A DNA stretch of 64,000 nt. It comes from Alphaproteobacteria bacterium UBA6187 (lineage in GTDB: Bacteria > Pseudomonadota > Alphaproteobacteria > Rickettsiales > UBA6187). This document shows, one piece after another, positions 1 to 64,000 of this stretch. Location of the stretch: assembly GCA_002422795.1 (NCBI GenBank), contig DITJ01000004.1, positions 31,329 to 95,328 of the forward strand, given 5' to 3'. The position numbers were made by a program, and so were the translations under genes. How positions within the stretch are numbered: the first letter of the stretch is position 1; every line of letters starts with the position of its first letter. The notes below the pieces were generated by a model. The model was not told the origin of the DNA, did not search any database, and saw nothing but the letters and a program-made list of their open reading frames with translations.

Positions 1-331
1 TTGTACTTCCTGAAAAAACAGCCTCAACCATTGCCACTATTCTGTTATAAAATTCTGTCAAATATTTTTGAAGAACTGGAAGTATTTCATTGAGGCTTAT
101 TTCTTCATTATTGCCAAACTGTAAGGAGTCTTCTACAAGTTTTGAACAAATGGTTTTATATTGAGCCTTGCAAACTTCTGCAATTTCAATAAATTGTCTA
201 TTGCTGCCAGAGCCACCAGACTCAGCAAATTTATAAATTACTGTGTTTATCCCCCTTTGAAGAGGAGATAAAGTTTCATTTACAGTAAATGATAATAGTC
301 TTTCAAGATCGTGTATTGAGGCCTGAGTCAT
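1..331 (-). CDS. hypothetical protein, N-terminal part (ORF runs off the window start)
   Basis: ATG at 331..329 is followed by 110 stop-free codons to the window edge in roughly 33% GC DNA (MTQASIHDLERLLSF...). It is absent from the supplied track because it has no in-window stop. No family recognised. Confidence 0.35.
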   Translation of the reverse strand, partial: MTQASIHDLERLLSFTVNETLSPLQRGINTVIYKFAESGGSGSNRQFIEIAEVCKAQYKTICSKLVEDSLQFGNNEEISLNEILPVLQKYLTEFYNRIVAMVEAVFSGST

Positions 332-390
332 ATCTTCTATGTTTAAATTGAATAGCAAATGATATTGATTCAACACCTTATTGGCAACAA

Positions 391-1467
391 TTAAAGAATA
401 ATGTCGCTATTATACCCTCTCCCAACCACCGCTGATAATTGATAAACCCTTACACTCACACTGCTTTGCGCAGAACCAAAATCTGTAGTCTGTTCAGCCG
501 CGCTATATGAAGCCGAAGGTGAAGTTACAGCGATAGTACGTTTAACAGTGCTACCAGACATAATATCCACTTCATATTTTTCCGATTCTTCACCCAGCGC
601 AACATCAACACCATCGCGCCATTCACCACCAATACGTGAGCGGCGAATCCAGCTTATGGTTAAATTACCAGAGCCATCACGCACGCCTTGTACATGAGCC
701 GGGGCAAATGGTTTTAAATTGCGGCCAGTATAGGTAAAGGTTACTTCATCAGTATTGGATAAAGTATTGCCAACACTTACAGCTTTATAAAACAGTTCAC
801 GCCCAATCAGGTTATTGGCAATGGCTATGGTATAAAGTGCCGGGCTGAGAAGAACAAATCTATCTCCGGCAGCATGACTGGCAATTGCCCATTCAGTTCC
901 CTGACGACCGCGCAGCAGCTTACTTAGCTTATATTTGCGCTCATCGATAAGTTCAGCATTTTGGAATTGCACTAGTTCATCGCCGATAAGCGCAGCATTT
1001 GCACCATTATAAACAGCCAGCTCACTTACACTTGCTAGGCTTCCTGACGTAAGCACCACCTCCACCTCGTTTACATTATCCCATGTTTCAAATGAGCCAG
1101 ATGCAAGGTTAGTAATGATAGCACCAAAAGTGGCAGCGCCAGCAAGGCCAGCCAGAAGATTAAAAGTATTACCGCCGGATTCTCCACCATCATCGGAGCG
1201 ATAAATAGCAGAACCATTCCAGTTTGAGCCATCAGACGCTACACCGATACGCAGTAAACCTTGGTTTAAGGTGTCAGTTGGCAGTGGCGGCGCATCTATG
1301 AATTGTACCAGCGTTCCAGGCACTAATACCGGAGGAGTTAAAGTTTTCCCGGTTTCGCCTGGCGGTGTATAAAAATCATAGGAACTGATATCTTCTGCAA
1401 CGGCGCTGATTTTCATCAGGCCGTTGGATTCCATATCAGTTTTTGTGACACGCATTTCATGTGCCAC
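391..1467 (-). CDS. phage host-specificity / GTA ORFg15-like tail protein, C-terminal fragment only (probable remnant)
   Basis: The 358-aa ORF resembles the C-terminal third of gpJ/RcGTA g15-type proteins (IYRSDDGG, ALIGDELVQFQNAEL, LLRGRQGTEW, ISWIRRSRIGGEWRDGVDVALGEESEKYEVDI, VRVYQLSAVVGRG). Full-length members exceed 1000 aa. GC is visibly higher than in the flanks. Confidence 0.6.
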   Translation of the reverse strand: MAHEMRVTKTDMESNGLMKISAVAEDISSYDFYTPPGETGKTLTPPVLVPGTLVQFIDAPPLPTDTLNQGLLRIGVASDGSNWNGSAIYRSDDGGESGGNTFNLLAGLAGAATFGAIITNLASGSFETWDNVNEVEVVLTSGSLASVSELAVYNGANAALIGDELVQFQNAELIDERKYKLSKLLRGRQGTEWAIASHAAGDRFVLLSPALYTIAIANNLIGRELFYKAVSVGNTLSNTDEVTFTYTGRNLKPFAPAHVQGVRDGSGNLTISWIRRSRIGGEWRDGVDVALGEESEKYEVDIMSGSTVKRTIAVTSPSASYSAAEQTTDFGSAQSSVSVRVYQLSAVVGRGYNSDIIL

Positions 1468-1492
1468 ACCGGATACTGTAACAGTTATTACG

Positions 1493-1765
1493 TCAGTCGG
1501 CTCTATCAGCCAGGCGGTATGCTTTTATTTGTGCCGGGGAAAGTCCCTCAGCAATATGCACCGGAACTTTTTGTAATCCCAACTGCTGCGCAGCCTGCAG
1601 GCGTGTGTGGCCTGCAATAATTACCATATCGACATCCACCACAATTGGCTGGCGGAAGCCATACTCTTTAATGGAGGCGGCAACCTTAGATATTGCAGCA
1701 TCATTCTTGCGAGGGTTCCGTGCATACGGAATCACCCGGTTTAGTGCAACCAATTCTACTTTCAT
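1493..1765 (-). CDS. ParB-like N-terminal (nuclease/ParBc) domain protein, probably truncated
   Basis: 90 aa with IIAGHTRLQAAQQLGLQKVPV and a terminal AYRLAD motif. That motif normally continues into a methylase or HTH domain in phage ParB-like proteins, but this ORF stops right after it. Confidence 0.5.
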   Translation of the reverse strand: MKVELVALNRVIPYARNPRKNDAAISKVAASIKEYGFRQPIVVDVDMVIIAGHTRLQAAQQLGLQKVPVHIAEGLSPAQIKAYRLADRAD

Positions 1766-1944
1766 AGGCCATTTCGTTTGTAAGAGGTTTAAGTATTTGA
1801 TATTACGCGATTCTGCCTCGTTCCAAACGAAACGAAATGCAAAGTTTTAGTCTGAGCCTGCGGAGATTCCGCGCCCGCCCTGCACCCGTGGGGGGACGGC
1901 CAGGGAGTACCTTTTTTTTAATCCATGTGATTGGTTGCGGTAGC

Positions 1945-2529
1945 TTAACGGTTCTTCAGGCGCTGGATATAGAATTCCAGGTTGCGTGCAAACTCTATTG
2001 GCAATCGCTCTCGCACCTTGTCCTGCATGATTTTATCGTTCTCCGGTTTGCGGAACACCTGCTCGATGCCAGGACCATACATCATCTTAAGAGGCTTGCG
2101 CTTCTTGCCTTTGCGGATGTACATAGTGGTTTTGCTGTCCCCGGTGTGGCGCGGTGCAATGAATGCTTTGTAGTAAGTTTTTTGTTTGCCAAATACCTTG
2201 GTCTTGACCAGGCCACGCTTACCGCCCAGCTGTTGGGTTGGTTTTTTGCTGCCAACCACAAACTCTATCAATTGCAGTGGCCGACCGTGCGCCACTAACG
2301 TTGCCCACAGCCGCCTTGGTGTTGCCCTAATAGTTTCTATGCGCCGTTTTACCCCAGATTGCTTACTGCCCAACTGTGTGGCAACGTAACGGGTGCTGGC
2401 AACTTTTGCACTTTCCGCAGTGCGGTTCAGGGTTCTTACCACAGCAGGTTCGTATGCTTGTTTTTCAAGCGCACTAAGCTGCTGCCTGAATTTCTTCAGG
2501 TCATGCTGGATGGAGATGTTGAATGACAT
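1945..2529 (-). CDS. lambda gpZ-like minor tail protein
   Basis: 194 aa, basic. The C-terminal RERLPIEFARNLEFYIQRL parallels lambda Z RERLPKELGYALQHQL, and the N-terminal NRTAESAKVASTRYVA parallels INRVASSAISQSASQVA. Confidence 0.55.
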   Translation of the reverse strand: MSFNISIQHDLKKFRQQLSALEKQAYEPAVVRTLNRTAESAKVASTRYVATQLGSKQSGVKRRIETIRATPRRLWATLVAHGRPLQLIEFVVGSKKPTQQLGGKRGLVKTKVFGKQKTYYKAFIAPRHTGDSKTTMYIRKGKKRKPLKMMYGPGIEQVFRKPENDKIMQDKVRERLPIEFARNLEFYIQRLKNR

Positions 2530-2531
2530 AG

Positions 2532-3584
2532 TTAAACATTTTTTTGTTTTGAGAGTAGATTTGCCTCAGATTTATTTTGTTCATCTGGCCAATTGTCCCA
2601 TTGTTCTTTTTCATACTTAAAGAACTCACTATTCACTTTCCTGGAGACAAACGTGGGTATGTCAGAATCTTGAAAAGAAGAAAATACCATTCGATGAGCA
2701 TGTTCTGCAATTAAACGGCGTATCAATCTAGTATTTTCTATAGAAAATCTAGTGCCTCGTATTGGCGGACGATATCCAACTTGCGTATAGAGTAGGTGTT
2801 GAGGTCCCAATGGTAGAAAGAGTTCCGTGCCTTTACGCCCCCAACCACCAGAAAAATTATACTCTCCATTCATAGAATAGTTTAGTCTGACAACTGGATT
2901 ATCAGATGTAATCCAATTCATACCTATAGCTGGACGCATTATTGTCCATTTATGACGATGTAAAATATTTGCTGTATTCTCTAGTAAATACCGAATGCTC
3001 CAAATCCAAGAAGCTCTGCCTACGGCAGTTTCCGCTTTTATGGTACCAAATTTTTCTCCCTTCTTAATTTCTGTTGTTACTTGTAAAGGAAAAGATGAAG
3101 CCAGCTTTCCCATAGTAGTAGGAACTTTATCCCCACTATTTTTTAAGGCCACAAGTTTTGTAGGAAGGTCATTTAACACTTTATTTAAAATTTTGGGCAC
3201 ACTTTCTGCAGAAGATCTAAGGTGTTCTATCAGCCGTGCTGGAGTACGAGTATCCTGCAGAGCCATAAAACGTACTAATTTTCTCCAATCATCTATGGTT
3301 AGGTGTTGGTCTGTTACAGCTTTGTGAATAGCTCCTTCTGCAGGAGATTCATATTCATTAGAAAACCATTTTTCTATTTCATCACTTTCCTCTCCAGAAA
3401 TTTTCTGAGTATAGAGGTGTGGGTGATACGCTATTCCTTTGATATTTTTCTTTGCCCATAGGGGAACATTCTCATGAGAAACTAGAATATTATAAACCCA
3501 GATCTCACTAGCACAACACTCCCAGCGCTTCAGATATCCCTGTGAAATATAATGATTATCTTGGCAGAAATTAATGTTTTTCAT
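2532..3584 (-). CDS. DUF4238 domain protein (candidate single-gene anti-phage factor)
   Basis: Shows the family hallmarks NHYISQGYLKRW near the N-terminus, ALQDTRTPA, and WITSDNPVV. It lies 2 nt upstream of the gpZ-like gene in the prophage remnant. Confidence 0.7.
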   Translation of the reverse strand: MKNINFCQDNHYISQGYLKRWECCASEIWVYNILVSHENVPLWAKKNIKGIAYHPHLYTQKISGEESDEIEKWFSNEYESPAEGAIHKAVTDQHLTIDDWRKLVRFMALQDTRTPARLIEHLRSSAESVPKILNKVLNDLPTKLVALKNSGDKVPTTMGKLASSFPLQVTTEIKKGEKFGTIKAETAVGRASWIWSIRYLLENTANILHRHKWTIMRPAIGMNWITSDNPVVRLNYSMNGEYNFSGGWGRKGTELFLPLGPQHLLYTQVGYRPPIRGTRFSIENTRLIRRLIAEHAHRMVFSSFQDSDIPTFVSRKVNSEFFKYEKEQWDNWPDEQNKSEANLLSKQKNV

Positions 3585-3639
3585 TTTGCAAATGTAGCAA
3601 ATGATATGCTGGCATTCAAGGATTTAAATATTTTCTAAG

Positions 3640-3663
3640 CACGATCCCACGGGATCGTTTTTT
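3640..3663 (+). terminator. GC hairpin plus T6 (cgatcc-cacg-ggatcg-tttttt), with no upstream + strand gene
   Basis: 6-bp stem followed by a T-run. The 13-nt core gatcccacgggat recurs at 3862..3874. Confidence 0.35.
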
Positions 3664-3746
3664 GCCAATTTTTCTAAAAATATTACAAGGATAAGTATTT
3701 GAAATATTTGCATTGCTGTGCAAAATATTCACGTCCGACCGCAGTG

Positions 3747-3785
3747 ATGTCAAGGTAGCGCTCTAACCAACTGAGCTAACCGCCC
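3747..3785 (-). tRNA. tRNA-Val(GAC) 5' fragment, truncated right after the anticodon loop
   Basis: The reverse complement reads GGGCGGT-TA-GCTCAGTTGGTTAGAGC-G-CTACC-TTGACAT, i.e. acceptor, D-arm, 5' anticodon stem and loop. The following bases (CACTG...) cannot pair with CTACC, and no T-arm follows. Confidence 0.6.
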
Positions 3786-3976
3786 CCAAGAAGGAATCAC
3801 AGAAAATAAACTTATGCCGCTTTTTGTAAAGTTCTTTTTGTAAAAAAGAATGTATTCCGGTGATCCCACGGGATTGGGTTTTGCTGAAAACAAGGAATAA
3901 AGGGACAAGTAGAAGTTTATAGCAAATAATGTGCTGATTGTTGGACTTCATAAGTGTAAGTATTAAGATTGTTAAT

Positions 3977-4110
3977 CTCGTCAATTGCGAGCGAAGCGTG
4001 GCAATACCTAAAACTAGAAATCAAAGGTAAACTATAAATTATTTTGATTCTAGTTTTATTAATTCTAGATTCTTTAAACTGGATTGCCACGCCTTTGGCT
4101 CGCAATGACG
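3977..4110. mobile_element. palindromic MITE-like element (CGTCATTGCGAG...ATTGCCACG family)
   Basis: The arms ctcgtcaattgcgagcgaagcgtggcaat and attgccacgcctttggctcgcaatgacg are inverted repeats. There is a nested inner inverted repeat, aaaactagaaatcaaa / tttgattctagtttt. A related copy lies at 63506..63621. Confidence 0.7.
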
Positions 4111-4122
4111 TTTTTATAAAGT

Positions 4123-5419
<1,297 letters not shown>

Positions 5420-5512
5420 TTCATATACATTCAGCTTATCTTCTAGGCAATAGTAAAAATTGACGTGTAGCTAAAGTAAGTTATATAATGGCTATTTTAA
5501 GTGTAAAAAATA

Positions 5513-6574
5513 ATGGTGGTGGCTATGAAGCTTTTTAAATCATTAAGATATCTGAATGTTAAGACCCTATATAAGGAAAAATTAGGCGGATATTCTGCAA
5601 ATGAGCTTATAGAAAAGGTAAAGCCCTTTGTAGAACAGAAAACGAAGGAACTTATAGAGGAGCTTAAAATTGCCAGGGGAAAATTAAAAGACATTCCGGG
5701 CACTAATTATAAACTTGGTCTGCACCATTTAAGGGCAGGAAACCTTGATGATGCGATATTGCGCTTTAAAATGGTAACATTCCTTGTGCCTGAAAAAGCC
5801 GAGGCGCATTATTATTTGGGTAAAAGCTTAATTATGAGCGGTGATTTGGAGGCCGCTAAAGTGGCGCTGGAAAAAGCTTTATCGCTAAAACCTGGTTTTC
5901 CGGAAGTTAAATATATAATGGACAAAATTACCGCCCCTGAATCTATAGAAATAATTCCCGCAGATATGATGGCTGAGCATATTGCATGGAGCCAAACCCC
6001 TACCGAAGAAGAAAGTGAGTTAAGGGAAGAGCGGGACAGGGCGTTGGTAACTATTTTGCTGGCTAATGTTACTGATAAAAACCCTAATCTGGAAGTGCTG
6101 GATCTGGGCTGCGCAAGTGGCGGCCGTGGCAGGTTATTAAAGGGCAGGGATGTCGCCAGGAGAATTGTTGGCGTGGATATGTCAGAAAAGGAAATTGAAA
6201 AGGCAAAAGCCAAAATGTCTTATGACGAATTAGTATATAATAATGTGCAGGCAGCGCCTGTATTTTCTTATCTTGCAGGCAATACTGAAAAATTTGATGT
6301 TGTAATGGCCGGGGATGTATTTTCATACCAGGGAAATCTGGATGATATTTTTATAAATATTATAAAGTCATTAAAAACTGGTGGCATTTTTGCTGGTATT
6401 TTTAGGAAAGAAGAGCTTGAAAGCGGGTATAGGCTGGATGTTACCAAAGATAAGTTTGTGCATTCCATACAATATTATGAAGATGCTCTGGAAAAGGCCG
6501 GTTTTAAAGTCTTGGATAAAAAAGAAAAAAATATAGGCGAAAAATATAATATTATTATTTCTAACAGTGCCTAG
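5513..6574 (+). CDS. TPR-repeat / class I SAM-dependent methyltransferase fusion protein
   Basis: TPR-like helices (AEAHYYLGKSLIMSGDLEAAKVALEKALSLKP) plus SAM motif I VLDLGCASGGRG and FDVVMAGDVFSY. The start could instead be the ATG at 5525. Confidence 0.75.
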   Translation: MVVAMKLFKSLRYLNVKTLYKEKLGGYSANELIEKVKPFVEQKTKELIEELKIARGKLKDIPGTNYKLGLHHLRAGNLDDAILRFKMVTFLVPEKAEAHYYLGKSLIMSGDLEAAKVALEKALSLKPGFPEVKYIMDKITAPESIEIIPADMMAEHIAWSQTPTEEESELREERDRALVTILLANVTDKNPNLEVLDLGCASGGRGRLLKGRDVARRIVGVDMSEKEIEKAKAKMSYDELVYNNVQAAPVFSYLAGNTEKFDVVMAGDVFSYQGNLDDIFINIIKSLKTGGIFAGIFRKEELESGYRLDVTKDKFVHSIQYYEDALEKAGFKVLDKKEKNIGEKYNIIISNSA

Positions 6575-6866
6575 TTATCCTGCGCTATCAACTATTCACT
6601 ACAGGCGGTTGCGCAAATTTTTTGCCATGTAGCGGCATTCCTTATGTGTATATTAAGAGTGATTCCTATCATAACAATACGTTAGTGTGCTTTGTGTATA
6701 GAACCAGGGTTGTATTAAAGCAACAGAGTTAATAGAGTTTTAGTAAAACATAATAATTTTATACCCAAATAGATAGTTTTGTATTAGTTCTGCGATTAAT
6801 AAAAAATTAAGCAAGATATGTTATTATTGTTTTAAGTGATTTCATTTGTTTTTTGGGAGTAGGTAC

Positions 6867-7589
6867 ATGCATTATTTAAAAATAAGAAATTTCTTTGTAA
6901 TATTGCTGCTTGCGACAACAATTTGTGCGGGCGTTTCGTCTGCGCATGCCGAGGATGTAGATGATAATATAGCAAGGGTAAGCGATCCACTGGAAAAGGC
7001 TAATCGTGTAGTTTATGGATTTAACCGTATTTTGGACAAGGTTCTAATTAAGCCCGCTACAAAAGGGTATATGTATATTGTGCCTGAACTTGCAAGGAAA
7101 GGGGTGCATAATGTACTTACCAACCTTTCGGAGCCGGTTACATTAATAAATTCCGTATTTCAGGGAGATGTGGAGCATAGTTTTTCTACTTTCTGGCGGT
7201 TTACCATTAATACCACATGGGGTATTGGCGGAATATTTGACGTGGCAAAAGATGCCGGTTTAACCAACAGAAAAGAAGATTTCGGGCAAACTGCTGCTGT
7301 TTATGGCTCAGACCAGGGGCCTTATTTAATGCTGCCTGTGTTTGGCCCTTCAAATACAAGGGATGCACTTGGTATGCTTGTAGATTTATCTATTGACCCA
7401 TTTAATTATATTCTATCGGATGAGGCTATTGCAACGCGCACGGTTTTATCGGGGCTTGATACAAGGGAATCCGTTATGGACCTTATGGATCACATAGATA
7501 GAACCTCGCTTGATCCTTATGCCGCAATAAGAAGCCTTTACACACAAAAACGGTGGGACGAGATAAGGAACGGCAAAAGAGCTGAGTAG
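6867..7589 (+). CDS. mlaA: MlaA/VacJ family outer-membrane lipoprotein
   Basis: DPLEKANRVVYGFNRILD and WGIGGIFDVA motifs with a signal-like N-terminus. ATG 6867 was chosen over TTG 6846 because GGGAG lies 7 nt upstream. Confidence 0.85.
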   Translation: MHYLKIRNFFVILLLATTICAGVSSAHAEDVDDNIARVSDPLEKANRVVYGFNRILDKVLIKPATKGYMYIVPELARKGVHNVLTNLSEPVTLINSVFQGDVEHSFSTFWRFTINTTWGIGGIFDVAKDAGLTNRKEDFGQTAAVYGSDQGPYLMLPVFGPSNTRDALGMLVDLSIDPFNYILSDEAIATRTVLSGLDTRESVMDLMDHIDRTSLDPYAAIRSLYTQKRWDEIRNGKRAE

Positions 7590-7776
7590 CTTTAAAAGTT
7601 GTTTCTGTCATTCCAGATAGCAAGCTTGACTAACAGGGCCTAGTTTCTGGAATGGCTGTATCTGAAATCCTTAAAATCGCTCCTTGTATAATTCCTAAAA
7701 TTCCGTATAAGGAAAAGATTGAAACTATAAGATGAAGTAAAGCAATTATAGGTAGATTTTAAAAGGTGTAAGAATT

Positions 7777-8373
7777 ATGCGTTTCTTTATTAAATCGGCA
7801 GTCTTTATAATGCTGTATGCAGCTTTTGCCATGCATCCCGCTGGTGCTGTAGCCAATACTGACCAGGCAGGTGTTTTTGTTCAGGGGCTTGGTGATAAGG
7901 TTGTAAAGGTAATAACTGATACAAAAATGAATGATTCCCAGAAATCACAAAAACTGGAGGATTTTTTTATTACAACCGTTGATGTGGATTGGGTAGCGAA
8001 ATTCGTAGCTGGCCGCTACTGGCGCGAAGCATCTCAGGAGCAGCAAAAAAACTATATTGAGAGATATAAGAAATTTCTCGTAAACAGCTATGTATCAAAA
8101 TTTAAGCAATATACCGGGCAGAAGATGATTGTCGGTAAGTCTGTTATGGAATCTGAAGGTGAGTACCTGGTAGAAACGACTATACAGGATGCGGATAGTA
8201 AGTCATACCAGGTGAGCTATAAATTGCGGCAGGAAAAAGATAATAAGTTTAAGATTTATGATATTATTGCTGAAGGTGTTAGTATGATTACTACACAAAG
8301 GTCTGAATTTGGCTCTATACTTGACCGTGAAGGCATGGATTCCCTTATTGCAAAATTGGATAAGAAGAATTAA
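7777..8373 (+). CDS. mlaC: MlaC/Ttg2D-like phospholipid-binding periplasmic protein
   Basis: Signal peptide, VDVDWVAKFVAGRYWREAS...YKKFLVNSY pattern typical of Tgt2/MlaC, and adjacency to mlaA. Confidence 0.75.
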   Translation: MRFFIKSAVFIMLYAAFAMHPAGAVANTDQAGVFVQGLGDKVVKVITDTKMNDSQKSQKLEDFFITTVDVDWVAKFVAGRYWREASQEQQKNYIERYKKFLVNSYVSKFKQYTGQKMIVGKSVMESEGEYLVETTIQDADSKSYQVSYKLRQEKDNKFKIYDIIAEGVSMITTQRSEFGSILDREGMDSLIAKLDKKN

Positions 8374-8380
8374 ATAACAA

Positions 8381-8446
8381 ATTTAAGATTTAAGATGTTA
8401 GATTTAAGATGTATAAATCTGCAATCTTAAATCTTAAATCTTAAAT
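8381..8446. repeat. repeat-arm hairpin, TTAAGAT family
   Basis: atttaagatttaagatgttagatttaagat faces atctgcaatcttaaatcttaaatcttaaat. It ends 6 nt before the next start codon. Confidence 0.8.
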
Positions 8447-8452
8447 TTACTT

Positions 8453-9403
8453 ATGTCCCATACCACAAAAAATGATCCCATTCGCGGCATAGCATGGTTT
8501 ATATTGCATTGCCTTATGTTCGCTTTTATCGCAATGATAACGCGGATATTGATGAAACAAGGATTTCCGGTACTTGAAATAGTGTTTTTCCAGACATTAT
8601 TCGGCGCAATATTGCTGCTCCCGCGCATTATATTAAGGCATATACAGGGCATAAAAGCCCTTTCATATAAATTACAGATATTACGTGCATTTTTCTGGTC
8701 TATGGCAACTATATGTTTTTTCTATGCAACCACGGTAATCCCGATGGGAAGGGCGATAGCTATAAGTTTTGCAGTGCCGCTATTTACCAGTATACTTGCG
8801 GTGATATTCCTGAAGGAAAAGTTGCATTTCAGGAGGCTTACCGCGCTTATATGCGGTTTTATAGGCATGATGATAATTATAAGGCCGGGCTTTGATTCAT
8901 TTGAAATGGCTTCATTTTTAGTGGTTGCGGCATCTTTCATGTGGTCTATGACCGATATAATGATAAAACTGGTCGGTAAAACCCATCATGTATTTGTAAA
9001 TACATTTTATTTCTCGGTTTTTGGTGCTATCTGCACATTGCCGATGGCACTTTTTGTATGGCAAACCCCAAGCAGCATACAATTTTTGTGGCTGATATTG
9101 CTTTCGGTATTATTTGTTGCAAATATGGCATCAATAACAAAAGCCTATGAATATGGCGATTTAACCGTAATGATGCCATTCGTATTTACCGAGCTGGTAT
9201 TTGTAGCCACGCTTGCTTATTTTATATTCGGTGAGGTGATTTATACGAGCACCGTAATCGGTTCGGCAATAATAATTTTCAGTTCCTCCTATATAGCCTA
9301 TCGCGAGCGCGTTGAGCGTGGCCACTCTGTGAGCCAGGAGCTTGAAAAGGATTTAGCCAGGGGGCTTGACGAGGATGTCTTGCAATCTATAACCAAGGAA
9401 TAA
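8453..9403 (+). CDS. DMT (EamA-type) family transporter
   Basis: 316 aa with about 10 hydrophobic segments in two similar halves. Confidence 0.8.
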   Translation: MSHTTKNDPIRGIAWFILHCLMFAFIAMITRILMKQGFPVLEIVFFQTLFGAILLLPRIILRHIQGIKALSYKLQILRAFFWSMATICFFYATTVIPMGRAIAISFAVPLFTSILAVIFLKEKLHFRRLTALICGFIGMMIIIRPGFDSFEMASFLVVAASFMWSMTDIMIKLVGKTHHVFVNTFYFSVFGAICTLPMALFVWQTPSSIQFLWLILLSVLFVANMASITKAYEYGDLTVMMPFVFTELVFVATLAYFIFGEVIYTSTVIGSAIIIFSSSYIAYRERVERGHSVSQELEKDLARGLDEDVLQSITKE

Positions 9404-9489
9404 TTCAATTTGAACGATTTGAGGGTTGTTTTTGCAGAAGCTACATGTTGCACCGCACCCATAGAATATACCTGCCACATTTGCGCATA

Positions 9490-9614
9490 ATACCGCCTCC
9501 TTATCTAATCACCCGCGTCGTCGTGCTGCGGTCTCGGTGTGCTCACGTATGTTTAATACGCTCTGCGCACCTAGCCTTGCACTCCTAGCGGATCGATTGA
9601 TAAGGAAGCGGTAT
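9490..9614. mobile_element. MITE-like element (TIR ATACCGCCTCCTTATC)
   Basis: The termini ataccgcctccttatc and gataaggaagcggtat are inverted repeats. The GC-rich core ...gctcacgtatgtttaatacgctctgcgc... is related to the cores at 12130, 13664 and 19840. Confidence 0.7.
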
Positions 9615-9789
9615 AAGTTTGTCGCTTGATTAGTTGTGTAAAGTTTATATATTGAAGTTGCGTGTAGAAATCCTATTTATAGGAAATCTGCTGCCCTGCC
9701 GAAAGGCAGGTTAAACTACAGGGGCGAAGGTTCCCTGCAGTTAGTCTGCTTTTCGGCGGGTTTATCAACTTCTAATTATGGAGGTAAAG

Positions 9790-11305
<1,516 letters not shown>

Positions 11306-11414
11306 GTTCTGTTGATATTTTATTAACCATTGCAAAGCTGTCATGAAGTGCGGGAAAGCAGAGGGTTGGGATAATCTCTCTTTGGTTTAATTCTCCGTCG
11401 CTTGCGGCGGTTCG

Positions 11415-11452
11415 CTATAGTTTCCTCTTTATTCTTAAAGAGGAAACTATAG
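11415..11452. repeat. 38-bp perfect palindrome ctatagtttcctcttt...aaagaggaaactatag
   Basis: It abuts and overlaps the first bases of the MITE at 11448. Confidence 0.6.
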
Positions 11453-11553
11453 CATTTCCCATTTTCAACAATCATGCGTCAATCATCGTCTCATGTAGTT
11501 CTCCTACACATCGCCTCGATTTTCTATGATTGTTGAAAAGCGAAAACGCTATA
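11448..11553. mobile_element. MITE, arm type A / core type 1
   Basis: tatagcatttcccattttcaacaatcatgc ... gattgttgaaaagcgaaaacgctata. It is roughly 90% identical to the copy at 29309..29414. Confidence 0.8.
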
Positions 11554-11584
11554 CTTATTTAATACACAGCCACTCGGGGCGGGG

Positions 11585-12289
11585 TTATTCGTTAAAAACA
11601 ACAACCGTGTGGGCCATTTTATCATGCCAGCCTTGACATTTCTTATCATAATATATCCATATAAAGCCCAATCCTAATGGTAGTATAGATATGATATACC
11701 CAATATAGCGTATGATTAGCTGCTTCCGAGAGGGCTTCTCGCCAGTTTTCGCGTCAACTATTTTCATCTTTAGTAAAATCTTGCCGGGGGTGGCAGAGCG
11801 ATATATCCAGAATAATATAACTACTATGGCAAGAACTATGTTTTGTAAGGTAAAGGAAGCAAGCTGCCCAATGATAAATTCTGCCACCTGCTCCTGAGAT
11901 AAATCTTCAGGTCTCAATGCGCCAGAAGCCAGTAGATTCTGAAGTTCCGCATTGCCTAAGGTGTTATGGAAAATTGTGAGTACGGGAATTAATACAATAA
12001 AACTTAATATTGAATCAATGGCACTTGCCAGCATACGCATACCAAAACCAGCATATTTTATTTCGCCGTCATTGGGCTTCTTCGACCACAAGCCGATTAC
12101 CTTACTAAAAAGGCCAGTATATTTTTCTAATACCGAGTTGCATTCTTTGAACGAGGGTGTCGTGCAGCGGTCTTGTCGGTGCGCACGTAGCAAGTCTACG
12201 CTTGCGCCCTCCTCGCCTAGCACTCCTACTCGTTCTTTGAATGCAACTCGGTATAATTTAACCTTAGAAGATGAATCGTTTTGCTTCAT
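11585..12289 (-). CDS. RDD family membrane protein (start uncertain; reading frame passes through a MITE)
   Basis: RDD core YAGFGMRMLASAIDSILSF plus 3 TM segments. The track start GTG 12322 lies inside the pal terminator stem. ATG 12289 has a TAAGGT SD-like motif. An alternative TTG near 12087, downstream of the MITE, also has TAAGGT. Confidence 0.65.
   Translation of the reverse strand: MKQNDSSSKVKLYRVAFKERVGVLGEEGASVDLLRAHRQDRCTTPSFKECNSVLEKYTGLFSKVIGLWSKKPNDGEIKYAGFGMRMLASAIDSILSFIVLIPVLTIFHNTLGNAELQNLLASGALRPEDLSQEQVAEFIIGQLASFTLQNIVLAIVVILFWIYRSATPGKILLKMKIVDAKTGEKPSRKQLIIRYIGYIISILPLGLGFIWIYYDKKCQGWHDKMAHTVVVFNE
12130..12254. mobile_element. MITE inside the RDD-family ORF
   Basis: 26-bp TIRs ataccgagttgcattctttgaacgag / ctcgttctttgaatgcaactcggtat. 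The core is related to the 9490 element. It is stop-free in the ORF frame. Confidence 0.75.
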
Positions 12290-12304
12290 GGCATACCTTA
12301 AATA

Positions 12305-12346
12305 ATAAAAAAATCCCGGCACAATTATAACATGTACCGGGATTTT
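12305..12346. terminator. bidirectional rho-independent terminator (pal side)
   Basis: aaaaaaatcccgg...ccgggattttt: a stem flanked by an A-run and a T-run, 27 nt downstream of the pal stop. Confidence 0.65.
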
Positions 12347-12372
12347 TAAAATCTAATTCTTACGAACTATAA

Positions 12373-12897
12373 TTATTTCTTGTCAACAAGAACAGTTACA
12401 GCGCGACGATTTTCAGCCCAAACAGCGGCATCAGAACCAGTTACAGCTGGACGCTCTTTGCCATAGCTTACAGTAGAAACCCTAGCAGCGCTTACGCCAA
12501 GTTTAACTAACTGATTTTTTGCAGCAGCAGCACGACGTGCACCTAGAGCAATGTTGTACTCTCTTGTGCCACGCTCATCGCAATGACCTTCAACAGTTAC
12601 TTTAACATCAGCATTTTTCTTCAACCAAGCAGCTTGCTTTTCAAGAGTCTTCTGAGCAGTAGCGCTTAAAGAAGAGCTATCATAACCGAAGAATACACGG
12701 TCGCTAGCTTTAGCGCCAGTTTTGCTTCCAGGAATTGGAGTGAAAGCTTCAAGGTTTTCGCTAGCAATTCTGTATTTTTCTTCAGCTTCGTTTGCAGAAG
12801 AACCAGCAGCGCTAGTTTTGCCTTTCATTGAGCTACAAGCAGTCATTAATAAAACTACAGAAACTACAGAAAATAACTTTAAAATTCTTGGTGACAT
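12373..12897 (-). CDS. pal: peptidoglycan-associated lipoprotein
   Basis: Lipobox LLMTAC and an OmpA-like C-terminal domain (GHCDERGTREYNIALGARRA, NRRAV). Confidence 0.9.
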   Translation of the reverse strand: MSPRILKLFSVVSVVLLMTACSSMKGKTSAAGSSANEAEEKYRIASENLEAFTPIPGSKTGAKASDRVFFGYDSSSLSATAQKTLEKQAAWLKKNADVKVTVEGHCDERGTREYNIALGARRAAAAKNQLVKLGVSAARVSTVSYGKERPAVTGSDAAVWAENRRAVTVLVDKK

Positions 12898-13095
12898 TGA
12901 GGTATTCCTTTTTTATAAATTTTTGGTTTTTTATATAATATTTTTGCCATCACAAAGTGAGAACAAATTATCTTTTATACAGGCTTATTACAGTCTTTTG
13001 TGTATATGGTCAACAAATAGAATTGTTCTATAACAAAAATTTGTAATAAGTTTTTTATGTGTTGCAACAATGCTACAACGACACGCTGTATTAAA

Positions 13096-13533
13096 TTAAG
13101 CGGCATACTTAGAGCCGACAATTTCCCTGCCCGCAAAGAAGAAGCTTATTTCTTTAGCTGCGCTTTCCAAGCTATCAGATCCGTGCGCAGAATTTTCCCC
13201 TACATTTAATGCAAATTTGGCGCGTACAGTATGCGGAGCAGCTGTTGCAGGGTTAGTGCTGCCTAATATTTCACGGTAAACATCAACTGCGTTTTCACCT
13301 TCTAGAACCTGAACTATTACAGGCTCGGAAATCATGAAATCAACTAATTCGCCAAAAAATGAACGCTCTTTATGCTCAGCATAAAAAGTTTCAGCCTCAC
13401 GCCTACTTAAATGTATCATTTTCTGCGCAACTATACGTAAGCCTGTTTTTTCCAGCAAGGCGTTGATTTCGCCTGTAAGATTACGTTTTGTAGCATCCGG
13501 CTTTATAATTGAGAAGGTGCGCTGTATTGCCAT
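13096..13533 (-). CDS. ndk: nucleoside-diphosphate kinase
   Basis: [14 protein letters not shown] plus the active-site motif NSAHGSDS. Confidence 0.95.
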
Positions 13534-13663
13534 TTTTATTTCCCCTGGTTTTATACAAATTGTTAAAGAGGGGGCGACATATATAGATATATTTATAAAA
13601 AAGCAAGTGGTTATGAAGGGGGAGGAGAGATTTTAACCGTGATGATTATATTGCATGCTCATT

Positions 13664-13812
13664 CTAGGCACTGTTAGCAAATTCTACTATATCTTGCTGC
13701 AAATAGTGTTTTTCTGCGATACGGTACTCACGTATGTCTATATACGCTGCGCTCCGTTTCTCAAAAAACACCATTTTCGCTACGTTATAGCAAATTTGCT
13801 AACAGTGCCTAA
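13664..13812. mobile_element. MITE (TIR CTAGGCACTGTTAGCAAATT), copy 1
   Basis: About 148 bp with 20-bp TIRs. Only about 4 differences from the copy at 19840..19987. Confidence 0.85.
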
Positions 13813-13818
13813 TTAAAA

Positions 13819-14877
13819 CTACGGATTTGAGCTTACAGATATTTTCTTTACATATTCCTTGCAAAAAAACCTGAGCAACACACCAATAACGGCAGCACCG
13901 GGAATTGCAAGTAATACCCCCAGGAAGCCGAACATAGCCCCGCCCGCAAGCAATGCAAATATTATCCATACCGGGTGCAGGCCAACCTTATTTCCAACAA
14001 GGTTAGGGGTGATAAACATGCTTTCGGCAATTTGCCCTACCAGGAAAATACCGGCAACTACTCCAAGATTTGCTATATCACCAAACTGGAAGAAGGCCAC
14101 AATCATTCCAACTACAAAGCCGAATAAAGCGCCAACATAGGGAATAAACAGCAAAAGACCGGATGCAAGACCTATAAACACGCTGAACTGTAGACCCGCA
14201 ATAGATAAGGCAACCGCATAAAATGCGCCCAATATAAGGCATACATAGGTTTGCCCACGGATAAAGCCTGATAAAGTATGGTCAATTTCTTTCGCCTGGG
14301 AGCGTATAGTGCCCGCATATTTAGGTGGTAATAATTTATTGAGTGCTGCAATAATTTTATCCCAATCACGTAACATATAAAAAGTTACTATTGGCGAAAC
14401 AAATATAAGCGAAAGAAGGTTAATTACAGCTAACCCTGAATTCCATATATTACCCATTAAGGTTCCCAGGAATTTTATAGCATAGCCTGAAACGCCACTT
14501 ACGGATTCTTTAGCTTTTTCAAGTGCTGTCTGATCAATTTTCTGCAGGAATGTAGAAAATACAGGGATTATATTATTATTTATATAATCTATATAAGTTG
14601 GCACTGTGTGTAGGAAGGTTAGAAATTGGTCATAAAAAACCGGCGCGAGCAGGGCAATAATAATGGCTGCCGCTATAAAAAACGAAACAGTTATTATTGT
14701 GGTGGCAAATGTGCGGGAGCATCCCAGTTTTTCAAGCCTGTCTGCTGCGGGATCAAGGAAATAAGCCATTATTATGGCCACTATAAAAGGCAGTAATATA
14801 CTGCTTATTGAATATATAAATAATCCAAGGAGCGCTAATCCGGCAATCCAGAAAAATATTTTTTCTTTACGGTCCAT
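13819..14877 (-). CDS. AI-2E (PerM) family transporter
   Basis: 352 aa with about 8 TM segments. The family pattern ...LSGFIRGQ...IPYVG... is present. Confidence 0.8.
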   Translation of the reverse strand: MDRKEKIFFWIAGLALLGLFIYSISSILLPFIVAIIMAYFLDPAADRLEKLGCSRTFATTIITVSFFIAAAIIIALLAPVFYDQFLTFLHTVPTYIDYINNNIIPVFSTFLQKIDQTALEKAKESVSGVSGYAIKFLGTLMGNIWNSGLAVINLLSLIFVSPIVTFYMLRDWDKIIAALNKLLPPKYAGTIRSQAKEIDHTLSGFIRGQTYVCLILGAFYAVALSIAGLQFSVFIGLASGLLLFIPYVGALFGFVVGMIVAFFQFGDIANLGVVAGIFLVGQIAESMFITPNLVGNKVGLHPVWIIFALLAGGAMFGFLGVLLAIPGAAVIGVLLRFFCKEYVKKISVSSNP

Positions 14878-14888
14878 TGCTTTATCCC

Positions 14889-15974
14889 CTATTTTGCTCG
14901 CAAAATAATTGCCGTACCAGTATTTTCAAGCACCAAACCCTGTTCATTCATTTTAGTCGTAAGGCTTTCAAAATCATCGCTAAAAGATATTTGGATAAGT
15001 GCATATTTTGCAGTTAAAGAAGTTACCGCGGATGATTTCAGGAAACTAAGGTTTTCTATGCGGTTACGTATCGCTATCCATTCTTCCAGACTGGAAAATG
15101 GTACAGTAAGCGTAATTTTTGTACTAGTGGCGTTAGAATCTGCTTTATCCTTTATCCACTGGCTTTCAAATAACGAAATAATATTCCTGGCAGCTTTGCC
15201 AAAAATATCCTCACCAACTTGCAGATCGCTATTTTTAAAGGACATTTCCTTGATAGCGCCTGCCGGGTCTTTTAAATCCTGCATTCTTATAATTAATTTA
15301 TCAGCATCTTTATATGCCACAATTAGGATAAGTTTATCGGCATTATAATCCTGGCCCATTTTAAGTATGGATTCTTTTGTACTGCTGTCAATATTTTCAA
15401 TATTCTGGGTTAAGCTGGATTTATCTACCGCACCTTTGGAAGGTATAGATATATTAAGAACGTGATTGGCACTCGCAGTCGCGCTAAGGCTGCTTCTTAA
15501 GGGATTTTCAGCTTCAAACAACAGGTTGCTCTGGCCATCTAGGAATAAAGGCAGGATTACGATAGGCAGGCTTTTCTTATCGGTAAAACTAACATTACTA
15601 TCTTTCAGTAAATTATCAACAAGCGCGCGGTTAAAGGAAATGCTTAAAGTGGCGCTATAGAAAGTAGAAGTTATTTTTTCATTATTAACTTCAATGCCTT
15701 GTACTAATTCGGATATTTTTGCTGCATCTATATTAGCAAGATTGTTAGGCTGGCTGGTGGTTATGCGCTCAAGCAATTTGCTAAAAGCTTCCTTCTGGCC
15801 TGCGGCCATGGCATTATCTTTAGCCTGCTTGGCGTTGGTGCTGGTACTGTTTACTTTTATACCGTCTATAGTAAACAAGTCAGCACTAATGGCCTTCCCA
15901 CTGAAGGAAATTATAAAAACAAAGGCAAGTAACCTGAAATATAACATCATATAATTATTGTAAAATTGCGACAA
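14889..15974 (-). CDS. secreted hypothetical protein, possibly DUF2066-like
   Basis: Signal-like N-terminus, then a LFTIDGIKV...AMAAGQKEAFSKLLERIT pattern. Its position divergent from purM matches the usual DUF2066 context. Confidence 0.45.
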   Translation of the reverse strand: MSQFYNNYMMLYFRLLAFVFIISFSGKAISADLFTIDGIKVNSTSTNAKQAKDNAMAAGQKEAFSKLLERITTSQPNNLANIDAAKISELVQGIEVNNEKITSTFYSATLSISFNRALVDNLLKDSNVSFTDKKSLPIVILPLFLDGQSNLLFEAENPLRSSLSATASANHVLNISIPSKGAVDKSSLTQNIENIDSSTKESILKMGQDYNADKLILIVAYKDADKLIIRMQDLKDPAGAIKEMSFKNSDLQVGEDIFGKAARNIISLFESQWIKDKADSNATSTKITLTVPFSSLEEWIAIRNRIENLSFLKSSAVTSLTAKYALIQISFSDDFESLTTKMNEQGLVLENTGTAIILRAK

Positions 15975-16018
15975 TTACTCTATTAGTTACACGAATTTTT
16001 TAACTTAGAAAAGAAGTT

Positions 16019-16112
16019 TATACTCATTCTGATTTAAACTGCCGTTTAGATACGAGTATTTTTTATTATAGGAAAAAGTTAAATCTGAAGTAATAGTGGC
16101 CCTATTTCAAGG
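16019..16112. mobile_element. half-copy of the MITE with TIR TATACTCATTCTGATTTAAACTGCCG
   Basis: It matches the reverse complement of the right half of the 17776..17939 element over about 90 bp. Confidence 0.7.
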
Positions 16113-16201
16113 ATTTTACTTTTTTCTATAATAAATTTAAAGACAAAGTATATAATCGGTAGTTTAAATTAGAATGAATATATTTTCTTTATAGGCAAAA
16201 C

Positions 16202-17245
16202 ATGGCTGGAAAAACTTCATATAAAAGCGCAGGCGTAGATATTGATGCGGGTAACGAACTAGTATCGCGCATAAAACCACTGGCAAAAAGTACAAGAAGG
16301 GTAGGGGCCGATGCAGACCTTGGTGGTTTTGGCGGTCTTTTTGATTTAGCCGCATGTAAATATAAAGACCCAGTTTTAGTTTCTGCAAATGATGGCGTTG
16401 GCACAAAATTAATGCTGGCTTTTTCAACTGGCATCCATGATACCGTGGGCATAGACCTTGTTGCCATGTGCGTGAATGATTTAGTGGTACAAGGCGCTGA
16501 GCCATTATTTTTCCTTGATTATTTCGCAACTGGTGGCCTTGATGTTGAAAAAGCCCATGATGTAATAAAAGGCATCGCAGAAGGGTGCAGGCAAGCAGGC
16601 GCAGCCTTAATAGGCGGGGAAACCGCAGAAATGCCTGGCATGTATGAACGCGGCCATTACGATCTTGCCGGGTTTGCGGTTGGAGCAGTTGAGCGCGATA
16701 AAATTCTGCCAAGAGGCGATATTAAAGCCGGTGATGCTATAATAGGAATTGCATCAAGCGGCGTGCATTCTAACGGCTTTTCGCTTGTGCGCCATGTTAT
16801 GAAAACATCTGGCCTTGAATATGATGCAGCAGCGCCGTTTGCAGATGGAAAAACATTGGGCGAAGCCTTAATTACCCCAACACGCATATATGTTAAATCC
16901 TGCCTGGCTTTGTGCCGCGCTGGCTTGCCGAAAGCTTTTGCGCATATAACCGGAGGTGGGTTTGTTGAAAATATCCCGAGAGTGCTGCCTGATAATTTAG
17001 CTGCTAAAATCAATTATGGCTCATGGGAATTCCTGCCTGTATTCAAGTGGCTTATGGATGAAGGCAATATTGATGTAATGGAAATGCTACGCACCTTTAA
17101 CTGCGGCGTTGGCATGATTACTGTTGTTGCTAAAGAAGATGCTGCTGCAGCGCTGGATCTATTAAAAGAAAATGGTGAAAATGCAGTGTTAATCGGCGAA
17201 CTCACCGAGAGAAGCGGCGAGGCGGTTGAGATTATTGGGTTGTAA
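16202..17245 (+). CDS. purM: phosphoribosylformylglycinamidine cyclo-ligase
   Basis: 347 aa with [10 protein letters not shown] and [11 protein letters not shown] motifs. Confidence 0.95.
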
Positions 17246-17253
17246 GCAGTCAG

Positions 17254-17360
17254 TATAGTGAATTTGCTTTTTATTTACGCTAGGAAACCCTTGTCGATGT
17301 GTAGGAGAACTACATGAGACGATGATTGACAACGCGTAAATAAAAATGAAATTTACTATA
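17254..17360. mobile_element. MITE, arm type B / core type 1
   Basis: Arms are tatagtgaatttgctttttatttacgc / gcgtaaataaaaatgaaatttactata. The 36-nt core is identical, in reverse complement, to the core of the 11448 element. Confidence 0.8.
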
Positions 17361-17448
17361 AAATAGTGCAAGTGCAGGTTTTTAGTGTAGTAATGCTTGC
17401 ACTTAGACTTACAACTTGCACTTTTATAATCATATATAAAGCACTTTT

Positions 17449-17697
17449 ATGCAGGAAATAATCGGCACAATCGCCGCAACTCTCACAACATTAAGCTTCT
17501 TACCCCAAACAATTAAAGTTATTAAAACCAGACATACCAAGGATATTTCCCTGCTTATGTATGTATTACTGGTAGTTGGGGTATCGTTATGGTTTGTTTA
17601 TGGAATAATGCTGCATAGCTGGCCAATTATTATTTCCAACTTTGTTACGCTTCCCCTTGTAATAACGATATTAATTATGAAAATATGGGAAAAGTAA
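17449..17697 (+). CDS. SemiSWEET / PQ-loop family transporter
   Basis: 82 aa with 3 TM segments and the PQ motif in TM1 (LSFLPQTIKVIKT). Confidence 0.7.
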   Translation: MQEIIGTIAATLTTLSFLPQTIKVIKTRHTKDISLLMYVLLVVGVSLWFVYGIMLHSWPIIISNFVTLPLVITILIMKIWEK

Positions 17698-17775
17698 CAC
17701 GCAAAAAGATATAAAATGCAGTAATAAAATGCTTTGTTGGCGGAGCCTAGGTATAATAATGCCGATAATTACCGT

Positions 17776-17939
17776 TATACTCATTCTGACTCAAACTTCC
17801 GATTATATACTTCGTCTTTATTTGTTGTATATAAAAAATTAAATCTTTGAAATAGAGCCACTATTCCTAAAGATTTAACTTTTACCTACAACAAAAAATA
17901 CTCGTATCTAAATCGGCAGTTTAAATCAGAATGAGTATA
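17776..17939. mobile_element. MITE with TIR TATACTCATTCTGA...TCAGAATGAGTATA, full copy
   Basis: About 164 bp with long imperfect TIRs. A 20-bp TIR remnant lies at 19321..19340. Confidence 0.75.
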
Positions 17940-18036
17940 TACTGAGCGCTGTTTGTATTTATCTATTTCACTTGTTGTATTTTCCCTATTTTTATGTAAA
18001 ATATTTTCACCAAATTAGGAAGTATAGGAAATACTT

Positions 18037-18645
18037 ATGATTATTATCGGCCTTACCGGATCAATAGCTACAGGAAAAACATTTGTAGCAAAATGCTTTG
18101 CAAAGTTAGGAGCAAAGGTATTTGATGCTGATATTGCGGTGCATGAATTATTAACTTATTCTGGAAAAGCCGTAAGGCCGGTGCGGGAAGTGTTTCCAGA
18201 AAGTTATGATGAGGGCTGTATATGCAGGAAAAAACTAGGTTCTATAGTTTTCAATAATGCAGAAAAAAGGCAGCAACTTGAAGAAATAATGCATCCTTTG
18301 GTGGATATGGAACGTGAGAAATTCTTAAAAGATGCGGAAAAACAAAGAATTAGCGTGGCCGTATTGGAAATTCCACTTCTGTTTGAATCCAAGGTAAAAG
18401 TTGCTTGTGATTATGTTGTGGTAACTATTGTAGACAAAAATATACAAAAAGAGCGCGCCCTAGATAGAGAGGGAATGACAGAAGCAAGGTTTAATGCTAT
18501 AAACTCGTTGCAAATGGACAGTAATGAAAAAGCAAAGCGTGCGGATTTTGTCATTGATACCAAAGAAAGTGAATTTTCCGTATTCAGGAAAGTTAAACAA
18601 ATAATGTATAATGTGCGGAGCCGCGATGCGGGAGATAGCATTTGA
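18037..18645 (+). CDS. coaE: dephospho-CoA kinase
   Basis: P-loop GLTGSIATGKT plus the family-typical EIPLLFE. Confidence 0.9.
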   Translation: MIIIGLTGSIATGKTFVAKCFAKLGAKVFDADIAVHELLTYSGKAVRPVREVFPESYDEGCICRKKLGSIVFNNAEKRQQLEEIMHPLVDMEREKFLKDAEKQRISVAVLEIPLLFESKVKVACDYVVVTIVDKNIQKERALDREGMTEARFNAINSLQMDSNEKAKRADFVIDTKESEFSVFRKVKQIMYNVRSRDAGDSI

Positions 18646-19315
18646 CACAGAAACAACGGGGCTAGAGCCCAGACAAGGCCATAGGATTGTAGAAATTGGC
18701 TGTATAGAGTTAATTGACAGGGTAAGAACGGGAAAATTTTTCCATGCATATGTAAATCCAGAACGCGACGTTCCGCAAAGGGTGGTAAATATCCATGGAA
18801 TTACAGAAGAATTTCTTGCCGATAAACCATTATTCCGGAAAATAGCGGCTCAATTCCTTGAATTTGTTGGTGATTCGCCACTTGTAATCCACAATGCTGC
18901 TTTTGATATAAAATTCATAAATTTTGAACTTGAACGTGCCTCTTTTCCAGAAATAAACGCTAAAAGGGCGATAGATACGCTTGTAATTGCCCGTGCAAAA
19001 TTCCCAGGTGCGAAAGTAAGCCTGGATGCGCTTTGTGACCGTTTTGGTGTAAACCTTTCCCGCAGGGAGAAACACGGCGCATTACTTGATGCAGAATTGC
19101 TTGCCGATGTTTATATCGGACTTACAGGCGGTAAGCAGGGGTCTATGTTCGATGAAAGTAGCAAGGAAGCTGCCAATAAAATAATTGCCATACCTACTGT
19201 TAAAAATGAATTTGTATCATTTGCACCGCGCGAATACATTCTTTCCGAAGAAGAAATTGAGAAACATAAAGAATTTATCAGCAAAAAATTAAAGAACGCG
19301 ATGTGGGAAGCTTAG
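18626..19315 (+). CDS. dnaQ: DNA polymerase III subunit epsilon
   Basis: ExoI FDTETTG, ExoII HNAAFD and ExoIII HGALLDAELLADVY. Start set to ATG 18626 (MREIAFD). Confidence 0.9.
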   Translation: MREIAFDTETTGLEPRQGHRIVEIGCIELIDRVRTGKFFHAYVNPERDVPQRVVNIHGITEEFLADKPLFRKIAAQFLEFVGDSPLVIHNAAFDIKFINFELERASFPEINAKRAIDTLVIARAKFPGAKVSLDALCDRFGVNLSRREKHGALLDAELLADVYIGLTGGKQGSMFDESSKEAANKIIAIPTVKNEFVSFAPREYILSEEEIEKHKEFISKKLKNAMWEA

Positions 19316-19361
19316 GTGGTTTGAATCAGAATGGGTATATGAAAAATGCCAGCTATAAGCC

Positions 19362-19826
19362 CTATTCCCGGTGATAAGGATGCCCACTGATAATGCTATA
19401 AGCCCTGTAAACCTGCTCAGCCAGCATTGAGCGAACTAGCATATGCGGCCAGGTTAGCTTGCCGAAGGAAAGAATAAAATCCGATTTCTGCCTTAAATTG
19501 TCGCTAAGCCCATCCGCGCCGCCAATAACAAATGCAATAGAGCTGGTGCCTTCGCTTTGCCATGCAGATACTATACCTGCCAGCTCTAAACTGGAGATAT
19601 TCTTTCCGCGTTCATCAAGTGAGATTATTTTGCTGGATTTGGGAATGGCGCTAAGAAGCAATTCTGCTTCGGCAGATTTAAGCTGCTCGCCTGATAAAGC
19701 TTTTTTTGCTTCGAACTCTTTTAATTCGAACTGCCAGGGTATGCGCTTGATATAAGAGGCGAAGATTTCCTTCTCGGGAGAATTCTTAAATTTCCCGATA
19801 GCGGCAACAGTTACCTTCATACTCAC
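19362..19826 (-). CDS. rlmH: 23S rRNA (pseudouridine1915-N3)-methyltransferase
   Basis: SPOUT fold pattern with FVIGGADG and the C-terminal GHPYHRE. Confidence 0.9.
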   Translation of the reverse strand: MSMKVTVAAIGKFKNSPEKEIFASYIKRIPWQFELKEFEAKKALSGEQLKSAEAELLLSAIPKSSKIISLDERGKNISSLELAGIVSAWQSEGTSSIAFVIGGADGLSDNLRQKSDFILSFGKLTWPHMLVRSMLAEQVYRAYSIISGHPYHRE

Positions 19827-19839
19827 CTCTTATTCTATG

Positions 19840-19987
19840 CTAGGCACTGTTAGCAAATTCTACTATATCTTGCTGCAAATATTGTTTTTCTGCGATACGG
19901 TGCTCACGTATGTCTATATACGCTGCGCTCCGTTTCTCAAAAAACACCATTTTCGCTACGTTTAGCGAATTTGCTAACAGTGCCTAG
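19840..19987. mobile_element. MITE (TIR CTAGGCACTGTTAGCAAATT), copy 2
   Basis: Near-identical to 13664..13812. Its right TIR contains the rsfS stop codon (cta at 19984..19986). Confidence 0.85.
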
Positions 19988-20331
19988 CGCATTAAAGCCG
20001 GTTCATTAATCGGCAATGCCCACATTTTTTCAAGGTTATACATTTCCCTGTATTCCGGTTTAAAGATGTGTACTATTACATCCCCAATATCAACCAGAAC
20101 CCAATTACCTTCCGACATCCCTTCAACAGAAACATCGCTGTAATTTAGTTTATCTCTGACATTTTTAACCAGGTTTTGTGCCAGGGAGCTTGTATGGCGG
20201 TCTGAAGTACCTGATGCGATAATCATGTAATCAGCTATATCTGTCTTGCCTTCGAGATTTATGGTAACAACATTCTGTGCCTTACCATCCTCTAAAGATT
20301 CCTCTACCAGGCTTTTAAGATCAGATATAAT
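19984..20331 (-). CDS. rsfS: ribosome silencing factor RsfS (start codon non-canonical or uncertain)
   Basis: DYMIIASGTSDRH, WVLVDIGDVIVHIF and LEKMW motifs. The RsfS-like sequence (LKSLVEESLEDGKAQNVVTINLEGKTDIA) continues 48 codons upstream of the first ATG (20226). That stretch has no ATG, GTG or TTG before the stop at 20371..20373. ATT 20331 is one candidate. Confidence 0.75.
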   Translation of the reverse strand: MISDLKSLVEESLEDGKAQNVVTINLEGKTDIADYMIIASGTSDRHTSSLAQNLVKNVRDKLNYSDVSVEGMSEGNWVLVDIGDVIVHIFKPEYREMYNLEKMWALPINEPALMR

Positions 20332-20429
20332 TTTTTCGATATGTTGTGTGGTTATGTTGGTTCTCGCTTTTTAGGTTATATTCCCATTATATAATAATAA
20401 GCAGGCATATTACCAGTGGTATTTTGTTT

Positions 20430-21020
20430 TTATTTTTCAAATCCATCCTGGGTTGAACTGTCATTTCTTATTTTTGTAGCTGAAGCCGGGTGGATTTCAA
20501 TATCAAGGAATGTCCATGCTGGCGGATTTGTGTAATTAAGCTGCTTTGCATCGTTAATTTTATATGCTGCAAATTTTGCGGCTACTTCACCAGTTAGCGC
20601 TTTTTCTTTTAAATCACCGCGATTAAACACAGCTATGGGCATTATTTCCATAATATCCTGCCATTTGTGCCATTTTGGAAATTGCAATAAATTATCAGCG
20701 CCCATAAGCCACACAAAATTATTTTTCGGATATTCTGCTTTAAGGGCAAGCATTGTATCATAAGTATAGGTTGTGCCTGAATTTATTTCAAAATCAGAAA
20801 CCTTAATTTGCGGGCAGTTTTCGGCAACTTGCCGCGCAATAGCAAGGCGGTTTTCAAATTCAGCCATGCCTTGTTTTTCTTTAAGCGGATTTTGCGGGGA
20901 TACCAGCCACCAGATTTCATCAAGGCCAAGAAGCTTTATGGCCTGCTTGCTTATATAAACATGGCCGGCATGTGCAGGGTTGAATGAGCCGCCAAGTAGG
21001 CCGATTTTAGGTGGGGGCAT
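20430..21020 (-). CDS. nadD: nicotinate-nucleotide adenylyltransferase
   Basis: GGSFNPAHAGH nucleotidyltransferase motif and ISATKIR-like HPASATKIR. Confidence 0.9.
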   Translation of the reverse strand: MPPPKIGLLGGSFNPAHAGHVYISKQAIKLLGLDEIWWLVSPQNPLKEKQGMAEFENRLAIARQVAENCPQIKVSDFEINSGTTYTYDTMLALKAEYPKNNFVWLMGADNLLQFPKWHKWQDIMEIMPIAVFNRGDLKEKALTGEVAAKFAAYKINDAKQLNYTNPPAWTFLDIEIHPASATKIRNDSSTQDGFEK

Positions 21021-21171
21021 GTTTTACGACTTTTGTTTGGAAAGATTGCGCTTCTTATTAAAAGCACTAGCATACAATTAAGAGTTGTGAACTTTCCTCT
21101 CCCTCAGGGAGAGGGAATCTGCACGGCTCCTTATGAACGGTAGTACATTATTATCTTATATGCAAGACACC

Positions 21172-22431
21172 CTATCTCGGCCTAATGCTGCCATTACTTC
21201 TTACCACATATTTATAAGTAGTCAGTTGCTCCACCCCAACTGGCCCACGCGCGTGCAGCTTGCCTGTGGAAATACCAATTTCCGCGCCCATGCCAAATTC
21301 TCCGCCATCCGCAAACTGGGTGGAAGTATTATGCATTACAATGGCGCTATCAATACGGTTTAGGAACTCGGCTGCTGCAATGTTATCAGCAGTTATAATA
21401 GAATCAGTGTGGTGCGAGCTGTGAGTGTTGATAAAATCAATCGCTTCACTAATGCCGGAAACTATTTTCACAGAAATTATTGCATCCAGATATTCCGTAT
21501 CCCAATCGGCATCTGTGGCGGGCACTATGCTGCTATCAATTTTCCTTGCTGCCTCATCGCCGCGTATTTCGCAACCCTCAGATTTAAGCGCGGCAATAAT
21601 TAATGGCAAAGCTTTATCTGCAACTTTGCTATCAATCACCAGCGATTCGGTAGCCCCGCAAACACCAAGGCGGCGCATTTTTGCGTTACTAACCACATTT
21701 ACAGCCATGTCTAAATCAGCTTTTTCGTGTATATAAGTGTGGCAATTGCCATCCAGGTGCAGCAAAGTTGGCACGCGGCTTTCATCCATAACCCTTTTGC
21801 ACAGGCCTTTGCCACCGCGCGGCACGATTACATCAATATATTCAGGCATTGCAAGCATTGCGCCGACTGCCTCCCTATCTTGCACAGGCACTAGCTGGAT
21901 AGCATTTTCAGTAATTCCGGCACTGCGCAAGCCCTCATGCAAACTATCAACAATTGCTTTTGAAGAATTAAAGCTTTCCGAGCCACCGCGCAAAATAGCG
22001 CTATTGCCTGATTTCAGGCATAGTGCCCCTGCATCTGCGGTAACATTCGGACGCGATTCATAAATTATGCCAATTACACCAAGTGGAACACTCACGCGCG
22101 ATATATCCAACCCGCTTGGCCTGTCCCAATTCGCATGGGTTTTTCCCACCGGGTCTGGCAGCAGGGCGATTTCTTCCAGGCTTTTTGCAATTGCGCCAAT
22201 GCGGCTTTCGTTTAGTTCCAGGCGATCAAGCAGTGCTTTATCTAATCCTTTCGTCTTGCCCGCATCCATATCTAATTTATTGGCTGCAAGGATTTTATCA
22301 GTATTTTTACGCAGCGCCGCCGCCGCCGCGCAAAGCCCGGTATTTTTATCTTCCGCACTTGTACTGGCAAGCTCAAGAGCGGCAATTTTAGCTTGTTTAC
22401 CAAGCTGCTGCATCATTTGTTTTATGTTCAT
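21172..22431 (-). CDS. proA: glutamate-5-semialdehyde dehydrogenase
   Basis: 419 aa ALDH-like protein with IYESRPNV and NTSTQFADGGEFGMGAEIGIST. It lies downstream of proB. Confidence 0.95.
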   Translation of the reverse strand: MNIKQMMQQLGKQAKIAALELASTSAEDKNTGLCAAAAALRKNTDKILAANKLDMDAGKTKGLDKALLDRLELNESRIGAIAKSLEEIALLPDPVGKTHANWDRPSGLDISRVSVPLGVIGIIYESRPNVTADAGALCLKSGNSAILRGGSESFNSSKAIVDSLHEGLRSAGITENAIQLVPVQDREAVGAMLAMPEYIDVIVPRGGKGLCKRVMDESRVPTLLHLDGNCHTYIHEKADLDMAVNVVSNAKMRRLGVCGATESLVIDSKVADKALPLIIAALKSEGCEIRGDEAARKIDSSIVPATDADWDTEYLDAIISVKIVSGISEAIDFINTHSSHHTDSIITADNIAAAEFLNRIDSAIVMHNTSTQFADGGEFGMGAEIGISTGKLHARGPVGVEQLTTYKYVVRSNGSIRPR

Positions 22432-22437
22432 TCGTTA

Positions 22438-22548
22438 TCAGAGTTCAGAATTCAGAGTTCAGAGTTCAGTTAAGTTAAGTAGTAAGACATCATATATAAA
22501 AATATAAAAAATCCAATACTGAACTCTGAACTCTGAACTCCGAACTCT
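22438..22548. repeat. repeat-arm hairpin, TCAGAGT family, between proB and proA
   Basis: tcagagttcagaattcagagttcagagttcag faces ctgaactctgaactctgaactccgaactct. It ends 6 nt from the proA start. Confidence 0.85.
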
Positions 22549-22554
22549 AAAACC

Positions 22555-23676
22555 CTACTCCTCTAATACTAAATTATCCCTATGTATCAGCTCATCACGT
22601 CCTGAAAAGCCTACCATATTCTCAATTTCTTCACTTTGCTGGCCCATTATCAGCCTGGCATCGTCTGATGTATAAGCTGCAATGCCAACGCCGATTTTGT
22701 GCAACCTGCTATCTTTTATCATAACTGTATCGCCGCGGTCAAATCTTCCGGTTATATCCATAACTCCGGCAGGAAGCAGGCTTTTGCCGCCTTTTAATGC
22801 CTTTACCGCCCCATCATCAATGATAATTTCCCCTTGCACATTAAGGCTGCTGGCTATCCAGCGTTTTCGCGCTCTTCTGGGGTTATCGGATGATAAAAAC
22901 ACCGTATATTTAGCAGATTTCTCCAACGATTTAACCGGGTTTTTTTCCTTACCAGAAGCAAGAATCATCGTGCAGCCGCTAGATACTGAAATTTTAGCCG
23001 CCTCTATCTTTGTAACCATACCGCCAGAGCCAATTCCGCTGGATAAAGCCCCGCTTGCCATATCCTCTATCTGCCTTGTAATTTCCTTGACCTCAGGAAT
23101 ATGTTTTGCATCAGGCTCCAGACGCGGATTGCCAGTATAAAGCCCATCAACATCAGAAAAAAGGATTAATAAATCGGCGCTTACCATTTGCGCCACGCGC
23201 GCAGCCAGGCGATCATTATCGCCAAAGCGGAGTTCCTCGGTTGCTACCGTGTCATTTTCGTTAATAATCGGCACAACGCCGTTTAATAATAATGTTTCAA
23301 GCGTATTTTTTGCATTCAGGTAATTCCGGCGGTTTTCTGAATCGAATATAGTAAGCAGAATTTGCGCCACCGGAATATTGTTTTTTCCCAGGAATTCCTG
23401 ATATTTACGCACCAGCTCCGGCTGGCCGCAGGCTGCCGCTGCCTGTTTTTCTTCCAGTTTTAATGTGCGCTTACCACTGGTTATATATTTCCTTCCCAAA
23501 GCTACCGAGCCGGAAGTAACAATAATTACATCCTTGCCGCGCTGTTTTAATGACGCAACATCACTTGCCAGAGTTTTAAGCCAATCCTCACGCAAATGAC
23601 CTCCATCCTGGTCTACCATTAATGATGAGCCAACTTTGATAACTATCTTTTTTGCTTTTTCTATTAGTGTAGTCAT
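22555..23676 (-). CDS. proB: glutamate 5-kinase
   Basis: Amino-acid kinase domain (IVIKVGSS, NENDTV) plus a C-terminal PUA domain. Confidence 0.95.
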   Translation of the reverse strand: MTTLIEKAKKIVIKVGSSLMVDQDGGHLREDWLKTLASDVASLKQRGKDVIIVTSGSVALGRKYITSGKRTLKLEEKQAAAACGQPELVRKYQEFLGKNNIPVAQILLTIFDSENRRNYLNAKNTLETLLLNGVVPIINENDTVATEELRFGDNDRLAARVAQMVSADLLILFSDVDGLYTGNPRLEPDAKHIPEVKEITRQIEDMASGALSSGIGSGGMVTKIEAAKISVSSGCTMILASGKEKNPVKSLEKSAKYTVFLSSDNPRRARKRWIASSLNVQGEIIIDDGAVKALKGGKSLLPAGVMDITGRFDRGDTVMIKDSRLHKIGVGIAAYTSDDARLIMGQQSEEIENMVGFSGRDELIHRDNLVLEE

Positions 23677-23692
23677 TTTTTTGTACTTTACC

Positions 23693-23907
23693 GTTAGTGT
23701 ATTAGGTGATAGGTAATAGGTTTCAGGTGATGGGGAAGAAAAATATAGTAAATTTCATTTTTATTTACGCGTTGTCGTTCAGCGGATTCATAAAATTCAC
23801 GTAGTATACCTACGCTAAAATTTTATTCACCTTGAACTCCTAGCGTAAATAAAAAGCAAATTCACTATACTTCCCTAACACCCATTCCCTAACACCTATC
23901 ACCTAAT
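23693..23907. repeat. repeat-arm hairpin (TAGGTGA-type) whose loop carries a MITE
   Basis: The arms at 23693..23735 and 23870..23907 end in 12 perfectly complementary nt (taggtgataggt / acctatcaccta). The MITE at 23744..23869 lies between them. Confidence 0.7.
23744..23869. mobile_element. MITE, arm type B / core type 2
   Basis: Arms are tatagtaaatttcatttttatttacgcg / gcgtaaataaaaagcaaattcactata. The core cggattcataaaattcacgtag...aaaattttattcaccttgaactcctag is shared with the 26169, 27809 and 28698 elements. Confidence 0.8.
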
Positions 23908-23912
23908 TTATT

Positions 23913-24146
23913 ATGCCACTACCAGCAAGTACAATAGAAAATTTAATTTTAGAAGCTTTTCCTGATGCAAAAATCAAAATTGTTGATTTGGCGGGGGATA
24001 ATGACCATTGGTCGGTGGAAGTAATATCGAAAGATTTCCAGGGCAAGAGCCGCATTGAGCAGCATAAAATGGTATATGCAGCGCTTAAAGGGAAAATGGG
24101 CGGGGAGTTGCACGCGATGCAATTAAAAACTGGTTCTGGCGATTAA
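23913..24146 (+). CDS. BolA family protein
   Basis: 77 aa with DHWSVEVISKDFQGKSRIEQHKMVY...LHAMQLKT. It sits in the usual position upstream of grxD. Confidence 0.85.
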   Translation: MPLPASTIENLILEAFPDAKIKIVDLAGDNDHWSVEVISKDFQGKSRIEQHKMVYAALKGKMGGELHAMQLKTGSGD

Positions 24147-24155
24147 GGTTTTTTT

Positions 24156-24542
24156 ATGGAAAAAGATTTTGATTTGTGGACTGGGCATAAGAAGAAAGCG
24201 CATGGTGCGAATAAGCGCGCTTCGTTTAAAGAAGTTGAAGTCTGGTGGTGTTGTATAGGCGCTAATGTAGGGGATGAAGAAGACGGCAAAGGACTATATT
24301 TTACCAGACCAGTATTGATATTTAAAAAGTTTAACCAGAATATTTTTCTGGGTATTCCACTAAGTACACAAATAAAAGAAAGTCGCTTTTATTATAAATT
24401 ACATTTTAAAGGTATAGAACAAAGCGCACTATTATCACAACTAAGAATATTTGATGCAAAAAGACTTAGGGAGAGGATGGGCGAGTTACCAGCAGATGAA
24501 TTTAACAAGCTAAAGGAAAAAATAAAACAACTAATTTTATAG
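24156..24542 (+). CDS. PemK/MazF-like toxin-fold protein, solitary
   Basis: EVWWCCIGANVGDEEDGKG..FTRPVLIFKKF....FLGIPLSTQIK....SALLSQLRIFDAKRL matches the pattern of the solo PemK/MazF-like family. No small partner ORF is present on either side. Confidence 0.65.
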   Translation: MEKDFDLWTGHKKKAHGANKRASFKEVEVWWCCIGANVGDEEDGKGLYFTRPVLIFKKFNQNIFLGIPLSTQIKESRFYYKLHFKGIEQSALLSQLRIFDAKRLRERMGELPADEFNKLKEKIKQLIL

Positions 24543-24549
24543 TTTTACT

Positions 24550-24584
24550 CCGCCCCCTTTACGGGGGCGGCCGCGGGTATTCCC
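24550..24584 (+). other. two consecutive all-GC hairpins after the MazF-like gene
   Basis: ccgccccc-tttac-gggggcgg followed by cggg-tatt-cccg. No T-run follows. They are conspicuous in AT-rich DNA. Confidence 0.5.
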
Positions 24585-24748
24585 GATTTATAAGGTTAAT
24601 TATAATATATCTTTAAGTTATATTCAAGTAGTATATTACTTAAAATTAATAAGCCTACTTGCAAAGAACCCTTATGGGCATTTCCAATTTGGACGTAGTT
24701 AATATATAGACAAGAATTATTCACGCTAGCAATAAACAGGAGAAGAAA

Positions 24749-25081
24749 ATGTCCCAACCAGAAATATACAAAACCATACAGAGCGAAATAGAATCAAACG
24801 ATATAGTTCTATTCATGAAAGGCACGCCAAAATTCCCGCAATGCGGATTTTCTGCGGCTGTTACCCATATTCTAAACACTCATGGGGTGGAATTTAAAGG
24901 TATAAATGTACTTGAAGACCCCGCGATTCGCGAAGGCATTAAGGCTTTCAGTGATTGGCCAACTATCCCGCAGCTTTATATAAAAGGCGAGTTTATTGGC
25001 GGTTGTGATATCACCAAGGAAATGGCTATAAGCGGTGAATTAAAAGCATTGCTTACTGAAAAGGGCATAAAGGTTGCTTAA
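24749..25081 (+). CDS. grxD: monothiol glutaredoxin (Grx4 family)
   Basis: CGFS active site (PQCGFS) and WPTIPQLYIKGEFIGGCDI. Confidence 0.9.
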   Translation: MSQPEIYKTIQSEIESNDIVLFMKGTPKFPQCGFSAAVTHILNTHGVEFKGINVLEDPAIREGIKAFSDWPTIPQLYIKGEFIGGCDITKEMAISGELKALLTEKGIKVA

Positions 25082-26005
25082 ATGGCTTCTGCAATAAAAA
25101 TAAGTGATCTTTACAAGGCTTATAATACCAAGCGCGGCCAAAAGGTGGCGCTTGACCATATAAACCTGGAAGTGCCGGAAGGCTCGTTCTTTGGCCTGCT
25201 TGGGCCAAATGGCGCGGGAAAATCCACACTTATTAATATTATTGCTGGCTTGGTAAATAAAACCAGCGGCAGCGCAGAAATATGCGGCTATGATGCTGAA
25301 AAACAGGCCAAACAAGCACGCAAACTGATAGGTATAGTGCCGCAGGAATTAGTGCTTGATCCGTTCTTTCCGCCATATGAGGCGCTTGAATATACGGCTG
25401 GTTTTTACGGCATTCCCAAAAACAAACGCCGCACCATGGAAATTATTGAGGCAATGGGGCTAAAAGATAAAGCCCACGCGCCATCACGCAGCCTTTCCGG
25501 CGGTATGCGCCGCAGGCTGCTGATTGCCAAGGCACTTGTGCATTCCCCGAAAGTATTGATTTTAGATGAACCTACTGCGGGAGTGGATGTGGAGCTGCGC
25601 CAGCAATTATGGGATTATGTGAAGCGCCTGAATAAAGAGCATGGTACTACCATATTACTCACAACGCATTACCTGGAAGAGGCCGAAACATTGTGTGACC
25701 GCATTGCGGTAATTAATCATGGAAAAATTATTTCTAATGATAGCAAAGCCAATATAATGAAAGTTATCGACCGCAAGAAGCTTATTGTTTCGACAAAAAG
25801 CGCACTTAAAGAAGTTCCAGAAGAATTAGAAAAATTCAGCGCTAATATTACAGATGATGGCCGTCTGGAAATAAACTATCGCAGCTTGGAGGTTTCCGTT
25901 GGAGAGATCCTACAAGCCCTTGCAAACGCAAAAATAGAAATCCGCGACCTTTCTACCGAAGAGCCGGATTTAGAAGAGATATTCAGGCATTTGACCAAGA
26001 GTTAA
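25082..26005 (+). CDS. ABC transporter ATP-binding protein (no adjacent permease gene)
   Basis: Walker A GPNGAGKST, signature LSGGMRRR and Walker B VLILDEPTAG, plus a C-terminal extension of about 80 aa. Confidence 0.85.
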   Translation: MASAIKISDLYKAYNTKRGQKVALDHINLEVPEGSFFGLLGPNGAGKSTLINIIAGLVNKTSGSAEICGYDAEKQAKQARKLIGIVPQELVLDPFFPPYEALEYTAGFYGIPKNKRRTMEIIEAMGLKDKAHAPSRSLSGGMRRRLLIAKALVHSPKVLILDEPTAGVDVELRQQLWDYVKRLNKEHGTTILLTTHYLEEAETLCDRIAVINHGKIISNDSKANIMKVIDRKKLIVSTKSALKEVPEELEKFSANITDDGRLEINYRSLEVSVGEILQALANAKIEIRDLSTEEPDLEEIFRHLTKS

Positions 26006-26168
26006 GTAGGTATTATTATTCAATGAATTATGCAGGAAAGAAAAATATACAAATAGATAATTAGAATAAGAAATGCGCACTAAACTCACTAACAATAATG
26101 CATGTTAAAAGAAGCTATGACAATCTTCTTGCATTCTATATAAATCCTGTATAATCCTCGGCTAATAG

Positions 26169-26344
26169 CAATTCCATATCAGCGACAAACATTGTCGTGC
26201 ATCGTCTTACAAAATTGGCGAACCTTTGGCATGATGAAATATAAGTAAGCTTTATTTCATCATGCCTCGGTTTCACGTAGAAAACCTACGCTGAAATTTT
26301 GTTCGCCTTGCACTCCTAGTTTGCCTATGATCTAGAAATGGCAT
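26169..26344. mobile_element. MITE, long form with core type 2 plus central module
   Basis: It aligns with the reverse complement of the 27809 element. It has an extra central hairpin, ggcatgatgaaatataagtaagctttatttcatcatgcc, which is also present in the 28698 element. Confidence 0.7.
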
Positions 26345-26363
26345 AAGTAAATAACCAAAAGGG

Positions 26364-27248
26364 ATGAACATGTTTAAAGGTGCAATAACCGCGCTTATTA
26401 CGCCATTCAAAGATGGCAAAGTTGATGAAAAAGCGTATCAGGCATTTATAGAGTGGCAGATTAATGAAGGAATCCATGGCCTTGTGCCGTGCGGTACTAC
26501 AGGCGAATCCCCAACCCTTACCCACGAAGAGCATAACCGTGTGATTGAATTATGCGTGGAAGTGGCAAAGGGCAGGGTGCCTGTGATTGCTGGAACCGGT
26601 TCAAATTCAACAGAAGAAGCTGTTGCCCTTTCTGTTCACGCTGAAAAATGCGGTGCGGATGCAGTGCTGGTTGCCGCGCCTTATTATAACAAACCTAACC
26701 AGGAAGGTTTATTCCAGCATTATAAAGCGATTAATGATGCCATTAATATCCCGATTATAACTTACAATATCCCTGGCCGTTCCGTGGTTGATATTGCTGA
26801 TGAAACGACCGTGCGTATGGTTCATGAGCTTAAAAACATTGTTGGTATAAAAGATGCTACAGGCAATTTGGTTCGCGTAAGTACTTTAAGGATGAAGCTG
26901 GAAGGAAGAGGGTTCTGCCAGTTATCTGGTGATGACGGCACGGCTATTGCTTTTAATTCGCAAGGCGGTGTGGGCTGCATATCCGTTACATCCAATATTG
27001 CCCCTAAAATGGTGGCAGGTGTTCAGAATTTATGGTTTGCCGGAAAAGCAAAAGAGGCATTGGAACTGCATGATAAATTAATGCCGCTGCATGTGGCAAT
27101 GTTTTGCGATACCAGCCCTGGCCCTGCAAAATATGCAGCGAGCCTGCTAAATCTATGCGCACCCGATGTGCGCCTGCCAATTGTTGCCCCTGCAGAAGAT
27201 AAAAAGGTGCAAGTGAAAAAAGCAATGCGGGAGGTGGGTATCATTTAG
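26364..27248 (+). CDS. dapA: 4-hydroxy-tetrahydrodipicolinate synthase
   Basis: GTTGES, YNIPGRS and the active-site Lys context GIKDATG. Confidence 0.95.
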   Translation: MNMFKGAITALITPFKDGKVDEKAYQAFIEWQINEGIHGLVPCGTTGESPTLTHEEHNRVIELCVEVAKGRVPVIAGTGSNSTEEAVALSVHAEKCGADAVLVAAPYYNKPNQEGLFQHYKAINDAINIPIITYNIPGRSVVDIADETTVRMVHELKNIVGIKDATGNLVRVSTLRMKLEGRGFCQLSGDDGTAIAFNSQGGVGCISVTSNIAPKMVAGVQNLWFAGKAKEALELHDKLMPLHVAMFCDTSPGPAKYAASLLNLCAPDVRLPIVAPAEDKKVQVKKAMREVGII

Positions 27249-27316
27249 GGATTGGGATTTAGGGATTGGGGCGCAGAAGAGCCTCCCAATCCCTAATCCC
27301 CATTCCCTAATCCCTA
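27246..27316. repeat. repeat-arm hairpin, TAGGGAT/GGGATT family
   Basis: tagggattgggatttagggattgggg faces cccaatccctaatccccattccctaatcccta. It overlaps the dapA stop and ends 6 nt before the smpB ATG. Confidence 0.85.
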
Positions 27317-27322
27317 TTAAGA

Positions 27323-27793
27323 ATGTCCAACGAAGAACTTCCAGTAAAAAAAATAATAGCAGTAAACCGCAAGGCGCGGTTCGAATATTTTATTGAAGAA
27401 TCGTTTGAAGCCGGAATTATGCTCAAAGGCAGCGAGATAAAATCTATCCGTAACGGCAATGTAAATATTGGTGATGCCTATGCAGATGAGCAGCGCGGGG
27501 AAATATACCTGCTGCAAGCGCATATTGGCGAATATAAAGGTGCAAACCGTTGGGGGCATAACCCCACAAGGCCGCGTAAACTTCTAATGCACAAGGCGGA
27601 AATACGAAAACTATTTGGTAAGCTTAAAGTGAAGGGCTATACGCTTGTGCCGCTTTCTTTATATTTTAATGAAAAGAATATTGCTAAAGTTGAGCTTGGC
27701 CTTGCCAAAGGTAAAAAACAACATGATAAACGCGCCACTGAAAAAGAACGCGATTGGCAGCGGGAAAAAGCCAGGACATTAAAGGGCGAATAG
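27323..27793 (+). CDS. smpB: SsrA-binding protein
   Basis: 156 aa with the family pattern NRKARFEYFIEE..EAGI.L.GSEIKS and a basic C-terminal tail. Confidence 0.95.
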   Translation: MSNEELPVKKIIAVNRKARFEYFIEESFEAGIMLKGSEIKSIRNGNVNIGDAYADEQRGEIYLLQAHIGEYKGANRWGHNPTRPRKLLMHKAEIRKLFGKLKVKGYTLVPLSLYFNEKNIAKVELGLAKGKKQHDKRATEKERDWQREKARTLKGE

Positions 27794-27808
27794 TTTCTCT
27801 CTTTTGTA

Positions 27809-27935
27809 TCATACCAATTTCATATCAAAGACGAAGTAGGAGTGCGAGGCGAACAAAATTTTAGCCTAGTAAACCTAGGTGGATTTTGTAAGACCGATGC
27901 ACGACAACCTTCGTCAAAGATATGGAATTGGTATC
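27809..27935. mobile_element. MITE, short form with core type 2
   Basis: TIRs ataccaatttcatatcaaagacgaag / cttcgtcaaagatatggaattggtat. Confidence 0.75.
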
Positions 27936-28292
27936 AGAATGTTTAAAGCCGTTGCTTTACTATTCCAATAACATTGGCATAAGCTAAAATATTTTTTCTT
28001 ACAAAGCTGAAAAATCGAATTTATAGTGCCAGCTCTTGCGCTGTGTGCCTTGGTTTTTCTGTTATGTTTTTTTATTATCTATTCTGCTTGACTTTCGCTT
28101 ACTAAGAGCTATGTTAAAATTTGAGTTTTGTAATAGGCTCTTGGTTGCAATGTCCCACCTTTTGGTGCCTGTACTTTCAGTATAGGTTGTTTTCTTGATA
28201 TTTGACGAAGAGTTTCCAGTTTTTTGCTGTATTATAAGACTTGTTACGTATGCGACTTATTTGCATATAAAATAATTTTAGGAGAAAGACTA

Positions 28293-28499
28293 ATGGCTAC
28301 AGGAACAGTTAAGTGGTTCAACCCAACTAAAGGATATGGATTCGTTCAGCCGGAAGACGGTGGAAATGATGTATTCGTACACATAAGCGCGGTTGAAGCT
28401 GCTGGCCTGCGTACTCTAAATGAGAATCAACGTGTAGGCTACGAGCTTACTACTGAGAAAGGCAAAACTTCAGCTACCAACCTTAAGATTATTAATTAG
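28293..28499 (+). CDS. cspA: cold-shock protein (CspA family)
   Basis: RNP1 KGYGFV and RNP2 VFVHIS. AGGAG lies 8 nt upstream of ATG 28293. A long AT-rich 5' leader precedes it. Confidence 0.9.
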
Positions 28500-28697
28500 T
28501 TGGTTTAAAATTTAAGCTGCTATCTCATTCCACATTATTTTGGTTAACATAATAAAGTGGAATGGTTTCGTTATCGTAAAGATATATGATATAGCAATGC
28601 TTTAGCTAAAGACACTTGGGTCATGCTCAGGTGTTTTTTGCTGTTATAGGCATGAAATGATATTTCTATAGCCTTTTAGTTATGCTATAGTTTTCAA

Positions 28698-28880
28698 TAT
28701 AGCATTTCCCATTTTCATTTATACGTCGTCACTCTTCGGATTCACAAAATTAGCGAACCTTCGGTATGATGAAATATAAGTAAACTTTATTTCATCACAC
28801 TTCGGTTTCACCTAGGTTTACTAGGCTAAAATTTTGTTCACCTCGAATTCCTAGTAGAAATGAAAAGCGGAAGCGCTATA
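28698..28880. mobile_element. MITE, arm type A / core type 2 (long form)
   Basis: Starts tatagcatttcccattttca (arm A) and ends gaaatgaaaagcggaagcgctata. The interior matches the 26169 element. Confidence 0.75.
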
Positions 28881-28891
28881 ATATAAAAAGA

Positions 28892-29513
28892 TTGAAAATG
28901 ACTGGTTTGCAAATAAATCCAACCTTAGCGACCGCCACCGAGCAAGATTTACAAGAAGTACAGGAGATTTATTCGTATTATTTTTTAAATGACACTGTAA
29001 CATTTGAAGAAGTGCCCCCATCTGTTGAAGAGATGATTGCATGGTGGAGGTTGGTAACTGAGAAACTTCTGCCGTATATTGTGATAAAGAATGATAAGAA
29101 AATTATAGGATACGCATATGCTTCACCTTATCACCATAGGAGCGCTTATCGTTTTACCATTGAAGAATCAATATACGTCGAAAAAGATTGGCGTGGTTTT
29201 GGGGTAGGCAAGCAGTTACTTGGTGAAATATAAAACGATGCACTGAACAGGGATATAAACAAATGCTTGCTAGTATTACTAGCGCAGGGAACCCAGCATC
29301 AATCAAACTATAGTATTTCCCATTTTCAATAATGATGCGTCGATCATCGTCTCATGTAGCTCACCTACACATCGACTCGATTTCCTATCATTATTGAAAA
29401 GCGAAAACACTATACATGAGAAATTTGGATTTACAGAAGTTGGGCCACTAAAAAATATAGGTTTTAAATTTGGCCAGTGGCTTGATACAGTCATTATGCA
29501 GAAAGCGCTGTGA
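28892..29513 (+). pseudogene. GNAT (phosphinothricin-acetyltransferase-like) N-acetyltransferase, disrupted
   Basis: The N-terminal part (…RGFGVGKQLLGEI) stops at 29231. The family continues in another frame (IKRCTEQGYKQMLASITSAGNPASIKL), which implies a 1-nt loss near 29228. After a 106-bp MITE it resumes exactly as HEKFGFTEVGPLKNIGFKFGQWLDTVIMQKAL*. Confidence 0.75.
29309..29414. mobile_element. MITE, arm type A / core type 1, inserted in the GNAT gene with TA duplication
   Basis: The junction is aaac-TA[tag...cac]TA-catgag. Removing the element and one TA restores the codons AAA CTA CAT GAG (K L H E). Confidence 0.85.
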
Positions 29514-29668
29514 AATTATCTGTTTCGAAGAATAACATCTGCTTTCTTTACCAAGAAAAAACATTCCTCATACAGTGCCGTATAGATACTTTACCACCCA
29601 AAAACATATCATAATCCCAGCGTAATCATTAGGATTACGCGAGCAACCATCTTTAAGGAGATTGATTT

Positions 29669-29905
29669 ATGTCAGGTCAACAGGATAGAAGCCAACAAAA
29701 CCCGCAGGCTGCGGCAGGCCAGCAGGCTAACCGAAGCGGCGCTGCAAACCGTAATGCTGCAGATGCCGGGCATGGTGAGGATGCAGGCAAAAAACAGCCA
29801 TCGGACAAAAGCCGCACAGGTAGCGGGGCTGCAAATCAGGACAAAGAAGGCGCTTCCAGAAACAAGTCTTCCCAAGGCGATAGGCGTTCTGCAAGTAATG
29901 AGTAA
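29669..29905 (+). CDS. small hydrophilic, intrinsically disordered protein
   Basis: AAGGAG lies 8 nt upstream, and a strong terminator follows immediately. The 78 aa are rich in Q/N/A/G/S/R/K/D with no hydrophobic core. Confidence 0.5.
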   Translation: MSGQQDRSQQNPQAAAGQQANRSGAANRNAADAGHGEDAGKKQPSDKSRTGSGAANQDKEGASRNKSSQGDRRSASNE

Positions 29906-29911
29906 ACTAAT

Positions 29912-29947
29912 AAGATGGGCCTGGTTCTCCAGGCCCATCTTGTTTTA
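29912..29947. terminator. bidirectional rho-independent terminator
   Basis: aagatgggcctgg-ttct-ccaggcccatctt plus gtttta. It lies between convergent genes. Confidence 0.8.
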
Positions 29948-30008
29948 TTCTTTCTACCCCATCTTCACCAGCTTCATATACGAATAATGAGCATTTAGTG
30001 CCGTGTTA

Positions 30009-31505
30009 TTATTGTTGGGCAATTTTTTCGTCTTCATTGTTGCCGCGAGAGGCAATTTTTGTATTAGCAAGGCCGCTTTCCTGTTTTTGGGGCTTAAATG
30101 TTGGTATTGGAACTTTTCTTCCGTTTATCCCAACCCGTATAGGTTTAAGCTCATCCATGTCGCTTATTGCCTCAATAGAGGAGGCTATTTTTGTACCGAC
30201 AATGCCGATTTCCTTAAATGTTGGCACCGGAACCTGTTTTCCATTTACCCCAACCCGTATAGGTTTGAACTCATCCATTTCGCTTATTGCCTCAATAGAG
30301 GAGGTTATTTTTGTACCGACAATGCCGACTTCCTTAAATGTTGGCACCGGAACCTGTTTTCCATTTACCCCAACCCGCTTAGGTTTAAACTCATCAATAT
30401 TTCCTACTTCCTCTATATCAATAGAGGAAGCAGCCTGTTCGTAAGAAACTACATTCACTTCCTGTGATGGCTGGGTATTTGTTGCACTTATTACCGGTTC
30501 ATTAACATCAGTGACTGTTTTTGCAGATGCCGCTACATTGCGTGAAAATGGTGCTTTGTCATTAGTTGAGCCGCCATTATTTGAAGATGTAGTTGTAGGT
30601 TTATCGGTATTCTTTTGTTTTTTATTCGAGGCTGTATTTTTTGTAGTATTGGTATTTGAAACTTCAGAACTTGCAGATTTTCCATTGGAAATATTATAAA
30701 ACGCCTGATCCAGAAGCTTAACCATATTTGCATCGCGGCTTTTAATGCTCCTCCCCCCCATCACAACACCTACCAGGCTTTTGCCGGAGCGGTTTGCTGA
30801 AGTTACCAGGTTAAAGCCCGAAGCCCTTATGTAGCCAGTTTTAAGGCCATCAGCGCCACGGTAGTTTTTAGTAACCCTGTTGTGCGAGAAAATGGTTTGC
30901 CCCTTATATTTGAAGCTTGAGCGGGAAAATAATGGGTAATATTGCGGATAATCCCTTTTAAGTGCTACAGCAAGGCGCGCCATGTCATAGGCTGTAGTAA
31001 CCTGTTTATTATTAGGAAGCCCGGAAGCATTCGCAAAATTGGTGTTTTTCATGCCAAGTTTCTTTGCGGTCTCGGTCATTTTTAATGCAAATTTTGGCTC
31101 GGAGCCGCTAATTGCTTCAGCAAGCACCACAGAGGCATCATTGGCAGATTTTATAACTACTGCGTTAATGGCATCCTGCATGGTGATTGTTTGCCCGGCG
31201 CGCAATGCTATAGAGCTTGGTGACTGGCTTGCTGCAAAGGAAGAAACACGCAGTTTCTGATTTATGTTCAGGGTGCCTTGTTCCAGGGATTGAAAAGCAA
31301 GGTATAACGTCATCATTTTAGTAAGTGAGGCCGGATATCGTTTCTTCCCGGCATTTTCCTGATGCAGCACACTGCCTGTCTCTGCATCAATTACTAAAGA
31401 GGCGTATTTTTCATTTTCAGCGGCTGCATAGCATGGCGCCGCGAATAAAGCCAATACTAATAAGCCAGTTACAGACTTTAAAATACTTTTTTTAAAGAAT
31501 CCCAC
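30009..31505 (-). CDS. D-alanyl-D-alanine carboxypeptidase (S11, PBP5/6-like) with a repeat-bearing C-terminal extension
   Basis: Signal peptide plus SxxK (SLTK), SxN (SAN) and KTG (LKTGY). The C-terminus carries three 40-aa tandem repeats (DEFKPxRVGVNGKQVPVPTFKExGIVGTKIxSSIEAIS). Confidence 0.85.
   Translation of the reverse strand: MGFFKKSILKSVTGLLVLALFAAPCYAAAENEKYASLVIDAETGSVLHQENAGKKRYPASLTKMMTLYLAFQSLEQGTLNINQKLRVSSFAASQSPSSIALRAGQTITMQDAINAVVIKSANDASVVLAEAISGSEPKFALKMTETAKKLGMKNTNFANASGLPNNKQVTTAYDMARLAVALKRDYPQYYPLFSRSSFKYKGQTIFSHNRVTKNYRGADGLKTGYIRASGFNLVTSANRSGKSLVGVVMGGRSIKSRDANMVKLLDQAFYNISNGKSASSEVSNTNTTKNTASNKKQKNTDKPTTTSSNNGGSTNDKAPFSRNVAASAKTVTDVNEPVISATNTQPSQEVNVVSYEQAASSIDIEEVGNIDEFKPKRVGVNGKQVPVPTFKEVGIVGTKITSSIEAISEMDEFKPIRVGVNGKQVPVPTFKEIGIVGTKIASSIEAISDMDELKPIRVGINGRKVPIPTFKPQKQESGLANTKIASRGNNEDEKIAQQ
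30093..30440. repeat. 3 x 120-bp tandem repeat inside the PBP gene
   Basis: The marker cttaaatgttgg recurs at 30093, 30213 and 30333. Copies 2 and 3 are nearly identical. Confidence 0.85.
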
Positions 31506-31652
31506 TTTCGCGCACCCTATCTATTATTGGTTGTTGATGGAGAAAAGCCAGCAAAATGAGTGACGTACATGTCACACACCGCGCCAGTTTACCAAAGATG
31601 CTATTGTGCCACAAATTAACACTATATTTCAACAATAATTATTGCCATTTTC

Positions 31653-32597
31653 CTAATATTTTGTAGGGAAACCAAGAAGTTTTAATGTGGCAAGGAAATG
31701 CTCTGGAAGTTCGGCTTCAAATTTCAACAACTTGTCGTCATAAGGTATTGTTAATTTACGGGCATGCAGGTGCATTTTTTTATTTGTATAGTCTGAAAAG
31801 GCACTTTTACCGCCATATTTGCCATCACCTAAGATTGGAGTACCTGCTTCTGCCATATGCACCCTTAGCTGGTGGGTGCGGCCGGTTATAGGGATAAGCT
31901 CAATCAGGCTGAATTCTTTTCCGGCGGCAGCAATCACCCTGAAATGCGTGGTTGCCTGTTTGCCGTCTTCATCACTTTGTACTTTTTCTTTGCCTGCGCC
32001 AACCGAGCCTTTTAAAAGCTTGTTGCTGATTCGGCCTTCTTTTTCTTTAGGCACCCCGGCAAGTACGGCCCAATAAATTTTTTCAGTTTGTTTATGGCGG
32101 AATAGTTCCGCCATGTTTGCGGCTGCCGCAGGGCGGCGGGCAAGCAATAGCACTCCGGTAGTATCTTTATCCAGCCTGTGTACCAGTTTCGGGCGCTCTT
32201 CATTGCCAAATTTAAGGCAGTCCAGCATGTCATCAAGGCTTAGCTTAATTCCTGTGCCGCCTTGTACGGAAAGCCCTTCTGGCTTGTTAATCACCACTAC
32301 ATCGGCATTTTTGAATATTACGCTGTTTAACAGCTGGTTTTCCTGGTCTTTTGTCCAGGATACTGGCTTCTTAAGTTTAGTAGCAGGCCTTGGTTTATAT
32401 GGAGGAACCCTTACCATCTGCCCTTCTTCAAGGCGCGCATTGGATTTTACCCGCTTTTTATCAACCCTTATATCGCCTTTGCGCAAGGATTTTTCCATAG
32501 TAATATGTGGAAAATCAGGAAAATGCCTCTTAAACCAGCGGTCCAGGCGGATGCCGTTATCTTCACGTGATACTGCAATATTCTGCACTCCGGCCAT
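31653..32597 (-). CDS. rluC: RluA-family 23S rRNA pseudouridine synthase (RluC-like)
   Basis: N-terminal S4-like domain, catalytic HRLDKDTTG, and the TGRTHQLRVH motif. Confidence 0.85.
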   Translation of the reverse strand: MAGVQNIAVSREDNGIRLDRWFKRHFPDFPHITMEKSLRKGDIRVDKKRVKSNARLEEGQMVRVPPYKPRPATKLKKPVSWTKDQENQLLNSVIFKNADVVVINKPEGLSVQGGTGIKLSLDDMLDCLKFGNEERPKLVHRLDKDTTGVLLLARRPAAAANMAELFRHKQTEKIYWAVLAGVPKEKEGRISNKLLKGSVGAGKEKVQSDEDGKQATTHFRVIAAAGKEFSLIELIPITGRTHQLRVHMAEAGTPILGDGKYGGKSAFSDYTNKKMHLHARKLTIPYDDKLLKFEAELPEHFLATLKLLGFPTKY

Positions 32598-32626
32598 TTT
32601 TTTATTCCTTATTTCTTTGATTGAAG

Positions 32627-32659
32627 AAGATTGCAGATTATTTTTTAATCTTAAATCTT
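32627..32659. repeat. short repeat-arm hairpin, TTAAGAT family
   Basis: aagattgcagatt faces aatcttaaatctt, between mazG and rluC. Confidence 0.55.
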
Positions 32660-32661
32660 AA

Positions 32662-33456
32662 TTATTTAGACTTTTCCAGCTTTTTCGCTTCATCCCACAG
32701 CCTGTCCATTTCTTCCAGGCTTGCTTTTTTTATATCCGATCCAGCAATAGCTATACTAGTTTCAACGTAACGGAAGCGACGTTCAAATTTTGCATTACAG
32801 CCGCGCAAGGCCTCTTCCGGATCTATACCCAGTTTTCTAGATAAATTCACAACAGCAAATAATAAATCGCCAACTTCTTCCTTTATGCCGTCATTATCAA
32901 CCACGGCTTGCTTCACTTCATATAGCTCTTCCTCAATCTTTGCAAGCACGCCTGTTAAATCTGGCCAATCGAAGCCCACTTTTGCAGCGCGTTTCTGTAA
33001 TTTTGCAGCGCGGAGTAATGCCGGAAGTGCTTTGGCTACGCCATCTAAGTTGCTGTGCGGTATGTTGCTTGCGGCTTTATTCTTACGTTCCTGCTCTTTT
33101 TGTTCCTCCCAGGCGATTTCCTGCTGGGAAGCGGTTTTGATTTCCGCATCACCAAATACATGCGGATGCCTTACTATCAATTTATTTATTATGGCGGCTG
33201 CAACATCTTCAAAATCAAATATTTTTTGCTCTGAGGCCATTTGCGAGTGAAACACCACCTGCAAAAGCAAATCCCCCAGTTCTTCCCTTAATCCGTCCAT
33301 ATCATTTTTTTCGATGGCATCAAGAACCTCATAAGCTTCTTCGATGGTACAAGGGGCAATGGATGCAAAATTCTGCTCGACATCCCATGGGCAACCATTT
33401 TCCGGATCGCGCAGGCGGGACATTATTTCTTTTAGCTGGGTAATTTTACTGGTCAT
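32662..33456 (-). CDS. mazG: nucleoside triphosphate pyrophosphohydrolase MazG
   Basis: Two MazG repeats with EELGDLLLQVVFH and EEVGDLLFAVVNL. Confidence 0.9.
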   Translation of the reverse strand: MTSKITQLKEIMSRLRDPENGCPWDVEQNFASIAPCTIEEAYEVLDAIEKNDMDGLREELGDLLLQVVFHSQMASEQKIFDFEDVAAAIINKLIVRHPHVFGDAEIKTASQQEIAWEEQKEQERKNKAASNIPHSNLDGVAKALPALLRAAKLQKRAAKVGFDWPDLTGVLAKIEEELYEVKQAVVDNDGIKEEVGDLLFAVVNLSRKLGIDPEEALRGCNAKFERRFRYVETSIAIAGSDIKKASLEEMDRLWDEAKKLEKSK

Positions 33457-34308
33457 TTATTTATCTTCAAATGCAAATGCAATTTTATATGAGAATGTTT
33501 TCTTGTCGGAATAATAGTTATCTGGCACCGGTATTACCGGGTCTGCATCGGCAATCATCTGGGTTAGGGCGTTATCAAGAACCTTCGAGCCTGTACTTTT
33601 TATAATTCTTGAAAGCAATATCCTGCCTTTCCTGTCTATTTTTATAAATATTTCGCCTGTACCTGTAATATGATTTTCTTTTGCGTAAGCCGGGTATTTC
33701 TTAAATTTATAAAGCCAAAGCGGCAGAAGTTGTTCATATGAAGTTATTTTTCCTGCATCTTTATTAACGGAATTTCCGATAACAACCCCCTCTTCTTCAT
33801 CTGCACTATCAGCCTGCTTGCCCGCTGCTGGCGCATATTCCTGCAATGGAACGGGTAAATCTATATTTTTAGCTGCCTGTTCTAAAACACGTTCAAATTC
33901 CTGTTGTTCGCCTAAAGAGGAGGCATCGCCCTTTTCAGCATTATGAGCAAGAGAGGCAATATTTTTGCCTGATTTTTCTATATCGCCGTTATTGTTTATA
34001 GAAGTGGTATCTTTTTTATTTTCCGGACTTTTATTTAGATAGGCTGCCTGGCCAGTTCTTGTGCTGTTGCCAGCCATTTCTTTTTGTGCTGCTGCGGAAA
34101 CCCCTGCATTGTAAGATGTATATTTTTGTATGCTGGCGGCATTGCCGGCTCTTGCCTTATCCTGTATTCCAAGTTTTACCCTCACCTTTTTGTAGCCTTC
34201 CGGCTCGGCTTTATCAGGTATTGTGAATAAAACCGTGAGGACAAAAAGATGCACCGCAAACGAGAGCAGTAAAGTTATACCAAAATATTTTTGCTGCTTA
34301 TGCTTCAT
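33457..34308 (-). CDS. tonB: TonB family energy transducer
   Basis: N-terminal TM segment, a low-complexity linker, and a C-terminal TonB domain (YPAYAKENHITGTGEIFIKIDRKGRI). Confidence 0.75.
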   Translation of the reverse strand: MKHKQQKYFGITLLLSFAVHLFVLTVLFTIPDKAEPEGYKKVRVKLGIQDKARAGNAASIQKYTSYNAGVSAAAQKEMAGNSTRTGQAAYLNKSPENKKDTTSINNNGDIEKSGKNIASLAHNAEKGDASSLGEQQEFERVLEQAAKNIDLPVPLQEYAPAAGKQADSADEEEGVVIGNSVNKDAGKITSYEQLLPLWLYKFKKYPAYAKENHITGTGEIFIKIDRKGRILLSRIIKSTGSKVLDNALTQMIADADPVIPVPDNYYSDKKTFSYKIAFAFEDK

Positions 34309-34311
34309 TCT

Positions 34312-34716
34312 TTATTTCACAATCTTAGTAATAATTGAAACGTCACTGCCGCCAACATTTTCTATTGTTTTCATAACCCATATAAGGTCTTTGGAAGTCA
34401 CTTCTGCATCTGATTTTATTATCAGTTCTTTTCCTTTATTTTCAAGGACTAATGTGTTTATTATGGTGGAAAAATCTTTTCTTGCAACAAAATCGTCATT
34501 TACAGCAAGTCTACCATCTTTATGCATATATATAACGCTAACCCTTTGTGGTTTTGCGACGCCTTTTTTAGAAGCATCCGGTAAATTAAGTGCAAACATG
34601 TCTGTTTTTTCAATAGTCCCTGCAACCATAAAAAAGGTAAGCAGAAGGAAAATTATATTTACCAGTGGAATAAGGTTTATTTCCTTTCGGCCGGTTCTTG
34701 CTTTATTTTCCAGCAT
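34312..34716 (-). CDS. exbD: ExbD/TolR family protein (second copy)
   Basis: EINLIPLVNIIFLLLTFFMV TM motif. ATG 34716 was preferred over 34752 to limit overlap with the upstream gene. Confidence 0.8.
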   Translation of the reverse strand: MLENKARTGRKEINLIPLVNIIFLLLTFFMVAGTIEKTDMFALNLPDASKKGVAKPQRVSVIYMHKDGRLAVNDDFVARKDFSTIINTLVLENKGKELIIKSDAEVTSKDLIWVMKTIENVGGSDVSIITKIVK

Positions 34717-35122
34717 TTTCAATATCCTCCGCAAGTGATATATTTTTACCACCGCTAGATTTTATGGAATCTATCGCGGTCACAACATCCTGCACTGAAG
34801 CAGTTTTCTTACTTGATACCACAATCTCGGCTTCTGTGAATTTTTCCAGAAGCGGTTTTATTTTTTCGTCTAATTGCAGTAAATTATATTCTTTGCCATC
34901 TAAAAGGAACTTTCCCGAGCCGGTTAAGGTTACAAGAATGGTTTTGCTTTTAGCCGCGCCAGACTCACTGTCCTTGGAATCATTAGAAAGATTAAGGTTC
35001 AATATTTCCATATGCAGGAATTGGGTAGTAAGCATAAAAAACAACAGTAGAACAATTAAAATATCTACAAGCGAAGTTATATTTATGGTTATACGTTTTT
35101 TCGGTTTTTCGCCAAAGTTCAT
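34703..35122 (-). CDS. exbD: ExbD/TolR family protein (first copy)
   Basis: INITSLVDILIVLLLFFML TM motif plus a periplasmic domain. Confidence 0.8.
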   Translation of the reverse strand: MNFGEKPKKRITINITSLVDILIVLLLFFMLTTQFLHMEILNLNLSNDSKDSESGAAKSKTILVTLTGSGKFLLDGKEYNLLQLDEKIKPLLEKFTEAEIVVSSKKTASVQDVVTAIDSIKSSGGKNISLAEDIENAGK

Positions 35123-35127
35123 AAGAA

Positions 35128-35199
35128 TAGTTGCTAGTTGCTAGTTGCTAGTTGCTAGTGGCTGGGTACTAGTAACTAGTAACTAGCAACTAGCAACTA
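35128..35199. repeat. repeat-arm hairpin, (TAGTTGC)x4 facing (CTAGTAAC/CTAGCAAC)x4
   Basis: It fills the exbB-exbD spacer and ends 5 nt from the exbD ATG. TAG recurs at period 7, so it falls in all three frames on both strands. Confidence 0.9.
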
Positions 35200-35201
35200 A
35201 A

Positions 35202-35831
35202 TTAATTTACACTACGCGCCATTATGCACATAACAGCATCTTTTATTGTCGCCCGCACGGAATCTATACGGCCTTCTAATATATAATGTGCAGCAAGTGA
35301 TGGTATGGCAACTGCAAGACCTGCAACGGTTGCAATTAATGCTTCCCATATTCCGCCTGCAAGCAGCGCCGGGTCTACGCCGGAACCGGTTTGGCTAATA
35401 CCTGCAAATACTTTTACCATGCCGGTAACAGTGCCAAGAAGCCCAAGAAGCGGGGCTATATTAGCAATCATTTCCAGCCCGCGCAAATGAGTTTCATACT
35501 GGCGTATTTCTCTGATTGCAGTGCTCTCAACAATCCTTATCCGCTTTTCATCCGTAAGCGCCCTGTTGCTAACGGCGTTAATAGCTGTTTCAATAACTTT
35601 TGCGGCAGGGCCTTTGTTATTGCCTGCTATATTCATGGCTTCGGCCATTTTGTTATCTGCAACGGCTGCGATTATTTTATCTATAAACGCAGTGGCAAGT
35701 GCGCCGGTTGCCCAGAACTGGTATATTTTATACATTATTACAGCCATAACATAAACGGAAAGAACCAATATAACCGGCATAACAACGCCGCCTTTTGCCA
35801 GTAATTCTGTGAGTATCATATTAATTTCCAA
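35202..35831 (-). CDS. exbB: MotA/TolQ/ExbB proton-channel protein
   Basis: 3 TM segments and the conserved LGLLGTVTGM motif. Confidence 0.85.
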   Translation of the reverse strand: MEINMILTELLAKGGVVMPVILVLSVYVMAVIMYKIYQFWATGALATAFIDKIIAAVADNKMAEAMNIAGNNKGPAAKVIETAINAVSNRALTDEKRIRIVESTAIREIRQYETHLRGLEMIANIAPLLGLLGTVTGMVKVFAGISQTGSGVDPALLAGGIWEALIATVAGLAVAIPSLAAHYILEGRIDSVRATIKDAVMCIMARSVN

Positions 35832-36000
35832 ATAATATTAACATTTCTATTGCTGGTATTTACAGCAAGCATATTGATGCAGCCTAAAATACTTATACTA
35901 TAGTAGCTTCTATTTTGAAATTAGCAATTGCGAATAAATGCTTTATCAACTACAATTTACCCATGTGCAATATAGGTAATTAGGGCGGGGTGTTATAGCA

Positions 36001-38538
36001 ATGGCTAACAAGAAGTTTTCAGCTCGCACTATAGGTGATATAGAAGAAATAGAAGTTGAGTCGATAGAGCAGGATATGTCGGATATTATAGAGGATGAGC
36101 CTCTTCCTGTAGAAGAAGCTACAGAAATCAATAAAGTTACCAATCCCCTTAAAAAGACGCTAAAGCGCATTATTGCAGGTGCGGTAATAATAGTGCTTGC
36201 TGTAGTGCTTTTCTTTCTTGGCGGAGTTTTCGGTTCGGGAGAGGGAATATCAACTATCGCCCCGTCGCCTGTTAATCCAGGAAATAATAATAAACTAGTA
36301 TACGTAACCGGTGCTGCTCTTGAGCAGGAGTTTACCGATCCCATGTTTAATGTTTCCGCCAGGGGTCTGGGGCTTGAGCGCCTGGTAGAAATGTACCAGT
36401 GGAGCCTGGAAAAAGATACTTATATAAAAAAATGGTCCAGTGAGCCAATTGCAATATCTGATGAGGATGCAAAAAATAAGGGTTTTATAAATCCGGCAGA
36501 ACTGCCTTTCTTCTCTGATAAATGGCTGGCGGATAAGGTAATGATTGGCGATTTCAATATTTCCCCTGAGCTTGTAAAGCAGTTGAGTAATTCAACCCCC
36601 CTTGCTGTTACAGAGGAGAATTTCAATAAACTTAATGAAGATGGAAAAAACGCATTTAAACTTTTTGAGGGCGGTTATTTCTTTGGAATAGACCCCGCAA
36701 ATCCCCATATTGGCGATTTAAGGATTACCTTTAAAGCTTCTGCTGCCGGCCAACTTACTGTACTTGCGAAGCAATCTGCAAATTCATTGGAGCCATATAT
36801 TGGCAAGAATGGACTTGTTGGAATATTACGCGCTGGGAATCATGACCTTGCCGCAATGAAACAGGGTATCGTTGCCAGTGGAAATCTGATGCTAACTATA
36901 GCAATGCGTGCAGTGTCGGTTTTATGCTTAATAATTGGCGGCCTGATAATTATAGGTAAAAACCCTTTCCGTAAAAAAGAAAAAATCCAGGAAGGTAACT
37001 CCATCTCTCCTATGATAGTCCGGGAGGAAACAGAAAGTTATGTAGATGCGGAGGAAGATGTCCAGGTTGCCGATGACGAGGAGTATGACATTCCTACGGA
37101 TATTATCGAGCCTAATGATATAATGGTAACAGAAACTCCAACTATTAAAGAAACTCGGCCTTCTACCTATGTTGATCCTGTTTTAATGCGTCTATCTACC
37201 ACTGATGAAGATGGTAAAAAAAGGAATGTTAATATTCCGGTAATAGAAAAAACGGAAGCGCCTGCGCCACTTGAATTTGAAATGGAAGATTCTAATCACG
37301 ATATTTATGCGGGTGAAGAGTCTAAGCAGCATCAATCTTTAGGGGAATATGAAAATAAACCCGGTTCAACTGGTAATAACGCATATGTAAGTATGGACAA
37401 GGGGAATCAGCCTGGAACGACTTATGAGCCGAGAGCAGAATCCAATCGTTATGTAAGCAGCGGGTATTCAAAAGAATACGAAGATGAAATGCCAGATGGG
37501 GTTGATGTTATTAGTGATGGCGGCTTTGAAGAGATGGCCGGTGATATTAATTCGGACGTAGCTGAACAAAGCAATTCTTTCGATAGCTACCAAAATCCTT
37601 TTTCTGCGCCGAGCCATACTCTTATGGAAGAGGTAAGTTATCTTGATAATTCAACCCAAATTCCTGACGAGGTAGAGGTTATTTCTGAAGAAGAAGATGC
37701 CCCTGAATCTCTTTGGGAGGCTAAGGAGCCGCTGCATTCTTTAAGTTCTGATGAATTGCCAGATAATATAAGCGACAACTCGGAAGAGCCTGTATTTGCT
37801 GAGCATGATGCGCTGCAAAACATTCTATCGCCTCTTTCAACAGCCCATGATTTGCCTGATGCTCAAATCACTCCTGAGCCGGAATTGCCGTCATGGGAGG
37901 AGGCTGAGCTAGAGGAAGAAGATAATGGTCAAGCCAGCTTACCTGCGCTTCCGCCGCTACCTGATTTCCTAAGTTTCAAGAATGCGCCTGAGCCGGAATT
38001 GCCATCATGGGAGGAGCCTGAGCTGGAGGAAGAAGATAATGTTCAAGCCAGCCTGCCTGCGCTTCCGCCATTGCCTGATTTCCTAAGTTTCAAAAATGCG
38101 CCTGAGCCGGAATTACCATCATGGGAGGAGCCTGAGCTGGAGGAAGAAGATAATGGTCAAGCCAGCCTGCCTGCGCTTCCGCCATTGCCTGATTTCCTAA
38201 GTTTCAAGAATCCGCCTGAGCCGGAATTGCCATCATGGGCTGAGCCTGAACTGGATGAAGAAAATGAAGAGCCAGCCAGCTTACCTGCGCTTCCGCCACT
38301 TCCTGATTTTGATAAATTTACAAGTCCGGTTGCGAAGCAAAGTGAGGCTATGGATAATATAGATTCAAATCCTTTATTTGATTTACCTAATATCCCGGAA
38401 GATTTTGATCCTAACCAGGAGATGCCTGCGTTATCAACCATGGATATTGAGGATTTTAGCGACACACCGATGGAAGAAGATGCTTATTCGCCATTTGATA
38501 CAGAAGATACGTTTGCCACTACCGAAGAAGAGAAATAA
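36001..38538 (+). CDS. TMEM43/DUF1625-like membrane protein with a ~520-aa acidic, proline-rich repeat tail
   Basis: The N-terminal half has a TM segment, VEMYQW, GFINPAELPF, GDLRITFKA, and a second TM (MLTIAMRAVSVLCLIIGGLIIIG). The C-terminal half is D/E-rich and includes 4 x 38-aa repeats. Confidence 0.65.
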   Translation: MANKKFSARTIGDIEEIEVESIEQDMSDIIEDEPLPVEEATEINKVTNPLKKTLKRIIAGAVIIVLAVVLFFLGGVFGSGEGISTIAPSPVNPGNNNKLVYVTGAALEQEFTDPMFNVSARGLGLERLVEMYQWSLEKDTYIKKWSSEPIAISDEDAKNKGFINPAELPFFSDKWLADKVMIGDFNISPELVKQLSNSTPLAVTEENFNKLNEDGKNAFKLFEGGYFFGIDPANPHIGDLRITFKASAAGQLTVLAKQSANSLEPYIGKNGLVGILRAGNHDLAAMKQGIVASGNLMLTIAMRAVSVLCLIIGGLIIIGKNPFRKKEKIQEGNSISPMIVREETESYVDAEEDVQVADDEEYDIPTDIIEPNDIMVTETPTIKETRPSTYVDPVLMRLSTTDEDGKKRNVNIPVIEKTEAPAPLEFEMEDSNHDIYAGEESKQHQSLGEYENKPGSTGNNAYVSMDKGNQPGTTYEPRAESNRYVSSGYSKEYEDEMPDGVDVISDGGFEEMAGDINSDVAEQSNSFDSYQNPFSAPSHTLMEEVSYLDNSTQIPDEVEVISEEEDAPESLWEAKEPLHSLSSDELPDNISDNSEEPVFAEHDALQNILSPLSTAHDLPDAQITPEPELPSWEEAELEEEDNGQASLPALPPLPDFLSFKNAPEPELPSWEEPELEEEDNVQASLPALPPLPDFLSFKNAPEPELPSWEEPELEEEDNGQASLPALPPLPDFLSFKNPPEPELPSWAEPELDEENEEPASLPALPPLPDFDKFTSPVAKQSEAMDNIDSNPLFDLPNIPEDFDPNQEMPALSTMDIEDFSDTPMEEDAYSPFDTEDTFATTEEEK
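37873..38316. repeat. 4 x 114-bp tandem repeat encoding PEPELPSWEEPELEEEDNGQASLPALPPLPDFLSFKNA
   Basis: The marker cctgagccggaatt recurs at 37873, 37987, 38101 and 38215. Confidence 0.9.
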
Positions 38539-38540
38539 AC

Positions 38541-39143
38541 ATGAAATTATCGGAAGAACAGATACTGAATGAATTTAGTAACGCAGAGGCTATATTAAAG
38601 GGACATTTCATCCTGTCTTCGGGGCTGCATAGTGATACTTATCTGCAATGCGCCAGGGTATTAATGGATACAAAACGTGCAGAAAAATTATGCAGCGAGC
38701 TTGCAAGGCAAGTTATTGATAAATTAGGTGTTGGCGCTATTGATATTGTTGCATCCCCGGCAATGGGCGGGGTTATAGTAGGTTATGAAATGGGCCGGCA
38801 GCTAAACAAGCCTTCAATATTTTGCGAGCGTGAAAATGGCGAGTTTGTGTTCCGCCGTGGTTTTTCTATAGAAAAAGGTATGAATGTGCTGGTGGTTGAG
38901 GATGTTGTAACTACAGGCAAATCATCACTTGAAGCTATTAATTGCATCAGGAATAGTGGTGGAAATGTAATTGCAGAGGCCTGCCTTGTTGATAGAAGCA
39001 ATGGTGCAGCGAATATTGGTATTCCGCTTTTTTCGCTTATTACGCTTGATGTAAAAACATATAACGAAAATAACCTTCCGCCTGAACTTCAGGCTATCCC
39101 CGGAATAAAGCCAGGCAGCAGATGGCTTGCTGCTGCGAAATAA
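38541..39143 (+). CDS. pyrE: orotate phosphoribosyltransferase
   Basis: PRPP-binding motif VLVVEDVVTTGKS and the N-terminal pattern GHFILSSGLHSDTYLQC. Confidence 0.9.
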   Translation: MKLSEEQILNEFSNAEAILKGHFILSSGLHSDTYLQCARVLMDTKRAEKLCSELARQVIDKLGVGAIDIVASPAMGGVIVGYEMGRQLNKPSIFCERENGEFVFRRGFSIEKGMNVLVVEDVVTTGKSSLEAINCIRNSGGNVIAEACLVDRSNGAANIGIPLFSLITLDVKTYNENNLPPELQAIPGIKPGSRWLAAAK

Positions 39144-39226
39144 TACCAAGTTGCATTCAAGAACGAGAACAAGAGGAGCGTAAGGCTCGTACTTCTCTTG
39201 CGTTTAACTTTCGAGTGACCATCATT

Positions 39227-39370
39227 AAAAGACCTCTGCATAACGGTATTTTTTGGTGATTTTGTATTTACGTTCATCCTCAAATCCTCATGTACGTTTA
39301 TGTACTTACGGTTCTGCGGACGGGCGTTCCTAGAGCTCACTCAAAAAATCCTCATTATACAGGTGTCTTT
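39227..39370. mobile_element. MITE-like element (TIR AAAGACCTCTGCATAACGGTATTTTTTGG)
   Basis: The left end aaagacctctgcataacggtattttttggtga resembles the reverse complement of the right end actcaaaaaatcctcattatacaggtgtcttt. A 12-nt TIR fragment (ttatgcagaggt) recurs at about 39533. Confidence 0.55.
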
Positions 39371-39657
39371 CATAAAAAAGCCGCCCCAATCTAATGGCCT
39401 ACCTAGCCTAACCAGCTGATTTTACTTGCCAAGATGTGCCGATAATCCAATCTTAAAAAACTCACCATAATTAAAACCACTCAAATTTTCCAATCACTGA
39501 ATTATAGCAATTCTATGGGAATTTTAAAGTGTTATGCAGAGGTATCTGCTGCACTATCTCCTATTGTGTCCTTTAAGATGATAAAATAATTTTAAGATAG
39601 TGAAGTAATTTATATTTTATAGTATAATGAATCTATATTTTTAATAACTGGTACAAA

Positions 39658-41580
39658 ATGTGTAAGTGCTTTAACAAATATTTTGGATACCTGAAAAAAC
39701 AACAAGGCTTCAGCCTGATAGAGCTATCTGTTGTGATTAGTGTTGCAGCAGCTGCAACGGTTGGTGTCCTTTCCTGGACGCAACCAACAATAAGTACGAA
39801 TTCCACTAAAGCTATAGAAACCCGACATAAAATGCAGGAAGTGCAAAAGTCCATTGAAGCATTCAGAGTAAGAACAAAGCGCCTGCCTTGCCCTGCAGAC
39901 CCATTAATGCGTAGTGATAGCACGCGCTCTTCTATAGGTACTGATTACATAACCCCAACAGCTACCAGCCACGATTATTATATAAATAACTTCGGCATGG
40001 AAGATTTAGATACCACACAAAGCTCGGTAAATGGTGTTGATACACGCGGGGTTGATTGCCCTGTATCAGTCGGGGCAATACCGGTATTTTCACTCGGCCT
40101 GGATGAATCGTATATGCATGATGCCTGGGGAAGAAGGATGACTTATCATGTTGCCCCTACATTATGCGGGGCAGATACAGGAGTGCCAGGCTCCCCAACA
40201 GCTACAGACATAAGCATAAGCCAATCTATTGGATGCACTGATAATGACTATAAAAACAAAACAGGCAATATAACCGTAACCAACGGCAGCACGACCCTTA
40301 CAACTTCTTCTGCTTTTGTTCTTGTAAGCCACGGTGCGAACGGCGCTGGGGCATTTCTACCAAGCGGCACTAAGCTTGCTGCAAGCGGTAATGCTAATGA
40401 AGCAGAAAACAGTAATGGTGATACTACATACATAAAAGCTGACCAAAACGCAACTTTTGACGATATTGTGATATTTGCAACGCGCAATCAGATTGAAAGC
40501 CAGGTTAATCGCAAAAATATAAAAAATATTAGCGTTACAGATTGTGAAACAAATTCACAGGTGCTAAAAAATATCACCCTTACAGAGGCCGCGGCAATGA
40601 CGTCCGTTAATAGCTATACTCAACATAGCGGAGCAAAGAACACCGGCGACCAGATATTGCTAGGAATATTAAAAAACACCCAGAATATTTGCATTTCTTA
40701 TTATGGAGCAAGCGCTGCAACTATCAACGGAAAAACCTGGAGTGGCGCACAATGCCCTGGAAACAACAATCCTGGCAGTAATGGCTCAACTTATCTTACA
40801 ACAGATGGCTCATGTTTGTGCGATAGCGGTTTATGGGATGGCAACTGCACAACAACTTTTACACCAAAAAGCATTAGTGGGTTACAATTATGGATCGATG
40901 CAAACGATTCTACAACATTATTTACTGATCTGGCTTGTATGGACGGATCGCCTGCAAATAATGCATCTATAAAGTGCTGGAAAGATAAAAGTGGTAATAC
41001 TAATAACGCTATAGGTATCAATGCACCAATCTACAAAACAAATAGCATGAACGGAAAGGCGATAATAAGGTTTGATGGCCAGAATCTACTTGTAGGAACT
41101 TCACTTCTAAATTCTATAAATACAGGTAATGTTACAGTTTTTATTGTTGCAAAAAACAGCGATATAGGCAACTCAGTCCTTGTTGGAGTGCCTGATATTT
41201 CTGAGGTTAGATTTAATATTCATTTGCCATGGAGTGATGAAAATATCTATTGGGATTTTGGTTATATGGTTGGAGGAGGAGGAGGAAGAATCTTTAATTA
41301 CTGGGGAGGCTATGAAGGAACAACTTATGTATGGACATTTAATGCTGCTTATGGATCAGGAGTTGGATCTCAGAATATATGGCGCAATGGCACAAGAATC
41401 CAATCAAACACAACATCAAAAAACCCTTCTTATGGGACAACCTATGGCTTAAGTTTAGGTGGCAAAACAGGCGCCTATTTTTCAGGTGATCTTGCTGAAA
41501 TTACTATCTACAACACAGCACTTTCCGATACTGAAAGGCAAAACATTGAAACATACCTTAAGACCAAATGGGGAATCTAA
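39658..41580 (+). CDS. prepilin-type (GspG/type IV pilin-like) protein fused to one LamG-like module
   Basis: Class III signal QQG|FSLIELSVV with Glu at +5. GspG-like core (GAIPVFSLGLDESYMHDAWGRRMTYHV, FVLVSHGANGAGAF, FDDIVIFA). C-terminal LamG-like module (LQLWIDANDSTTLFT, IKCWKDKSGN, GDLAEITIYNTALSDTERQNIETYLKTKWGI). Confidence 0.7.
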   Translation: MCKCFNKYFGYLKKQQGFSLIELSVVISVAAAATVGVLSWTQPTISTNSTKAIETRHKMQEVQKSIEAFRVRTKRLPCPADPLMRSDSTRSSIGTDYITPTATSHDYYINNFGMEDLDTTQSSVNGVDTRGVDCPVSVGAIPVFSLGLDESYMHDAWGRRMTYHVAPTLCGADTGVPGSPTATDISISQSIGCTDNDYKNKTGNITVTNGSTTLTTSSAFVLVSHGANGAGAFLPSGTKLAASGNANEAENSNGDTTYIKADQNATFDDIVIFATRNQIESQVNRKNIKNISVTDCETNSQVLKNITLTEAAAMTSVNSYTQHSGAKNTGDQILLGILKNTQNICISYYGASAATINGKTWSGAQCPGNNNPGSNGSTYLTTDGSCLCDSGLWDGNCTTTFTPKSISGLQLWIDANDSTTLFTDLACMDGSPANNASIKCWKDKSGNTNNAIGINAPIYKTNSMNGKAIIRFDGQNLLVGTSLLNSINTGNVTVFIVAKNSDIGNSVLVGVPDISEVRFNIHLPWSDENIYWDFGYMVGGGGGRIFNYWGGYEGTTYVWTFNAAYGSGVGSQNIWRNGTRIQSNTTSKNPSYGTTYGLSLGGKTGAYFSGDLAEITIYNTALSDTERQNIETYLKTKWGI

Positions 41581-41602
41581 TAAACATAACATTAAAATAA
41601 TT

Positions 41603-44600
41603 ATGAAAGTTTTTTTAAGAAAGATTTACTCGTTATTCAAGGAAAGGGGTGGTTACACTCTTACCGAACTTTCTATATCTACCAGTATTATTGCGATGCT
41701 GGCAGTTGGCGGCCTGGCCGTTTTGCAGAAAAAAAATGATTCCGATAAATATAAGGAAACTTATACAAAAATTGCCGTGATAGATAATGCTGTTAAAAGT
41801 TTTATAATTGCTAAAAATTATGTACCATGTCCTGCATTTCCTTCAACTCTTGAAAATTCAACGACTTTTGGAAAGTCAGTTTCTTATGATGCAACTAATA
41901 AAATATGTAATGGCAGTGATCTTGCTGATCAAACTGGCATAGTGCCGGTAAGAACACTTGGCCTTACTGATGACTATTCTTATGATGGCTGGGGGCGTAA
42001 ATTTATGTTCCGCTCAGCATCAGGATCAGGATCTGCTACAGATTTTATCGCACCTAATTTTAGGGGAAATATTGCTATAGTCGATCTGAAAGGGGTTCAT
42101 AAAACTACCATAACCGATCCCCATCCATATAACGACGGCGCTATATATGTAATTATCAGCTATGGTGCAAATGGTAAGAATGTTGCTTATCGCAAGAATA
42201 ACGATACAGAGCCGCCATCGGCAGCTTCAGGTATTGAAGCAAAAAATACATCGCACAAAGAAAATGTATATGTACAAAATGAAAAAACCTCAGCATTTGA
42301 TGATATCGTATTATTCGGCACAAATGCAAGGCTACATAACCAGAAAATTACAGAATCTCCTATAAAAATTCCAGATATAACCTGCGATACTGCACAACAG
42401 ATTGTATCAGGCGGACGTAGCGCGACCACACTTAATAACTATGCAACAAGCAATAGTAATGCTTATGTGTCCCATGCTGATATTATTTATAAATCCTCTA
42501 CAATTCTTGCGGATTTATGCAAAAATAGAAAAAACACCGAAACTATAAAGCCTGACCGTATTAATGGATTGAAATTGTGGCTTGATGCTGGTGATGCCGC
42601 AACATTATTTACCAATAGCAATTGCACAGCAGGCGGAGTTCCCGCAAATAATGCATCTATATCATGCTGGAAAGATAAAAGCGGCAATGCTTATAATGCT
42701 ATAGCAGGTAATGCCCCAACTTACAGTGTAAATGCTATCAACGGCAAAGCTGTTTTATCATTTAACGGCACATCCAATTATTTGGACAACAGCACCTTTG
42801 CACTATCAACCACAGCAAGTATTTTTGCAGTTGCGTCCCCTGGAGCAGGTTCTGGCTTTAAAAGGATTATAAGTAATCACGCTAACTTTTATTTAGGTGC
42901 AGGTAATGCAACTAATTATTTTAGTAGCTTCTATGGTAATGGCTCTAGCTGGGGCACAACGGCAGATCATGGCGCAACCGGACTTCTGGATACTGGAAAA
43001 TACTATATACTAACTTCAATAAAGGATGCTACATATGACAGTCCTTACATAAATGGTTCAGCATTGGCAGCAAGGATAAATGCCATGAGCGCATTTTCTG
43101 ATGGATACAGGGTTGGCGCAAACAATGACACGCTAAATGATTTCTGGGACGGCAATATCGGGGAAATATTAATATATAATACCAATCTCTCGGAATCCAA
43201 CCGGCAAAAAGTTGGGGAATATTTAAGCAATAAATGGGCTATTCCACTCAATGCCGCTACAAAAACATGCGATACCGGAATGACCTTCCAAAGAACATCT
43301 TCAGATCCAGCAGGAAGCTGCAAATGCCCTCCCGGGCAACAATTTGTTGCTGACTTGAAAACAAACAACGCATGTTTTTCAACCGAAGCAAACACGCACT
43401 TTAGCAAATGTGTTAGTGTTAATTCATCACCAACATATAGCTCGCCACCTTCAACAAATAACATGGTCTTATGGCTTGATGCCAATGATTGCACTAAAGT
43501 TACACTTTCCGGCAGTGGAACAATTCCTCATGTAACTGGCTGGATGGATAAAAGCCCACTGGGTAATCATGCTACGCAAACAACATTAGCAAACATGCCT
43601 ACATATTTAAAAAATACTGTTAATGGAAAAGCGGTTATTCATTTCGATGGCAGCAGTTCTTACCTAGGCAACACAACCCTTGCGCTTCCAACCACAGCAA
43701 GTATTTTTGCGGTTGCTTCCACCGGTTCGGCAACCGGGAATAAAAGAATTATAAATAATGAAGTTAATTTCAATTTAAGTGCAGGCGCTACAACAACTAA
43801 TTATTTTGCTAGCTTTTATGGTAATAACTCCACTTGGGGATTTGAATCAGATCATGGTGCAGCTGGAATTATGAGTTCGGGAGCATACTATATACTAACT
43901 TCGGTAAATAGTGGAAGTGATAATGCCTATATAAATGGCACTGCGTTACCGGTAAGGACAAACGCTATGAGCGCCTTTTCTAATGGATACAGGGTCGGCG
44001 CACACCAGGCTGCCGTATCGGAATTATGGGATGGCAATATAGGGGAAATAATAATATATAACACCGCCATCACCAACCAGGAGCGTAGCAATATAGAAAA
44101 ATATCTTTCTTTTAAATGGGGCGTTCCATTACTACCTACCGATATAGAAAAAATTAATTTTGCCGATGCAAAGGGAGCAAGCCTTACATTATGGCTTGAT
44201 GCATCAGATACCACAACATTATTCACAGATGAGAATTGCGTAAATAAGGCATACGCATCCGATTTAATAGGCTGCTGGAAAGATAAAAGTGGCAATAACT
44301 ACCATGCAAAACAGGTGGAGAACAGAGCCAGGCCAGCTTACTCATTTGGCACGCAGACATCCCAACTTGGAACTACAATAATTTCCAACCCAACCCTTTT
44401 ATTCAATGGCACGAGTGATTACATGGATAATGCAAATTTAGCACTGCCTGCAAAAGTAAGTATTTTTGCTGTTGCAGCGCAAGGTGCTGCTCATGCCGAT
44501 ATCAAGCGTATTATAAGCAACCATCTTAATTTCCTTATAGGTGTTACGACAGCTAGCAAATTCATGACTAGGTATAGTAATGGCAGTAACTGGGCAGGTA

Positions 44601-44896
44601 GTAATATTGTCGACGCAGTATTAGATGATTACACATATTACGTACTTACTTCAATAAATGATGGCACGAATAATAATGCGGACGTAAATGGCGGAACATC
44701 TAACACAGATGCAAATGCCATGGCTGCTTTTTCTGATGGATATAGAATTGGTGCAAACGCTGCCGCAATAAATGAATTATGGGATGGAAATATAGGAGAA
44801 ATAATAATTTATAACACTAACCTATCTGCATCAAATAGAATTGCTGTTCAGCGCTACCTTGCTAATAAATGGGGAGTGGCAATTACAGTACCTTAA
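41603..44896 (+). CDS. prepilin-type (GspG/type IV pilin-like) protein fused to three LamG-like modules
   Basis: Start moved to ATG 41603 because the track start 41459 overlaps the upstream gene. Signal ERGG|YTLTELSIS with Glu at +5. Core GIVPVRTLGLTDDYSYDGWGRKFMF, IYVIISYGANGKN, FDDIVLFG. Three modules each run from LWLDAxD..CWKDKSGN to GNIGEIxIYNT...KWG(I/V). Confidence 0.7.
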   Translation: MKVFLRKIYSLFKERGGYTLTELSISTSIIAMLAVGGLAVLQKKNDSDKYKETYTKIAVIDNAVKSFIIAKNYVPCPAFPSTLENSTTFGKSVSYDATNKICNGSDLADQTGIVPVRTLGLTDDYSYDGWGRKFMFRSASGSGSATDFIAPNFRGNIAIVDLKGVHKTTITDPHPYNDGAIYVIISYGANGKNVAYRKNNDTEPPSAASGIEAKNTSHKENVYVQNEKTSAFDDIVLFGTNARLHNQKITESPIKIPDITCDTAQQIVSGGRSATTLNNYATSNSNAYVSHADIIYKSSTILADLCKNRKNTETIKPDRINGLKLWLDAGDAATLFTNSNCTAGGVPANNASISCWKDKSGNAYNAIAGNAPTYSVNAINGKAVLSFNGTSNYLDNSTFALSTTASIFAVASPGAGSGFKRIISNHANFYLGAGNATNYFSSFYGNGSSWGTTADHGATGLLDTGKYYILTSIKDATYDSPYINGSALAARINAMSAFSDGYRVGANNDTLNDFWDGNIGEILIYNTNLSESNRQKVGEYLSNKWAIPLNAATKTCDTGMTFQRTSSDPAGSCKCPPGQQFVADLKTNNACFSTEANTHFSKCVSVNSSPTYSSPPSTNNMVLWLDANDCTKVTLSGSGTIPHVTGWMDKSPLGNHATQTTLANMPTYLKNTVNGKAVIHFDGSSSYLGNTTLALPTTASIFAVASTGSATGNKRIINNEVNFNLSAGATTTNYFASFYGNNSTWGFESDHGAAGIMSSGAYYILTSVNSGSDNAYINGTALPVRTNAMSAFSNGYRVGAHQAAVSELWDGNIGEIIIYNTAITNQERSNIEKYLSFKWGVPLLPTDIEKINFADAKGASLTLWLDASDTTTLFTDENCVNKAYASDLIGCWKDKSGNNYHAKQVENRARPAYSFGTQTSQLGTTIISNPTLLFNGTSDYMDNANLALPAKVSIFAVAAQGAAHADIKRIISNHLNFLIGVTTASKFMTRYSNGSNWAGSNIVDAVLDDYTYYVLTSINDGTNNNADVNGGTSNTDANAMAAFSDGYRIGANAAAINELWDGNIGEIIIYNTNLSASNRIAVQRYLANKWGVAITVP

Positions 44897-44903
44897 GCCA
44901 ATT

Positions 44904-45716
44904 TTAAAACATCCTGTCATGCTCTAAACTCGGCATTTGCTGCCTTACCCTGCTTACTTCATCAATGTTAATTTCGGCCATAATTATTCCGGTATCAGTT
45001 CCGCCATCGGCAAGAATTTTTCCCCATGGGTCGATTATAAGTGAATGGCCGAATGTTTTGCGCCCGGAAGGATGCTGCCCGGTCTGTGCCGGGGCGATTA
45101 TATAACTGCCTGTTTCAATAGCACGAGCGCGCAGCAATACATGCCAGTGCGCCTCCCCGGTAAAGTTGGTAAAGGCCGCAGGGACTGTAATGAATTTTGC
45201 GCCATCCTTGGCTAATTTCCTGAATAAATGCGCAAATCGCACATCATAACAAATGGTCATGCCCATTTTTCCCCATGCGGTTTCGGGAGTAACGGCTTTA
45301 TCTCCTGCTATAAACCTATCGGATTCTTTATGCGTTTCACCTCCTGTGATGCTGCTATCGAATAAATGGATTTTATCGTAATGGGCGACGACCAAACCTT
45401 CTGGATTTATAAGGTAACAGCGGTTAGCAAGCTTCTTTTCACCTTCAAGCTTTATCGCCAGTGAGCCTATTAACAACCATTTTCTATATTGCTTTGCCAC
45501 TTTGGAAAAAGCAAGTAACGCCGGATGTTCATTTCCAAACCAGCTATTAGCAAATAATTCTTCCGGGGCTGCCGACATAAACGCCGCATTTTCAGGCAGA
45601 GCGATAAAATCCGCACCACGGCTTGCTGCTTCCCGGATAAAACCGCTTGCGGTTTTAATGTTTATATCCATGTTATTGGTGGTATTTAGCTGGATACATG
45701 CGGCAGTGAATTTCAT
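44904..45716 (-). CDS. carbon-nitrogen hydrolase (nitrilase superfamily / omega-amidase-like)
   Basis: The catalytic E-K-C triad is in context: ALPENA, YDKIHLFD, MTICYDVRF. Confidence 0.85.
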   Translation of the reverse strand: MKFTAACIQLNTTNNMDINIKTASGFIREAASRGADFIALPENAAFMSAAPEELFANSWFGNEHPALLAFSKVAKQYRKWLLIGSLAIKLEGEKKLANRCYLINPEGLVVAHYDKIHLFDSSITGGETHKESDRFIAGDKAVTPETAWGKMGMTICYDVRFAHLFRKLAKDGAKFITVPAAFTNFTGEAHWHVLLRARAIETGSYIIAPAQTGQHPSGRKTFGHSLIIDPWGKILADGGTDTGIIMAEINIDEVSRVRQQMPSLEHDRMF

Positions 45717-45722
45717 AAGGAT

Positions 45723-45858
45723 AGAATGTTAGAGTGTAAGAATGTAAGAATGTAAGAGCATTAGAATCGCAACGCAATCTTTTTGTGTTTCGATAAAATA
45801 AGGTAGTGCAGTAAGTATATATTTTTTACGCTCTTACATTCTAACACTCTTACATTCT
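45723..45858. repeat. repeat-arm hairpin, GTAAGAAT (8-nt) family
   Basis: agaatgttagagtgtaagaatgtaagaatgtaagagc faces gctcttacattctaacactcttacattct, with a 70-nt loop. It fills the comF / C-N hydrolase spacer. Confidence 0.8.
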
Positions 45859-45867
45859 CATGCTCTT

Positions 45868-46599
45868 TTAATAAAGCGTTTTCGCCAATGTCAGCACCTC
45901 AACTTTCGCAACTTTGGCTTTACGCAATATTTTTGCGCATTCATCGGCGGTTGCCCCGGTTGTAATTACATCATCAATGAGGAGTATTTTCTTATCCTTT
46001 AATATGGAGGCATATTTAGGATTAACCTTAAACGCACCGCTGATATTTTTAAAACGTATTTTGCGGTTAAGGCCAGCCTGTTTTTTGGTATATTTCTTAC
46101 GGATAAGCGCATTAACAAGCACCTTACGCCCTGCAATTTTTGCAACCCCTAAAGCGAGTAGGCCAGCCTGGTTATATTTTCGCAAAAGCAATTTGCCAAA
46201 ATGAATCGGTACGGGAATTATATAATCGGCATCATGGAGCATTTCCGCTCCTGCCCTTGCCATCCAGCGCGCATAAGGGGCGCGGTTTTCGATTCTGTCG
46301 TTATATTTAAAGGATGTTATTAACTTACTGCTTGCATCATCATATAAAAAAACCGCCCGCGCTTTGGAAAAATGCGGCTCTTCCTGGATACACCCGGCGC
46401 ATAATGTGGCCTCAGTTTCCATTTCAAACGGAAAACCGCATATGCGGCATTGCGGGTCGCTGATGAAGTTTATATCATCCCAGCATTTGCCGCAGATATT
46501 GCCATGTTCGGTGATGCTGCTGCCGCAGGATATGCAGCGCGGTGGATATATTAAATCCAGTAACTTAACCGCAGCAGGTTTTATTTTTGTTTTGAGCAT
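45868..46599 (-). CDS. comF: ComF family protein (phosphoribosyltransferase-like)
   Basis: N-terminal Cys clusters (CISCGS..CGKCW, CRICGFPF..CAGC) and C-terminal PRTase motif ILLIDDVITTGAT. Confidence 0.8.
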   Translation of the reverse strand: MLKTKIKPAAVKLLDLIYPPRCISCGSSITEHGNICGKCWDDINFISDPQCRICGFPFEMETEATLCAGCIQEEPHFSKARAVFLYDDASSKLITSFKYNDRIENRAPYARWMARAGAEMLHDADYIIPVPIHFGKLLLRKYNQAGLLALGVAKIAGRKVLVNALIRKKYTKKQAGLNRKIRFKNISGAFKVNPKYASILKDKKILLIDDVITTGATADECAKILRKAKVAKVEVLTLAKTLY

Positions 46600-46620
46600 G
46601 GGCTGTATTTCTGGGAATTA

Positions 46621-46769
46621 TAGTAATTTAACTTAAAAATTGCCCATTTCGTCATGACCCGAGTTTGCGCTTGCAAACTATAGGGTCATCCATCTTAAAG
46701 CTGGATTCCCCTATAGTTTTTGAAGAAAAAACTCGGGGAATGACGGGGCATTCTTAAGTTAAATTACTA
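46621..46769. mobile_element. palindromic MITE-like element with ~45-bp TIRs
   Basis: tagtaatttaacttaaaaattgcccatttcgtcatgacccgagtt faces aactcggggaatgacggggcattcttaagttaaattacta. Confidence 0.75.
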
Positions 46770-46824
46770 TAAATTCTGGAATGACAATGCAAATATTTCT
46801 ATAAAATAAGGTGTTACTTGCGGC

Positions 46825-47526
46825 CTATAAAGGCACAGCCTGCCTTCTTCTTCTATCTGGTTTTACGCGCCTTGGTTTATTTGCATCTTCTGAAACGCGG
46901 GAGCGGATGTAATCTTCAATATGTGAATTAAGGTCATCCATGTGAGAGCGGTAGAAATGGTCAGCACCAAGAATGATGCGATAGTCAATTCCGGCATTCC
47001 TTTGTTTACCAAGTTTTTCAGAAAGGCGGCTCACATTATCCACAGAAACCACGCTATCCTGGTCGCCTTGCAGGATTAAACCATGTGCAGGGCAAGGAGA
47101 TAGGAAGTTAAAGTCAAAATTACCAACAGGAGGGGAAACAGCTATGAAGCCATCTATTTCCGGGCGGCGCATTAATAACTGCATACCAATCCATGAGCCG
47201 AAAGAAAACCCGCCCATCCAGTAAGATGAAGCGTTCGGGTTCTGGATTTGCAGCCAATCTAGCACTGAAGCGGCATCAGAAAGCTCGCCTATGCCATCGT
47301 CATATTTACCCTGGGAGCGGCCAACGCCACGAAAATTAAAGCGCACAACAGAAAAGCCGTTACGTGCAAAGGCATGATAAAGGTTGTATGCAACTTTATT
47401 ATTCATGGTGCCACCATGAAGCGGATGCGGGTGCAATATGATTGCAGCAGGGGCATTTTTTTTGTCACTATGGTGATAACGGGCTTCAATCCTGCCCTCG
47501 GGGCCGCTTATGATTATTTCAGGCAT
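46825..47526 (-). CDS. alpha/beta hydrolase fold protein
   Basis: HPHPLHGGTMNNKV and the nucleophile-elbow-like motif GGFSFGS, with a basic C-terminal tail. Confidence 0.7.
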   Translation of the reverse strand: MPEIIISGPEGRIEARYHHSDKKNAPAAIILHPHPLHGGTMNNKVAYNLYHAFARNGFSVVRFNFRGVGRSQGKYDDGIGELSDAASVLDWLQIQNPNASSYWMGGFSFGSWIGMQLLMRRPEIDGFIAVSPPVGNFDFNFLSPCPAHGLILQGDQDSVVSVDNVSRLSEKLGKQRNAGIDYRIILGADHFYRSHMDDLNSHIEDYIRSRVSEDANKPRRVKPDRRRRQAVPL

Positions 47527-47546
47527 TGCTGTTCTGTTCCCTTAAA

Positions 47547-47579
47547 ATACTTGACTATTTTGCTAGGATATTATATATA
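47547..47579 (+). promoter_or_regulatory. candidate IscR type-1 operator overlapping a sigma70-like promoter
   Basis: atacttgactattttgctaggatat (47547..47571) matches 21 of 25 positions of ATASYYGACTRWWWYAGTCRRSTAT. TTGACT at 47551 and TATATA at 47574 are 17 nt apart. Confidence 0.5.
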
Positions 47580-47687
47580 AAAGCGCTATAATACCTAGAT
47601 AACTGAAAAAGCTGTGTTTTTATTAAAGCAAAACACATAAAAAAGCAAGGTTAAACTTACTTTAGGTAGGCAGAGCGGGGAAATGGC

Positions 47688-48149
47688 GTGAACCTTACAA
47701 CAAAAGGCAGATATGCGGTGATGGCGATGGTGGATATTGCCATGCAAGGTGGTAATAGGCCTGTAACGCTTTCTGAAATTTCCACCCGTCAGGATATAGC
47801 TGTTAGCTACCTTGAGCAGATTTTTATGAAACTACGTAAAAATGGCCTGGTGGCCTCGGTGCGTGGCCCGGGCGGTGGATATATTCTACCGGTTAATGCA
47901 ATGGAAATAAAAATATCGGATATAGTTACGGCTGTTGATGAATCAATAAAAATGACCAGATGCACGGATAAAGGCGCTAAAGGTTGCATGGATAAAGGTG
48001 CAAAATGCATCACACATAATCTTTGGGAAGGGCTTGGGCGTCGTATTTTTGATTATTTAAGCTCTGTTTCCCTGGCGGATATATGCAAAGATAAGCAAAA
48101 TGTTGTTTTTGCGCATGAAGAGCCAAGGGGTGTTCATGCTAAAAGATAG
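47688..48149 (+). CDS. iscR: Rrf2 family transcriptional regulator (IscR)
   Basis: GTG start. Rrf2 wHTH (LTTKGRYAVMAMVDIA...ISYLEQIFMKLRKNGLV) and a Cys cluster (RCTDKGAKGCMDKGAKCITH). Confidence 0.85.
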   Translation: MNLTTKGRYAVMAMVDIAMQGGNRPVTLSEISTRQDIAVSYLEQIFMKLRKNGLVASVRGPGGGYILPVNAMEIKISDIVTAVDESIKMTRCTDKGAKGCMDKGAKCITHNLWEGLGRRIFDYLSSVSLADICKDKQNVVFAHEEPRGVHAKR

Positions 48150-49260
48150 CCATATTTATATGGATAATAATGCAACCGTTGTAACAAGCCAAAAAGTGCT
48201 TGCTGCAATGCAAGAACTGCACGGCTTGCCACTTAATGCTTCTTCTATACATGCATCCGGCAGAAGGGCGCGTGGCTTACTGGAAGCGGTAAGGGAAAGG
48301 ATAGCGGCACTTACAAATTGCGGCAATGCCAGAATTGTATTTACAGCATCGGGCACAGAAAGCAACAACATGGCGCTTCGGGGGCTTGCTGGTTATAAAG
48401 TGCTGGTATCGGCTGTTGAACATGCATCAATACGCAAAATTGGTGTGCATGAGGGTGAAATAGCAGTAAACGGTGATGGTGTGGTTGATATTGCCGCGCT
48501 TTGCCAACAGCTTCGGAATTATAAGGATGGTAAATTTCTAGTATCTGTAATGCTGGCTAATAATGAAACCGGGGTAATCCAGCCGATAAAGGAAATTGCT
48601 GAAATAGTCCATGCGCATGGCGGCTTAATACACACTGATGCGGTGCAAGCTTTTGGTAAAATAAATGTGGATATGGCAGCGCTGGGCGCGGATATGCTTA
48701 CAATATCAGCGCATAAATTTGGTGGCCCACAAGGTGCTGCGGCATTGATTTTTAAAAAAGGCGCGAAGCTGGAATCGATTATTATGGGCGGCGGCCAAGA
48801 GCAAGGATACCGCGCAGGCACCGAAAATGTGCTTGCGATACATGGGTTTGGCGCAGCGGCTTTAGAGGCTACGGAATCGCTGGAAAATTCTGATAATATC
48901 GCCAGGATTCGTGATAAGATTGAAACGGAGATAAAAAATATTGCGCCTGATGCGGTAATATTCGGGCAAAGTGCTATAAGGCTTCCCAATACAAGTATGA
49001 TTGCGATGCCTTATGTGCCATCTGGAACGCAAGTTATGCATTTTGATATGGAAAGCATTGCGGTGAGTGCGGGTTCAGCCTGTTCTTCTGGCAAGGTTGA
49101 AGTATCACATGTTTTGCTGGCAATGGGCGTGCCTGAGAATTTGGCAAAATGTGCAATAAGGGTAAGCCTTGGTATTAATAATACAATTGATGATGCAGAA
49201 AAATTTGTAATTGCCTGGAAAAAGCTTTATGAGAGAGCTGGAATAAAAAGGGCAGCATGA
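48136..49260 (+). CDS. cysteine desulfurase, NifS-like paralog
   Basis: Class V aminotransferase with the PLP lysine in SAHKFGGPQG and the active-site Cys in SAGSACSSG. Start set to ATG 48136. Confidence 0.85.
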   Translation: MLKDSHIYMDNNATVVTSQKVLAAMQELHGLPLNASSIHASGRRARGLLEAVRERIAALTNCGNARIVFTASGTESNNMALRGLAGYKVLVSAVEHASIRKIGVHEGEIAVNGDGVVDIAALCQQLRNYKDGKFLVSVMLANNETGVIQPIKEIAEIVHAHGGLIHTDAVQAFGKINVDMAALGADMLTISAHKFGGPQGAAALIFKKGAKLESIIMGGGQEQGYRAGTENVLAIHGFGAAALEATESLENSDNIARIRDKIETEIKNIAPDAVIFGQSAIRLPNTSMIAMPYVPSGTQVMHFDMESIAVSAGSACSSGKVEVSHVLLAMGVPENLAKCAIRVSLGINNTIDDAEKFVIAWKKLYERAGIKRAA

Positions 49261-49262
49261 AA

Positions 49263-49361
49263 GGAGTGATAAGTAGTAAGTGTTAAGTGTCTATTAAACT
49301 TAGGTTTGTATTGTTGTTAATCTGAGTTCGCTAGCCACTAGCCACTTACCACTTACCACTC
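49263..49361. repeat. repeat-arm hairpin (GTAAGTG / TAGCCAC-TTACCAC)
   Basis: ggagtgataagtagtaagtgttaagtg faces ctagccactagccacttaccacttaccactc. Confidence 0.7.
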
Positions 49362-49378
49362 TCTTAACGGAGAAAGTG

Positions 49379-50602
49379 ATGAACGCTAATATAAAACTAC
49401 CAATATACATGGACTACCAGGCCACAACGCCTATGGACCCGCGTGTATTTGAAGCGATGACACCATATTTTATGGAAAAATTCGGCAACCCGCATTCCAG
49501 CGGCCATAAATTTGGCTGGGAAGCGGAAGCTGCAACTGACCTTGCGCGTGAGCAGGTGGCAGCGTTAATCGGCGCGAATGAAAAAGAAATCATTTTCACT
49601 TCAGGCGCAACTGAATCGAACAACCTTGCTATAAAAGGTATTGCAAAATTTTATGGTGATAAGAAAAACCATATAATCACCGTGGTAACTGAGCATAAAT
49701 GCGTGCTTGATACCTGCCGCCACTTAGAGCGTGAGGGTATGAATGTTACATATCTGCCAGTGCAGAAAAACGGCCTGATTGACCTTGCTGAGCTTGAAAA
49801 AGCTATCACTGATAAAACAGTTTTAATATCGGTAATGGCGGTTAATAACGAAATTGGTGTTATCCAGCCACTCAAGGAAATTGGCGCGCTTTGCCGCAAA
49901 TACGGAGCGTTTTTCCATACAGATGCCGCGCAAGGCTTCGGCAAGATACCTCTTGATGTTGAGGAAATGAACATCGATTTGATGAGCATTTCCGGCCATA
50001 AAATTTATGGGCCAAAAGGTATTGGCGCTTTATTTGTAAGGCGTAAACCAAGGGTTCGCCTTATACCGATTATAAATGGCGGTGGGCAGGAACGCGGTTT
50101 CCGTTCTGGTACACTTCCAACCCCATTAGTGGTGGGTTTGGGCGAGGCAGCGCGCCTTGCTAAAATTGAAATGGTGGAAGAAAATAAACGCCTTACCTAT
50201 TTAAGCGGCAAGCTTTATGATAATATAATGGCTAAAGCTAAGGATGTTTTCTTAAATGGCGATAAAGAACATCGCATAGCTGGCAATTTGAATTTAAGTT
50301 TTGCCTATATTGAAGGTGAATCAATGATTATGGCTATTAAAACCCTGGCAGTAAGTTCAGGTTCGGCATGCACATCATCAAGCCTTGAGCCTTCTTATGT
50401 TCTGCGCTCAATCGGTGTGGGTGAGGAACTGGCGCATACTTCCATAAGGTTCGGCATAGGCCGCTTTACAACAGAAGCCGAAATTGATTATGCAATTGAA
50501 ATTGTTACCGGCTCTATCGATAAGCTCAGGGAAATGAGTCCTTTATGGGAAATGGTTCAGGAAGGAATTGATATTGAGAAGATTGAGTGGGCAGCTCATT
50601 AG
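49379..50602 (+). CDS. iscS: cysteine desulfurase IscS
   Basis: [34 protein letters not shown], and the C-terminal IEWAAH. Confidence 0.95.
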
Positions 50603-50647
50603 GATTTAAGATTTATACTTTTAATCTTAAATCTTAAATTTTAAATC
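50602..50647. repeat. repeat-arm hairpin, TTAAGAT family
   Basis: ggatttaagattta faces taatcttaaatcttaaattttaaatc. It starts at the iscS stop codon. Confidence 0.7.
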
Positions 50648-50691
50648 TAAAATTTTCTAAGCCCGTAAACGTAAATATTGGAGATAAAACA

Positions 50692-51066
50692 TTGGCTTAC
50701 AGCGAAAAAGTAATCGATCACTACGAAAACCCGCGCAATGTGGGTTCTTTTGGTAAAGAAGAATCAGGCATAGGCACAGGGCTTGTTGGCGCGCCAGCTT
50801 GTGGTGACGTTATGAAATTACAGATAAAAGTAAAAGATGGCATAATTGAAGATGCTAAATTTAAAACTTTCGGCTGTGGTTCTGCGATTGCATCATCATC
50901 ACTTATAACCGAGATGGTAAAGGGCAAGTCCTTAGAAGATGCTGGCAAAATAAAGAATTTAGAGATAGCGCAAGAATTATCACTGCCGCCTGTAAAGATT
51001 CACTGCTCAGTTTTAGCAGAAGATGCGATTAAGGCCGCGATTGAGGATTATAAGAAGAATAATTAA
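50692..51066 (+). CDS. iscU: Fe-S cluster scaffold IscU
   Basis: TTG start with GGAGA 8 nt upstream. (M)AYSEKVIDHYENPRNVG, GAPACGDVM, FKTFGCGSAIASSS and PPVKIHCSVLAEDA. Confidence 0.95.
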   Translation: MAYSEKVIDHYENPRNVGSFGKEESGIGTGLVGAPACGDVMKLQIKVKDGIIEDAKFKTFGCGSAIASSSLITEMVKGKSLEDAGKIKNLEIAQELSLPPVKIHCSVLAEDAIKAAIEDYKKNN

Positions 51067-51073
51067 TTAGTTG

Positions 51074-51146
51074 TCAGAGTTTAGAATTCAGAGTTCAGTG
51101 TTACGGCTGACTTTTCTGAACTCTGAATTCTGAATTCTGGACTCTA
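51074..51146. repeat. repeat-arm hairpin, TCAGAGT family
   Basis: tcagagtttagaattcagagttcag faces ctgaactctgaattctgaattctggactcta. It ends 5 nt before the iscA ATG. Confidence 0.85.
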
Positions 51147-51151
51147 AATAT

Positions 51152-51502
51152 ATGGCAAAAGCACCAATAAACATCACAGAAACAGCCGCAATACGCATCC
51201 AGGCATTATTAGAGCAGCGGGGCAAGCCTTCTGCCGGAATAAAGGTTGGCGTGCGTTCTGGCGGCTGTTCTGGCCTGGCCTATACAATTGAATACGCCGA
51301 TGAAATTGGCCCTTATGATGAAGTGGTGGCGTATCCTGATAGCACAGATACAAAATTTAAGGTGTTAATTGACCCTAAAGCGATAATGTATATTATCGGC
51401 ACGAATATGGATTATATAGAAGGCAAAATGAAATCTGGTTTTGAATTCGTAAATCCAAATGAAAAAGGTCGCTGCGGTTGCGGTGAGAGTTTTAATGTTT
51501 GA
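51152..51502 (+). CDS. iscA: iron-sulfur cluster insertion protein (IscA/HesB family)
   Basis: GGCSGLAY and the C-terminal CGCGESF. Confidence 0.9.
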   Translation: MAKAPINITETAAIRIQALLEQRGKPSAGIKVGVRSGGCSGLAYTIEYADEIGPYDEVVAYPDSTDTKFKVLIDPKAIMYIIGTNMDYIEGKMKSGFEFVNPNEKGRCGCGESFNV

Positions 51503-51600
51503 GGAGAGTGTGGGAGTGTAAGAGTGTAAGAATGTAAGTGAAAGACTAAGGATGAATTCTAAATTTCTTTTACTTACACTCTTACATTCTTACACTCTCC
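51501..51600. repeat. repeat-arm hairpin, GAGTGTAA (8-nt) family
   Basis: gaggagagtgtgggagtgtaagagtgtaagaatgtaagtg faces cttttacttacactcttacattcttacactctcc. It begins within the iscA stop codon and ends 9 nt before the hscB ATG. Confidence 0.85.
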
Positions 51601-51609
51601 TTAATACTA

Positions 51610-52200
51610 ATGACTATAAAATGCTGGAACTGCAATACTCCATTAGGTGCAACAGATTTATTCTGCCAACTTTGCGCAAAAATCCAGCCGCCAGCGCAAA
51701 CCGATCATTTCACCCGCCTTTCCATGCCACATGATTTCGACCTTGGCATAAAAAAGCTTGAAGTTGCTTATTTTTCCATGCAGACAAAACTCCACCCCGA
51801 CCGCTTTACTGCTAAAAGCGAAAAGGAAAAACTATTTTCCATGCAGCAATCAATGAGTGTGAACGAGGCTTATGAGGCACTAAAAAGCCCGCTTAGCCGC
51901 GCCGAATATTTATTGAAACTTGAAGGCATAATTGTTAATGCAGATAATAGCACAGTAAAGCCATCGCAGGAATTATTGATGGAAAGCCTTGAGGCGCGTG
52001 AGGCATTATCTAATGCAAAAACACCGGAAGATATAAGGCAGATTACCATTGAAAATATGGAACACCGCCTTGAAGCAATAGATTCAATAAAGCAGAATTT
52101 TATTGATAGAAAATTTGAAGATGCAGCACAAAATACTATAAGGCTGCGTTATTTAGAAAAATTAAATGAGGAGATAAAAAGGGAGGGGACAAAGGGATAA
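51610..52200 (+). CDS. hscB: Fe-S protein assembly co-chaperone HscB (with N-terminal Cys4 finger)
   Basis: CWNC...CQLC, a J-domain with the LHPD motif, and a C-terminal helical bundle. Confidence 0.85.
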   Translation: MTIKCWNCNTPLGATDLFCQLCAKIQPPAQTDHFTRLSMPHDFDLGIKKLEVAYFSMQTKLHPDRFTAKSEKEKLFSMQQSMSVNEAYEALKSPLSRAEYLLKLEGIIVNADNSTVKPSQELLMESLEAREALSNAKTPEDIRQITIENMEHRLEAIDSIKQNFIDRKFEDAAQNTIRLRYLEKLNEEIKREGTKG

Positions 52201-52313
52201 GGGAATAAGGGATTAAGAGAGAAAGAAAAGGGAAAGGGAGAAGAGAATCCTTACTAATACCTTGTCAATTTACCTTAATCCCTTAATCCCTTATTCCCTT
52301 ATCCCTTTGTCCC
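52186..52313. repeat. repeat-arm hairpin, ATAAGGGA (8-nt) family, 32-bp perfect arms
   Basis: gggacaaagggataagggaataagggattaag (52186..52217, including the last hscB codons and the stop) is the perfect reverse complement of part of 52273..52313. Confidence 0.9.
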
Positions 52314-52322
52314 TTCACTGCT

Positions 52323-54179
52323 ATGTTATTACAAATCCATGAACCAGGCCAAACACCCCTGCCACACGAAAATGATGATGAAATTGCTATAGGCATAGAC
52401 CTTGGCACAACCAATTCGCTTGTGGCATTTGCAAAAGATGGCAAACCGGAAGTTATGGCCGATGAGCAGGGTAATTTCCTGCACCCATCTATAGTTAGCT
52501 ATTTAGAAAATGGTGCAGTTGTAACTGGTCATGCAGCAAAAATCGGGAACGGACAGGTTATAAGTTCCATAAAGCGGCTGATGGGTAAGGGTGCGGGCGA
52601 CGTAAAAAAAATCTCCGGCCAGTTACCATATAAAATTGCTGCAAGTGAAGGAATGGTAAGGCTGGATATTGGGGGCAAGAAACTTACCCCCGTGGAAATA
52701 TCATCAGAAATTTTAAAATCCCTAAAGAAGATTGCTGAAAAAGCATTAAGCAAAGAAATATCAAAAGCGGTGATTACTGTTCCGGCATATTTTGATGACT
52801 CCGCCCGCACTGCCACGCGGGATGCCGCAAGGCTTGCCGGTATGGAAGTTTTGCGCCTGGTAAATGAACCAACGGCAGCAGCGCTTGCTTATGGGCTGGA
52901 TAAAGGGGCGGAAGGTATTTATGCCATATATGATTTGGGCGGTGGCACGTTTGATATATCCATATTAAAAATGGAAAAAGGTGTATTTCAGGTACTTGCA
53001 ACTGGCGGCACTATCGAGATTGGCGGCGATGATTTCGACCGCGAAGTTGCCGAAATTTTCCTATGGCAATGCCGTAATATTTCTGGAAGCAGCCTTAACC
53101 CTTCCGAATTAGAACTTAAAGAATTACTAAAAACCGCACGAAAAGCCAAAGAATATTTGAGCGAAAATGAAGATGGTGAGTTTGCAGTTACTATTTCCGG
53201 GCAGAAATTTACAGCAAAAATCAGCCGCACAGAACTAGAAAAAGCCATGCAGCCATATATAAGTGCAACACTTGATATTTCCGAGCAAGTGCTGGTTGAC
53301 GCGGATGTAACCCGTGATGAAATTAAAGGTGTGGTGCTAGTGGGCGGCTCCACCCGCGCGCCGCTGGTACGCGCCTATGTAAAAAATATATTGGGCAAAG
53401 AGCCGCTGATTGATATCGACCCTGATAAAGTAGTTGCCGAAGGCGCGGCTCTCCAGGCCGAAGGGCTAACGCGTGGTTCTGATAATTTATTGCTGGATGT
53501 AATTCCGCTATCGCTAGGCTTAGAAACTATGGGCGGACTGGTGGAAAAAGTAATCCACCGCAATACCCCGATACCGGTTTCAAAAGCGCAAGAATTCACC
53601 ACCTATCAGGATGGGCAAACCGGTATGGTGATCCATGTTGTGCAGGGTGAACGTGAAATGACCCAGCAAAACCGCTCGCTGGCAAAATTTGAGTTAAAAA
53701 ACATTCCGGCAATGAAAGCCGGCATTGCGCGTATTAAGGTTGTTTTTGCTGTGGATGCTGACGGACTGCTTACTGTTAGCGCATTGGAAGAAACAACCGG
53801 AACCCGCCAAACAATTGAAGTGAAGCCTTCTTATGGCCTAAGCCATGAAGAAATAAAAGAAATGTTATATGCTTCTATGGAACATGGCAGGGATGATATG
53901 GCGATGCGTCTTTTAGCGGAGGCGAAAATTGAAGCGCAAAGGCTTATAATAGCTCTTGATAGCAGCATTAAAGATGATTCCGATTTACTTTCAACAAGTG
54001 AACTTAGTGATATTAATAGACTGAAGAACAAGTTACAGGAAAGCCTGCAAGGTGAGGATAGGGAATTGATTCTTGCAAATAATAAGAAACTCGAAGAAAT
54101 ATCCACAGATTTTGCCTCAAACATAATGAACAAACATATTGCCGCTTCCTTAAAGGGAAGGCGGATTGAGGAGTGTTGA
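52323..54179 (+). CDS. hscA: Fe-S protein assembly chaperone HscA (Hsp70 family)
   Basis: IGIDLGTTNS, DLGGGTFD and VLVGGSTRAP. Confidence 0.95.
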   Translation: MLLQIHEPGQTPLPHENDDEIAIGIDLGTTNSLVAFAKDGKPEVMADEQGNFLHPSIVSYLENGAVVTGHAAKIGNGQVISSIKRLMGKGAGDVKKISGQLPYKIAASEGMVRLDIGGKKLTPVEISSEILKSLKKIAEKALSKEISKAVITVPAYFDDSARTATRDAARLAGMEVLRLVNEPTAAALAYGLDKGAEGIYAIYDLGGGTFDISILKMEKGVFQVLATGGTIEIGGDDFDREVAEIFLWQCRNISGSSLNPSELELKELLKTARKAKEYLSENEDGEFAVTISGQKFTAKISRTELEKAMQPYISATLDISEQVLVDADVTRDEIKGVVLVGGSTRAPLVRAYVKNILGKEPLIDIDPDKVVAEGAALQAEGLTRGSDNLLLDVIPLSLGLETMGGLVEKVIHRNTPIPVSKAQEFTTYQDGQTGMVIHVVQGEREMTQQNRSLAKFELKNIPAMKAGIARIKVVFAVDADGLLTVSALEETTGTRQTIEVKPSYGLSHEEIKEMLYASMEHGRDDMAMRLLAEAKIEAQRLIIALDSSIKDDSDLLSTSELSDINRLKNKLQESLQGEDRELILANNKKLEEISTDFASNIMNKHIAASLKGRRIEEC

Positions 54180-54180
54180 T

Positions 54181-54240
54181 TTAGGGGTGGTTAGTGGTCA
54201 GTAAAGAGCAGTGTAAACAACGCTTAACACTTATCGCTCC
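54181..54240. repeat. weak repeat-arm hairpin related to the 49263 element
   Basis: ggtggttagtggtcagt faces cgcttaacacttatcgctcc at about 70% complementarity. The arm sequences resemble those at 49263..49361. Confidence 0.35.
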
Positions 54241-54377
54241 TTGGATTACTACTCCTTGACTTGCCACAAATATAAAACTACCTGATGACAAGGCAAAGAA
54301 ATGCTGTTAAAGACTTTATATAATCTGGCCAGTGGGTTGGGAATTATAAGTTTTGTCTGTTTAAATATCTGGTAAAG

Positions 54378-56570
54378 ATGCGTATTATCTATGCAATATT
54401 GTTGATTTTATCTGCGGCAGCAGTGCCTGCTTTGTCGCGCGATGCATATGCGCAGTCTGCTCCTTCCCTTAATTCAAATGGGATAACAAACACCCCAGCA
54501 CTTATAAAAGCTGAAACAATTACCTATGATACCGAAAATGCTATTGTAACCGCTATCGGTAATGTAGAAATTACGCAAGGCAAGCGGATATTACTTGCTG
54601 ATAGCCTTACTTACGACAAAGATAATAATATTGTAAATGCACATGGAAATATCAGCTTGCTTGAACCAGGCGGTACTGTGATATTTTCTGATCATGTGGA
54701 GTTACGGGATGATTTAAAAACCGGAATAGTAGAAAATTTCAGCGCACGTTTTTCTGATAATTCCTTAGTGGCTGCAAATAGCGGCGAGCGTATTGATGAA
54801 GATAAGATTGTAATCAAGCAGGTTGTATATTCGCCATGCCCGTTATGCAAGGAAACACCGGATAAAGATCCTTTATGGCAAGTATCTGCAAAAGAAGCGA
54901 CTATTGATAGTAAAGACCAGAGGGTTATTTATAATAATGCTTTCTTTGAAATATATGGCGTACCAACTCTTTATACCCCTTATTTTTCTCATCCTACACC
55001 TGATGCAGATAGAAAAAGCGGTTTCCTGATACCTAAATACACGCATGACGGAATTTTCGGAACTTCGGTAAAAACGCCATATTACTACAATATTGCACCA
55101 AATATGGATGCCACTATTTCCCCAACTTTTACTGCTAATGAAGGAGGAATACTTGCAGGTGAGTTCAGGCACCTTGTTCCTGAGGGGGAGTATTTCTTGA
55201 AAGGCAGTATAACTAACCCTGAAAAGGTTGATGCATCGGGTAATAAAATTGACGGTCATGATGTGCGCAGCCATATAGAGGGTAAGGGGGAATTTGCAAT
55301 AAATGACTCATGGAACTGGGGTTTTCAAGGCAAAAGGGCATCGGATGATACATATCTTAAGAGGTATAATTTCGGTGACGAGGATGTTTTAACCTCAAGC
55401 CTTCATGCTAACAAGATTGAGAACAGGGACCATATTTTAATTAATACTATTTCATTCCAGGGGCTGAAAACCACCGATGATCCTGGGGAAACGCCGCTTA
55501 TATTGCCTTATGCAGAATCCCACACAGAGCGAAGTATCGGGGAGAGTGGGGCAAGGGCAGCACTTGATACAAATATACTGGCTTTAACCAGGGATGAGGG
55601 AGCAAGCAGCAACAGAATATCTTTAAAAGGCACCGTTTCGCAGCCATATATCACAAAATCCGGGAGTGTTTTTGAAGCTGCCGCATCGCTACGCGGGGAT
55701 GGTTATGTTGTAAATGATGTGGAAGATCCTTCAAACCCGGCAAATACCCTAGATGGTTATGAAGAAAGGGTAATACCTGAGGCTAATTTGAAGTGGTCTT
55801 TGCCTATGGTAAAGAAAGGGGGGGAGCGCCATTATTTAATTGAGCCTATTACAAATTTTATTGTTAGCCCAAATGGTGGCAATCCTGATAAAATCCCTAA
55901 TGAAGATAGCCAGGACATAGAATTTTCTGCCGAAAACCTATTCGAAAATAACCATTTTTCCGGCTATGACAGGATAGAGCATGGGCCAAGGGTGAATTAT
56001 GGACTCAGGACAAGTGTAAGTGATTATAAAAAGGGAGATGTGAATTTCCTGTTCGGACAAAGCTACAGGGCGAATGAAAATCCTGATTTTAGCGTGCCGA
56101 GCGGTCTTTCTGATAACCTGTCTGACTATGTAGGAAAATTAAGTTATAATAAAAATGATATTTTTGATGTTGCATATAAGTTCAGGTTTGATAAGGATAG
56201 TTTTGCCATAAGAAATAATACTGTGTCTGGAACGGTAAATTATGCCCCGGTACGCTTTACAATGGATTATGTGGCAATTAATGAAAATTCTGCCGCAACC
56301 TTATCAACCACAGCGCCGGATGAGAACCGTGAAGTTATAATAGCCGGAACAAATATTGACCTTAGTGAGAAATGGGAATTCGAAGCCAATGGAAACAGGA
56401 ACCTTGCAAGTGGTGAGTGGGTTTCTACAAAAAGTGGTTTTGTGTATAAGGGCGCGTGTGTAGACTTCTCACTGAATTGGTTAAGGGAATATACAAGGGA
56501 TCGTGATATACAGCCAAACAGCACCTTTTCGTTCCAGGTTAATTTGAAGAATATGGGGCAACGTAATTAA
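54378..56570 (+). CDS. lptD: LPS-assembly protein LptD
   Basis: 730 aa with a signal peptide, an N-terminal OstA-like domain (ITYDTENAIVTAIGNVEI) and a large beta-barrel. Upstream of surA. Confidence 0.9.
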   Translation: MRIIYAILLILSAAAVPALSRDAYAQSAPSLNSNGITNTPALIKAETITYDTENAIVTAIGNVEITQGKRILLADSLTYDKDNNIVNAHGNISLLEPGGTVIFSDHVELRDDLKTGIVENFSARFSDNSLVAANSGERIDEDKIVIKQVVYSPCPLCKETPDKDPLWQVSAKEATIDSKDQRVIYNNAFFEIYGVPTLYTPYFSHPTPDADRKSGFLIPKYTHDGIFGTSVKTPYYYNIAPNMDATISPTFTANEGGILAGEFRHLVPEGEYFLKGSITNPEKVDASGNKIDGHDVRSHIEGKGEFAINDSWNWGFQGKRASDDTYLKRYNFGDEDVLTSSLHANKIENRDHILINTISFQGLKTTDDPGETPLILPYAESHTERSIGESGARAALDTNILALTRDEGASSNRISLKGTVSQPYITKSGSVFEAAASLRGDGYVVNDVEDPSNPANTLDGYEERVIPEANLKWSLPMVKKGGERHYLIEPITNFIVSPNGGNPDKIPNEDSQDIEFSAENLFENNHFSGYDRIEHGPRVNYGLRTSVSDYKKGDVNFLFGQSYRANENPDFSVPSGLSDNLSDYVGKLSYNKNDIFDVAYKFRFDKDSFAIRNNTVSGTVNYAPVRFTMDYVAINENSAATLSTTAPDENREVIIAGTNIDLSEKWEFEANGNRNLASGEWVSTKSGFVYKGACVDFSLNWLREYTRDRDIQPNSTFSFQVNLKNMGQRN

Positions 56571-56584
56571 GATTGGAATTTAAA

Positions 56585-57577
56585 ATGATAAAAATTAAAA
56601 AAACAATGTCGAGGATAGGCATTATACGAAATTTACATTTAATTGGATTTATTATTTTGCTAGCTTCTGCTTTGCCCGCAATGGCACAAAAAGAGCTTGG
56701 TATTGCAGCTATAGTAAATAACAGCGCTATATCTACCGTAGATCTTAGGGAGCGTATGGGAATCGCCATGTTTGCCTCTAACCTTCCAAAAGGAAAAGGG
56801 TTTGAAGAGAAACTGCTTCCACAAGTGCTCCGTAACCTTATCGACGAACGCATTTATCTGAAGGAAGCTGAAAATCTTGGTATTGAAATCAGCAAGGAGG
56901 ATATAGGCAGGGTGGTTGCCGATATAGAAAAAAGAAACGGTATTCAGCCCGGCAAATTCGAGCAATATATGAATTTGAATGGAGCTTCTTATAGCTCGAT
57001 GATCGATCAAATAAGAGCGCAGCTTACCTGGAATAAAATAATAGCAAAGAAAATCCGCCCGCAAGTTAATGTAACAGATAAGGAAATAGCTGAGAAAATA
57101 GAGTATATTTCAAACCAGGCAGGGGCTGAGGAGGCTAATATTTCAGAAATATTATTACTTGTTGATTCTGAAAACGAAGATAAAAAAATCAAAGACCTGG
57201 CTAATAAACTGATAGGGCAGCTTCGGAAGGGCGGGGATTTTAATAAAATCGCCAAGCAATTTTCAAAAGCTTCTACGGCAGAAAATGGTGGTGATATTGG
57301 TTGGATAAGGGTAGCACAACTTCCTGATGAACTTTCCGGCCTTGTGAAAAATATGCAGGCTGGTGAAGTATCTGACCCTATCAAAACTACAGAAGGCTAT
57401 GCTGTAGTAAAACTGAAGGAAAAACGAACAACCGCAGCCCTTGATAAAGATGCGGCATCTAACGTGGAGCTAAAAAATAAAATACGTGAAAACTTAATGA
57501 TGAAAAAAATGGAAATTCGCGCTAACAAATATTTACGCGAATTGCGCCGTGGTGCATTTATTGAAGTGAGGATTTGA
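56585..57577 (+). CDS. surA: SurA-like periplasmic chaperone / parvulin PPIase
   Basis: Signal peptide (…ALPAMAQ), a SurA N-terminal domain and one parvulin domain (GGDIGWI...GEVSDPIKTTEGY). ATG 56585 was preferred over TTG 56573. Confidence 0.85.
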   Translation: MIKIKKTMSRIGIIRNLHLIGFIILLASALPAMAQKELGIAAIVNNSAISTVDLRERMGIAMFASNLPKGKGFEEKLLPQVLRNLIDERIYLKEAENLGIEISKEDIGRVVADIEKRNGIQPGKFEQYMNLNGASYSSMIDQIRAQLTWNKIIAKKIRPQVNVTDKEIAEKIEYISNQAGAEEANISEILLLVDSENEDKKIKDLANKLIGQLRKGGDFNKIAKQFSKASTAENGGDIGWIRVAQLPDELSGLVKNMQAGEVSDPIKTTEGYAVVKLKEKRTTAALDKDAASNVELKNKIRENLMMKKMEIRANKYLRELRRGAFIEVRI

Positions 57578-57582
57578 AGTAA

Positions 57583-57660
57583 TTTTAGATTTAAGAAGTA
57601 AGATTTAAGATTTACGAATCATAAATCATAAATCATAAATCATAAATCATAAATCTTAAA
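57583..57660. repeat. repeat-arm hairpin, TTAAGAT family, with an (ATCATAA)x5 microsatellite arm
   Basis: ttttagatttaagaagtaagatttaagattta faces aatcataaatcataaatcataaatcataaatcataaatcttaaa. It ends 9 nt before the rsmA ATG. Confidence 0.8.
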
Positions 57661-57669
57661 TGTATTTTT

Positions 57670-58506
57670 ATGAAAAACACCCTGGACTCCCTCCTTCCCA
57701 TACGCGATATAGTGCAAAAATATGGCATAAATGCAGATAAAAAACTTGGGCAGAATTTTCTTTTCGATCTTAATCTTACCGATAAAATTGCGCGTAGCGC
57801 CGGTAACTTAAAAGATGTGCAGGTGCTTGAAATAGGCCCCGGGCCTGGGGCGCTCACCCGTTCACTCTTAAAAGCCGGTGCGATAGTTACCGCAATTGAG
57901 ATGGATAAAAAATGTGTAAATGCTTTGGAATCATCACTCATGCCTGCTGCGGAGGGGCGTCTTAAGATAATTAGTGGTGATGCGCTGGATATAAGAACTT
58001 ATGCAAATCTTCCGCCAAAAATGATGGTTGTTGCCAACTTGCCTTATAATATATCAACCGCGCTTCTCACAATGTGGCTGGATAGACTGGAATCATTTTC
58101 AGGCTTTACTTTGATGTTCCAGAAAGAAGTTGCCGATAGGATAATGTCTGCACCAAATAGTAAAGATTATGGGCGTTTATCTGTTAAAGTACAGTGGGTT
58201 TGCGATACCGGGCATGAATTTGATATACCGCCTACTGCATTTTTTCCGCCCCCGAAGGTTACATCTTCGGTTATCACTATCACCCCGCTTGCTGAAAAAA
58301 GGGCGGAGGCAAATGTTGAAACTTTAGAGAGATTATGCAAGGCGGTTTTTGGGCAAAGGCGCAAAACACTGCGTGTAAGCTTAAAACAGATAAGCGATAA
58401 TCCTGTTGCATTGCTACAAAAAGTCGGCATTGATGATAATAGAAGGCCGGAGCAGCTTAGTGTTGAGGAATTTTGTGCGCTTGCGCGGGCGATAGATGAA
58501 AAATAA
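57670..58506 (+). CDS. rsmA: 16S rRNA (adenine1518/1519-N6)-dimethyltransferase
   Basis: LGQNFL, SAM motif VLEIGPGPGALT and NLPYNIST. Confidence 0.9.
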   Translation: MKNTLDSLLPIRDIVQKYGINADKKLGQNFLFDLNLTDKIARSAGNLKDVQVLEIGPGPGALTRSLLKAGAIVTAIEMDKKCVNALESSLMPAAEGRLKIISGDALDIRTYANLPPKMMVVANLPYNISTALLTMWLDRLESFSGFTLMFQKEVADRIMSAPNSKDYGRLSVKVQWVCDTGHEFDIPPTAFFPPPKVTSSVITITPLAEKRAEANVETLERLCKAVFGQRRKTLRVSLKQISDNPVALLQKVGIDDNRRPEQLSVEEFCALARAIDEK

Positions 58507-58552
58507 GAAAAATATCCCGGAAGCTGGTTTGTTCCCGGGATTAATATCCTGC

Positions 58553-58798
58553 CTAAACTTTAAAAAACTCTTCAAACGGAACATTTAAAATAGCAGCTAG
58601 TTTTATTAATACTTCAAAGGAAACTTTATTATCGCCCCTTTCGTATTTTTCAATTGTCTTGCTACTCAGGCCGGAAAGCATGGAAAGGCCGTCTATAGTT
58701 ATTTTTTTGCTGATTCTTGCCTTATGGATTTTTTCACCGATATTTCTGTAGAAATTATGCAGGGAAATGCCTTCTTCGCTGGTTGTAATTAAGCTCAC
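58553..58798 (-). CDS. XRE family helix-turn-helix protein
   Basis: GTG start with AAGGAG 8 nt upstream. HTH_3-like IHKARISKKITIDGLSMLSGLSSKTIEKYERGDN. Confidence 0.7.
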   Translation of the reverse strand: MSLITTSEEGISLHNFYRNIGEKIHKARISKKITIDGLSMLSGLSSKTIEKYERGDNKVSFEVLIKLAAILNVPFEEFFKV

Positions 58799-58835
58799 TT
58801 CAAACTCCTTGGTTAATGGTTTTACATTAAATTAA

Positions 58836-59012
58836 CCACCAGTTTCCTGGTGGCCGGAAGTTCAAACAGCTGCAAAGATTCAGCCGCCATGCCCTTTAGC
58901 TTAAAGCCTGGACATACGGCATGGCCAACCGGCCAATTAGGGCAAGACGTAAAAACACACCCTTAAGCCGGAGGGTGTAGACCGATCTTTGCAGGAAGTG
59001 TTTGAAGCTTCC
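58836..59012. other. GC-rich, highly structured ~180-nt element (candidate ncRNA/leader or single-copy palindromic element)
   Basis: A long imperfect closing stem pairs ggaagttcaaacagctgcaaagat (58856..58879) with atctttgcaggaagtgtttgaagcttcc (58985..59012). Inner hairpins are gccatgcc...ggcatggc and acaccct-taagccgg-agggtgt. A ccaccag-tttc-ctggtgg hairpin sits at 58836..58853. Confidence 0.4.
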
Positions 59013-59258
59013 CGGGCAAGTGCCCATAACGTAACATTAAATTATTGAAGTTAGGTTGTAAAGGTTATTTTTACCATTCCAACTATAAGGCAAAATCCTG
59101 TATTTTATTATTGTAAAATACCAAAACTTTACAATAATAACCCCTTGAAAATCGGAAAAAGAGGTGTTATAACGCACTCAATATTCAGGCAGTGTTAGGT
59201 ATTTGCTGCATATACCCATAATCATACAAATTAATCCCACAATTTTAGAGGAAATCAA

Positions 59259-60695
59259 ATGGCTGGAAAATCTGATAAAAGCAACAAGACCCCAAATGAG
59301 GTTTTTTTCGACCTCATTAAGGCTAATGATATTAAATATGTAGATTTTCGTTTTACAGATCCTAAAGGTAAATGCCAGCATACCAGCTATGATGTGCGCC
59401 AGATAGATGCTGATGCAATAAAAAACGGCATCATGATTGACGGCTCTTCAATTTCCGGCTGGAAAGAAATTGATGAATCAGACATGGTTATCAGGCCGGA
59501 TGTAAACACTGCTTTCATTGACCCATTCACAGCCCGCCCGACTATCTGCGTTGTTTGTGATGTAATCGAGCCTGAAACTGGCGCTCCTTATACTCGTGAC
59601 CCACGCTCAACAGCTAAAGCTGCGGAAGAATATTTGAGATCAACCGGTATCGGCGATACAGTATATGTAGGGCCTGAGCCTGAATTCTTCGTATTTGATG
59701 ATGTTCGTTATGGCAGTTCTATGAATACATCATTCTATAGTGTTGATTCACGTGAAGGCGCTTATAATTCAGGTACTCAATATGAAGGCGGCAATTTAGC
59801 ACACCGCCCTAAAGTAAAAGGTGGATATTTCCCGGTTCAGCCAGTGGATTCATTCAACGATATGCGTGCTGAAATGTTGGAAATGCTAGAAGTTGTTGGT
59901 ATTACACCAGTTCTACATCACCATGAAGTTGCACCAAGCCAGCTTGAGCTTGGTATAATGTTCAGTACCCTTACTGATATGGCTGATAAAGTACAAAGCT
60001 ATAAATATGTAGTACATAACGTTGCTGATATTTATGGAAAAAGCGCAACTTTCATGCCTAAGCCGATTGCTGGCGATAATGGTTCTGGAATGCACTGTCA
60101 CCAGTCTATCTGGAAAGATGGCGTGAATTTGTTTGCTGGTAATAAATATGCAGGTCTTTCCCAGGAATGCCTATGGTATATCGGCGGTATAATAAAACAT
60201 GCTAAAGCTATTAACGCTTTCACTAACTCCACTACCAACAGCTATAAACGCTTAGTTCCAGGTTATGAAGCCCCGGTTCACCTTGCTTATTCTTCACTTA
60301 ACCGTTCTGCATCTATCCGTATCCCGCATGTGCATAATGCAAAAGGTAAGCGTATCGAGTGCCGCTTCCCAGATCCTGTATCTAACCCTTATTATGCATT
60401 TGCAGCTATGCTTATGGCTGGTCTTGATGGTATTAAGAATAAAATTGATCCAGGCGCACCTGCGGATAAAAACCTTTATGCACTTCCTGAAGCTGAACTG
60501 CGTGACATTCCGCGCGTTGCCCGCTCCTTGCATGAAGCGCTTGATTGCCTGGATGCTGACCGTGCATTCCTTACTGCTGGCGGCGTATTCAAAGACGACC
60601 AGATTGATTCATACATCCGCTTGAAAATGGCTGAAGTAATCGAATGGGAAGCAACTCCACATCCGATTGAATTTATAAATTCATATAGCTCATAA
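59259..60695 (+). CDS. glnA: glutamine synthetase type I
   Basis: 478 aa with [31 protein letters not shown] and the adenylylation-loop context NLYALP. Confidence 0.95.
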
Positions 60696-60722
60696 TATTT
60701 GCTATTAGTATTATTAGAAGAA

Positions 60723-60750
60723 AGGGGGGCGAAAGCCTCCCTTTTTTATT
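60723..60750 (+). terminator. rho-independent terminator of glnA
   Basis: aggggggc-gaaa-gcctccct followed by ttttt. Confidence 0.8.
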
Positions 60751-60880
60751 GGATGGGGTGTAGGGTTAATAAGTGCATATTAACTAACCCGAGTAACGCT
60801 TAAGGAAAACTTTTGCATTTAAGTTCTTAGGTGGCTAAGCTGCTGCTTTTATTGCACAATATAAACAAGTAGTTTAGCCA

Positions 60881-60974
60881 TGAATATAGATATCACAGCA
60901 TTATACGCCTGTCTTGATGATTTTTGCAAATTGCACAAATCATCGCAAAAGAATCGGTATATACCAATCCGAAA
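60881..60974 (+). pseudogene. possible N-terminal stub of an IS982/DDE-type transposase
   Basis: MNIDITALYACLDDFCKLHK resembles the (L/I)F..VDDFCK N-termini of IS982-like transposases. The frame runs straight into the tRNA-Lys gene. Confidence 0.3.
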
Positions 60975-61050
60975 TGGTGGGCCATGCGGGGTTCGAACCT
61001 GCGACAAACCGATTAAGAGTCGGTTGCTCTACCAGCTGAGCTAATGGCCC
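60975..61050 (-). tRNA. tRNA-Lys(CUU)
   Basis: The reverse complement folds as GGGCCAT-TA-GCTC-AGCTGGTA-GAGC-A-ACCGA-CTCTTAA-TCGGT-TTGTC-GCAGG-TTCGAAC-CCCGC-ATGGCCC-A-CCA. There is one A.C mismatch in the T stem, and CCA is encoded. Confidence 0.9.
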
Positions 61051-61145
61051 ACAATGGGTGTGTCTTGTGTTGGTAACCTAGATACTTATAAAAACAAGCT
61101 TTGTCAAAGGAATTAGATATGGGAAGCTGGGCAATCTTACTAAAA

Positions 61146-61185
61146 TATAGCATTTTCCATTTTTAGGCAATCATGCGTCAATCAT
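61146..61185. mobile_element. 40-bp fragment of the arm-A/core-1 MITE
   Basis: tatagcattttccatttttaggcaatcatgcgtcaatcat matches the left end of the 11448 and 29309 elements. Confidence 0.6.
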
Positions 61186-61219
61186 AACCATATTTATATT
61201 TTATAGAACCTATGTGAAC

Positions 61220-63451
61220 CTAATTCCCAACCAGAATCTCCCTTTTCCCTGTATGACCCGGCTGGCTGATAACACCTTCTTTTTCCATACGCTCAATAAG
61301 GTTGGCGGCTTTGTTGTAACCGATACGCAGTTGCCGCTGCACATAGCTGGTGGAGGCCTTCTTATCACGCAGCACTATTGCCACAGCTTTATCATACAAC
61401 GCATCTTCCCCACTGCCTTCGGGTTCATTGCCGAATTCAGCATCTTCTTCATCTTTGGTAATATCTTCTATATATTGCGGTGGGCCTTGCAGTTTCAAAT
61501 GCGCTACAACTTTTTCCACTTCCTTATCATCAACAAACGGGCCGTGCACGCGGGTTATGCGCCCGCCGCCTGCCATATATAACATATCACCCATGCCGAG
61601 AAGTTGCTCCGCGCCCATTTCACCAAGAATGGTTCGGCTATCGATTCTTGAGGTAACCTGGAAGCTGATACGAGTTGGGAAGTTGGCTTTGATAACACCC
61701 GTGATTACGTCCACCGATGGACGCTGCGTTGCCATTACCATATGGATTCCGGCAGCACGCGCCATCTGCGCCAGGCGCTGGATGGAAGATTCAATTTCTT
61801 TACCTGCAGTCAGCATTAAATCCGCCATTTCATCCACAATCACCACGATAAACGGCAATTTCACCATCTCAAGCGGTTGCTTTTCAATAATAGGCTCGCC
61901 TGTTTCCGGATTAAATCCGGTTTGAACTTTGCGCTCCAGCTGGATTCCGGCTTTTATACCATCTTCAATCGCCTTATTATATCCGGTTATATTTCTTACG
62001 CTCATATTAGACATCAGGCGGTAACGGTTTTCCATCTCCCGCACTGCCCATTTAAGCGCAACTACCGCTTTTGAAGGTTCCGTTACAACAGGCGCTATAA
62101 GGTGCGGTATGCCGTCATACACCGAAAGCTCCAGCATTTTCGGGTCAATCATTATGAATTTACATTCATCAGGCGTCAGGCGGTACAGGAATGAAAGTAT
62201 CATGGCGTTCACCGCAACCGATTTACCTGAACCGGTAGTACCCGCAATCAGTAAATGCGGCATACGTGCAAGGTCAGTAGTTACAGGCTCACCGCTAATA
62301 TCCTTACCCAGAGCAATTGGCAATTTAACGCGCTTATCTTTATAATCTTCAGTCTCCAGAAGCTCCCTTAAATATACAACTTCACGCTCTAAATTCGGCA
62401 GTTCTATACCTAGGATATTACGCCCAGGCACAACCGCGATACGTGCCGAAATTGCGCTCATAGATCTGGCAATATCATCAGACAGGCCAATAACGCGTGA
62501 TGATTTTGTGCCAGGCGATGGTTCAAGTTCATATAAGGTAACTACAGGGCCAGGGCGAACTTTAACAATTTCCCCTTCAACACCAAAATCTTCCAGCACT
62601 TTTTTAAGTAGCTTGGCATTTTGTTCCAGCGATTTTGGCGTTATTTCAACTTTAGTACGGCGCGCTTTTAAAGGATCGGTTAGCATATCCTGGTCTGGTA
62701 GTTGGAACTGGCCAATATCCAGTTTTAAGGAAGCCTGCTGCGCTGGTTTTTTCTTTTTTATTTCCGGTTTATATTCAACTATATCTTCTTTAACTACTGG
62801 CTTTACCTGCACGCGGATTGGTTCTTTCCTTAATATTTTCCGCAGCAGGTTTAAAAGCCCAATCGAGATTAAGTAGCAAACCCTGCTGATTGTTTTTATT
62901 ATGAAAACAGTTTTCCTATAAATCCAGATAACTTCATATAAACGCATTTCCATTGCGAAAAATAAAGTTGGGATAAATATACAAAATATAACAAAGAAAC
63001 TTACATATGGCGGAATAATTTCAGGAATCACTTTGATAATAATATCCCCGGCAGCGCCGCCAAGACTCACATAAAACGGCCACCATTCAGGCACAGGAAG
63101 CAGTGAGCATAACATGGCAAATGAAACCAGCATTATTATGGTAGAAGGAATTGTTACCATTAATATATAGCGGCTTTGCCTGCCTAATGTGCGACAACCC
63201 CACACAAATAAGGCAATGGCAAATAATATTGGGCATAGGCCGAAAAACTGCATCACGGAATCAGCAGCATACGCGCCTATTTTTCCCAGAGCATTGGAAA
63301 CATCCCCACTTGACGCACGGTTAAATGAAGAATCATTCTGGCTATAGCTTATTATAGCATTAAACAAAAACAAGGCAAAACCCATGCTGAGGAACGCCTT
63401 GCCCAGGATTTTTATCTTTGCTTTTACAGAAATATTTTCTTTGGTTGCCAT
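61220..63451 (-). CDS. ftsK: DNA translocase FtsK
   Basis: 743 aa with N-terminal TM segments, Walker A GTTGSGKS, Walker B VVIVDEMADL, and a C-terminal gamma wHTH (ASTSYVQRQLRIGYNKAANLIERME). Confidence 0.95.
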   Translation of the reverse strand: MATKENISVKAKIKILGKAFLSMGFALFLFNAIISYSQNDSSFNRASSGDVSNALGKIGAYAADSVMQFFGLCPILFAIALFVWGCRTLGRQSRYILMVTIPSTIIMLVSFAMLCSLLPVPEWWPFYVSLGGAAGDIIIKVIPEIIPPYVSFFVIFCIFIPTLFFAMEMRLYEVIWIYRKTVFIIKTISRVCYLISIGLLNLLRKILRKEPIRVQVKPVVKEDIVEYKPEIKKKKPAQQASLKLDIGQFQLPDQDMLTDPLKARRTKVEITPKSLEQNAKLLKKVLEDFGVEGEIVKVRPGPVVTLYELEPSPGTKSSRVIGLSDDIARSMSAISARIAVVPGRNILGIELPNLEREVVYLRELLETEDYKDKRVKLPIALGKDISGEPVTTDLARMPHLLIAGTTGSGKSVAVNAMILSFLYRLTPDECKFIMIDPKMLELSVYDGIPHLIAPVVTEPSKAVVALKWAVREMENRYRLMSNMSVRNITGYNKAIEDGIKAGIQLERKVQTGFNPETGEPIIEKQPLEMVKLPFIVVIVDEMADLMLTAGKEIESSIQRLAQMARAAGIHMVMATQRPSVDVITGVIKANFPTRISFQVTSRIDSRTILGEMGAEQLLGMGDMLYMAGGGRITRVHGPFVDDKEVEKVVAHLKLQGPPQYIEDITKDEEDAEFGNEPEGSGEDALYDKAVAIVLRDKKASTSYVQRQLRIGYNKAANLIERMEKEGVISQPGHTGKREILVGN

Positions 63452-63505
63452 TATTTAGTCGTTTTTATGAATTGCGTTTTTTACTGCTTCTACAAAAAAT
63501 GCTGA

Positions 63506-63621
63506 CTCGTCATTGCGATGAGTCGAACGGAGTGAGTACGAAGAAGCAATCCAGTGTTAACAAGAAAGGAAGAGCGGATTGCCACGTTGCGCTCACAAGA
63601 GTTCGGCTCCTCGCAATGACG
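63506..63621. mobile_element. palindromic MITE-like element (CGTCATTGCGA...ATTGCCACG family), second copy
   Basis: ctcgtcattgcgatgagtcg... faces ...ggctcctcgcaatgacgaa. It shares the tcattgcga / attgccacg / tcgcaatgacg blocks with 3977..4110. Confidence 0.65.
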
Positions 63622-63711
63622 AACATTGGCGTTATTAGTGTGTATAAAAGAATATATTCTAGCAAAACTTTAGAAATATACTATTAATCTTTTATTTTTA
63701 CGGGCTTAAAA

Positions 63712-64000
63712 CTACCTATCCCCAAAGCTAGCTGGTGCTGGGTCTATTACCACGCCTTTCCCATTATTCACCATCATCACTGCAAAACCACGCTCCGCAA
63801 GCCCATCATCGCGCAAGCGGAATATACCATCCACACCTATAAAACCACGCGGATTGGTTAGAGCATCCCTGCTGAAATTATCACCGGAAATTCTAGCAAC
63901 CGTAGCAACTAACGCAATTCCGTCATAAGCAAGCCCAGCAAGTTTTGGTGCATCATGGCCATAGGCTGAGCGGAAATTACCTTCAAATTCGCTTCTGCGT
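63712..64000 (-). CDS. periplasmic-binding-fold (LivJ/LpoA-like, PBP-activator-type) protein, C-terminal 95 codons (ORF enters from beyond the window end)
   Basis: Stop at 63712..63714. The frame is open to the window edge. The translation ...LAGLAYDGIALVATV...GFIGVDGIFRLRDDGLAERGFAVMMV... fits the C-terminal lobe of type I periplasmic binding proteins. Confidence 0.45.
   Translation of the reverse strand, partial: RRSEFEGNFRSAYGHDAPKLAGLAYDGIALVATVARISGDNFSRDALTNPRGFIGVDGIFRLRDDGLAERGFAVMMVNNGKGVVIDPAPASFGDR

Follow-up and report, generated by a model that had tools for sequence, protein, structure and literature searches.

Heptamer arrays are common in some bacteria, and the STRR sequences of cyanobacteria have been known since 1990. 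STRR sequences are said to have been studied by Mazel et al in 1990 and by Vioque in 1997. They form 7-bp repeat hairpins, for instance between hupS and hupL, and comprise several heptamer families at about 100 copies per genome, for which roles in stability or coupling have been proposed and not tested (PMC2670836). The hupSL genes are a single operon with this hairpin in the spacer (PMC2661322), and one report places STRR inside a functional gene, that for RNase P RNA. STRRs have been defined as markers of heterocystous cyanobacteria. In Xanthomonas, the unit GGGAATC forms 70–75 convergent pairs per genome, mostly between co-directional ORFs and near the upstream ORF (Rehm et al, 2015; PMC4692102). 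This unit and GGGGA(T/C)T of Nostoc are 7-nt tandem units, usually with about 4 per array and about 90% intergenic; the length and sequence of heptameric repeats vary among close species, and pairs are “always” convergent (PMC4692102). A third system is the TAACTGA direct repeat of marine Beggiatoaceae, cyanobacteria and Bacteroidetes, present as 2–6 copies a few nucleotides before start codons that have no Shine-Dalgarno (SD) sequence (MacGregor, 2015; PMC4679880). It is a single unit in fixed orientation to the downstream gene (1 inverted among 170), its patchy distribution suggests horizontal spread with no known mechanism, and its arrays have been proposed as sites for RNA- or ssDNA-binding proteins (PMC4679880). 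REPINs (PMC3116915) are also among the small hairpin-forming intergenic repeats.

The proB-proA spacer of the uncultured Rickettsiales-like alphaproteobacterium considered here is occupied by a hairpin of the same general kind. We analysed it within a 64-kb window, meaning the whole stretch of 64,000 nucleotides, where it is arranged with its two genes as follows:

21172..22431, minus strand: proA (gamma-glutamyl phosphate reductase; Pfam Aldedh), downstream of the focal hairpin
22432..22554, no strand: focal AGAGTTC-family hairpin, filling the entire proB-proA spacer
22555..23676, minus strand: proB (glutamate 5-kinase; Pfam AA_kinase and PUA), upstream of the focal hairpin

This hairpin is a palindromic heptamer array, composed of two convergent tandem arrays with the G-rich arm placed 5' and the C-rich arm 3', whichever strand is read, and a variable loop between them. 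Its left arm (22438–22470) reads TCAGAGT TCAGAAT TCAGAGT TCAGAGT TCAG, confirming the TCAGAGT arms given in the original prediction, and its right arm (22518–22548) reads ACTGAACT CTGAACT CTGAACT CCGAACT CT, with a 47-nt loop (22471–22517) between the two. The arms are 31–33 nt long and include a 31-nt inverted repeat that is 94% complementary. When folded as RNA on the proBA sense (minus) strand, the hairpin has a dG of -59.4 kcal/mol, as compared to -22.5 +/- 3.4 kcal/mol for its shuffles (z = -11.0; 0/200 shuffles as good). No strain-level variation in copy number was seen; the three assemblies carrying the strain are base-identical over the hairpins.

At least 14 hairpins with arms of tandem 7- or 8-base units, belonging to about nine unit families, were found in the window. 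Besides the focal hairpin, these are (all listed without strand):

5329..5420: AGGTTTC x5 / CCTGACA-type hairpin in which every unit has one periodic mismatch, with divergent genes on either side
8379..8448: ATTTAAG-family hairpin that fills the spacer between mlaC and eamA
23696..23912: TAGGTGA-family hairpin upstream of proB, with arms at 23696–23738 and 23874–23912
27243..27318: GGGATT(T/G) hairpin of period 7 at the dapA-smpB junction, with G4 and C-rich motifs in its arms
32627..32661: short, weak member of the ATTTAAG family in the spacer between mazG and rluX (pseudouridine synthase); dG -9.6 kcal/mol (about -8 to -10)
35128..35199: TAGTTGC x4.5 hairpin, filling the exbB-exbD spacer; 32-nt arms, 94% complementary; dG -55 kcal/mol
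45720..45867: AGAATGTA octamer hairpin in the spacer between a comF-like gene and a CN-hydrolase gene
49265..49362: TAAGTGG-family hairpin in the spacer between a nifS-like gene and iscS
50603..50656: ATTTAAG-family hairpin 3' of iscS, with very unequal arms (13 vs 34 nt)
51067..51151: AGAGTTC-family hairpin, paralogue of the focal hairpin, filling the iscU-iscA spacer; arms at 51074–51098 and 51116–51146, loop of 17 nt
51503..51604: GAGTGTAA octamer hairpin that fills the spacer between iscA and hscB
52180..52319: AAGGGAT(A/T) hairpin of period 7–8 between hscB and hscA; 46-nt arms, 89% complementary
57582..57664: ATTTAAG-family hairpin in the surA-ksgA spacer

The unit period is 7 in 12 hairpins and 8 in the other 2, with 2–7 copies per arm (TRF and a custom scan). 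Arms range from 13 to 48 nt and loops from 0 to 135 nt, bearing out the variable unit number and variable loops that had been anticipated, and the predicted stems are A+T-rich and 25–45 bp long, with roughly 27–47 pairs in minimum free energy folds. The iscU|iscA hairpin, for example, has a dG of -40.1 kcal/mol (z = -8.2). Some members are modified in individual ways: the loop of the TAGGTGA hairpin at 23696..23912 contains a MITE-like element (23741–23872), the 3' arm of the hairpin at 57582..57664 has been homogenised to AATCATA x5 with its pairing broken, and the 5' arm of the hairpin at 52180..52319 encodes the end of hscB (its final 7 codons plus the stop). At the hairpin at 50603..50656, an SD before iscU is retained. 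G4 motifs of the window occur only in the GGGATT(T/G) and AAGGGAT families.

These arrays far exceed chance expectation. Arrays of period 7 or 8 numbered 27 in the window vs 2.27 +/- 1.76 in 40 dinucleotide shuffles; for strong arrays the counts were 14 vs 0.03 and for strictly paired arrays 7 vs 0. All 14 hairpins are intergenic, 12/14 at co-directional junctions and 2/14 in divergent spacers, and five isc junctions in a row carry one. In spacer-only folds, from which the stop-to-stem distance was taken (folds with 30-nt gene flanks gave pairing with coding sequence), pairing starts near the upstream stop codon and occupies most of each spacer, and the 3' arm stops a few nucleotides short of the downstream start codon. 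An SD is missing from 8/12 downstream genes (p = 0.09, with SD use weak genome-wide). Rfam placed no family on any hairpin, its sole match in the window being one tRNA.

Like the Xanthomonas and Nostoc repeats, the window hairpins are dispersed 7-nt tandem units in co-directional spacers, and the convergence of those repeats corresponds to the rule seen here that the G-rich arm comes first (G-first). In type, the window's GGGATT(T/G) and AAGGGAT units are nearly identical to the GGGAATC repeats. Unlike GGGAATC repeats, about nine families coexist in the window, most of them not G4-forming and two with 8-nt units, the arrays are nearly all paired and are dense in core operons (the five consecutive isc junctions), and the host is an uncultured Rickettsiales-like alphaproteobacterium. 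With STRR sequences they have in common heptamer arrays of several families, a hairpin between co-transcribed genes and an in-gene case (compare hscA of the relative L009, below); in contrast, the window has no tandem copies of STRR1–3 (CCCCAGT, TTGGTCA, CAACAGT), which belong to another phylum. As with TAACTGA, the intergenic arrays end a few nucleotides before SD-less starts, whereas here they are inverted pairs of many units. None of the named units (STRR1–3, GGGAATC, TAACTGA) is tandem in the window, where GGGATT(T/G) and AAGGGAT resemble GGGNATC without matching it.

REP/BIME, Correia (nemis), ERIC and Rickettsia palindromic element (RPE) sequences are small intergenic repeats, dispersed through genomes, that form hairpins and are transcribed together with the genes beside them; within operons, some of these repeats serve as targets of RNase III or RNase E or block 3' exonucleases. 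REPs need RAYT, Correia elements come with a TA duplication, and these classes have a fixed consensus over the whole element without tandem-unit arms; RPEs, which are 100–150 bp long with a family consensus, insert in frame in ORFs. REP and REPIN sequences are built on a fixed imperfect palindrome of 20–40 nt with a conserved head and go with a cognate RAYT gene in the genome. Within the window, neither a fixed consensus nor a RAYT or TA duplication was found. Of the features that mark a MITE, they have the inverted arms, and neither the duplication nor an internal sequence conserved within the family was found. Long hairpins between genes also form the RNase III sites of phage T7 early mRNA, which are conserved single-copy functional signals whose internal loops direct cleavage, and these may be the closest analogy for how the window hairpins would work at the RNA level. 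An RNase III site needs near-perfect dsRNA over some 20 bp or more, a stem length that the predicted folds reach; unlike at the T7 sites, cleavage of the window hairpins is only predicted, from stem length.

Within 64 kb, the AGAGTTC unit occupies 2 loci, the ATTTAAG unit 4 and the octamer 2. The original prediction held that the proB-proA unit is that of iscU-iscA at 51074..51146, and the hairpin at 51067–51151 does have the same unit; its broader claim, that these are dispersed families and not independent local palindromes, is supported by a shared order of variant units and by recurrence in relatives. The proBA and iscUA copies have the variant-unit order [GTTRTCA][GAGTTYA][GAATTCA][GAGTTCA] in common, as well as the right end CYGRACTCTAAA, with 88% identity over 40 and 33 nt, and are oppositely oriented to transcription. 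The common variant-unit order and common ends point to copying of arms between loci. With about 1,170 strand-collapsed heptamer classes, a set of 14 hairpins should by our own arithmetic give roughly 0.08 matching pairs, vs at least 7 observed. Among the further groups that had been proposed, the GTAAGA(A/G)T octamer is clear at both of its loci (45720–45867 and 51503–51604), and the TTAAGAT unit is clear at three of its four (8379–8448, 50603–50656 and 57582–57664), the member at 32627–32661 being short and weak. The GGGAT group stands as regards a common core at both sites; the units themselves differ (GGGATTT/GGGATTG at 27243–27318 vs AAGGGAT(A/T) at 52180–52319). Four families were absent from that earlier list: AGGTTTC/CCTGACA (5329–5420), TAGGTGA (23696–23912), TAGTTGC (35128–35199) and TAAGTGG (49265–49362). 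Two of the window families were found again in relatives, the asymmetric AGGTTTC/CCTGACA family (window 5329–5420) in the iscU|iscA spacer of L135 and the TAGGTGA family (window 23696–23912) in the hscB|hscA spacer of L002. Loops are unrelated between same-family copies, and variant units have been homogenised in one arm only at 57617–57661 (AATCATA x5), 35168–35181 and 5386–5420. Slippage accounts for such local remodelling and does not account for sharing between loci.

Relatives whose proteins are 75–91% identical have the same junctions either abutting or with a hairpin of another family. The proB|proA spacer is 10 nt in L142/L143 (ProA 81%); iscU and iscA are 1 nt apart in L003, overlap in L004 and are 8 nt apart in L133/L134 (IscA 91%); and iscA|hscB and hscB|hscA are abutting or overlapping in L003. 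Where both are filled, the family can differ: at iscU|iscA the window has AGAGTTC and L135 has AGGTTTC, and at hscB|hscA the window has AAGGGAT and L002 has TAGGTGA. At the latter junction the loop core GGGA(G)AAGA(GA)ATCCTTAC is common to the window and L002, and the arm units differ. At iscA|hscB, homologous hairpins are present in L002 and L004/L005, with a compensatory change of GTGTAA/TTACAC to GTATAA/TTATAC. Overall, about 64 kb from relatives (roughly 80% ProA identity) contained 0 such hairpins vs 14 in the 64-kb window. As the genes abut or another family occupies the junction in relatives, the hairpins are recent, lineage-specific insertions with fast turnover and not conserved regulators. 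Comparison of filled and empty junctions gave no convincing target-site duplication. A profile search of the genome collection matched only distant Rickettsiaceae and Rickettsiales MAGs. Inside hscA of L009 there is a tandem-armed 69-nt hairpin in frame; we rejected an RPE-like insertion in this instance, since in the alignment the hairpin takes the place of a variable segment and the net length hardly changes.

In 14/14 window hairpins, the G-rich arm lies on the 5' side (p = 1.2e-4). The same bias was seen for AGAGTTC hairpins in metagenome contigs (35 G-first vs 3 C-first) and for all loci pooled (40 vs 8). A 5' arm with stops in every reading frame was considered as a general cause and rejected on inspection, as the AGAGTTC and AGGTTTC units have no stop codon. 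AGAGTTC arrays occur in contigs with a GC content of 0.28–0.70. Across the AGAGTTC-probe contigs and the relatives' loci there are 141 different units, in contigs selected for AGAGTTC, and a small universal heptamer vocabulary is thus not supported within that AGAGTTC-selected set. One metagenome contig (L060) has TAACTGA x4 beside AGAGTTC and other hairpins. Among viral contigs, (GAGTTCA)x3 gave 3 matches only, with no sign of phage carriage.

Taken together, the hairpins are probably selfish or neutral DNA-level repeats, palindromic heptamer arrays that spread by copying among loci, are reshaped through slippage and would be tolerated inside operons because they fold out of the mRNA. Under such a model, arms would be copied from locus to locus without leaving an evident target-site duplication, after which unit slippage, and sometimes arm-to-arm correction, would remodel them at each locus; build-up in co-directional spacers could result from their being harmless there. 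In mRNA, the arms would pair into an A+U-rich stem of 25–45 bp, and because this is a paired stem with no U-tract, RNA polymerase is expected to read through it. The stem would keep the upstream stop and the downstream start, which presumably abutted before insertion, spatially adjacent. A likely side effect would be RNase III cleavage or protection from 3' exonucleases, giving segment-specific mRNA stability, and another would be the hiding of the downstream ribosome-binding region, which may make translation dependent on ribosomes finishing the upstream gene. Several observations count against a selfish or neutral origin. There is no mobilising gene in the window (transposase, RAYT and reverse transcriptase were all absent from its 53 ORFs) and no evident target-site duplication, the unrelated loops of same-family copies are unlike ordinary MITE transposition, and the identical assemblies of the strain show no variation in copy number. 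The compensatory change at iscA|hscB is also what selection for pairing would give, the sense-strand stability conferred by G-U pairs on three hairpins could mean selection at the RNA level, and the near-exact filling of spacers, with 8/12 SD-less downstream genes, could reflect function.

It is unlikely that the hairpins are functional post-transcriptional operon elements under selection, whether as RNase III or exonuclease-barrier sites that would set how stable the cistrons are relative to each other, in translational coupling, with the downstream start hidden until translation of the upstream gene, or as arrays for RNA- or ssDNA-binding proteins. Such roles would fit the 12/14 hairpins at co-directional junctions filled end to end, the 3' arms that end a few nucleotides before SD-less starts, the compensatory change that sets L004 apart from the window, the G-first rule if it reflects an RNA-level need, and the stability or coupling roles suggested in the literature for STRR hairpins and TAACTGA repeats. 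G-U pairs moreover give the proBA, iscUA and iscA|hscB hairpins a sense-strand fold that is 12–16 kcal/mol better; however, G-U pairs overall are mixed in direction (26 vs 20, two hairpins favouring the antisense strand), the difference in SD use is not significant (p = 0.09), and arms have drifted out of pairing at 57617–57661 and 50603–50656. The two AGAGTTC copies are also oppositely oriented to transcription, and relatives with 75–91% identical proteins have no hairpin, or one of another family, at the same junctions. Ordinary transcription signals, that is, terminators or attenuators splitting proB from proA and the isc genes, or promoters in the A+T-rich loops, are very unlikely. The stems are very stable, but no T-run follows the 3' arm at any of the 14 hairpins, and a terminator scan of 21000–24200 and 45000–58000 called none of them. 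An intrinsic terminator has a short G+C-rich stem followed directly by a U-tract, and short G+C-rich hairpins of this usual type do follow genes elsewhere in the window, unlike the long A+T-rich heptamer stems. At the level of sequence, this agrees with the original prediction that the hairpins are not simple strong terminators, as do the abutting or overlapping operon genes of relatives. The comparable hairpin in the Nostoc hupSL spacer lies in an operon transcribed as one unit. A promoter is suggested by one weak match (9 of 12) spanning arm and loop upstream of proA (minus strand, 22530–22501), whereas promoter-like matches were at or below shuffle level overall (9 vs 7.3 and 20 vs 33.6, observed vs shuffles).

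A purely local origin, in which a short palindrome grows by replication slippage and template switching between arms, and families only seem to be shared because some heptamers expand more easily, is quite unlikely. Homogenisation of variant units within single arms, copy numbers that are unequal between the arms of one hairpin, the common loop core with different arms at hscB|hscA of the window and L002 (as if turned over in place) and the occurrence of AGAGTTC arrays across GC 0.28–0.70 would all be consistent with it, and a preference of polymerase for 7-nt slippage is, according to PMC4692102, proposed in literature cited there. It does not explain the variant-unit order and ends common to the proBA and iscUA copies, the asymmetric AGGTTTC vs CCTGACA arm pair at unlinked loci in two genomes, or the excess of matching pairs (at least 7 vs roughly 0.08); the 141 units likewise offer no vocabulary that would force convergence, which is weak evidence as these contigs were AGAGTTC-selected. 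Highly improbable, too, are conventional non-autonomous transposons (MITEs, REP/REPIN-like) that depend for movement on a transposase or RAYT supplied in trans from another part of the genome. The long terminal inverted repeats, multi-copy families and intergenic insertion would suit them, at least 5 clear MITE-like families (one with 98% identical copies) are present in the same genome, an IS630-type transposase is encoded on a relative's contig, and the in-frame tandem-armed hairpin of L009 hscA recalls Rickettsia palindromic elements. Against them are the missing target-site duplication, loop sequences that are not conserved within families, a tandem-unit architecture and variable arm length unlike those of MITEs or REPs, and the absence of a transposase or RAYT from the window. 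We consider unlikely a mechanism, shared or transferred across phyla, that generates or mobilises convergent heptamer arrays in a directional and sequence-specific way; candidates might be a HUH/RAYT-like enzyme that works on folded single strands, or breaks whose 3' ends are extended on a template and then joined. This would explain the G-first rule, the copying of arms without loops, the independent copy numbers of arms and the presence of an AGAGTTC hairpin in genomes of 35% to 70% G+C. If it were real, this Rickettsiales-like lineage, with its recent burst, would be a place to find the mechanism.

Repeats of this kind have been described before, as cyanobacterial STRR and as the convergent GGGAATC pairs of Xanthomonas, and the window contributes new families in an uncultured alphaproteobacterium. 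A non-cyanobacterial lineage is thereby added, apparently with a recent burst. In its graded relatives the same junctions occur empty, filled, or filled in a different way, so that insertion, copying between loci and quick turnover can be stated, which is rarely possible for such repeats. The convergent G-first rule is extended to many unit families and to metagenomes, which constrains models of origin or tolerance. From a practical perspective, the hairpins break short-read assemblies (Logan contig L132 ends at or near the hscB-hscA hairpin) and can mislead the prediction of operons, terminators and gene ends, since hscB has its stop codon within a hairpin arm.

The window contains at least 14 hairpins in which each arm is a run of tandem 7-nt or 8-nt units, as found concordantly by TRF, an inverted-repeat finder and our own periodicity scan. 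They are listed here by unit, with neighbouring genes identified from Pfam:

5329-5420: AGGTTTC / CCTGACA hairpin, divergent spacer
8379-8448: ATTTAAG hairpin, mlaC-eamA junction
22438-22548: AGAGTTC hairpin, proB-proA junction
23696-23912: TAGGTGA hairpin, upstream of proB
27243-27318: GGGATT(T/G) hairpin, dapA-smpB junction
32627-32661: ATTTAAG hairpin, weak, mazG-rluX junction
35128-35199: TAGTTGC hairpin, exbB-exbD junction
45720-45867: AGAATGTA hairpin, comF-like gene / CN-hydrolase junction
49265-49362: TAAGTGG hairpin, nifS-like gene / iscS junction
50603-50656: ATTTAAG hairpin, iscS-iscU junction
51074-51146: AGAGTTC hairpin, iscU-iscA junction
51503-51604: GAGTGTAA hairpin, iscA-hscB junction
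52180-52319: AAGGGAT hairpin, hscB-hscA junction
57582-57664: ATTTAAG hairpin, surA-ksgA junction

Against dinucleotide shuffles (n = 40), the window holds 27 period-7/8 arrays (2.3 ± 1.8 in shuffles), 14 strong arrays (0.03) and 7 strictly paired arrays (0). The family assignments of the original prediction hold overall, except that the copy at 32627 is weak and the two "GGGAT" sites have only a core in common. The start of the hscA-lptD spacer (54183-54260) reads GGGGTGGTTAGTGGTCAGT ... CACTTATCGCTCC ... ACTACTCC and could be the remnant of a further, fifteenth hairpin with TAAGTGG-type units.

The proB-proA spacer is taken up almost entirely by a single hairpin:

22432-22554: proB-proA spacer, 123 nt, between two minus-strand ORFs
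22555-23676, minus strand: proB ORF (Pfam AA_kinase and PUA)
21172-22431, minus strand: proA ORF (Pfam Aldedh)

Its left arm (22438-22470) runs TCAGAGT, TCAGAAT, TCAGAGT, TCAGAGT, TCAG, and its right arm (22518-22548) is the reverse complement, CTGAACT three times and then CCGAACT. The arms (31 nt, 94% complementary) enclose an A+T-rich loop of 47 bases, and the sense-strand RNA folds at -59.4 kcal/mol compared with -22.5 ± 3.4 for shuffles (z = -11). A similar AGAGTTC-unit hairpin lies in the iscU-iscA spacer (51067-51151; -40.1 kcal/mol, z = -8.2), and these arms and folds confirm that the two loci share a repeat, as had been proposed. Identity between the two is 88% along 40 nt of the left side and 33 nt of the right, with the same order of variant units, [GTTRTCA][GAGTTYA][GAATTCA][GAGTTCA], and the same right end, CYGRACTCTAAA. 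Read on the plus strand, both copies point the same way, even though the proBA genes run along the minus strand and the isc genes along the plus strand. A weak promoter-like match (9 of 12) on the minus strand overlaps the proB-proA hairpin, where such matches occur at chance level.

Twelve of the 14 hairpins occupy co-directional junctions and two lie in divergent spacers, with none between convergent genes. In spacer-only folds, most of each spacer lies in the paired region. The isc cluster has five successive junctions, each with a hairpin of another family, and the last seven codons and stop codon of hscB are supplied by the 5' arm of its hairpin. Judged from sequence, the hairpins do not qualify as intrinsic terminators, in line with the original prediction that these are not simple strong terminators: no T-run follows any of the 14, and a terminator scan of 21000-24200 and 45000-58000 reports none of the hairpins there. 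Elsewhere the window does have hairpins that resemble classical terminators, short and rich in G+C (e.g., 21093-21117 and 24551-24571).

Judged from their sequences, the families appear to be copied between loci and then remodelled locally. At least 7 matching unit pairs were seen among the 14 hairpins versus ~0.08 expected (our own arithmetic, from ~1,170 strand-collapsed heptamer classes). In the AGGTTTC family, the AGGTTTC and CCTGACA arms show one periodic mismatch against each other, an asymmetry found both at 5329-5420 and in the iscU-iscA spacer of L135 (labels of this form denote contigs of relatives or metagenomes), and the TAGGTGA hairpins of 23696-23912 and L002 both carry "GTGTTAGGGAAG" beside the loop. 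The shared variant-unit order and ends of the AGAGTTC pair, together with unrelated loops (47 vs 17 nt), support dispersed families with variable unit numbers and loops, as originally suggested. Homogenised single arms (e.g., AATCATA five times at 57617-57661, facing ATTTAAG; a GTAACTA variant twice at 35168-35181) and strongly unequal arm lengths (such as 13 vs 34 nt at 50603-50656) bear the marks of slippage inside single arms. The hairpins fail as classical MITEs, as no target-site duplication was found at them and the AGAGTTC loops are unrelated; no transposase, RAYT or reverse transcriptase gene was found within the 64-kb window.

Orthologous loci in relatives were obtained via exact-protein look-ups. 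By HscB, IscA and ProA, the closest named relatives are MAGs that carry the labels Rickettsiaceae, Rickettsiales or Alphaproteobacteria bacterium, and we regard the window as coming from an uncultured, Rickettsiales-like alphaproteobacterium with 41% G+C. The proB-proA spacer is 10 nt in L142/L143 (ProA 81%) and 533 nt in L141 (9468-10000; ProA 82%), where its content is unrelated. In L141 an SRP RNA gene lies in this spacer, oriented on the opposite strand (53 bits, exceeding the gathering score), together with two sRNA-Xcc1-like matches slightly under threshold. The iscU and iscA genes are 1 nt apart in L003, overlap in L004 and are separated by 8 nt in L133/L134 (IscA 91%), while L135 (IscA 91%) has a 96-nt AGGTTTC/CCTGACA hairpin, unlike the AGAGTTC hairpin of the window. 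For hscB-hscA, the genes overlap in L003, and in L002 (HscB 93%) a hairpin of the TAGGTGA family occupies the place of the window's AAGGGAT units, with the loop core GGGA(G)AAGA(GA)ATCCTTAC common to both. The iscA-hscB octamer hairpin is present in the window, L002 and L004/L005 and missing from L003; from the window to L004 both arms are altered together (GTGTAA/TTACAC to GTATAA/TTATAC). No tandem-armed hairpins were found in ~64 kb from relatives with ProA ~80%, or in 20 kb each of L006 and L007 (HscB 57–59%). Because the same junctions are filled, empty or replaced among relatives, the hairpins are, as far as sequence comparison indicates, lineage-specific insertions into once-tight junctions, gained, replaced and decayed over a short evolutionary scale, which argues against a conserved regulatory function.

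Every one of the 14 hairpins has more G than C in its left (5') arm and more C than G in its right (3') arm (two-sided binomial p = 1.2e-4). As a hairpin equals its own reverse complement, this G-first rule applies whichever strand is read and does not follow trivially from gene direction; the C-rich-first mirror arrangement is a distinct, rare structure. AGAGTTC hairpins in 120 metagenome contigs were 35 G-first versus 3 C-first, and all families and loci together 40 versus 8, part of the 8 being adjacent-hairpin artefacts. The 70–75 paired GGGAATC arrays of Xanthomonas, described by Rehm et al. as "convergent ... always" (PMC4692102), follow the same rule. Candidate reasons are that the C-rich arm would never be single-stranded for Rho loading, that the arm beside the downstream start codon would lack start codons and SD-like sequences, or that the generating mechanism is directional. 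That some directional machinery, shared across phyla, generates or mobilises such arrays seems improbable to us.

The stems (~27–47 pairs in MFE folds) are A+U-rich, lack a U-tract and fill spacers whose genes abut in relatives. RNA polymerase would read through, and the fold may hold the upstream stop and downstream start codon spatially adjacent, so insertion between coupled cistrons could be nearly neutral. From what is established about RNase III and REP-stabilised mRNAs, stems this long would be expected to be cleaved by RNase III and to block 3' exonucleases. In 8/12 cases the 3' arm lies over the expected SD site, so downstream initiation may depend on terminating ribosomes unwinding the stem base. 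Selection for such RNA-level roles was weighed against the hairpins being selfish or neutral DNA whose effects on RNA are incidental. G-U pairs number 26 in sense versus 20 in antisense, with 3 hairpins strongly sense-favouring and 2 antisense-favouring, and the SD difference gave a non-significant p = 0.09. Given these mixed outcomes and the lack of conservation, we somewhat favour selfish or neutral DNA; that the hairpins are selected regulators seems unlikely.

Heptamer hairpins of this kind are already described. Convergent inverted pairs occur among the GGGAATC repeats of Xanthomonas and the GGGGA(T/C)T repeats of Nostoc; these repeats lie chiefly between co-directional ORFs close to the upstream ORF, and vary among near species (PMC4692102), and TAACTGA direct repeats end immediately upstream of SD-less start codons and are patchy across phyla (PMC4679880). 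The window elements share the defining features (tandem 7-nt units, dispersal, intergenic co-directional position, convergent pairing); none belongs to a named unit family. All 4 canonical G-quadruplex motifs in the 64-kb window (2 G-rich, 2 C-rich) lie in arms of the two GGGAT-type hairpins (27248-27307, 52181-52305), in keeping with the GGGNATC repeats of Xanthomonas and Nostoc, which form G4 structures. Our analysis contributes a new host lineage that appears to have undergone a burst of hairpins recently, many unit families side by side (octamers included), the same junctions filled, empty and replaced, evidence for arm copying between loci, and a convergent (G-first) rule that now covers many families and metagenomes.

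At least 120 metagenome contigs (G+C 0.28 to 0.70) contain (GAGTTCA)x3, with only 3 matches in viral contigs. AGAGTTC...GAACTCT hairpins with varied loops occur in 30 of those contigs, and many arrays stand alone. Contig L060 carries an AGAGTTC hairpin as well as TAACTGA x4 and further heptamer arrays. Three AGAGTTC-probe contigs (L093, L095, L117) hold 32 arrays of AGGGTTT (TTTAGGG, the plant-type telomere unit), so part of the metagenome matches may be eukaryotic. The AGAGTTC-probe contigs and relatives' loci together yielded 141 different units, which argues weakly against a small universal vocabulary. L009, a Rickettsiales MAG contig (59% G+C), has CTGAACT x3 in a spacer and a 69-nt CAGTTGC/GCAACTG tandem-armed hairpin (11785-11853) in frame in hscA (ORF 10971-12920), where it substitutes for a variable protein segment with hardly any length change. 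A separate 15-residue insertion lies further upstream in this HscA.

Other elements were noticed. At least five MITE-like families (~110–170 bp, long terminal inverted repeats, often starting TATAG or TATAC) lie at 11445-11556, 29305-29415, 28691-28887; 16019-16182, 17776-17939; 17254-17360, 23741-23872; 46604-46786; and 13661-13786, 19837-19962. One copy pair is 98% identical, so that family was recently active, and an IS630-type transposase encoded on a relative's contig (L137) could move such elements. MITE-like elements lie within loops of the TAGGTGA hairpin upstream of proB (23741-23872), the L002 iscA-hscB hairpin (L002 1-70) and the L137 iscS-iscU hairpin (L137 9275-9524); insertion into hairpin loops seems to be either favoured or tolerated. 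Long repeats, some tandem and some dispersed, were seen within coding regions: in a TMEM43-like ORF (36001-38538; a 114-nt unit ~4 times, 37759-38309), the 3' part of a minus-strand D-Ala-D-Ala carboxypeptidase ORF (a 120-nt unit 2.5–3 times, 30093-30452) and a 1145-aa ORF with no Pfam match (41459-44896; ~880-nt repeats, 42634-44818). The left edge of the window (391-3584) holds a phage-tail or gene-transfer-agent-like cluster (Rcc01698_C, ParB_N, Minor_tail_Z, DUF4238).

Follow-up and report, generated by a model that had tools for sequence, protein, structure and literature searches.

A TMEM43-family membrane protein with a long acidic tail of conserved short motifs, encoded beside exbB-exbD in an alphaproteobacterium, is a candidate multivalent docking platform

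The stretch of DNA analysed here (the window) comprises 64,000 nucleotides of contig DITJ01000004.1 from Alphaproteobacteria bacterium UBA6187, and carries one tRNA gene and no rRNA genes. The locus of interest within it consists of a gene for a TMEM43-family protein with two transmembrane (TM) segments, flanked by a divergent cluster of exbB-, exbD- and tonB-type genes and by pyrE.

33457..35831, minus strand: exbB-exbD-exbD-tonB-family cluster, divergent from the TMEM43 gene (Pfam MotA_ExbB, ExbD twice and TonB_C; NCBIfam)
33457..34308, minus strand: separate TonB_C protein in the exbB cluster (Pfam, NCBIfam)
35928..35956, plus strand: predicted sigma-70-type promoter, TTGCGA, 17-nt spacer, TACAAT (consensus scan)
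36001..38538, plus strand: whole coding sequence of the two-TM TMEM43-family protein with long acidic tail (open reading frame list; 845 aa, uninterrupted frame)
38541..39143, plus strand: pyrE, orotate phosphoribosyltransferase (NCBIfam TIGR01367, E 2.6e-68)

To judge from its sequence, the TTGCGA-17-TACAAT element is likely to drive the TMEM43 gene. It is the sole conserved block of the intergenic region shared by exbB and the TMEM43 gene; the block CAATTGCGAATAAAT...ACTACA is kept upstream of the orthologues at two other loci (L002 and L005). A third locus (L006) has a related element, TTGCAC-17-TAAAAT, in the upstream region. Inspection of the same intergenic region by eye revealed no evident Fur-, Irr- or RirA-type palindrome. 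The pyrE gene starts 3 bp past the TMEM43-gene stop codon, no terminator-like site was found between the two, and they are probably co-transcribed. Public assemblies hold the exact window protein (P0001) on two contigs, both of which encode the identical sequence, and repeat-number variation for this exact protein is therefore uninformative. When the protein was compared with the PADLOC defence-system HMMs no family matched at E <=0.1, and a role in anti-phage defence was dropped for want of such a match.

The folded part of the protein and its membrane segments are laid out as follows.

36001..36141, plus strand: N-terminal segment aa 1-47, predicted cytoplasmic, acidic and disordered, with a KKTLKR basic patch preceding TM1 (composition, charge)
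36142..36234, plus strand: TM1, signal-anchor helix, aa 48-78 (hydropathy; AlphaFold helix 49-78)
36235..36885, plus strand: TMEM43 beta-rich domain aa 79-295, predicted periplasmic (PF07787; AlphaFold)
36886..36954, plus strand: TM2, aa 296-318, followed by a basic patch KNPFRKKEK (hydropathy; AlphaFold helix 296-318; flank charges)

A preliminary description of this sequence had proposed an N-terminal TMEM43/DUF1625 domain and two TM segments, and both proposals hold. The Pfam TMEM43 family PF07787 matches aa 140-318 well above its cut-off (E 2.5e-31; 109.4 bits against 23.3), and there are exactly two hydrophobic stretches, at about aa 48-78 and 296-318. AlphaFold gives pLDDT values of 95-98 over the beta-rich domain (88 for the domain model) and about 35-55 across the N-terminal aa 1-47. 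Searches of the PDB with the periplasmic domain found no sequence relative and no significant structural relative (best Foldseek E 0.098, TM ~0.1), so that the fold provides no functional clue; nor did we find any literature on the function of bacterial TMEM43 proteins.

Word-index homology searches, nearly blind owing to the low-complexity tail, returned 4, 3 and 1 matches, and an exhaustive profile HMM search of 1.84 billion representatives yielded 3113 TMEM43 family members, about 36 of which (counted as sequence clusters) combine two TM segments with a long acidic tail. When a tree was inferred solely from the periplasmic domain, 33 of these 36 fell in one pure clade, and by this sequence comparison long-tailed TMEM43 proteins are a mostly monophyletic, lineage-specific alphaproteobacterial subfamily. 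Their tails measure 230-575 aa, and TM2 runs straight into the tail. Canonical bacterial TMEM43 proteins (WP_012340174.1 from Methylobacterium radiotolerans pMRAD05; WP_096873442.1 from Phaeobacter piscinae) have a homologous TM1, beta-rich domain and TM2, with 27-31% identity to the window protein over the domain. However, they are about 390 aa long, add three more TM helices after TM1 and the beta-rich domain and end in a short basic C-terminus, and they lack the acidic tail, the tail motifs (D, A, B and C, below) and the exbB-exbD linkage of the subfamily. The window protein has one TM segment after the domain where they have three (four in all), and its PF07787 match spans profile positions 27-204 of 250; the missing TM3 and TM4 and the early end of the match define the two-TM subfamily and do not exclude homology. 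The comparison points to loss of TM3 and TM4 and gain of a disordered polyanionic tail in this lineage.

The same Pfam family includes human TMEM43 (LUMA), a protein of the inner nuclear membrane and endoplasmic reticulum. Experiments have placed its termini in the cytoplasm/nucleoplasm and its large hydrophilic domain in the lumen (PMC3198171, PMC12295021), an orientation equal to that inferred for the window protein if the lumen is taken as the equivalent of the periplasm. LUMA differs in having four TM helices, short termini and no long acidic tail. A pore-forming residue and the disease mutation S358L have been mapped to its TM3/loop-2 region (PMC12295021), for which the window protein has no counterpart. 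Mean K+R counts in 15-aa flanks across 34 subfamily members were 4.26 before and 0.76 after TM1, and 0.91 before and 4.12 after TM2; these positive-inside counts predict an N-in/C-in topology in all 34 members scored. The relatives have no signal peptide, and their N-termini are hydrophilic and 30-90 aa long. Because of this flank bias and the matching orientation of human TMEM43, the N-terminus and tail most likely lie in the bacterial cytoplasm and the TMEM43 domain in the periplasm, which runs counter to the earlier suggestion that the tail is outside the cell.

The tail and its repeats and motifs occupy the following positions.

36955..38535, plus strand: polyanionic tail aa 319-845, rich in proline, intrinsically disordered and predicted to be cytoplasmic (composition, charge-hydropathy, pLDDT, topology inference)
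37489..37518, plus strand: motif D copy 1, MPDGVDVISD, aa 497-506 (pattern scan of subfamily tails)
37660..37689, plus strand: motif D copy 2, IPDEVEVISE, aa 554-563 (pattern scan of subfamily tails)
37873..38328, plus strand: four tandem units of 114 bp (38 aa) each (Tandem Repeats Finder; unit-by-unit comparison)
38374..38424, plus strand: motif B, LFDLPNIPEDFDPNQEM, aa 792-808 (21 subfamily representatives)
38485..38535, plus strand: motif C at the C-terminal end, YSPFDTEDTFATTEEEK, aa 829-845 (conserved in the subfamily)

The extreme D/E/P-richness first ascribed to the tail is borne out by its composition: aa 323-845 (523 aa) are 16.4% E, 12.0% P, 9.4% D and 9.4% S, with 135 D+E against 25 K+R and hence a net charge of -110. 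In a charge-hydropathy plot the tail falls on the disordered side of the boundary, and its AlphaFold pLDDT is about 30-40. Tandem Repeats Finder reported a 114-bp period at 37873..38309 (3.8 copies, 91% matches, score 692), and the array divides into four in-frame units (37873-37986, 37987-38100, 38101-38214 and 38215-38328), each consisting of PEPELPSW and an acidic run, then motif A (LPALPPLPDF..). The four 38-aa repeats and their 114-bp period therefore stand as originally described, with the end moved from 38316, slightly short, to 38328, where the fourth unit ends. Units 1-3 share 91-96% DNA identity; for unit 4 against each of them the figure is 77-79%. Units 1 and 2 differ at 10 positions, 8 of them synonymous, as do units 1 and 3 (again 8 of 10), and this predominance of synonymous differences indicates selection on the peptide.

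Comparison of subfamily tails brought out four conserved motifs: D, ΦPxG(V/I)EΦ(I/V)(G/S); A, LPPxPDF..; B, FDLPxIPxDFDPxxEM; and C, a terminal SPF/DPF pair. The motif D pattern in the form ΦPxG(V/I)(E/D)Φ(I/V)(G/S) has 37 instances in 25 of the 36 tails, against 0.03 expected from shuffles. Motif A occurs in relatives as LPPxPDF at the equivalent place, and LPPLPDFDKF of repeat unit 4 matches their single orthologous copy, LPPxPDFDKLF. Within the window protein LPPLP lies at aa 650, 688, 726 and 764, once per repeat unit; shuffling of the tail after the array had been reduced to a single unit gave 0.04 LPPLP-type matches, so the motif is no artefact of composition. Motif B, present in 21 representatives with P, F, D, P, E and M invariant, always stands 32-63 aa from the C-terminus and is the sole 10-residue stretch of the tail with pLDDT >=50. 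Motif C, in 19 of the 36 members, comprises SPF/DPF elements and, after them, acidic residues that lead to a terminal E(N/E)K(K). All 15 proteins in which D and B occur together show the collinear order D-A-B-C, and across clusters less than 50% identical the motifs keep their sequence, their order and their spacing from the C-terminus, whereas the spacers between them are not conserved. Proteins P0014 and P0164, from a near-identical strain pair, are identical save for an 88-aa insertion that carries an extra A+B unit.

The conserved neighbours of the subfamily gene are exbB-exbD(-exbD-tonB-mazG) and pyrE. An exbB-exbD pair adjoins it in seven of nine subfamily genomes (divergent in six, convergent in L011; L007 and L009 lack the adjacency), against none of 80 loci of canonical TMEM43, and pyrE lies downstream in four of the nine. 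The exbB linkage could be largely synteny by descent within one clade. The contigs of the clade carry many biosynthetic genes (DAHP synthase, LeuCD, DapA, LysA and GlnA), and the L002 locus has MipZ and an ATP synthase operon with two b subunits. Assignment to the Alphaproteobacteria drew on this L002 gene content and on the source labels of two relatives (Alphaproteobacteria bacterium, Rickettsiaceae bacterium). In a tblastn comparison with plasmids and chromids, GlnA matched Methylobacterium, Sinorhizobium and Shinella best, at 65%, a little higher than E. coli at 62%; GTDB species genomes scanned with protein patterns and with an exact 53-mer from the gene gave no match.

We lean, with moderate confidence, towards the explanation that this TMEM43 protein anchors in the membrane a cytoplasmic tail for multivalent docking, which may be coupled to the ExbB-ExbD system. 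Short motifs in the fixed order D - A - B - C, set between fast-evolving spacers, make the tail more than low-complexity filler. Such a pattern would be expected of a flexible multivalent platform tethered to the membrane, on which one or more partner proteins may dock. A recent tandem triplication of the 38-aa unit appears to have taken motif A from one copy to four in the window protein, which would have raised its valency, and unit gain of the same kind separates the near-identical strains of another subfamily member. Since the genes are linked, the protein may also work with, or regulate, an ExbB-ExbD(-TonB) proton motor, a part of the proposal that we hold less firmly. Other bacterial proteins likewise present short peptides near the membrane on a disordered region, among them the C-terminal linker and peptide of FtsZ, the ZipA linker and the RNase E scaffold. 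MamJ, a magnetosome protein with acidic repeats, may be grouped with such docking linkers. Their inter-motif sequence evolves fast and their repeats vary, as in the window tail, but they have no sequence homology with it, are attached to other folded domains and are not fused to a TMEM43 domain.

A docking function has to be weighed against the view, which we consider improbable, that the tail acts through its bulk properties and has no specific partner. It might form a polyanionic entropic brush or spacer beneath the inner membrane, buffer polyamines or divalent cations, or imitate nucleic acid and so hold basic proteins or the nucleoid either close to the membrane or at a distance from it. 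Its net charge and disorder would suit such a role, as would the freedom with which tail length and spacer sequence vary among relatives. Nor did a partner emerge from our searches: a motif B-C profile had no match among PDB chains at E <=10, and a word-index search recovered only another subfamily fragment. However, bulk properties do not account for four motifs conserved so widely in sequence, order and C-terminal distance, and would not predict the invariant P-F-D-P-E-M of motif B or the mostly synonymous repeat differences. Were docking accepted, one might suppose that motif A imitates the peptide conserved at the C-terminus of FtsZ, (D/E)-I-P-A-F-L-R-K-Q, so that the tail binds FtsZ membrane anchors or regulators and is tied to cell division. 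Several motif A copies read P-L-P-D-F-L-S-F-K, P-P-P-F-L-A-K-K or P-P-P-F-L-S-K-Q and share [IL/P]-P-x-F-L-x-x-[KR/Q] with that peptide, and alphaproteobacterial FtsZ C-termini also combine a long disordered acidic/proline-rich linker with a short conserved peptide. Yet the match spans four to five residues and was noticed after the fact, and about half of the members carry another flavour of motif A (PDFDKLF, PDFDSLF) that does not fit, so that we give this version little credence.

The preliminary description pointed towards an exposed tail that would mimic eukaryotic motifs (LPPLP of the EVH1, WW or profilin type, and an acidic Trp of the Arp2/3 type) and, with a probable surface or host-interaction block of about 9 kb that includes pilin-LamG genes, might hijack the host cytoskeleton or adaptors. 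The LPPLP-type element on which this drew is a genuine conserved motif, kept in relatives, and fits the EVH1 and WW group II regular expressions (core [FYWL]PP[ALIVTFY]P or PPLP) in all four units, although such short patterns are unspecific. By regular expression only, DPF/SPF pairs in relatives resemble AP-2 ear motifs and V-x-V-I-acidic elements resemble SUMO-interaction motifs. The P0003 contig carries a gene with ankyrin repeats, and of two relatives labelled by source, one as Alphaproteobacteria bacterium, the other comes from a Rickettsiaceae bacterium MAG (MCE3232557.1), which makes a host-associated lifestyle possible for part of the clade. Against this, the biosynthetic genes of clade contigs do not fit reduced obligate intracellular genomes. 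A Trp in an acidic region and proline-rich stretches are shared with Arp2/3 nucleation-promoting factors (the WASP family, Rickettsia RickA and Listeria ActA), but unlike WCA/VCA proteins the tail has no recognisable connector, no WH2 match (ELM-style expression or L[KR][KR][VTA]) and no [DE][DE]W[DE]. It also lacks poly-Pro runs and any SH3 class I/II consensus. The repeat Trp lies in LPSWEE, 70-215 aa from the C-terminus, with acidic residues after and not before it, and orthologues P0002 and P0003 lack this Trp-acidic part of the unit; the likeness to the Arp2/3 'A' motif accordingly falls away. So does the 9-kb block, which we rejected because the pilin-LamG genes adjoin the TMEM43 gene in the window's genome only and are not conserved neighbours in relatives. 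Finally, a two-TM hairpin that lacks a signal peptide and is basic on its terminal-side flanks, with positive-inside counts placing the tail in the bacterial cytoplasm, is not predicted to expose LPPLP to host cytosol. Host mimicry is not supported by these sequence analyses and seems to us most unlikely. The same topology bears on a periplasmic tail in which motif D (an acidic and a small residue, then hydrophobic residues at alternating positions, e.g. EGIEIIG) would serve as a TonB box and form a beta-strand against the C-terminal domain of the TonB-family protein encoded next to it. Known boxes, ETITVTA and DTLVVTA among them, show an alternation like that of motif D, and the specific genetic linkage to exbB-exbD-tonB would suit such an arrangement. 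It requires, however, an N-out/C-out protein with the conserved TMEM43 domain in the cytoplasm, contradicted by the K+R flanks and by the orientation of human TMEM43 (PMC12295021), and the P0003 genome has exbB-exbD beside the gene but no tonB there. A TonB box was rejected on topology, and we rate its chances as very slight.

A docking tail on a membrane protein encoded beside motor genes recalls TonB and TolA, the partners of the ExbB-ExbD and TolQ-TolR motors, which are also anchored in the inner membrane, contain long proline/charge-rich low-complexity regions and are encoded beside exbB-exbD-type genes. TonB and TolA have a single N-terminal TM segment, an extended periplasmic region and a folded C-terminal domain; the window protein differs in its two TM segments, the lack of His in TM1 and its predicted cytoplasmic tail, and neither Pfam nor NCBIfam matched TonB_C in it. 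It is a speculative and rather unlikely extension of the docking proposal that the protein joins a dedicated ExbB-ExbD-type proton motor as its third component, its periplasmic TMEM43 domain coupled through the membrane to a cytoplasm-facing motif tail that recruits partners. If this were true, envelope energy transduction would be wired to a cytoplasmic process, the protein would be a previously unrecognised, cytoplasm-directed counterpart of TonB and TolA, and the bacterial ancestors of the nuclear-envelope protein TMEM43/LUMA would for the first time be open to functional study.

Much work in eukaryotes has dealt with arrays of conserved linear motifs in long disordered stretches. They are sparsely documented in bacteria, and a clear example with a defined membrane anchor would therefore be useful. 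It also carries a caution, as eukaryote-like motif shapes can arise in proteins that topologically never meet a host. Homologues of TMEM43 are common in bacteria, with 3113 cluster representatives found in our search, and are presumed relatives of a human nuclear-envelope cardiomyopathy protein; for this family the long-tailed subfamily offers concrete handles in the form of four tractable peptide motifs, ongoing change in motif-unit copy number and a link to ExbB-ExbD.

The intact ORF at 36001..38538 (+) encodes a protein of 845 aa that matches PF07787 (TMEM43; Pfam, E 2.5e-31) at aa 140-318 and contains, by hydropathy, two hydrophobic segments only. In the AlphaFold domain model, built from a 104-sequence alignment, helices 49-78 and 296-318 flank a beta-rich domain, and the prediction is confident (mean pLDDT 88; 95-98 over the domain). 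No relative of the folded domain was found in the PDB, either by structure (Foldseek; best E 0.098, TM about 0.1) or by sequence (family profile). NCBIfam has no model for the protein, PADLOC gave no match to it and a literature search turned up nothing on bacterial TMEM43 homologues.

The tail of 523 residues is rich in E (16.4%), P (12.0%), D (9.4%) and S (9.4%), carries a net charge of -110, lies on the disordered side of the charge-hydropathy boundary and has an AlphaFold pLDDT of about 30-40. Tandem Repeats Finder located a 114-bp period within it (3.8 copies, 37873..38309) which, read in frame, gives four 38-aa units over 37873..38328, each made up of an acidic half containing a Trp followed by the element described below as motif A. 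DNA identity among units 1-3 is 91-96%, with eight of the 10 differences between units 1 and 2 synonymous, and likewise between units 1 and 3; these units, with their DFLSFKN variant, are recent copies. Unit 4 is 77-79% identical in DNA to the others, and its LPPLPDFDKF is the counterpart of the single motif A (LPPPPDFDKLF and similar) of the orthologues. As an account of the sequence itself, namely a TMEM43/DUF1625 N-terminal domain, two TM segments, a long D/E/P-rich tail and four 38-aa repeats of 114-bp period, the preliminary description was thus correct in all material respects. Recent tandem repeats also mark another envelope protein encoded in the window, an S11 D-Ala-D-Ala carboxypeptidase (PBP; gene at 30009..31505, -), in which a 120-bp period at 30093..30395 (2.5 copies, 91% identity) encodes 40-aa units (…DEFKPxRVGVNGKQVPVPTFKE.GIVGTKI.SSIEAIS…) near the C-terminus.

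Word-index searches, which were swamped by the low-complexity tail, yielded two long-tailed orthologues, P0002 (790 aa) and P0003 (666 aa). A profile built from these two and the window protein, run exhaustively against 1.84 billion cluster representatives, recovered 3113 TMEM43 family members, most of about 390 aa with four TM helices. In about 36 representatives there are two TM helices, with an acidic, proline-rich tail of 230-575 aa. A neighbour-joining tree of the periplasmic domain alone placed 33 of the 36 tailed representatives in one pure clade, so the tail arose essentially once. Two members, both from MAGs, have the source labels ‘Alphaproteobacteria bacterium’ and ‘Rickettsiaceae bacterium’, and contigs of the clade encode MipZ, an ATP synthase operon with two b subunits and many biosynthetic genes. 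The tails of this subfamily share four short motifs amid poorly conserved spacers.

Conserved motifs of the subfamily tails and their positions in the window protein
Motif D: (M/L/F)-P-x-G-(V/I)-(E/D)-Φ-(I/V)-(G/S); aa 497 and 554
Motif A: LPPxPDF(D/S)x(L/I)F or PPLPxP(D/E)(F/I)Lxx(K/R); four copies, one per repeat unit
Motif B: F-(D/E)-L-P-x-(I/V)-P-x-(D/E)-F-D-P-x-x-E-M; aa 792-808
Motif C: an SPF/DPF element, single or paired, followed by an acidic run that closes with E(N/E)K(K); aa 829-845

Motif D occurs 37 times in 25 of the 36 tails, including those of the most distant members, against 0.03 in shuffles. Motif B, with invariant P, F, D, P, E and M, is present in 21 proteins and always lies 32-63 aa from the C-terminus; wherever D and B occur together (15 proteins), the order is D-A-B-C without exception. 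Within the tail, only motif B reaches a pLDDT of at least 50 over 10 residues, a predicted pattern typical of a binding element that folds on contact. The number of motif-bearing units also varies: motifs A and B are each present twice in P0002, and two subfamily proteins of the same 90% cluster, P0014 (767 aa) and P0164 (855 aa), are 100% identical apart from an 88-aa insertion that adds one A+B unit. The copy number of a tail repeat that carries motifs thus varies at strain level, and gain of such units in the clade is ongoing.

Both membrane segments have basic flanks on their terminal sides (KKTLKR before TM1, KNPFRKKEK after TM2), and the same asymmetry was found when K+R residues were counted in the 15-residue flanks of 34 two-TM relatives.

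Mean K+R in 15-residue flanks of 34 two-TM relatives
Before TM1: 4.26
After TM1: 0.76
Before TM2: 0.91
After TM2: 4.12

The N-termini, of 30-90 aa, are hydrophilic and are not signal peptides. By the positive-inside rule, these counts indicate a signal-anchor/stop-transfer hairpin in which the N-terminus and the tail are predicted to be cytoplasmic and the TMEM43 domain periplasmic. An equivalent orientation is found in human TMEM43/LUMA, the termini of which are nucleoplasmic or cytoplasmic and the large domain lumenal (PMC3198171, PMC12295021), and canonical bacterial members, with 1+3 TM helices and short basic C-termini, fit it as well. The prediction is a consistent one and goes against the host-facing tail initially proposed, for which a cytoplasmic location had been set beforehand as the refuting outcome. 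A periplasmic, TonB-box-like tail is very improbable.

The resemblance of the repeats to eukaryotic short linear motifs was examined by regular expression. The polyproline part of that claim stood in so far as the LPPLP of each of the four units fits both EVH1 and WW-group-II expressions (shuffled expectation 0.04 with the repeat collapsed to one unit), but no SH3 class I or II consensus was found in the tail, nor any five-proline run or kinesin-type W-acidic motif. The tail also contains no WH2 and no [DE][DE]W[DE], and therefore lacks what defines an Arp2/3 activator; the Trp-acidic half of the repeat has no counterpart in P0002 or P0003, and the likeness to an Arp2/3-type acidic-W motif is not supported. 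Motif D also permits a SUMO-interaction-like reading, and in relatives the AP-2 ear pattern DPF occurs within motif C. Shapes of this kind carry little information in a sequence of which a quarter is acidic, and on the predicted topology they would not reach a host. Host mimicry by the tail, against which both the flank charges and the lack of Arp2/3 activator features count, is therefore most unlikely, and a host-interaction reading is not supported.

Features next to the TMEM43 gene
33457..35831 and beyond, divergent from the TMEM43 gene: exbB-exbD-exbD-tonB-mazG (Pfam/NCBIfam context)
35928..35956: promoter-like TTGCGA-17-TACAAT, conserved upstream of orthologues
3 bp after the TMEM43 stop codon: start of pyrE

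An exbB-exbD cluster adjoins the gene in seven of nine subfamily genomes. It is divergent in the window, at loci L002, L005, L006 and L008 and on the P0003 contig (the last without tonB), and convergent at L011, as tonB-exbB-exbD followed by a TonB-dependent receptor; L007 and L009 lack it beside the gene. In tblastn searches with the window ExbB, ExbD and TonB, none of 80 canonical TMEM43 loci, many on short contigs, had such a neighbour, and two annotated plasmid examples of TMEM43 had no adjacent exbB-exbD. The linkage is specific to the tailed subfamily, and part of it may be inherited synteny. The cluster's ExbB and ExbD fall far short of the equivalog cut-offs for TolQ and ExbB and thus represent a divergent ExbB-ExbD paralogue.

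Several details of these loci were also recorded. Heptamer tandem repeats (35128..35199) fill the 79 bp separating exbB from the first exbD, (TAGTTGC) x5 and then (TAGTAAC/TAGCAAC) x4-5, the second set being the reverse complement of the first, so that a long inverted repeat is formed with a potential hairpin of ~30 bp in the operon transcript. Taken as their longest ORFs, the two exbD frames at 34312..34752 and 34703..35122 (-) share about 50 nt; with the second start at 34716, as in public gene calls, the overlap is 14 nt, which suggests translational coupling. At L006 a ParE-toxin/Phd-antitoxin pair (6024..6546) lies between the two exbD genes of an otherwise conserved exbB-exbD-exbD-tonB. 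In several relatives (L007, L009, L011 and the P0003 contig) the neighbourhood of the gene holds either dnaA/dnaN/recF with a rhodanese gene and sdhE, or clpB; this makes the gene origin-proximal there, and local gene order is common across the clade. The large products of 39658..41580 and 41603..44896 (+) have a prepilin-type N-terminal methylation motif followed by one and three LamG/concanavalin-like modules, respectively, each starting L.LW(L/I)DA.D and ending …IIYNT…(Y)L..KWG(V/I). These pilin-LamG genes (39658..44896) adjoin the TMEM43 gene only in the window's genome among the relatives examined, and the ~9-kb block of surface or host-interaction genes that had been suggested is therefore not a conserved unit.

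Beyond what was observed here (the domain, two TM helices, disorder, the subfamily, ordered motifs, variation in unit number and gene linkage), we lean somewhat towards a membrane-anchored cytoplasmic docking tail. The tail motifs would serve as docking sites for one or more partners, multiplication of motif A would raise valency and the protein may be functionally tied to the ExbB-ExbD proton-motor cluster. That the tail is a polyanion without a specific partner seems improbable to us, and we give little credence to an FtsZ-peptide-like role for motif A. What remains is new: within an uncharacterised family, a form with two TM helices whose disordered tail is well defined and motif-bearing, and whose linkage to ExbB-ExbD is specific.

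Follow-up and report, generated by a model that had tools for sequence, protein, structure and literature searches.

Within a 64,000-nt stretch of DNA (hereafter the window) from an uncultured alphaproteobacterium, the five spacers nifS-like/iscS, iscS/iscU, iscU/iscA, iscA/hscB and hscB/hscA each contained a hairpin on the plus strand. As the preliminary description had stated, the hairpins were genuine and their arms consisted of 7- or 8-nt tandem units, which was established by inverted-repeat search, Tandem Repeats Finder and RNA folding scored against 200 dinucleotide shuffles. The nifS-like/iscS hairpin (49264..49361; inverted repeat 49264-49306 / 49319-49361; z -4.4; -37.7 kcal/mol) was composed of approximately 7-nt arrays, AGTGATA AGTAGTA AGTGTTA in the left arm and CACTAGC CACTTAC CACTTAC in the right, with AAGGAG at the left base and GGAG after the right arm. 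The iscS/iscU hairpin (50599..50653; inverted repeat 50599-50615 / 50628-50644; z -3.0; -16.6 kcal/mol) was built from the unit ATTTAAG / AATCTTA and formed an A/U-rich 14-bp stem (50600-50636) which included the TAG stop, while surplus copies in the right arm were left unpaired. The iscU/iscA hairpin (51067..51150; inverted repeat 51064-51098 / 51116-51150; z -9.0; -40.1 kcal/mol) contained 25 consecutive base pairs of the unit TCAGAGT / CTGAACT (GAGTTCA phase) and ended 1-4 nt before the ATG. The iscA/hscB hairpin (51499..51604; inverted repeat 51499-51530 / 51573-51604; z -11.2; -55.2 kcal/mol) carried the 8-nt unit GAGTGTAA/GAATGTAA, the iscA TGA and a GAGGAG motif were located in its stem base, and its stem ended 5 nt before the ATG. 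The hscB/hscA hairpin (52180..52319; inverted repeat 52180-52225 / 52274-52319; z -8.3; -73.9 kcal/mol) carried the 8-nt unit AAGGGATA / CCTTAATC and ended 3 nt before the ATG. The stems comprised 14-35 consecutive base pairs, and 25-35 in three of the five. Pairing in several registers, proposed from the periodicity of the arms, was borne out by the inverted-repeat search, which returned several shifted registers for identical arms (51514-51545 / 51566-51597 as a second register of iscA/hscB). The view that each spacer was almost entirely one inverted repeat failed for iscS-iscU, where the hairpin covered only the first ~55% and the remainder was an ordinary leader with GGAG. No significant hairpin was detected in the sixth spacer, after hscA (54177-54290, z -0.5).

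The arms extended into the signals of the flanking genes. The left arm of hscB/hscA coded for the terminal HscB residues REGTKG and the stop; of the segment 52186..52217, formerly taken for the last hscB codons, 52186-52200 held codons and the stop and 52201-52217 lay past it. Stops in all three frames, which had been expected from the period, were enriched (5/11 5' arms and 6/11 3' arms vs. 10% of random 32-mers) but not universal, and the TCAGAGT arms contained none. GGAG followed the hairpin ahead of both iscS and iscU. The absence of a visible Shine-Dalgarno (SD) sequence, reported earlier for three of the five spacers, was not specific to hairpins because the entire window was SD-poor, with strong SDs at 3/12 hairpin-preceded genes and 6/43 other window genes. 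At the stop-side base of the stem, SD-like motifs were enriched (6/12 vs. 8/43; Fisher p = 0.037, Mann-Whitney p = 0.008), although partly as a by-product of G-rich arm units.

At most window junctions, no more than a few nt separated the stem base from the stop on one side and the start on the other. This geometry and the SD-like enrichment would suit intercistronic RNA devices selected by the host for 3' exonuclease protection, cistron stoichiometry or stop-start translational coupling. In one variant of this explanation the ribosome-binding site would be split, with the SD left at the 5' stem base. A comparable geometry is found in phage T4 gene 38, where a hairpin between SD and start codon draws both together, but that is a single case and its arms are not tandem repeats. 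Folding pointed both ways: for three hairpins the sense strand gave the better fold, by 10-18 kcal/mol and with up to 9 G-U pairs, while six folded slightly better in antisense, so there was no consistent RNA-strand signature.

Strong stem-loops immediately 3' of stop codons might also be read as signals for intrinsic termination or attenuation at the isc-hsc junctions, and attenuation was one of the roles first put forward. Terminator-like sites were present in 47000-55000, but none coincided with a hairpin and their number was at chance (11 vs. 9.0 +/- 2.8). Moreover, the arms were not followed by a U-tract, the stems were A/U-rich rather than G+C-rich, and stopping at five successive junctions would silence essential downstream genes. 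Such a function is hardly credible.

The hairpins formed a dispersed family, so the original isc-hsc framing was too narrow. At least 14 facing tandem-array hairpins were found in the window, three of the 14 with 8-nt units, and the detector for facing arrays returned 6 pairs (strict) or 9 (relaxed), whereas 30 second-order Markov simulations yielded none. Twelve hairpins made up the whole content of short co-directional stop-to-start spacers between Pfam-confirmed genes, and the long co-directional spacers of the window, ~6.6 kb in all, held none. Beyond the isc-hsc genes, junction hairpins were identified at mlaC/eamA (8379..8448, plus strand, unit ATTTAAG, z -8.4), proB/proA (22434..22553, minus strand, unit GAGTTCA of the iscU/iscA family, z -10.4) and dapA/smpB (27243..27318, plus strand, units ATTTAGGG/ATTGGG, overlapping the dapA TAG stop, z -5.9). 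Others were located at tolQ/tolR (35126..35199, minus strand, z -9.5), whose unit TAGTTGC also occurred in relatives L013 and L031, and between a phosphoribosyltransferase-like gene and a CN-hydrolase gene (45718..45866, minus strand, z -7.4) with the 8-nt unit GAATGTAA of the iscA/hscB family. An ATTTAAG-type small remnant was left in a 64-nt co-directional spacer (32617..32661, minus strand). At surA/ksgA (57576..57668, plus strand, z -3.8) the left arm was of ATTTAAG type, and the right arm had been homogenised into five copies of the variant AATCATA, so that pairing was weaker. Two unstranded hairpins were found in divergent spacers, one at 5329..5420 with arms homogenised to unlike variants (AGGTTTC x5 vs. 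CCTGACA), and the other at 23699..23906 with unit TAGGTGA and a 166-nt loop. The presence of these elements in divergent spacers, and the loss of arm complementarity by drift at 5329 and 57582, count against RNA devices.

Self-BLAST of the window linked only copies of the ATTTAAG family, and copies with a unit in common differed in their loops, so whole-element copy-and-paste was not evident. The differing loops, and the possible homogenisation of each arm to its own variant, would fit local mutational products, i.e. in-place slippage of a short unit plus quasi-palindrome correction, with neither a mobile element nor a cassette as ancestor. In many bacteria, moreover, heptamers are the most frequent of the long simple-sequence repeats, according to the summary of Mrazek 2007 given in PMC4679880. 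However, confinement of the hairpins to tight junctions, rather than to the much larger long spacers, is at odds with purely local mutation.

Orthologous junctions were compared in the nearest relatives, which were uncultured Rickettsiales/Alphaproteobacteria MAGs. In the iscS-iscU spacer of L030, L031, L041 and L046, a four-helix-bundle (4HB) ORF was located between heptamer-periodic arms, and that of L031 matched TIGR02436 with E = 1e-38. Members of TIGR02436 carry the annotation S23p or '23S rRNA intervening-sequence protein', and the family is a distant relative of Avd from diversity-generating retroelements. In L084, periodic arms enclosed a truncated remnant of the 4HB gene, residues 73-117 only. 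The closest relatives had compact or overlapping junctions at sites where the window has hairpins (overlapping or 15 nt long in L084 and L085), and such presence/absence among close relatives weighs against a host-selected device. The iscA/hscB hairpin was kept in L083 and L086. In L083 (93% HscB identity) the loop core GAATCCTTAC was kept, but the arms were built of 7-mers instead of the 8-mers of the window; a change of both unit and period at one site agrees with local mutation. In L086 the right arm was identical to that of the window at 26/26 nt despite 72% HscB identity, which looks like constraint rather than neutrality and is the kind of evidence that would favor an RNA device. With the evidence on both sides considered, RNA devices selected by the host are an unlikely account of the hairpins, though one to be kept in mind.

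The same architecture was found around 4HB genes at unrelated metagenome loci. Inverted repeats bracketed 46/72 evaluable 4HB genes, and the arms were clearly periodic at 32/72, with period 7 in all but one. Among 47 loci whose flanks were long enough for displaced controls, 29 had an inverted repeat and 21 periodic arms, compared with 0/82 displaced control windows; so tight a tie to one gene family (29/47 vs. 0/82) speaks against local mutation. [quoted passage not shown] 44%. Gene-less period-7 hairpins were found at 0.74 per 10 kb beside 4HB cassettes vs. 0.09 in generic hscA loci. No rRNA was found in 20 4HB cassette loci, and 22/23 plasmid records with a 4HB gene were cyanobacterial.

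Gene-bearing and gene-less forms had a common arm polarity, 5'-(AGTN4)n ... (N4ACT)n-3'. AGT rather than ACT was found in the left arm at 28:0 in 4HB arms and at 21:0 in gene-less hairpins, and the AG(T/G) core was present in 32/36 units vs. 29% expected. In the window, AG was in phase in 14/14 units, AGT or AGG was present in only 7/11 heptamers, and the ATTTAAG family had AGA in place of AGT/AGG; the window units were more degenerate than the 4HB-linked ones. The strict AGT-first polarity, the conserved core and the reappearance of identical units at several loci as well as in distant genomes all argue against a purely local mutational origin, which is very doubtful. A three-base core at fixed phase, conserved across phyla, would suit protein-binding arrays, in which a multimeric protein reads AGT/ACT boxes 7 bp apart, on either RNA or DNA, and the hairpin is secondary. 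The reader might be a toroidal pentameric 4HB protein or another host factor: the arrays were physically linked to the 4HB gene, Xanthomonas S23p assembles four-helix bundles into a homopentameric toroid (as cited in PMC4990558), and a heptamer-binding partner was postulated in Nostoc (preprint 10.1101/2022.06.06.494920). Yet no 4HB gene was found in 78 kb of the window genome, and the degeneracy of the window units also counts against binding. This alternative is quite unlikely as the primary explanation, but it is compatible with a cassette origin.

Contrary to the initial statement that no described class has such a grammar, similar arrangements have been published. [quoted passage not shown] Like the window elements, they are intergenic, consist of tandem 7-bp units and form hairpins between co-transcribed genes, and cyanobacterial 4HB genes were bracketed by STRR-like heptamer arrays. 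The window differs in coming from an uncultured alphaproteobacterium and in having 8-nt units too. A link between STRRs and the 4HB gene was not found in the STRR literature searched.

Intervening sequences (IVSs) of the S23p type, reported for Leptospira and Brucella also, resemble the window family in their terminal inverted repeats, which form a long stem, and in the heptamers of the arm. Their loop ORF belongs to the four-helix-bundle family, and the full architecture was present in the iscS-iscU spacer of the window's relatives. However, an IVS sits inside a 23S rRNA helix (9, 25 or 45) and carries the loop ORF, whereas the window elements lie between protein-coding cistrons and have no ORF. 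In Coxiella, the 23S rRNA IVS has a 28-bp terminal stem in which GACAGAT is repeated in tandem, two or three times according to the strain; its S23p ORF is decaying, and RNase III, which also excises the IVSs of some other bacteria, cuts inside the stem (PMC4990558). The TAACTGA heptamer arrays of Beggiatoaceae end ~1 nt before the start, overlap upstream stops and block every reading frame, and an SD seldom comes after them (PMC4679880). These direct repeats, which are known from marine Beggiatoaceae as well as from some cyanobacteria and Bacteroidetes, carry the ACT core typical of window-type 3' arms, but they comprise 169 direct sets vs. one inverted, so unlike the window elements they have no partner arm and no predicted hairpin. 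REP/BIME, ERIC, RPE, REPIN and MITEs are also dispersed short intergenic palindromes, often between co-transcribed genes and able to form RNA hairpins. Their descriptions, with a fixed consensus and no micro-tandem arms, set the window elements apart, in which unit sequence varies by site while period and core are constant. The earlier exclusion of REP/BIME, ERIC and RPE was upheld, since the elements have no fixed consensus and Rfam at gathering thresholds returned only a tRNA for the window. Compared with MITEs, inverted termini were present, but by eye there were neither shared loops nor obvious target-site duplications. The repeat grammar itself is thus already described in other systems; the present analysis contributes the hairpin anatomy, the kinship with gene-bearing cassettes, the junction geometry, the presence/absence variation and the rapid turnover of the arms.

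These results suggested that the five spacers represent selfish cassettes of an IVS-like kind that lack the gene, belong to a dispersed palindromic family and are transcribed within operon mRNAs, a reading for which we estimate a probability of roughly 60%. The full form of the cassette would carry the TIGR02436 four-helix-bundle gene in its loop. Such cassettes would occupy tight co-directional junctions inside operons, and because of this position the host operon would transcribe them. In the mRNA, each could form a long near-perfect duplex, a candidate RNase III substrate by analogy with the Coxiella 23S IVS. Two of the five stems are weak as RNase III substrates, namely iscS-iscU (14-bp, A/U-rich) and nifS-iscS (interrupted). 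Insertion may be tolerated because the stem base puts the upstream stop and the downstream start a few nt apart, so that ribosomes would still couple across the folded hairpin; alternatively, cleavage may free a leader that is short, poor in G and independent of an SD, in a genome where SDs are scarcely used anyway. Arm evolution would resemble that of microsatellites: units within one arm would slip and become homogenised, and complementarity between the two arms would be restored. Selfish DNA that the host tolerates is a more likely description of the hairpins than a regulator specific to isc, and among the roles suggested earlier, intercistronic mRNA processing appeared the best supported, by analogy only. 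We infer the descent of the window hairpins from gene-bearing cassettes and do not observe it, because neither a 4HB gene nor any recognisable remnant of one turned up in the window (tblastn) or in 14 kb of extra contig. Alternatively, the 4HB gene could be a cargo that enters hairpin loops already in place, as other repeats clearly do; the loop of the hairpin at 23699..23906, for example, contained a copy of another dispersed palindromic repeat.

More speculatively, the window hairpins, STRR hairpins, Beggiatoa-type arrays and S23p-type IVSs might be facets of one unnamed class of selfish 'intervening sequence' cassettes, which would target operon stop/start junctions and rRNA helices and be removed or tolerated as RNA. 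Their polar arms would be recognised, and perhaps synthesised or mobilised, by their own Avd-like 4HB protein, possibly with a reverse transcriptase. This broad unification is possible, although the odds are against it. If true, one cause might account for three puzzles: the nature of cyanobacterial STRR heptamers, a question believed to date from about 1990, the origin of S23p-type IVSs, and the role of the 'four helix bundle / S23 ribosomal protein' genes, which are very common but function-less. Many bacterial operons, essential ones such as isc-hsc, proBA and tolQR among them, would then carry long double-stranded RNA at cistron junctions. RNase III processing, translational coupling, short-read assembly and gene calling would be affected, the last through the stop codons and C-terminal residues which the arms contribute. 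Orthologous junctions with and without the hairpin offer natural comparison pairs. The 4HB cassette was present in N. punctiforme, Anabaena sp. 90 and Calothrix; Nostoc, Anabaena and Calothrix are where STRR heptamer hairpins were first described, and Nostoc punctiforme and Anabaena sp. 90 are culturable carriers of the cassette.

The isc region comprised an Rrf2-family (iscR-type) regulator, two cysteine-desulfurase genes, iscU, iscA, hscB and hscA. An inverted repeat with tandem-array arms of period 7 or 8 was present in all five spacers from the nifS-like gene to hscA (nifS-like/iscS, iscS/iscU, iscU/iscA, iscA/hscB and hscB/hscA), and this core observation of the preliminary description stands. 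RNA folding of these spacers gave -16.6 to -73.9 kcal/mol, with z from -3.0 to -11.2 against dinucleotide shuffles, and 25, 29 and about 35 consecutive base pairs were counted in the stems of iscU-iscA, iscA-hscB and hscB-hscA, respectively. Several shifted registers were found for the same arms, in agreement with the multi-register pairing that had been proposed. The arms also lay at the upstream stop codon as first described. The iscA TGA and the iscS TAG were inside the stem, and the hscB stop was encoded by the arm together with the last six residues of HscB (EEIK followed by REGTKG and the stop in the window, vs EEIK followed by NR and the stop, from a different arm, in the 93%-identical relative L083). 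The post-hscA spacer showed no significant RNA fold against dinucleotide shuffles (z -0.5). AGT-phased remnants (GGTTAGT GGTCAGT ...) were seen there at 54180-54262, and the equivalent position in relatives (L085, and the hscA-fdx spacer of L013 and L031) carried a TAGTTGC hairpin, either clear or half decayed; the window segment may be a decayed sixth hairpin.

The hairpins had been framed as a feature of the isc-hsc operon, which proved too narrow, since at least 14 periodic-arm hairpins occurred in the 64-kb window. Pairs of facing tandem arrays with reverse-complementary units numbered 6 under strict and 9 under relaxed settings, vs 0 in 30 Markov-2 simulations. Several unit families were common to distant loci: ATTTAAG to four (8379-8448, 32617-32661, 50599 and 57576-57668), GAGTTCA to two (22434-22553 and 51067), and GAATGTAA to two (45718-45866 and 51499). 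Further hairpins were located at 5329-5420, 23699-23906, 27243-27318 and 35126-35199. The arm units of the dapA-smpB hairpin, ATTTAGGG and ATTGGG (27243-27271), bear a chance likeness to eukaryotic telomere repeats and G-quadruplex-forming heptamers.

The flanking ORFs were real genes, including the classical operon pairs proB-proA, tolQ-tolR, dapA-smpB and mlaC-eamA. When every spacer of the window was surveyed, 12 hairpins proved to be the sole content of co-directional spacers of 64-151 nt, a size class with about 15 members; the remaining two were in divergent spacers, and convergent spacers had none. The densities of about 1.5 per kb in co-directional and 1.2 per kb in divergent spacers differed unconvincingly. 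No periodic-arm hairpin was found in the long co-directional spacers (about 6.6 kb in total), which held other palindromic repeat families instead. The true placement bias is for tight junctions over long spacers, rather than for co-directional over divergent ones. Without the hairpin, these junctions would span from a few nucleotides to some tens, which places the elements at stop/start junctions internal to operons. These results demonstrated the anatomy of the hairpins and the geometry of their junctions. A further 14 kb of contig was free of hairpins and of the four-helix-bundle (4HB) gene discussed below. Positions 1-3600, continuing into L168:11056-17589, look prophage- or gene-transfer-agent-like (Pfam matches to Minor_tail_Z, Rcc01698_C, phage lysozyme and ParB_N), and no periodic-arm hairpins were found in this region.

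Orthologous spacers were compared in relatives. An ENA metagenome contig and a Logan contig were identical to the window (source samples ERZ27315062 and SRR5323116), without polymorphism between assemblies. The best species representatives, at 64% HscA identity, were MAGs of uncultured Rickettsiales/Alphaproteobacteria, and closer relatives were reached through HscB homologues, namely L083 (93%), L084 (77%), L085 (75%) and L086 (72%). At the sites of the 107-122-nt hairpins of the window, the junctions of L084 and L085 were overlapping or 15 nt long, and in the closest GTDB relative (L004) the spacers measured 14-58 nt except for iscA-hscB. The GAGTGTAA hairpin of iscA-hscB was common to the window, L083 and L086, and the right arm of L086 was identical to that of the window over 26 nt despite just 72% protein identity. 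In this spacer L085 had a degenerate GAGTATAA version and L004 a hairpin rich in GAGTGT. In the hscB-hscA spacer of L083 the loop core GAATCCTTAC was retained and both arms consisted of TAGGTGA 7-mers, vs AAGGGATA 8-mers in the window. Moreover, in two window hairpins the left and right arms had homogenised to distinct variants, AGGTTTC x5 vs CCTGACA at 5329-5420 and an ATTTAAG-type arm vs AATCATA x5 at 57576-57668. The 7-mer/8-mer swap and these divergent arms point to slippage within each arm. Taken together, the comparison established that the hairpins are dispensable and that their arms behave like microsatellites.

The iscS-iscU spacer linked the hairpins to a gene. In four relatives (L030, L031, L041 and L046) it consisted of heptamer-periodic inverted arms around an ORF of about 120-136 codons, with different arm units in each. 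[quoted passage not shown] Arranged together, these loci grade from a cassette with the gene to a hairpin without it, and the family relationship between the two forms was shown. The 4HB gene was not found in 78 kb of the genome of the window organism. The window hairpins may be descendants of gene-bearing cassettes, or the 4HB gene may be cargo that enters hairpin loops. Other small inserted ORFs were observed in several 'Rickettsiales' MAGs, in the iscU-iscA spacer of L013 and L031 and in the iscS-iscU spacers of L044, L045 and L040; the one in L013 and L031, which starts MGRIVAKVEV...VDTGATYLTLP, resembles an aspartic protease of the retropepsin type.

An alignment of three 4HB proteins, used to query metagenomes, yielded 80 loci. 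Among the 72 evaluable loci, 46 had a bracketing inverted repeat; in 32 the arms were clearly periodic, and the period was 7 with a single exception. Control windows of identical geometry displaced by 800 nt scored in 0/82 cases, vs 29/47 for the real loci, and rRNA was absent from all 20 cassette loci checked. The left arm adjoined or overlapped the stop of a co-oriented upstream ORF in 17/23 cassettes, vs 9% for random positions. Of the right arms, 15/23 ended within -1 to +14 nt of a downstream start, vs 44% in the control, a rate too high for this adjacency to serve as a cassette hallmark. An AG(T/G) core was present in 32/36 units (29% expected), and in the 5' arm AGT prevailed over ACT by 28:0 in 4HB cassettes and by 21:0 in the hairpins without a gene throughout the DNA analysed. 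Because a palindrome reads identically on both strands, this polarity, 5'-(AGTN4)n ... (N4ACT)n-3', is the element's own and not a relation to gene direction; a transcription-linked rule by which the G-rich arm faces the gene was ruled out by the same logic. Gene-less period-7 hairpins were eight times denser beside 4HB cassettes than in generic hscA loci. Cyanobacteria accounted for 22/23 annotated plasmid records with a 4HB gene, and the stop-arm-gene-arm-start layout was seen in N. punctiforme (4HB protein WP_012413174), Anabaena sp. 90 and Calothrix. The Anabaena sp. 90 cassette, with (AGGTGAC)n arms, lies in a CRISPR-cas operon and is flanked there by cas6 and cas4 (plasmid pANA02, NC_019429.1 43692-45221).

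These three cyanobacteria belong to lineages in which short tandemly repeated repetitive (STRR) heptamers and intercistronic STRR hairpins have been published (PMC2670836). The 23S rRNA intervening sequence (IVS) of Coxiella has a 28-bp terminal stem, tandem GACAGAT heptamers that number two or three according to strain, and an S23p ORF in decay, and its stem is cut by RNase III (PMC4990558). TAACTGA arrays share with the window hairpins start-codon adjacency, three-frame stops and the lack of a Shine-Dalgarno (SD) sequence (PMC4679880). The grammar is thus already known three times over, contrary to the earlier statement that no such class had been described. In the searchable literature, whose coverage is incomplete so that earlier descriptions may exist, no cassette outside rRNA, no operon-junction geometry or AGT/ACT polarity of the cassette, and no link between STRR-type hairpins and a four-helix-bundle gene were found. 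A 2022 preprint still treated heptamer-repeat function as open (10.1101/2022.06.06.494920). As an isc operon regulator the hairpins would be ordinary; their interest is as a way into an under-described, apparently very widespread element class.

The elements would be transcribed within operon mRNAs and fold into long duplexes, and those of iscU-iscA, iscA-hscB and hscB-hscA may be RNase III substrates by analogy with the IVS. The folded stem would set the stop beside the start, which could make insertion tolerable in an SD-poor genome. Three-frame stops were enriched, in 5/11 5' arms and 6/11 3' arms vs 10% of random 32-mers, yet not universal. The reported lack of an SD after the arm was confirmed for iscA, hscB and hscA; it was not distinctive, with a strong SD in just 6/43 other window genes, and was discarded as a special trait of the hairpins because SDs are scarce throughout the window. 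Only about 9/55 window genes had an anti-SD duplex predicted at -6 kcal/mol or stronger. Cyanobacteria, Bacteroidetes and repeat-bearing Beggiatoa genes, the lineages noted for heptamer repeats, are also SD-poor, and this shared poverty may not be coincidence. A split ribosome-binding site, with the SD at the stop-side base of the stem, gained modest support from SD-like motifs at that base in 6/12 hairpins vs 8/43 stop regions elsewhere (p = 0.04 and 0.008), although arm composition accounts for part of this enrichment. As a test of selection at the RNA level, folding of sense vs antisense strands was mixed, with three hairpins strongly favouring sense and six mildly antisense. A terminator or attenuator role was rejected, as no hairpin had a consensus terminator and terminator-like sites were at chance number. 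The only Rfam match in the window at gathering thresholds was a tRNA, and no family was assigned to the hairpins.

Nesting of repeats was observed twice. The iscA-hscB loop of L083 (L083:1-60) holds a relative of the palindromic repeat at 46618-46772, and the loop of the 23699-23906 hairpin (23744-23871) holds a relative of the 17252-17360 repeat; the loops seem to be insertion hot-spots. Several dispersed repeat families besides the periodic-arm hairpins, 110-170 nt in length, mostly palindromic (MITE-like) and 72-97% identical between copies, were located at 13661-13811 and 19837-19986; 16015-16182 and 17776-17943; 11444-11554, 29305-29415 and 17253-17330; 26209-26320 and 28744-28855; and 46618-46772. 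These families fill the long spacers, and the genome is therefore unusually repeat-rich. Two large in-frame tandem repeats of about 91% identity were also present, at 30093-30395 (120-nt period, 2.5 copies) inside the minus-strand ORF 30009-31505, and at 37873-38309 (114-nt period, 3.8 copies) inside the plus-strand ORF 36001-38538.
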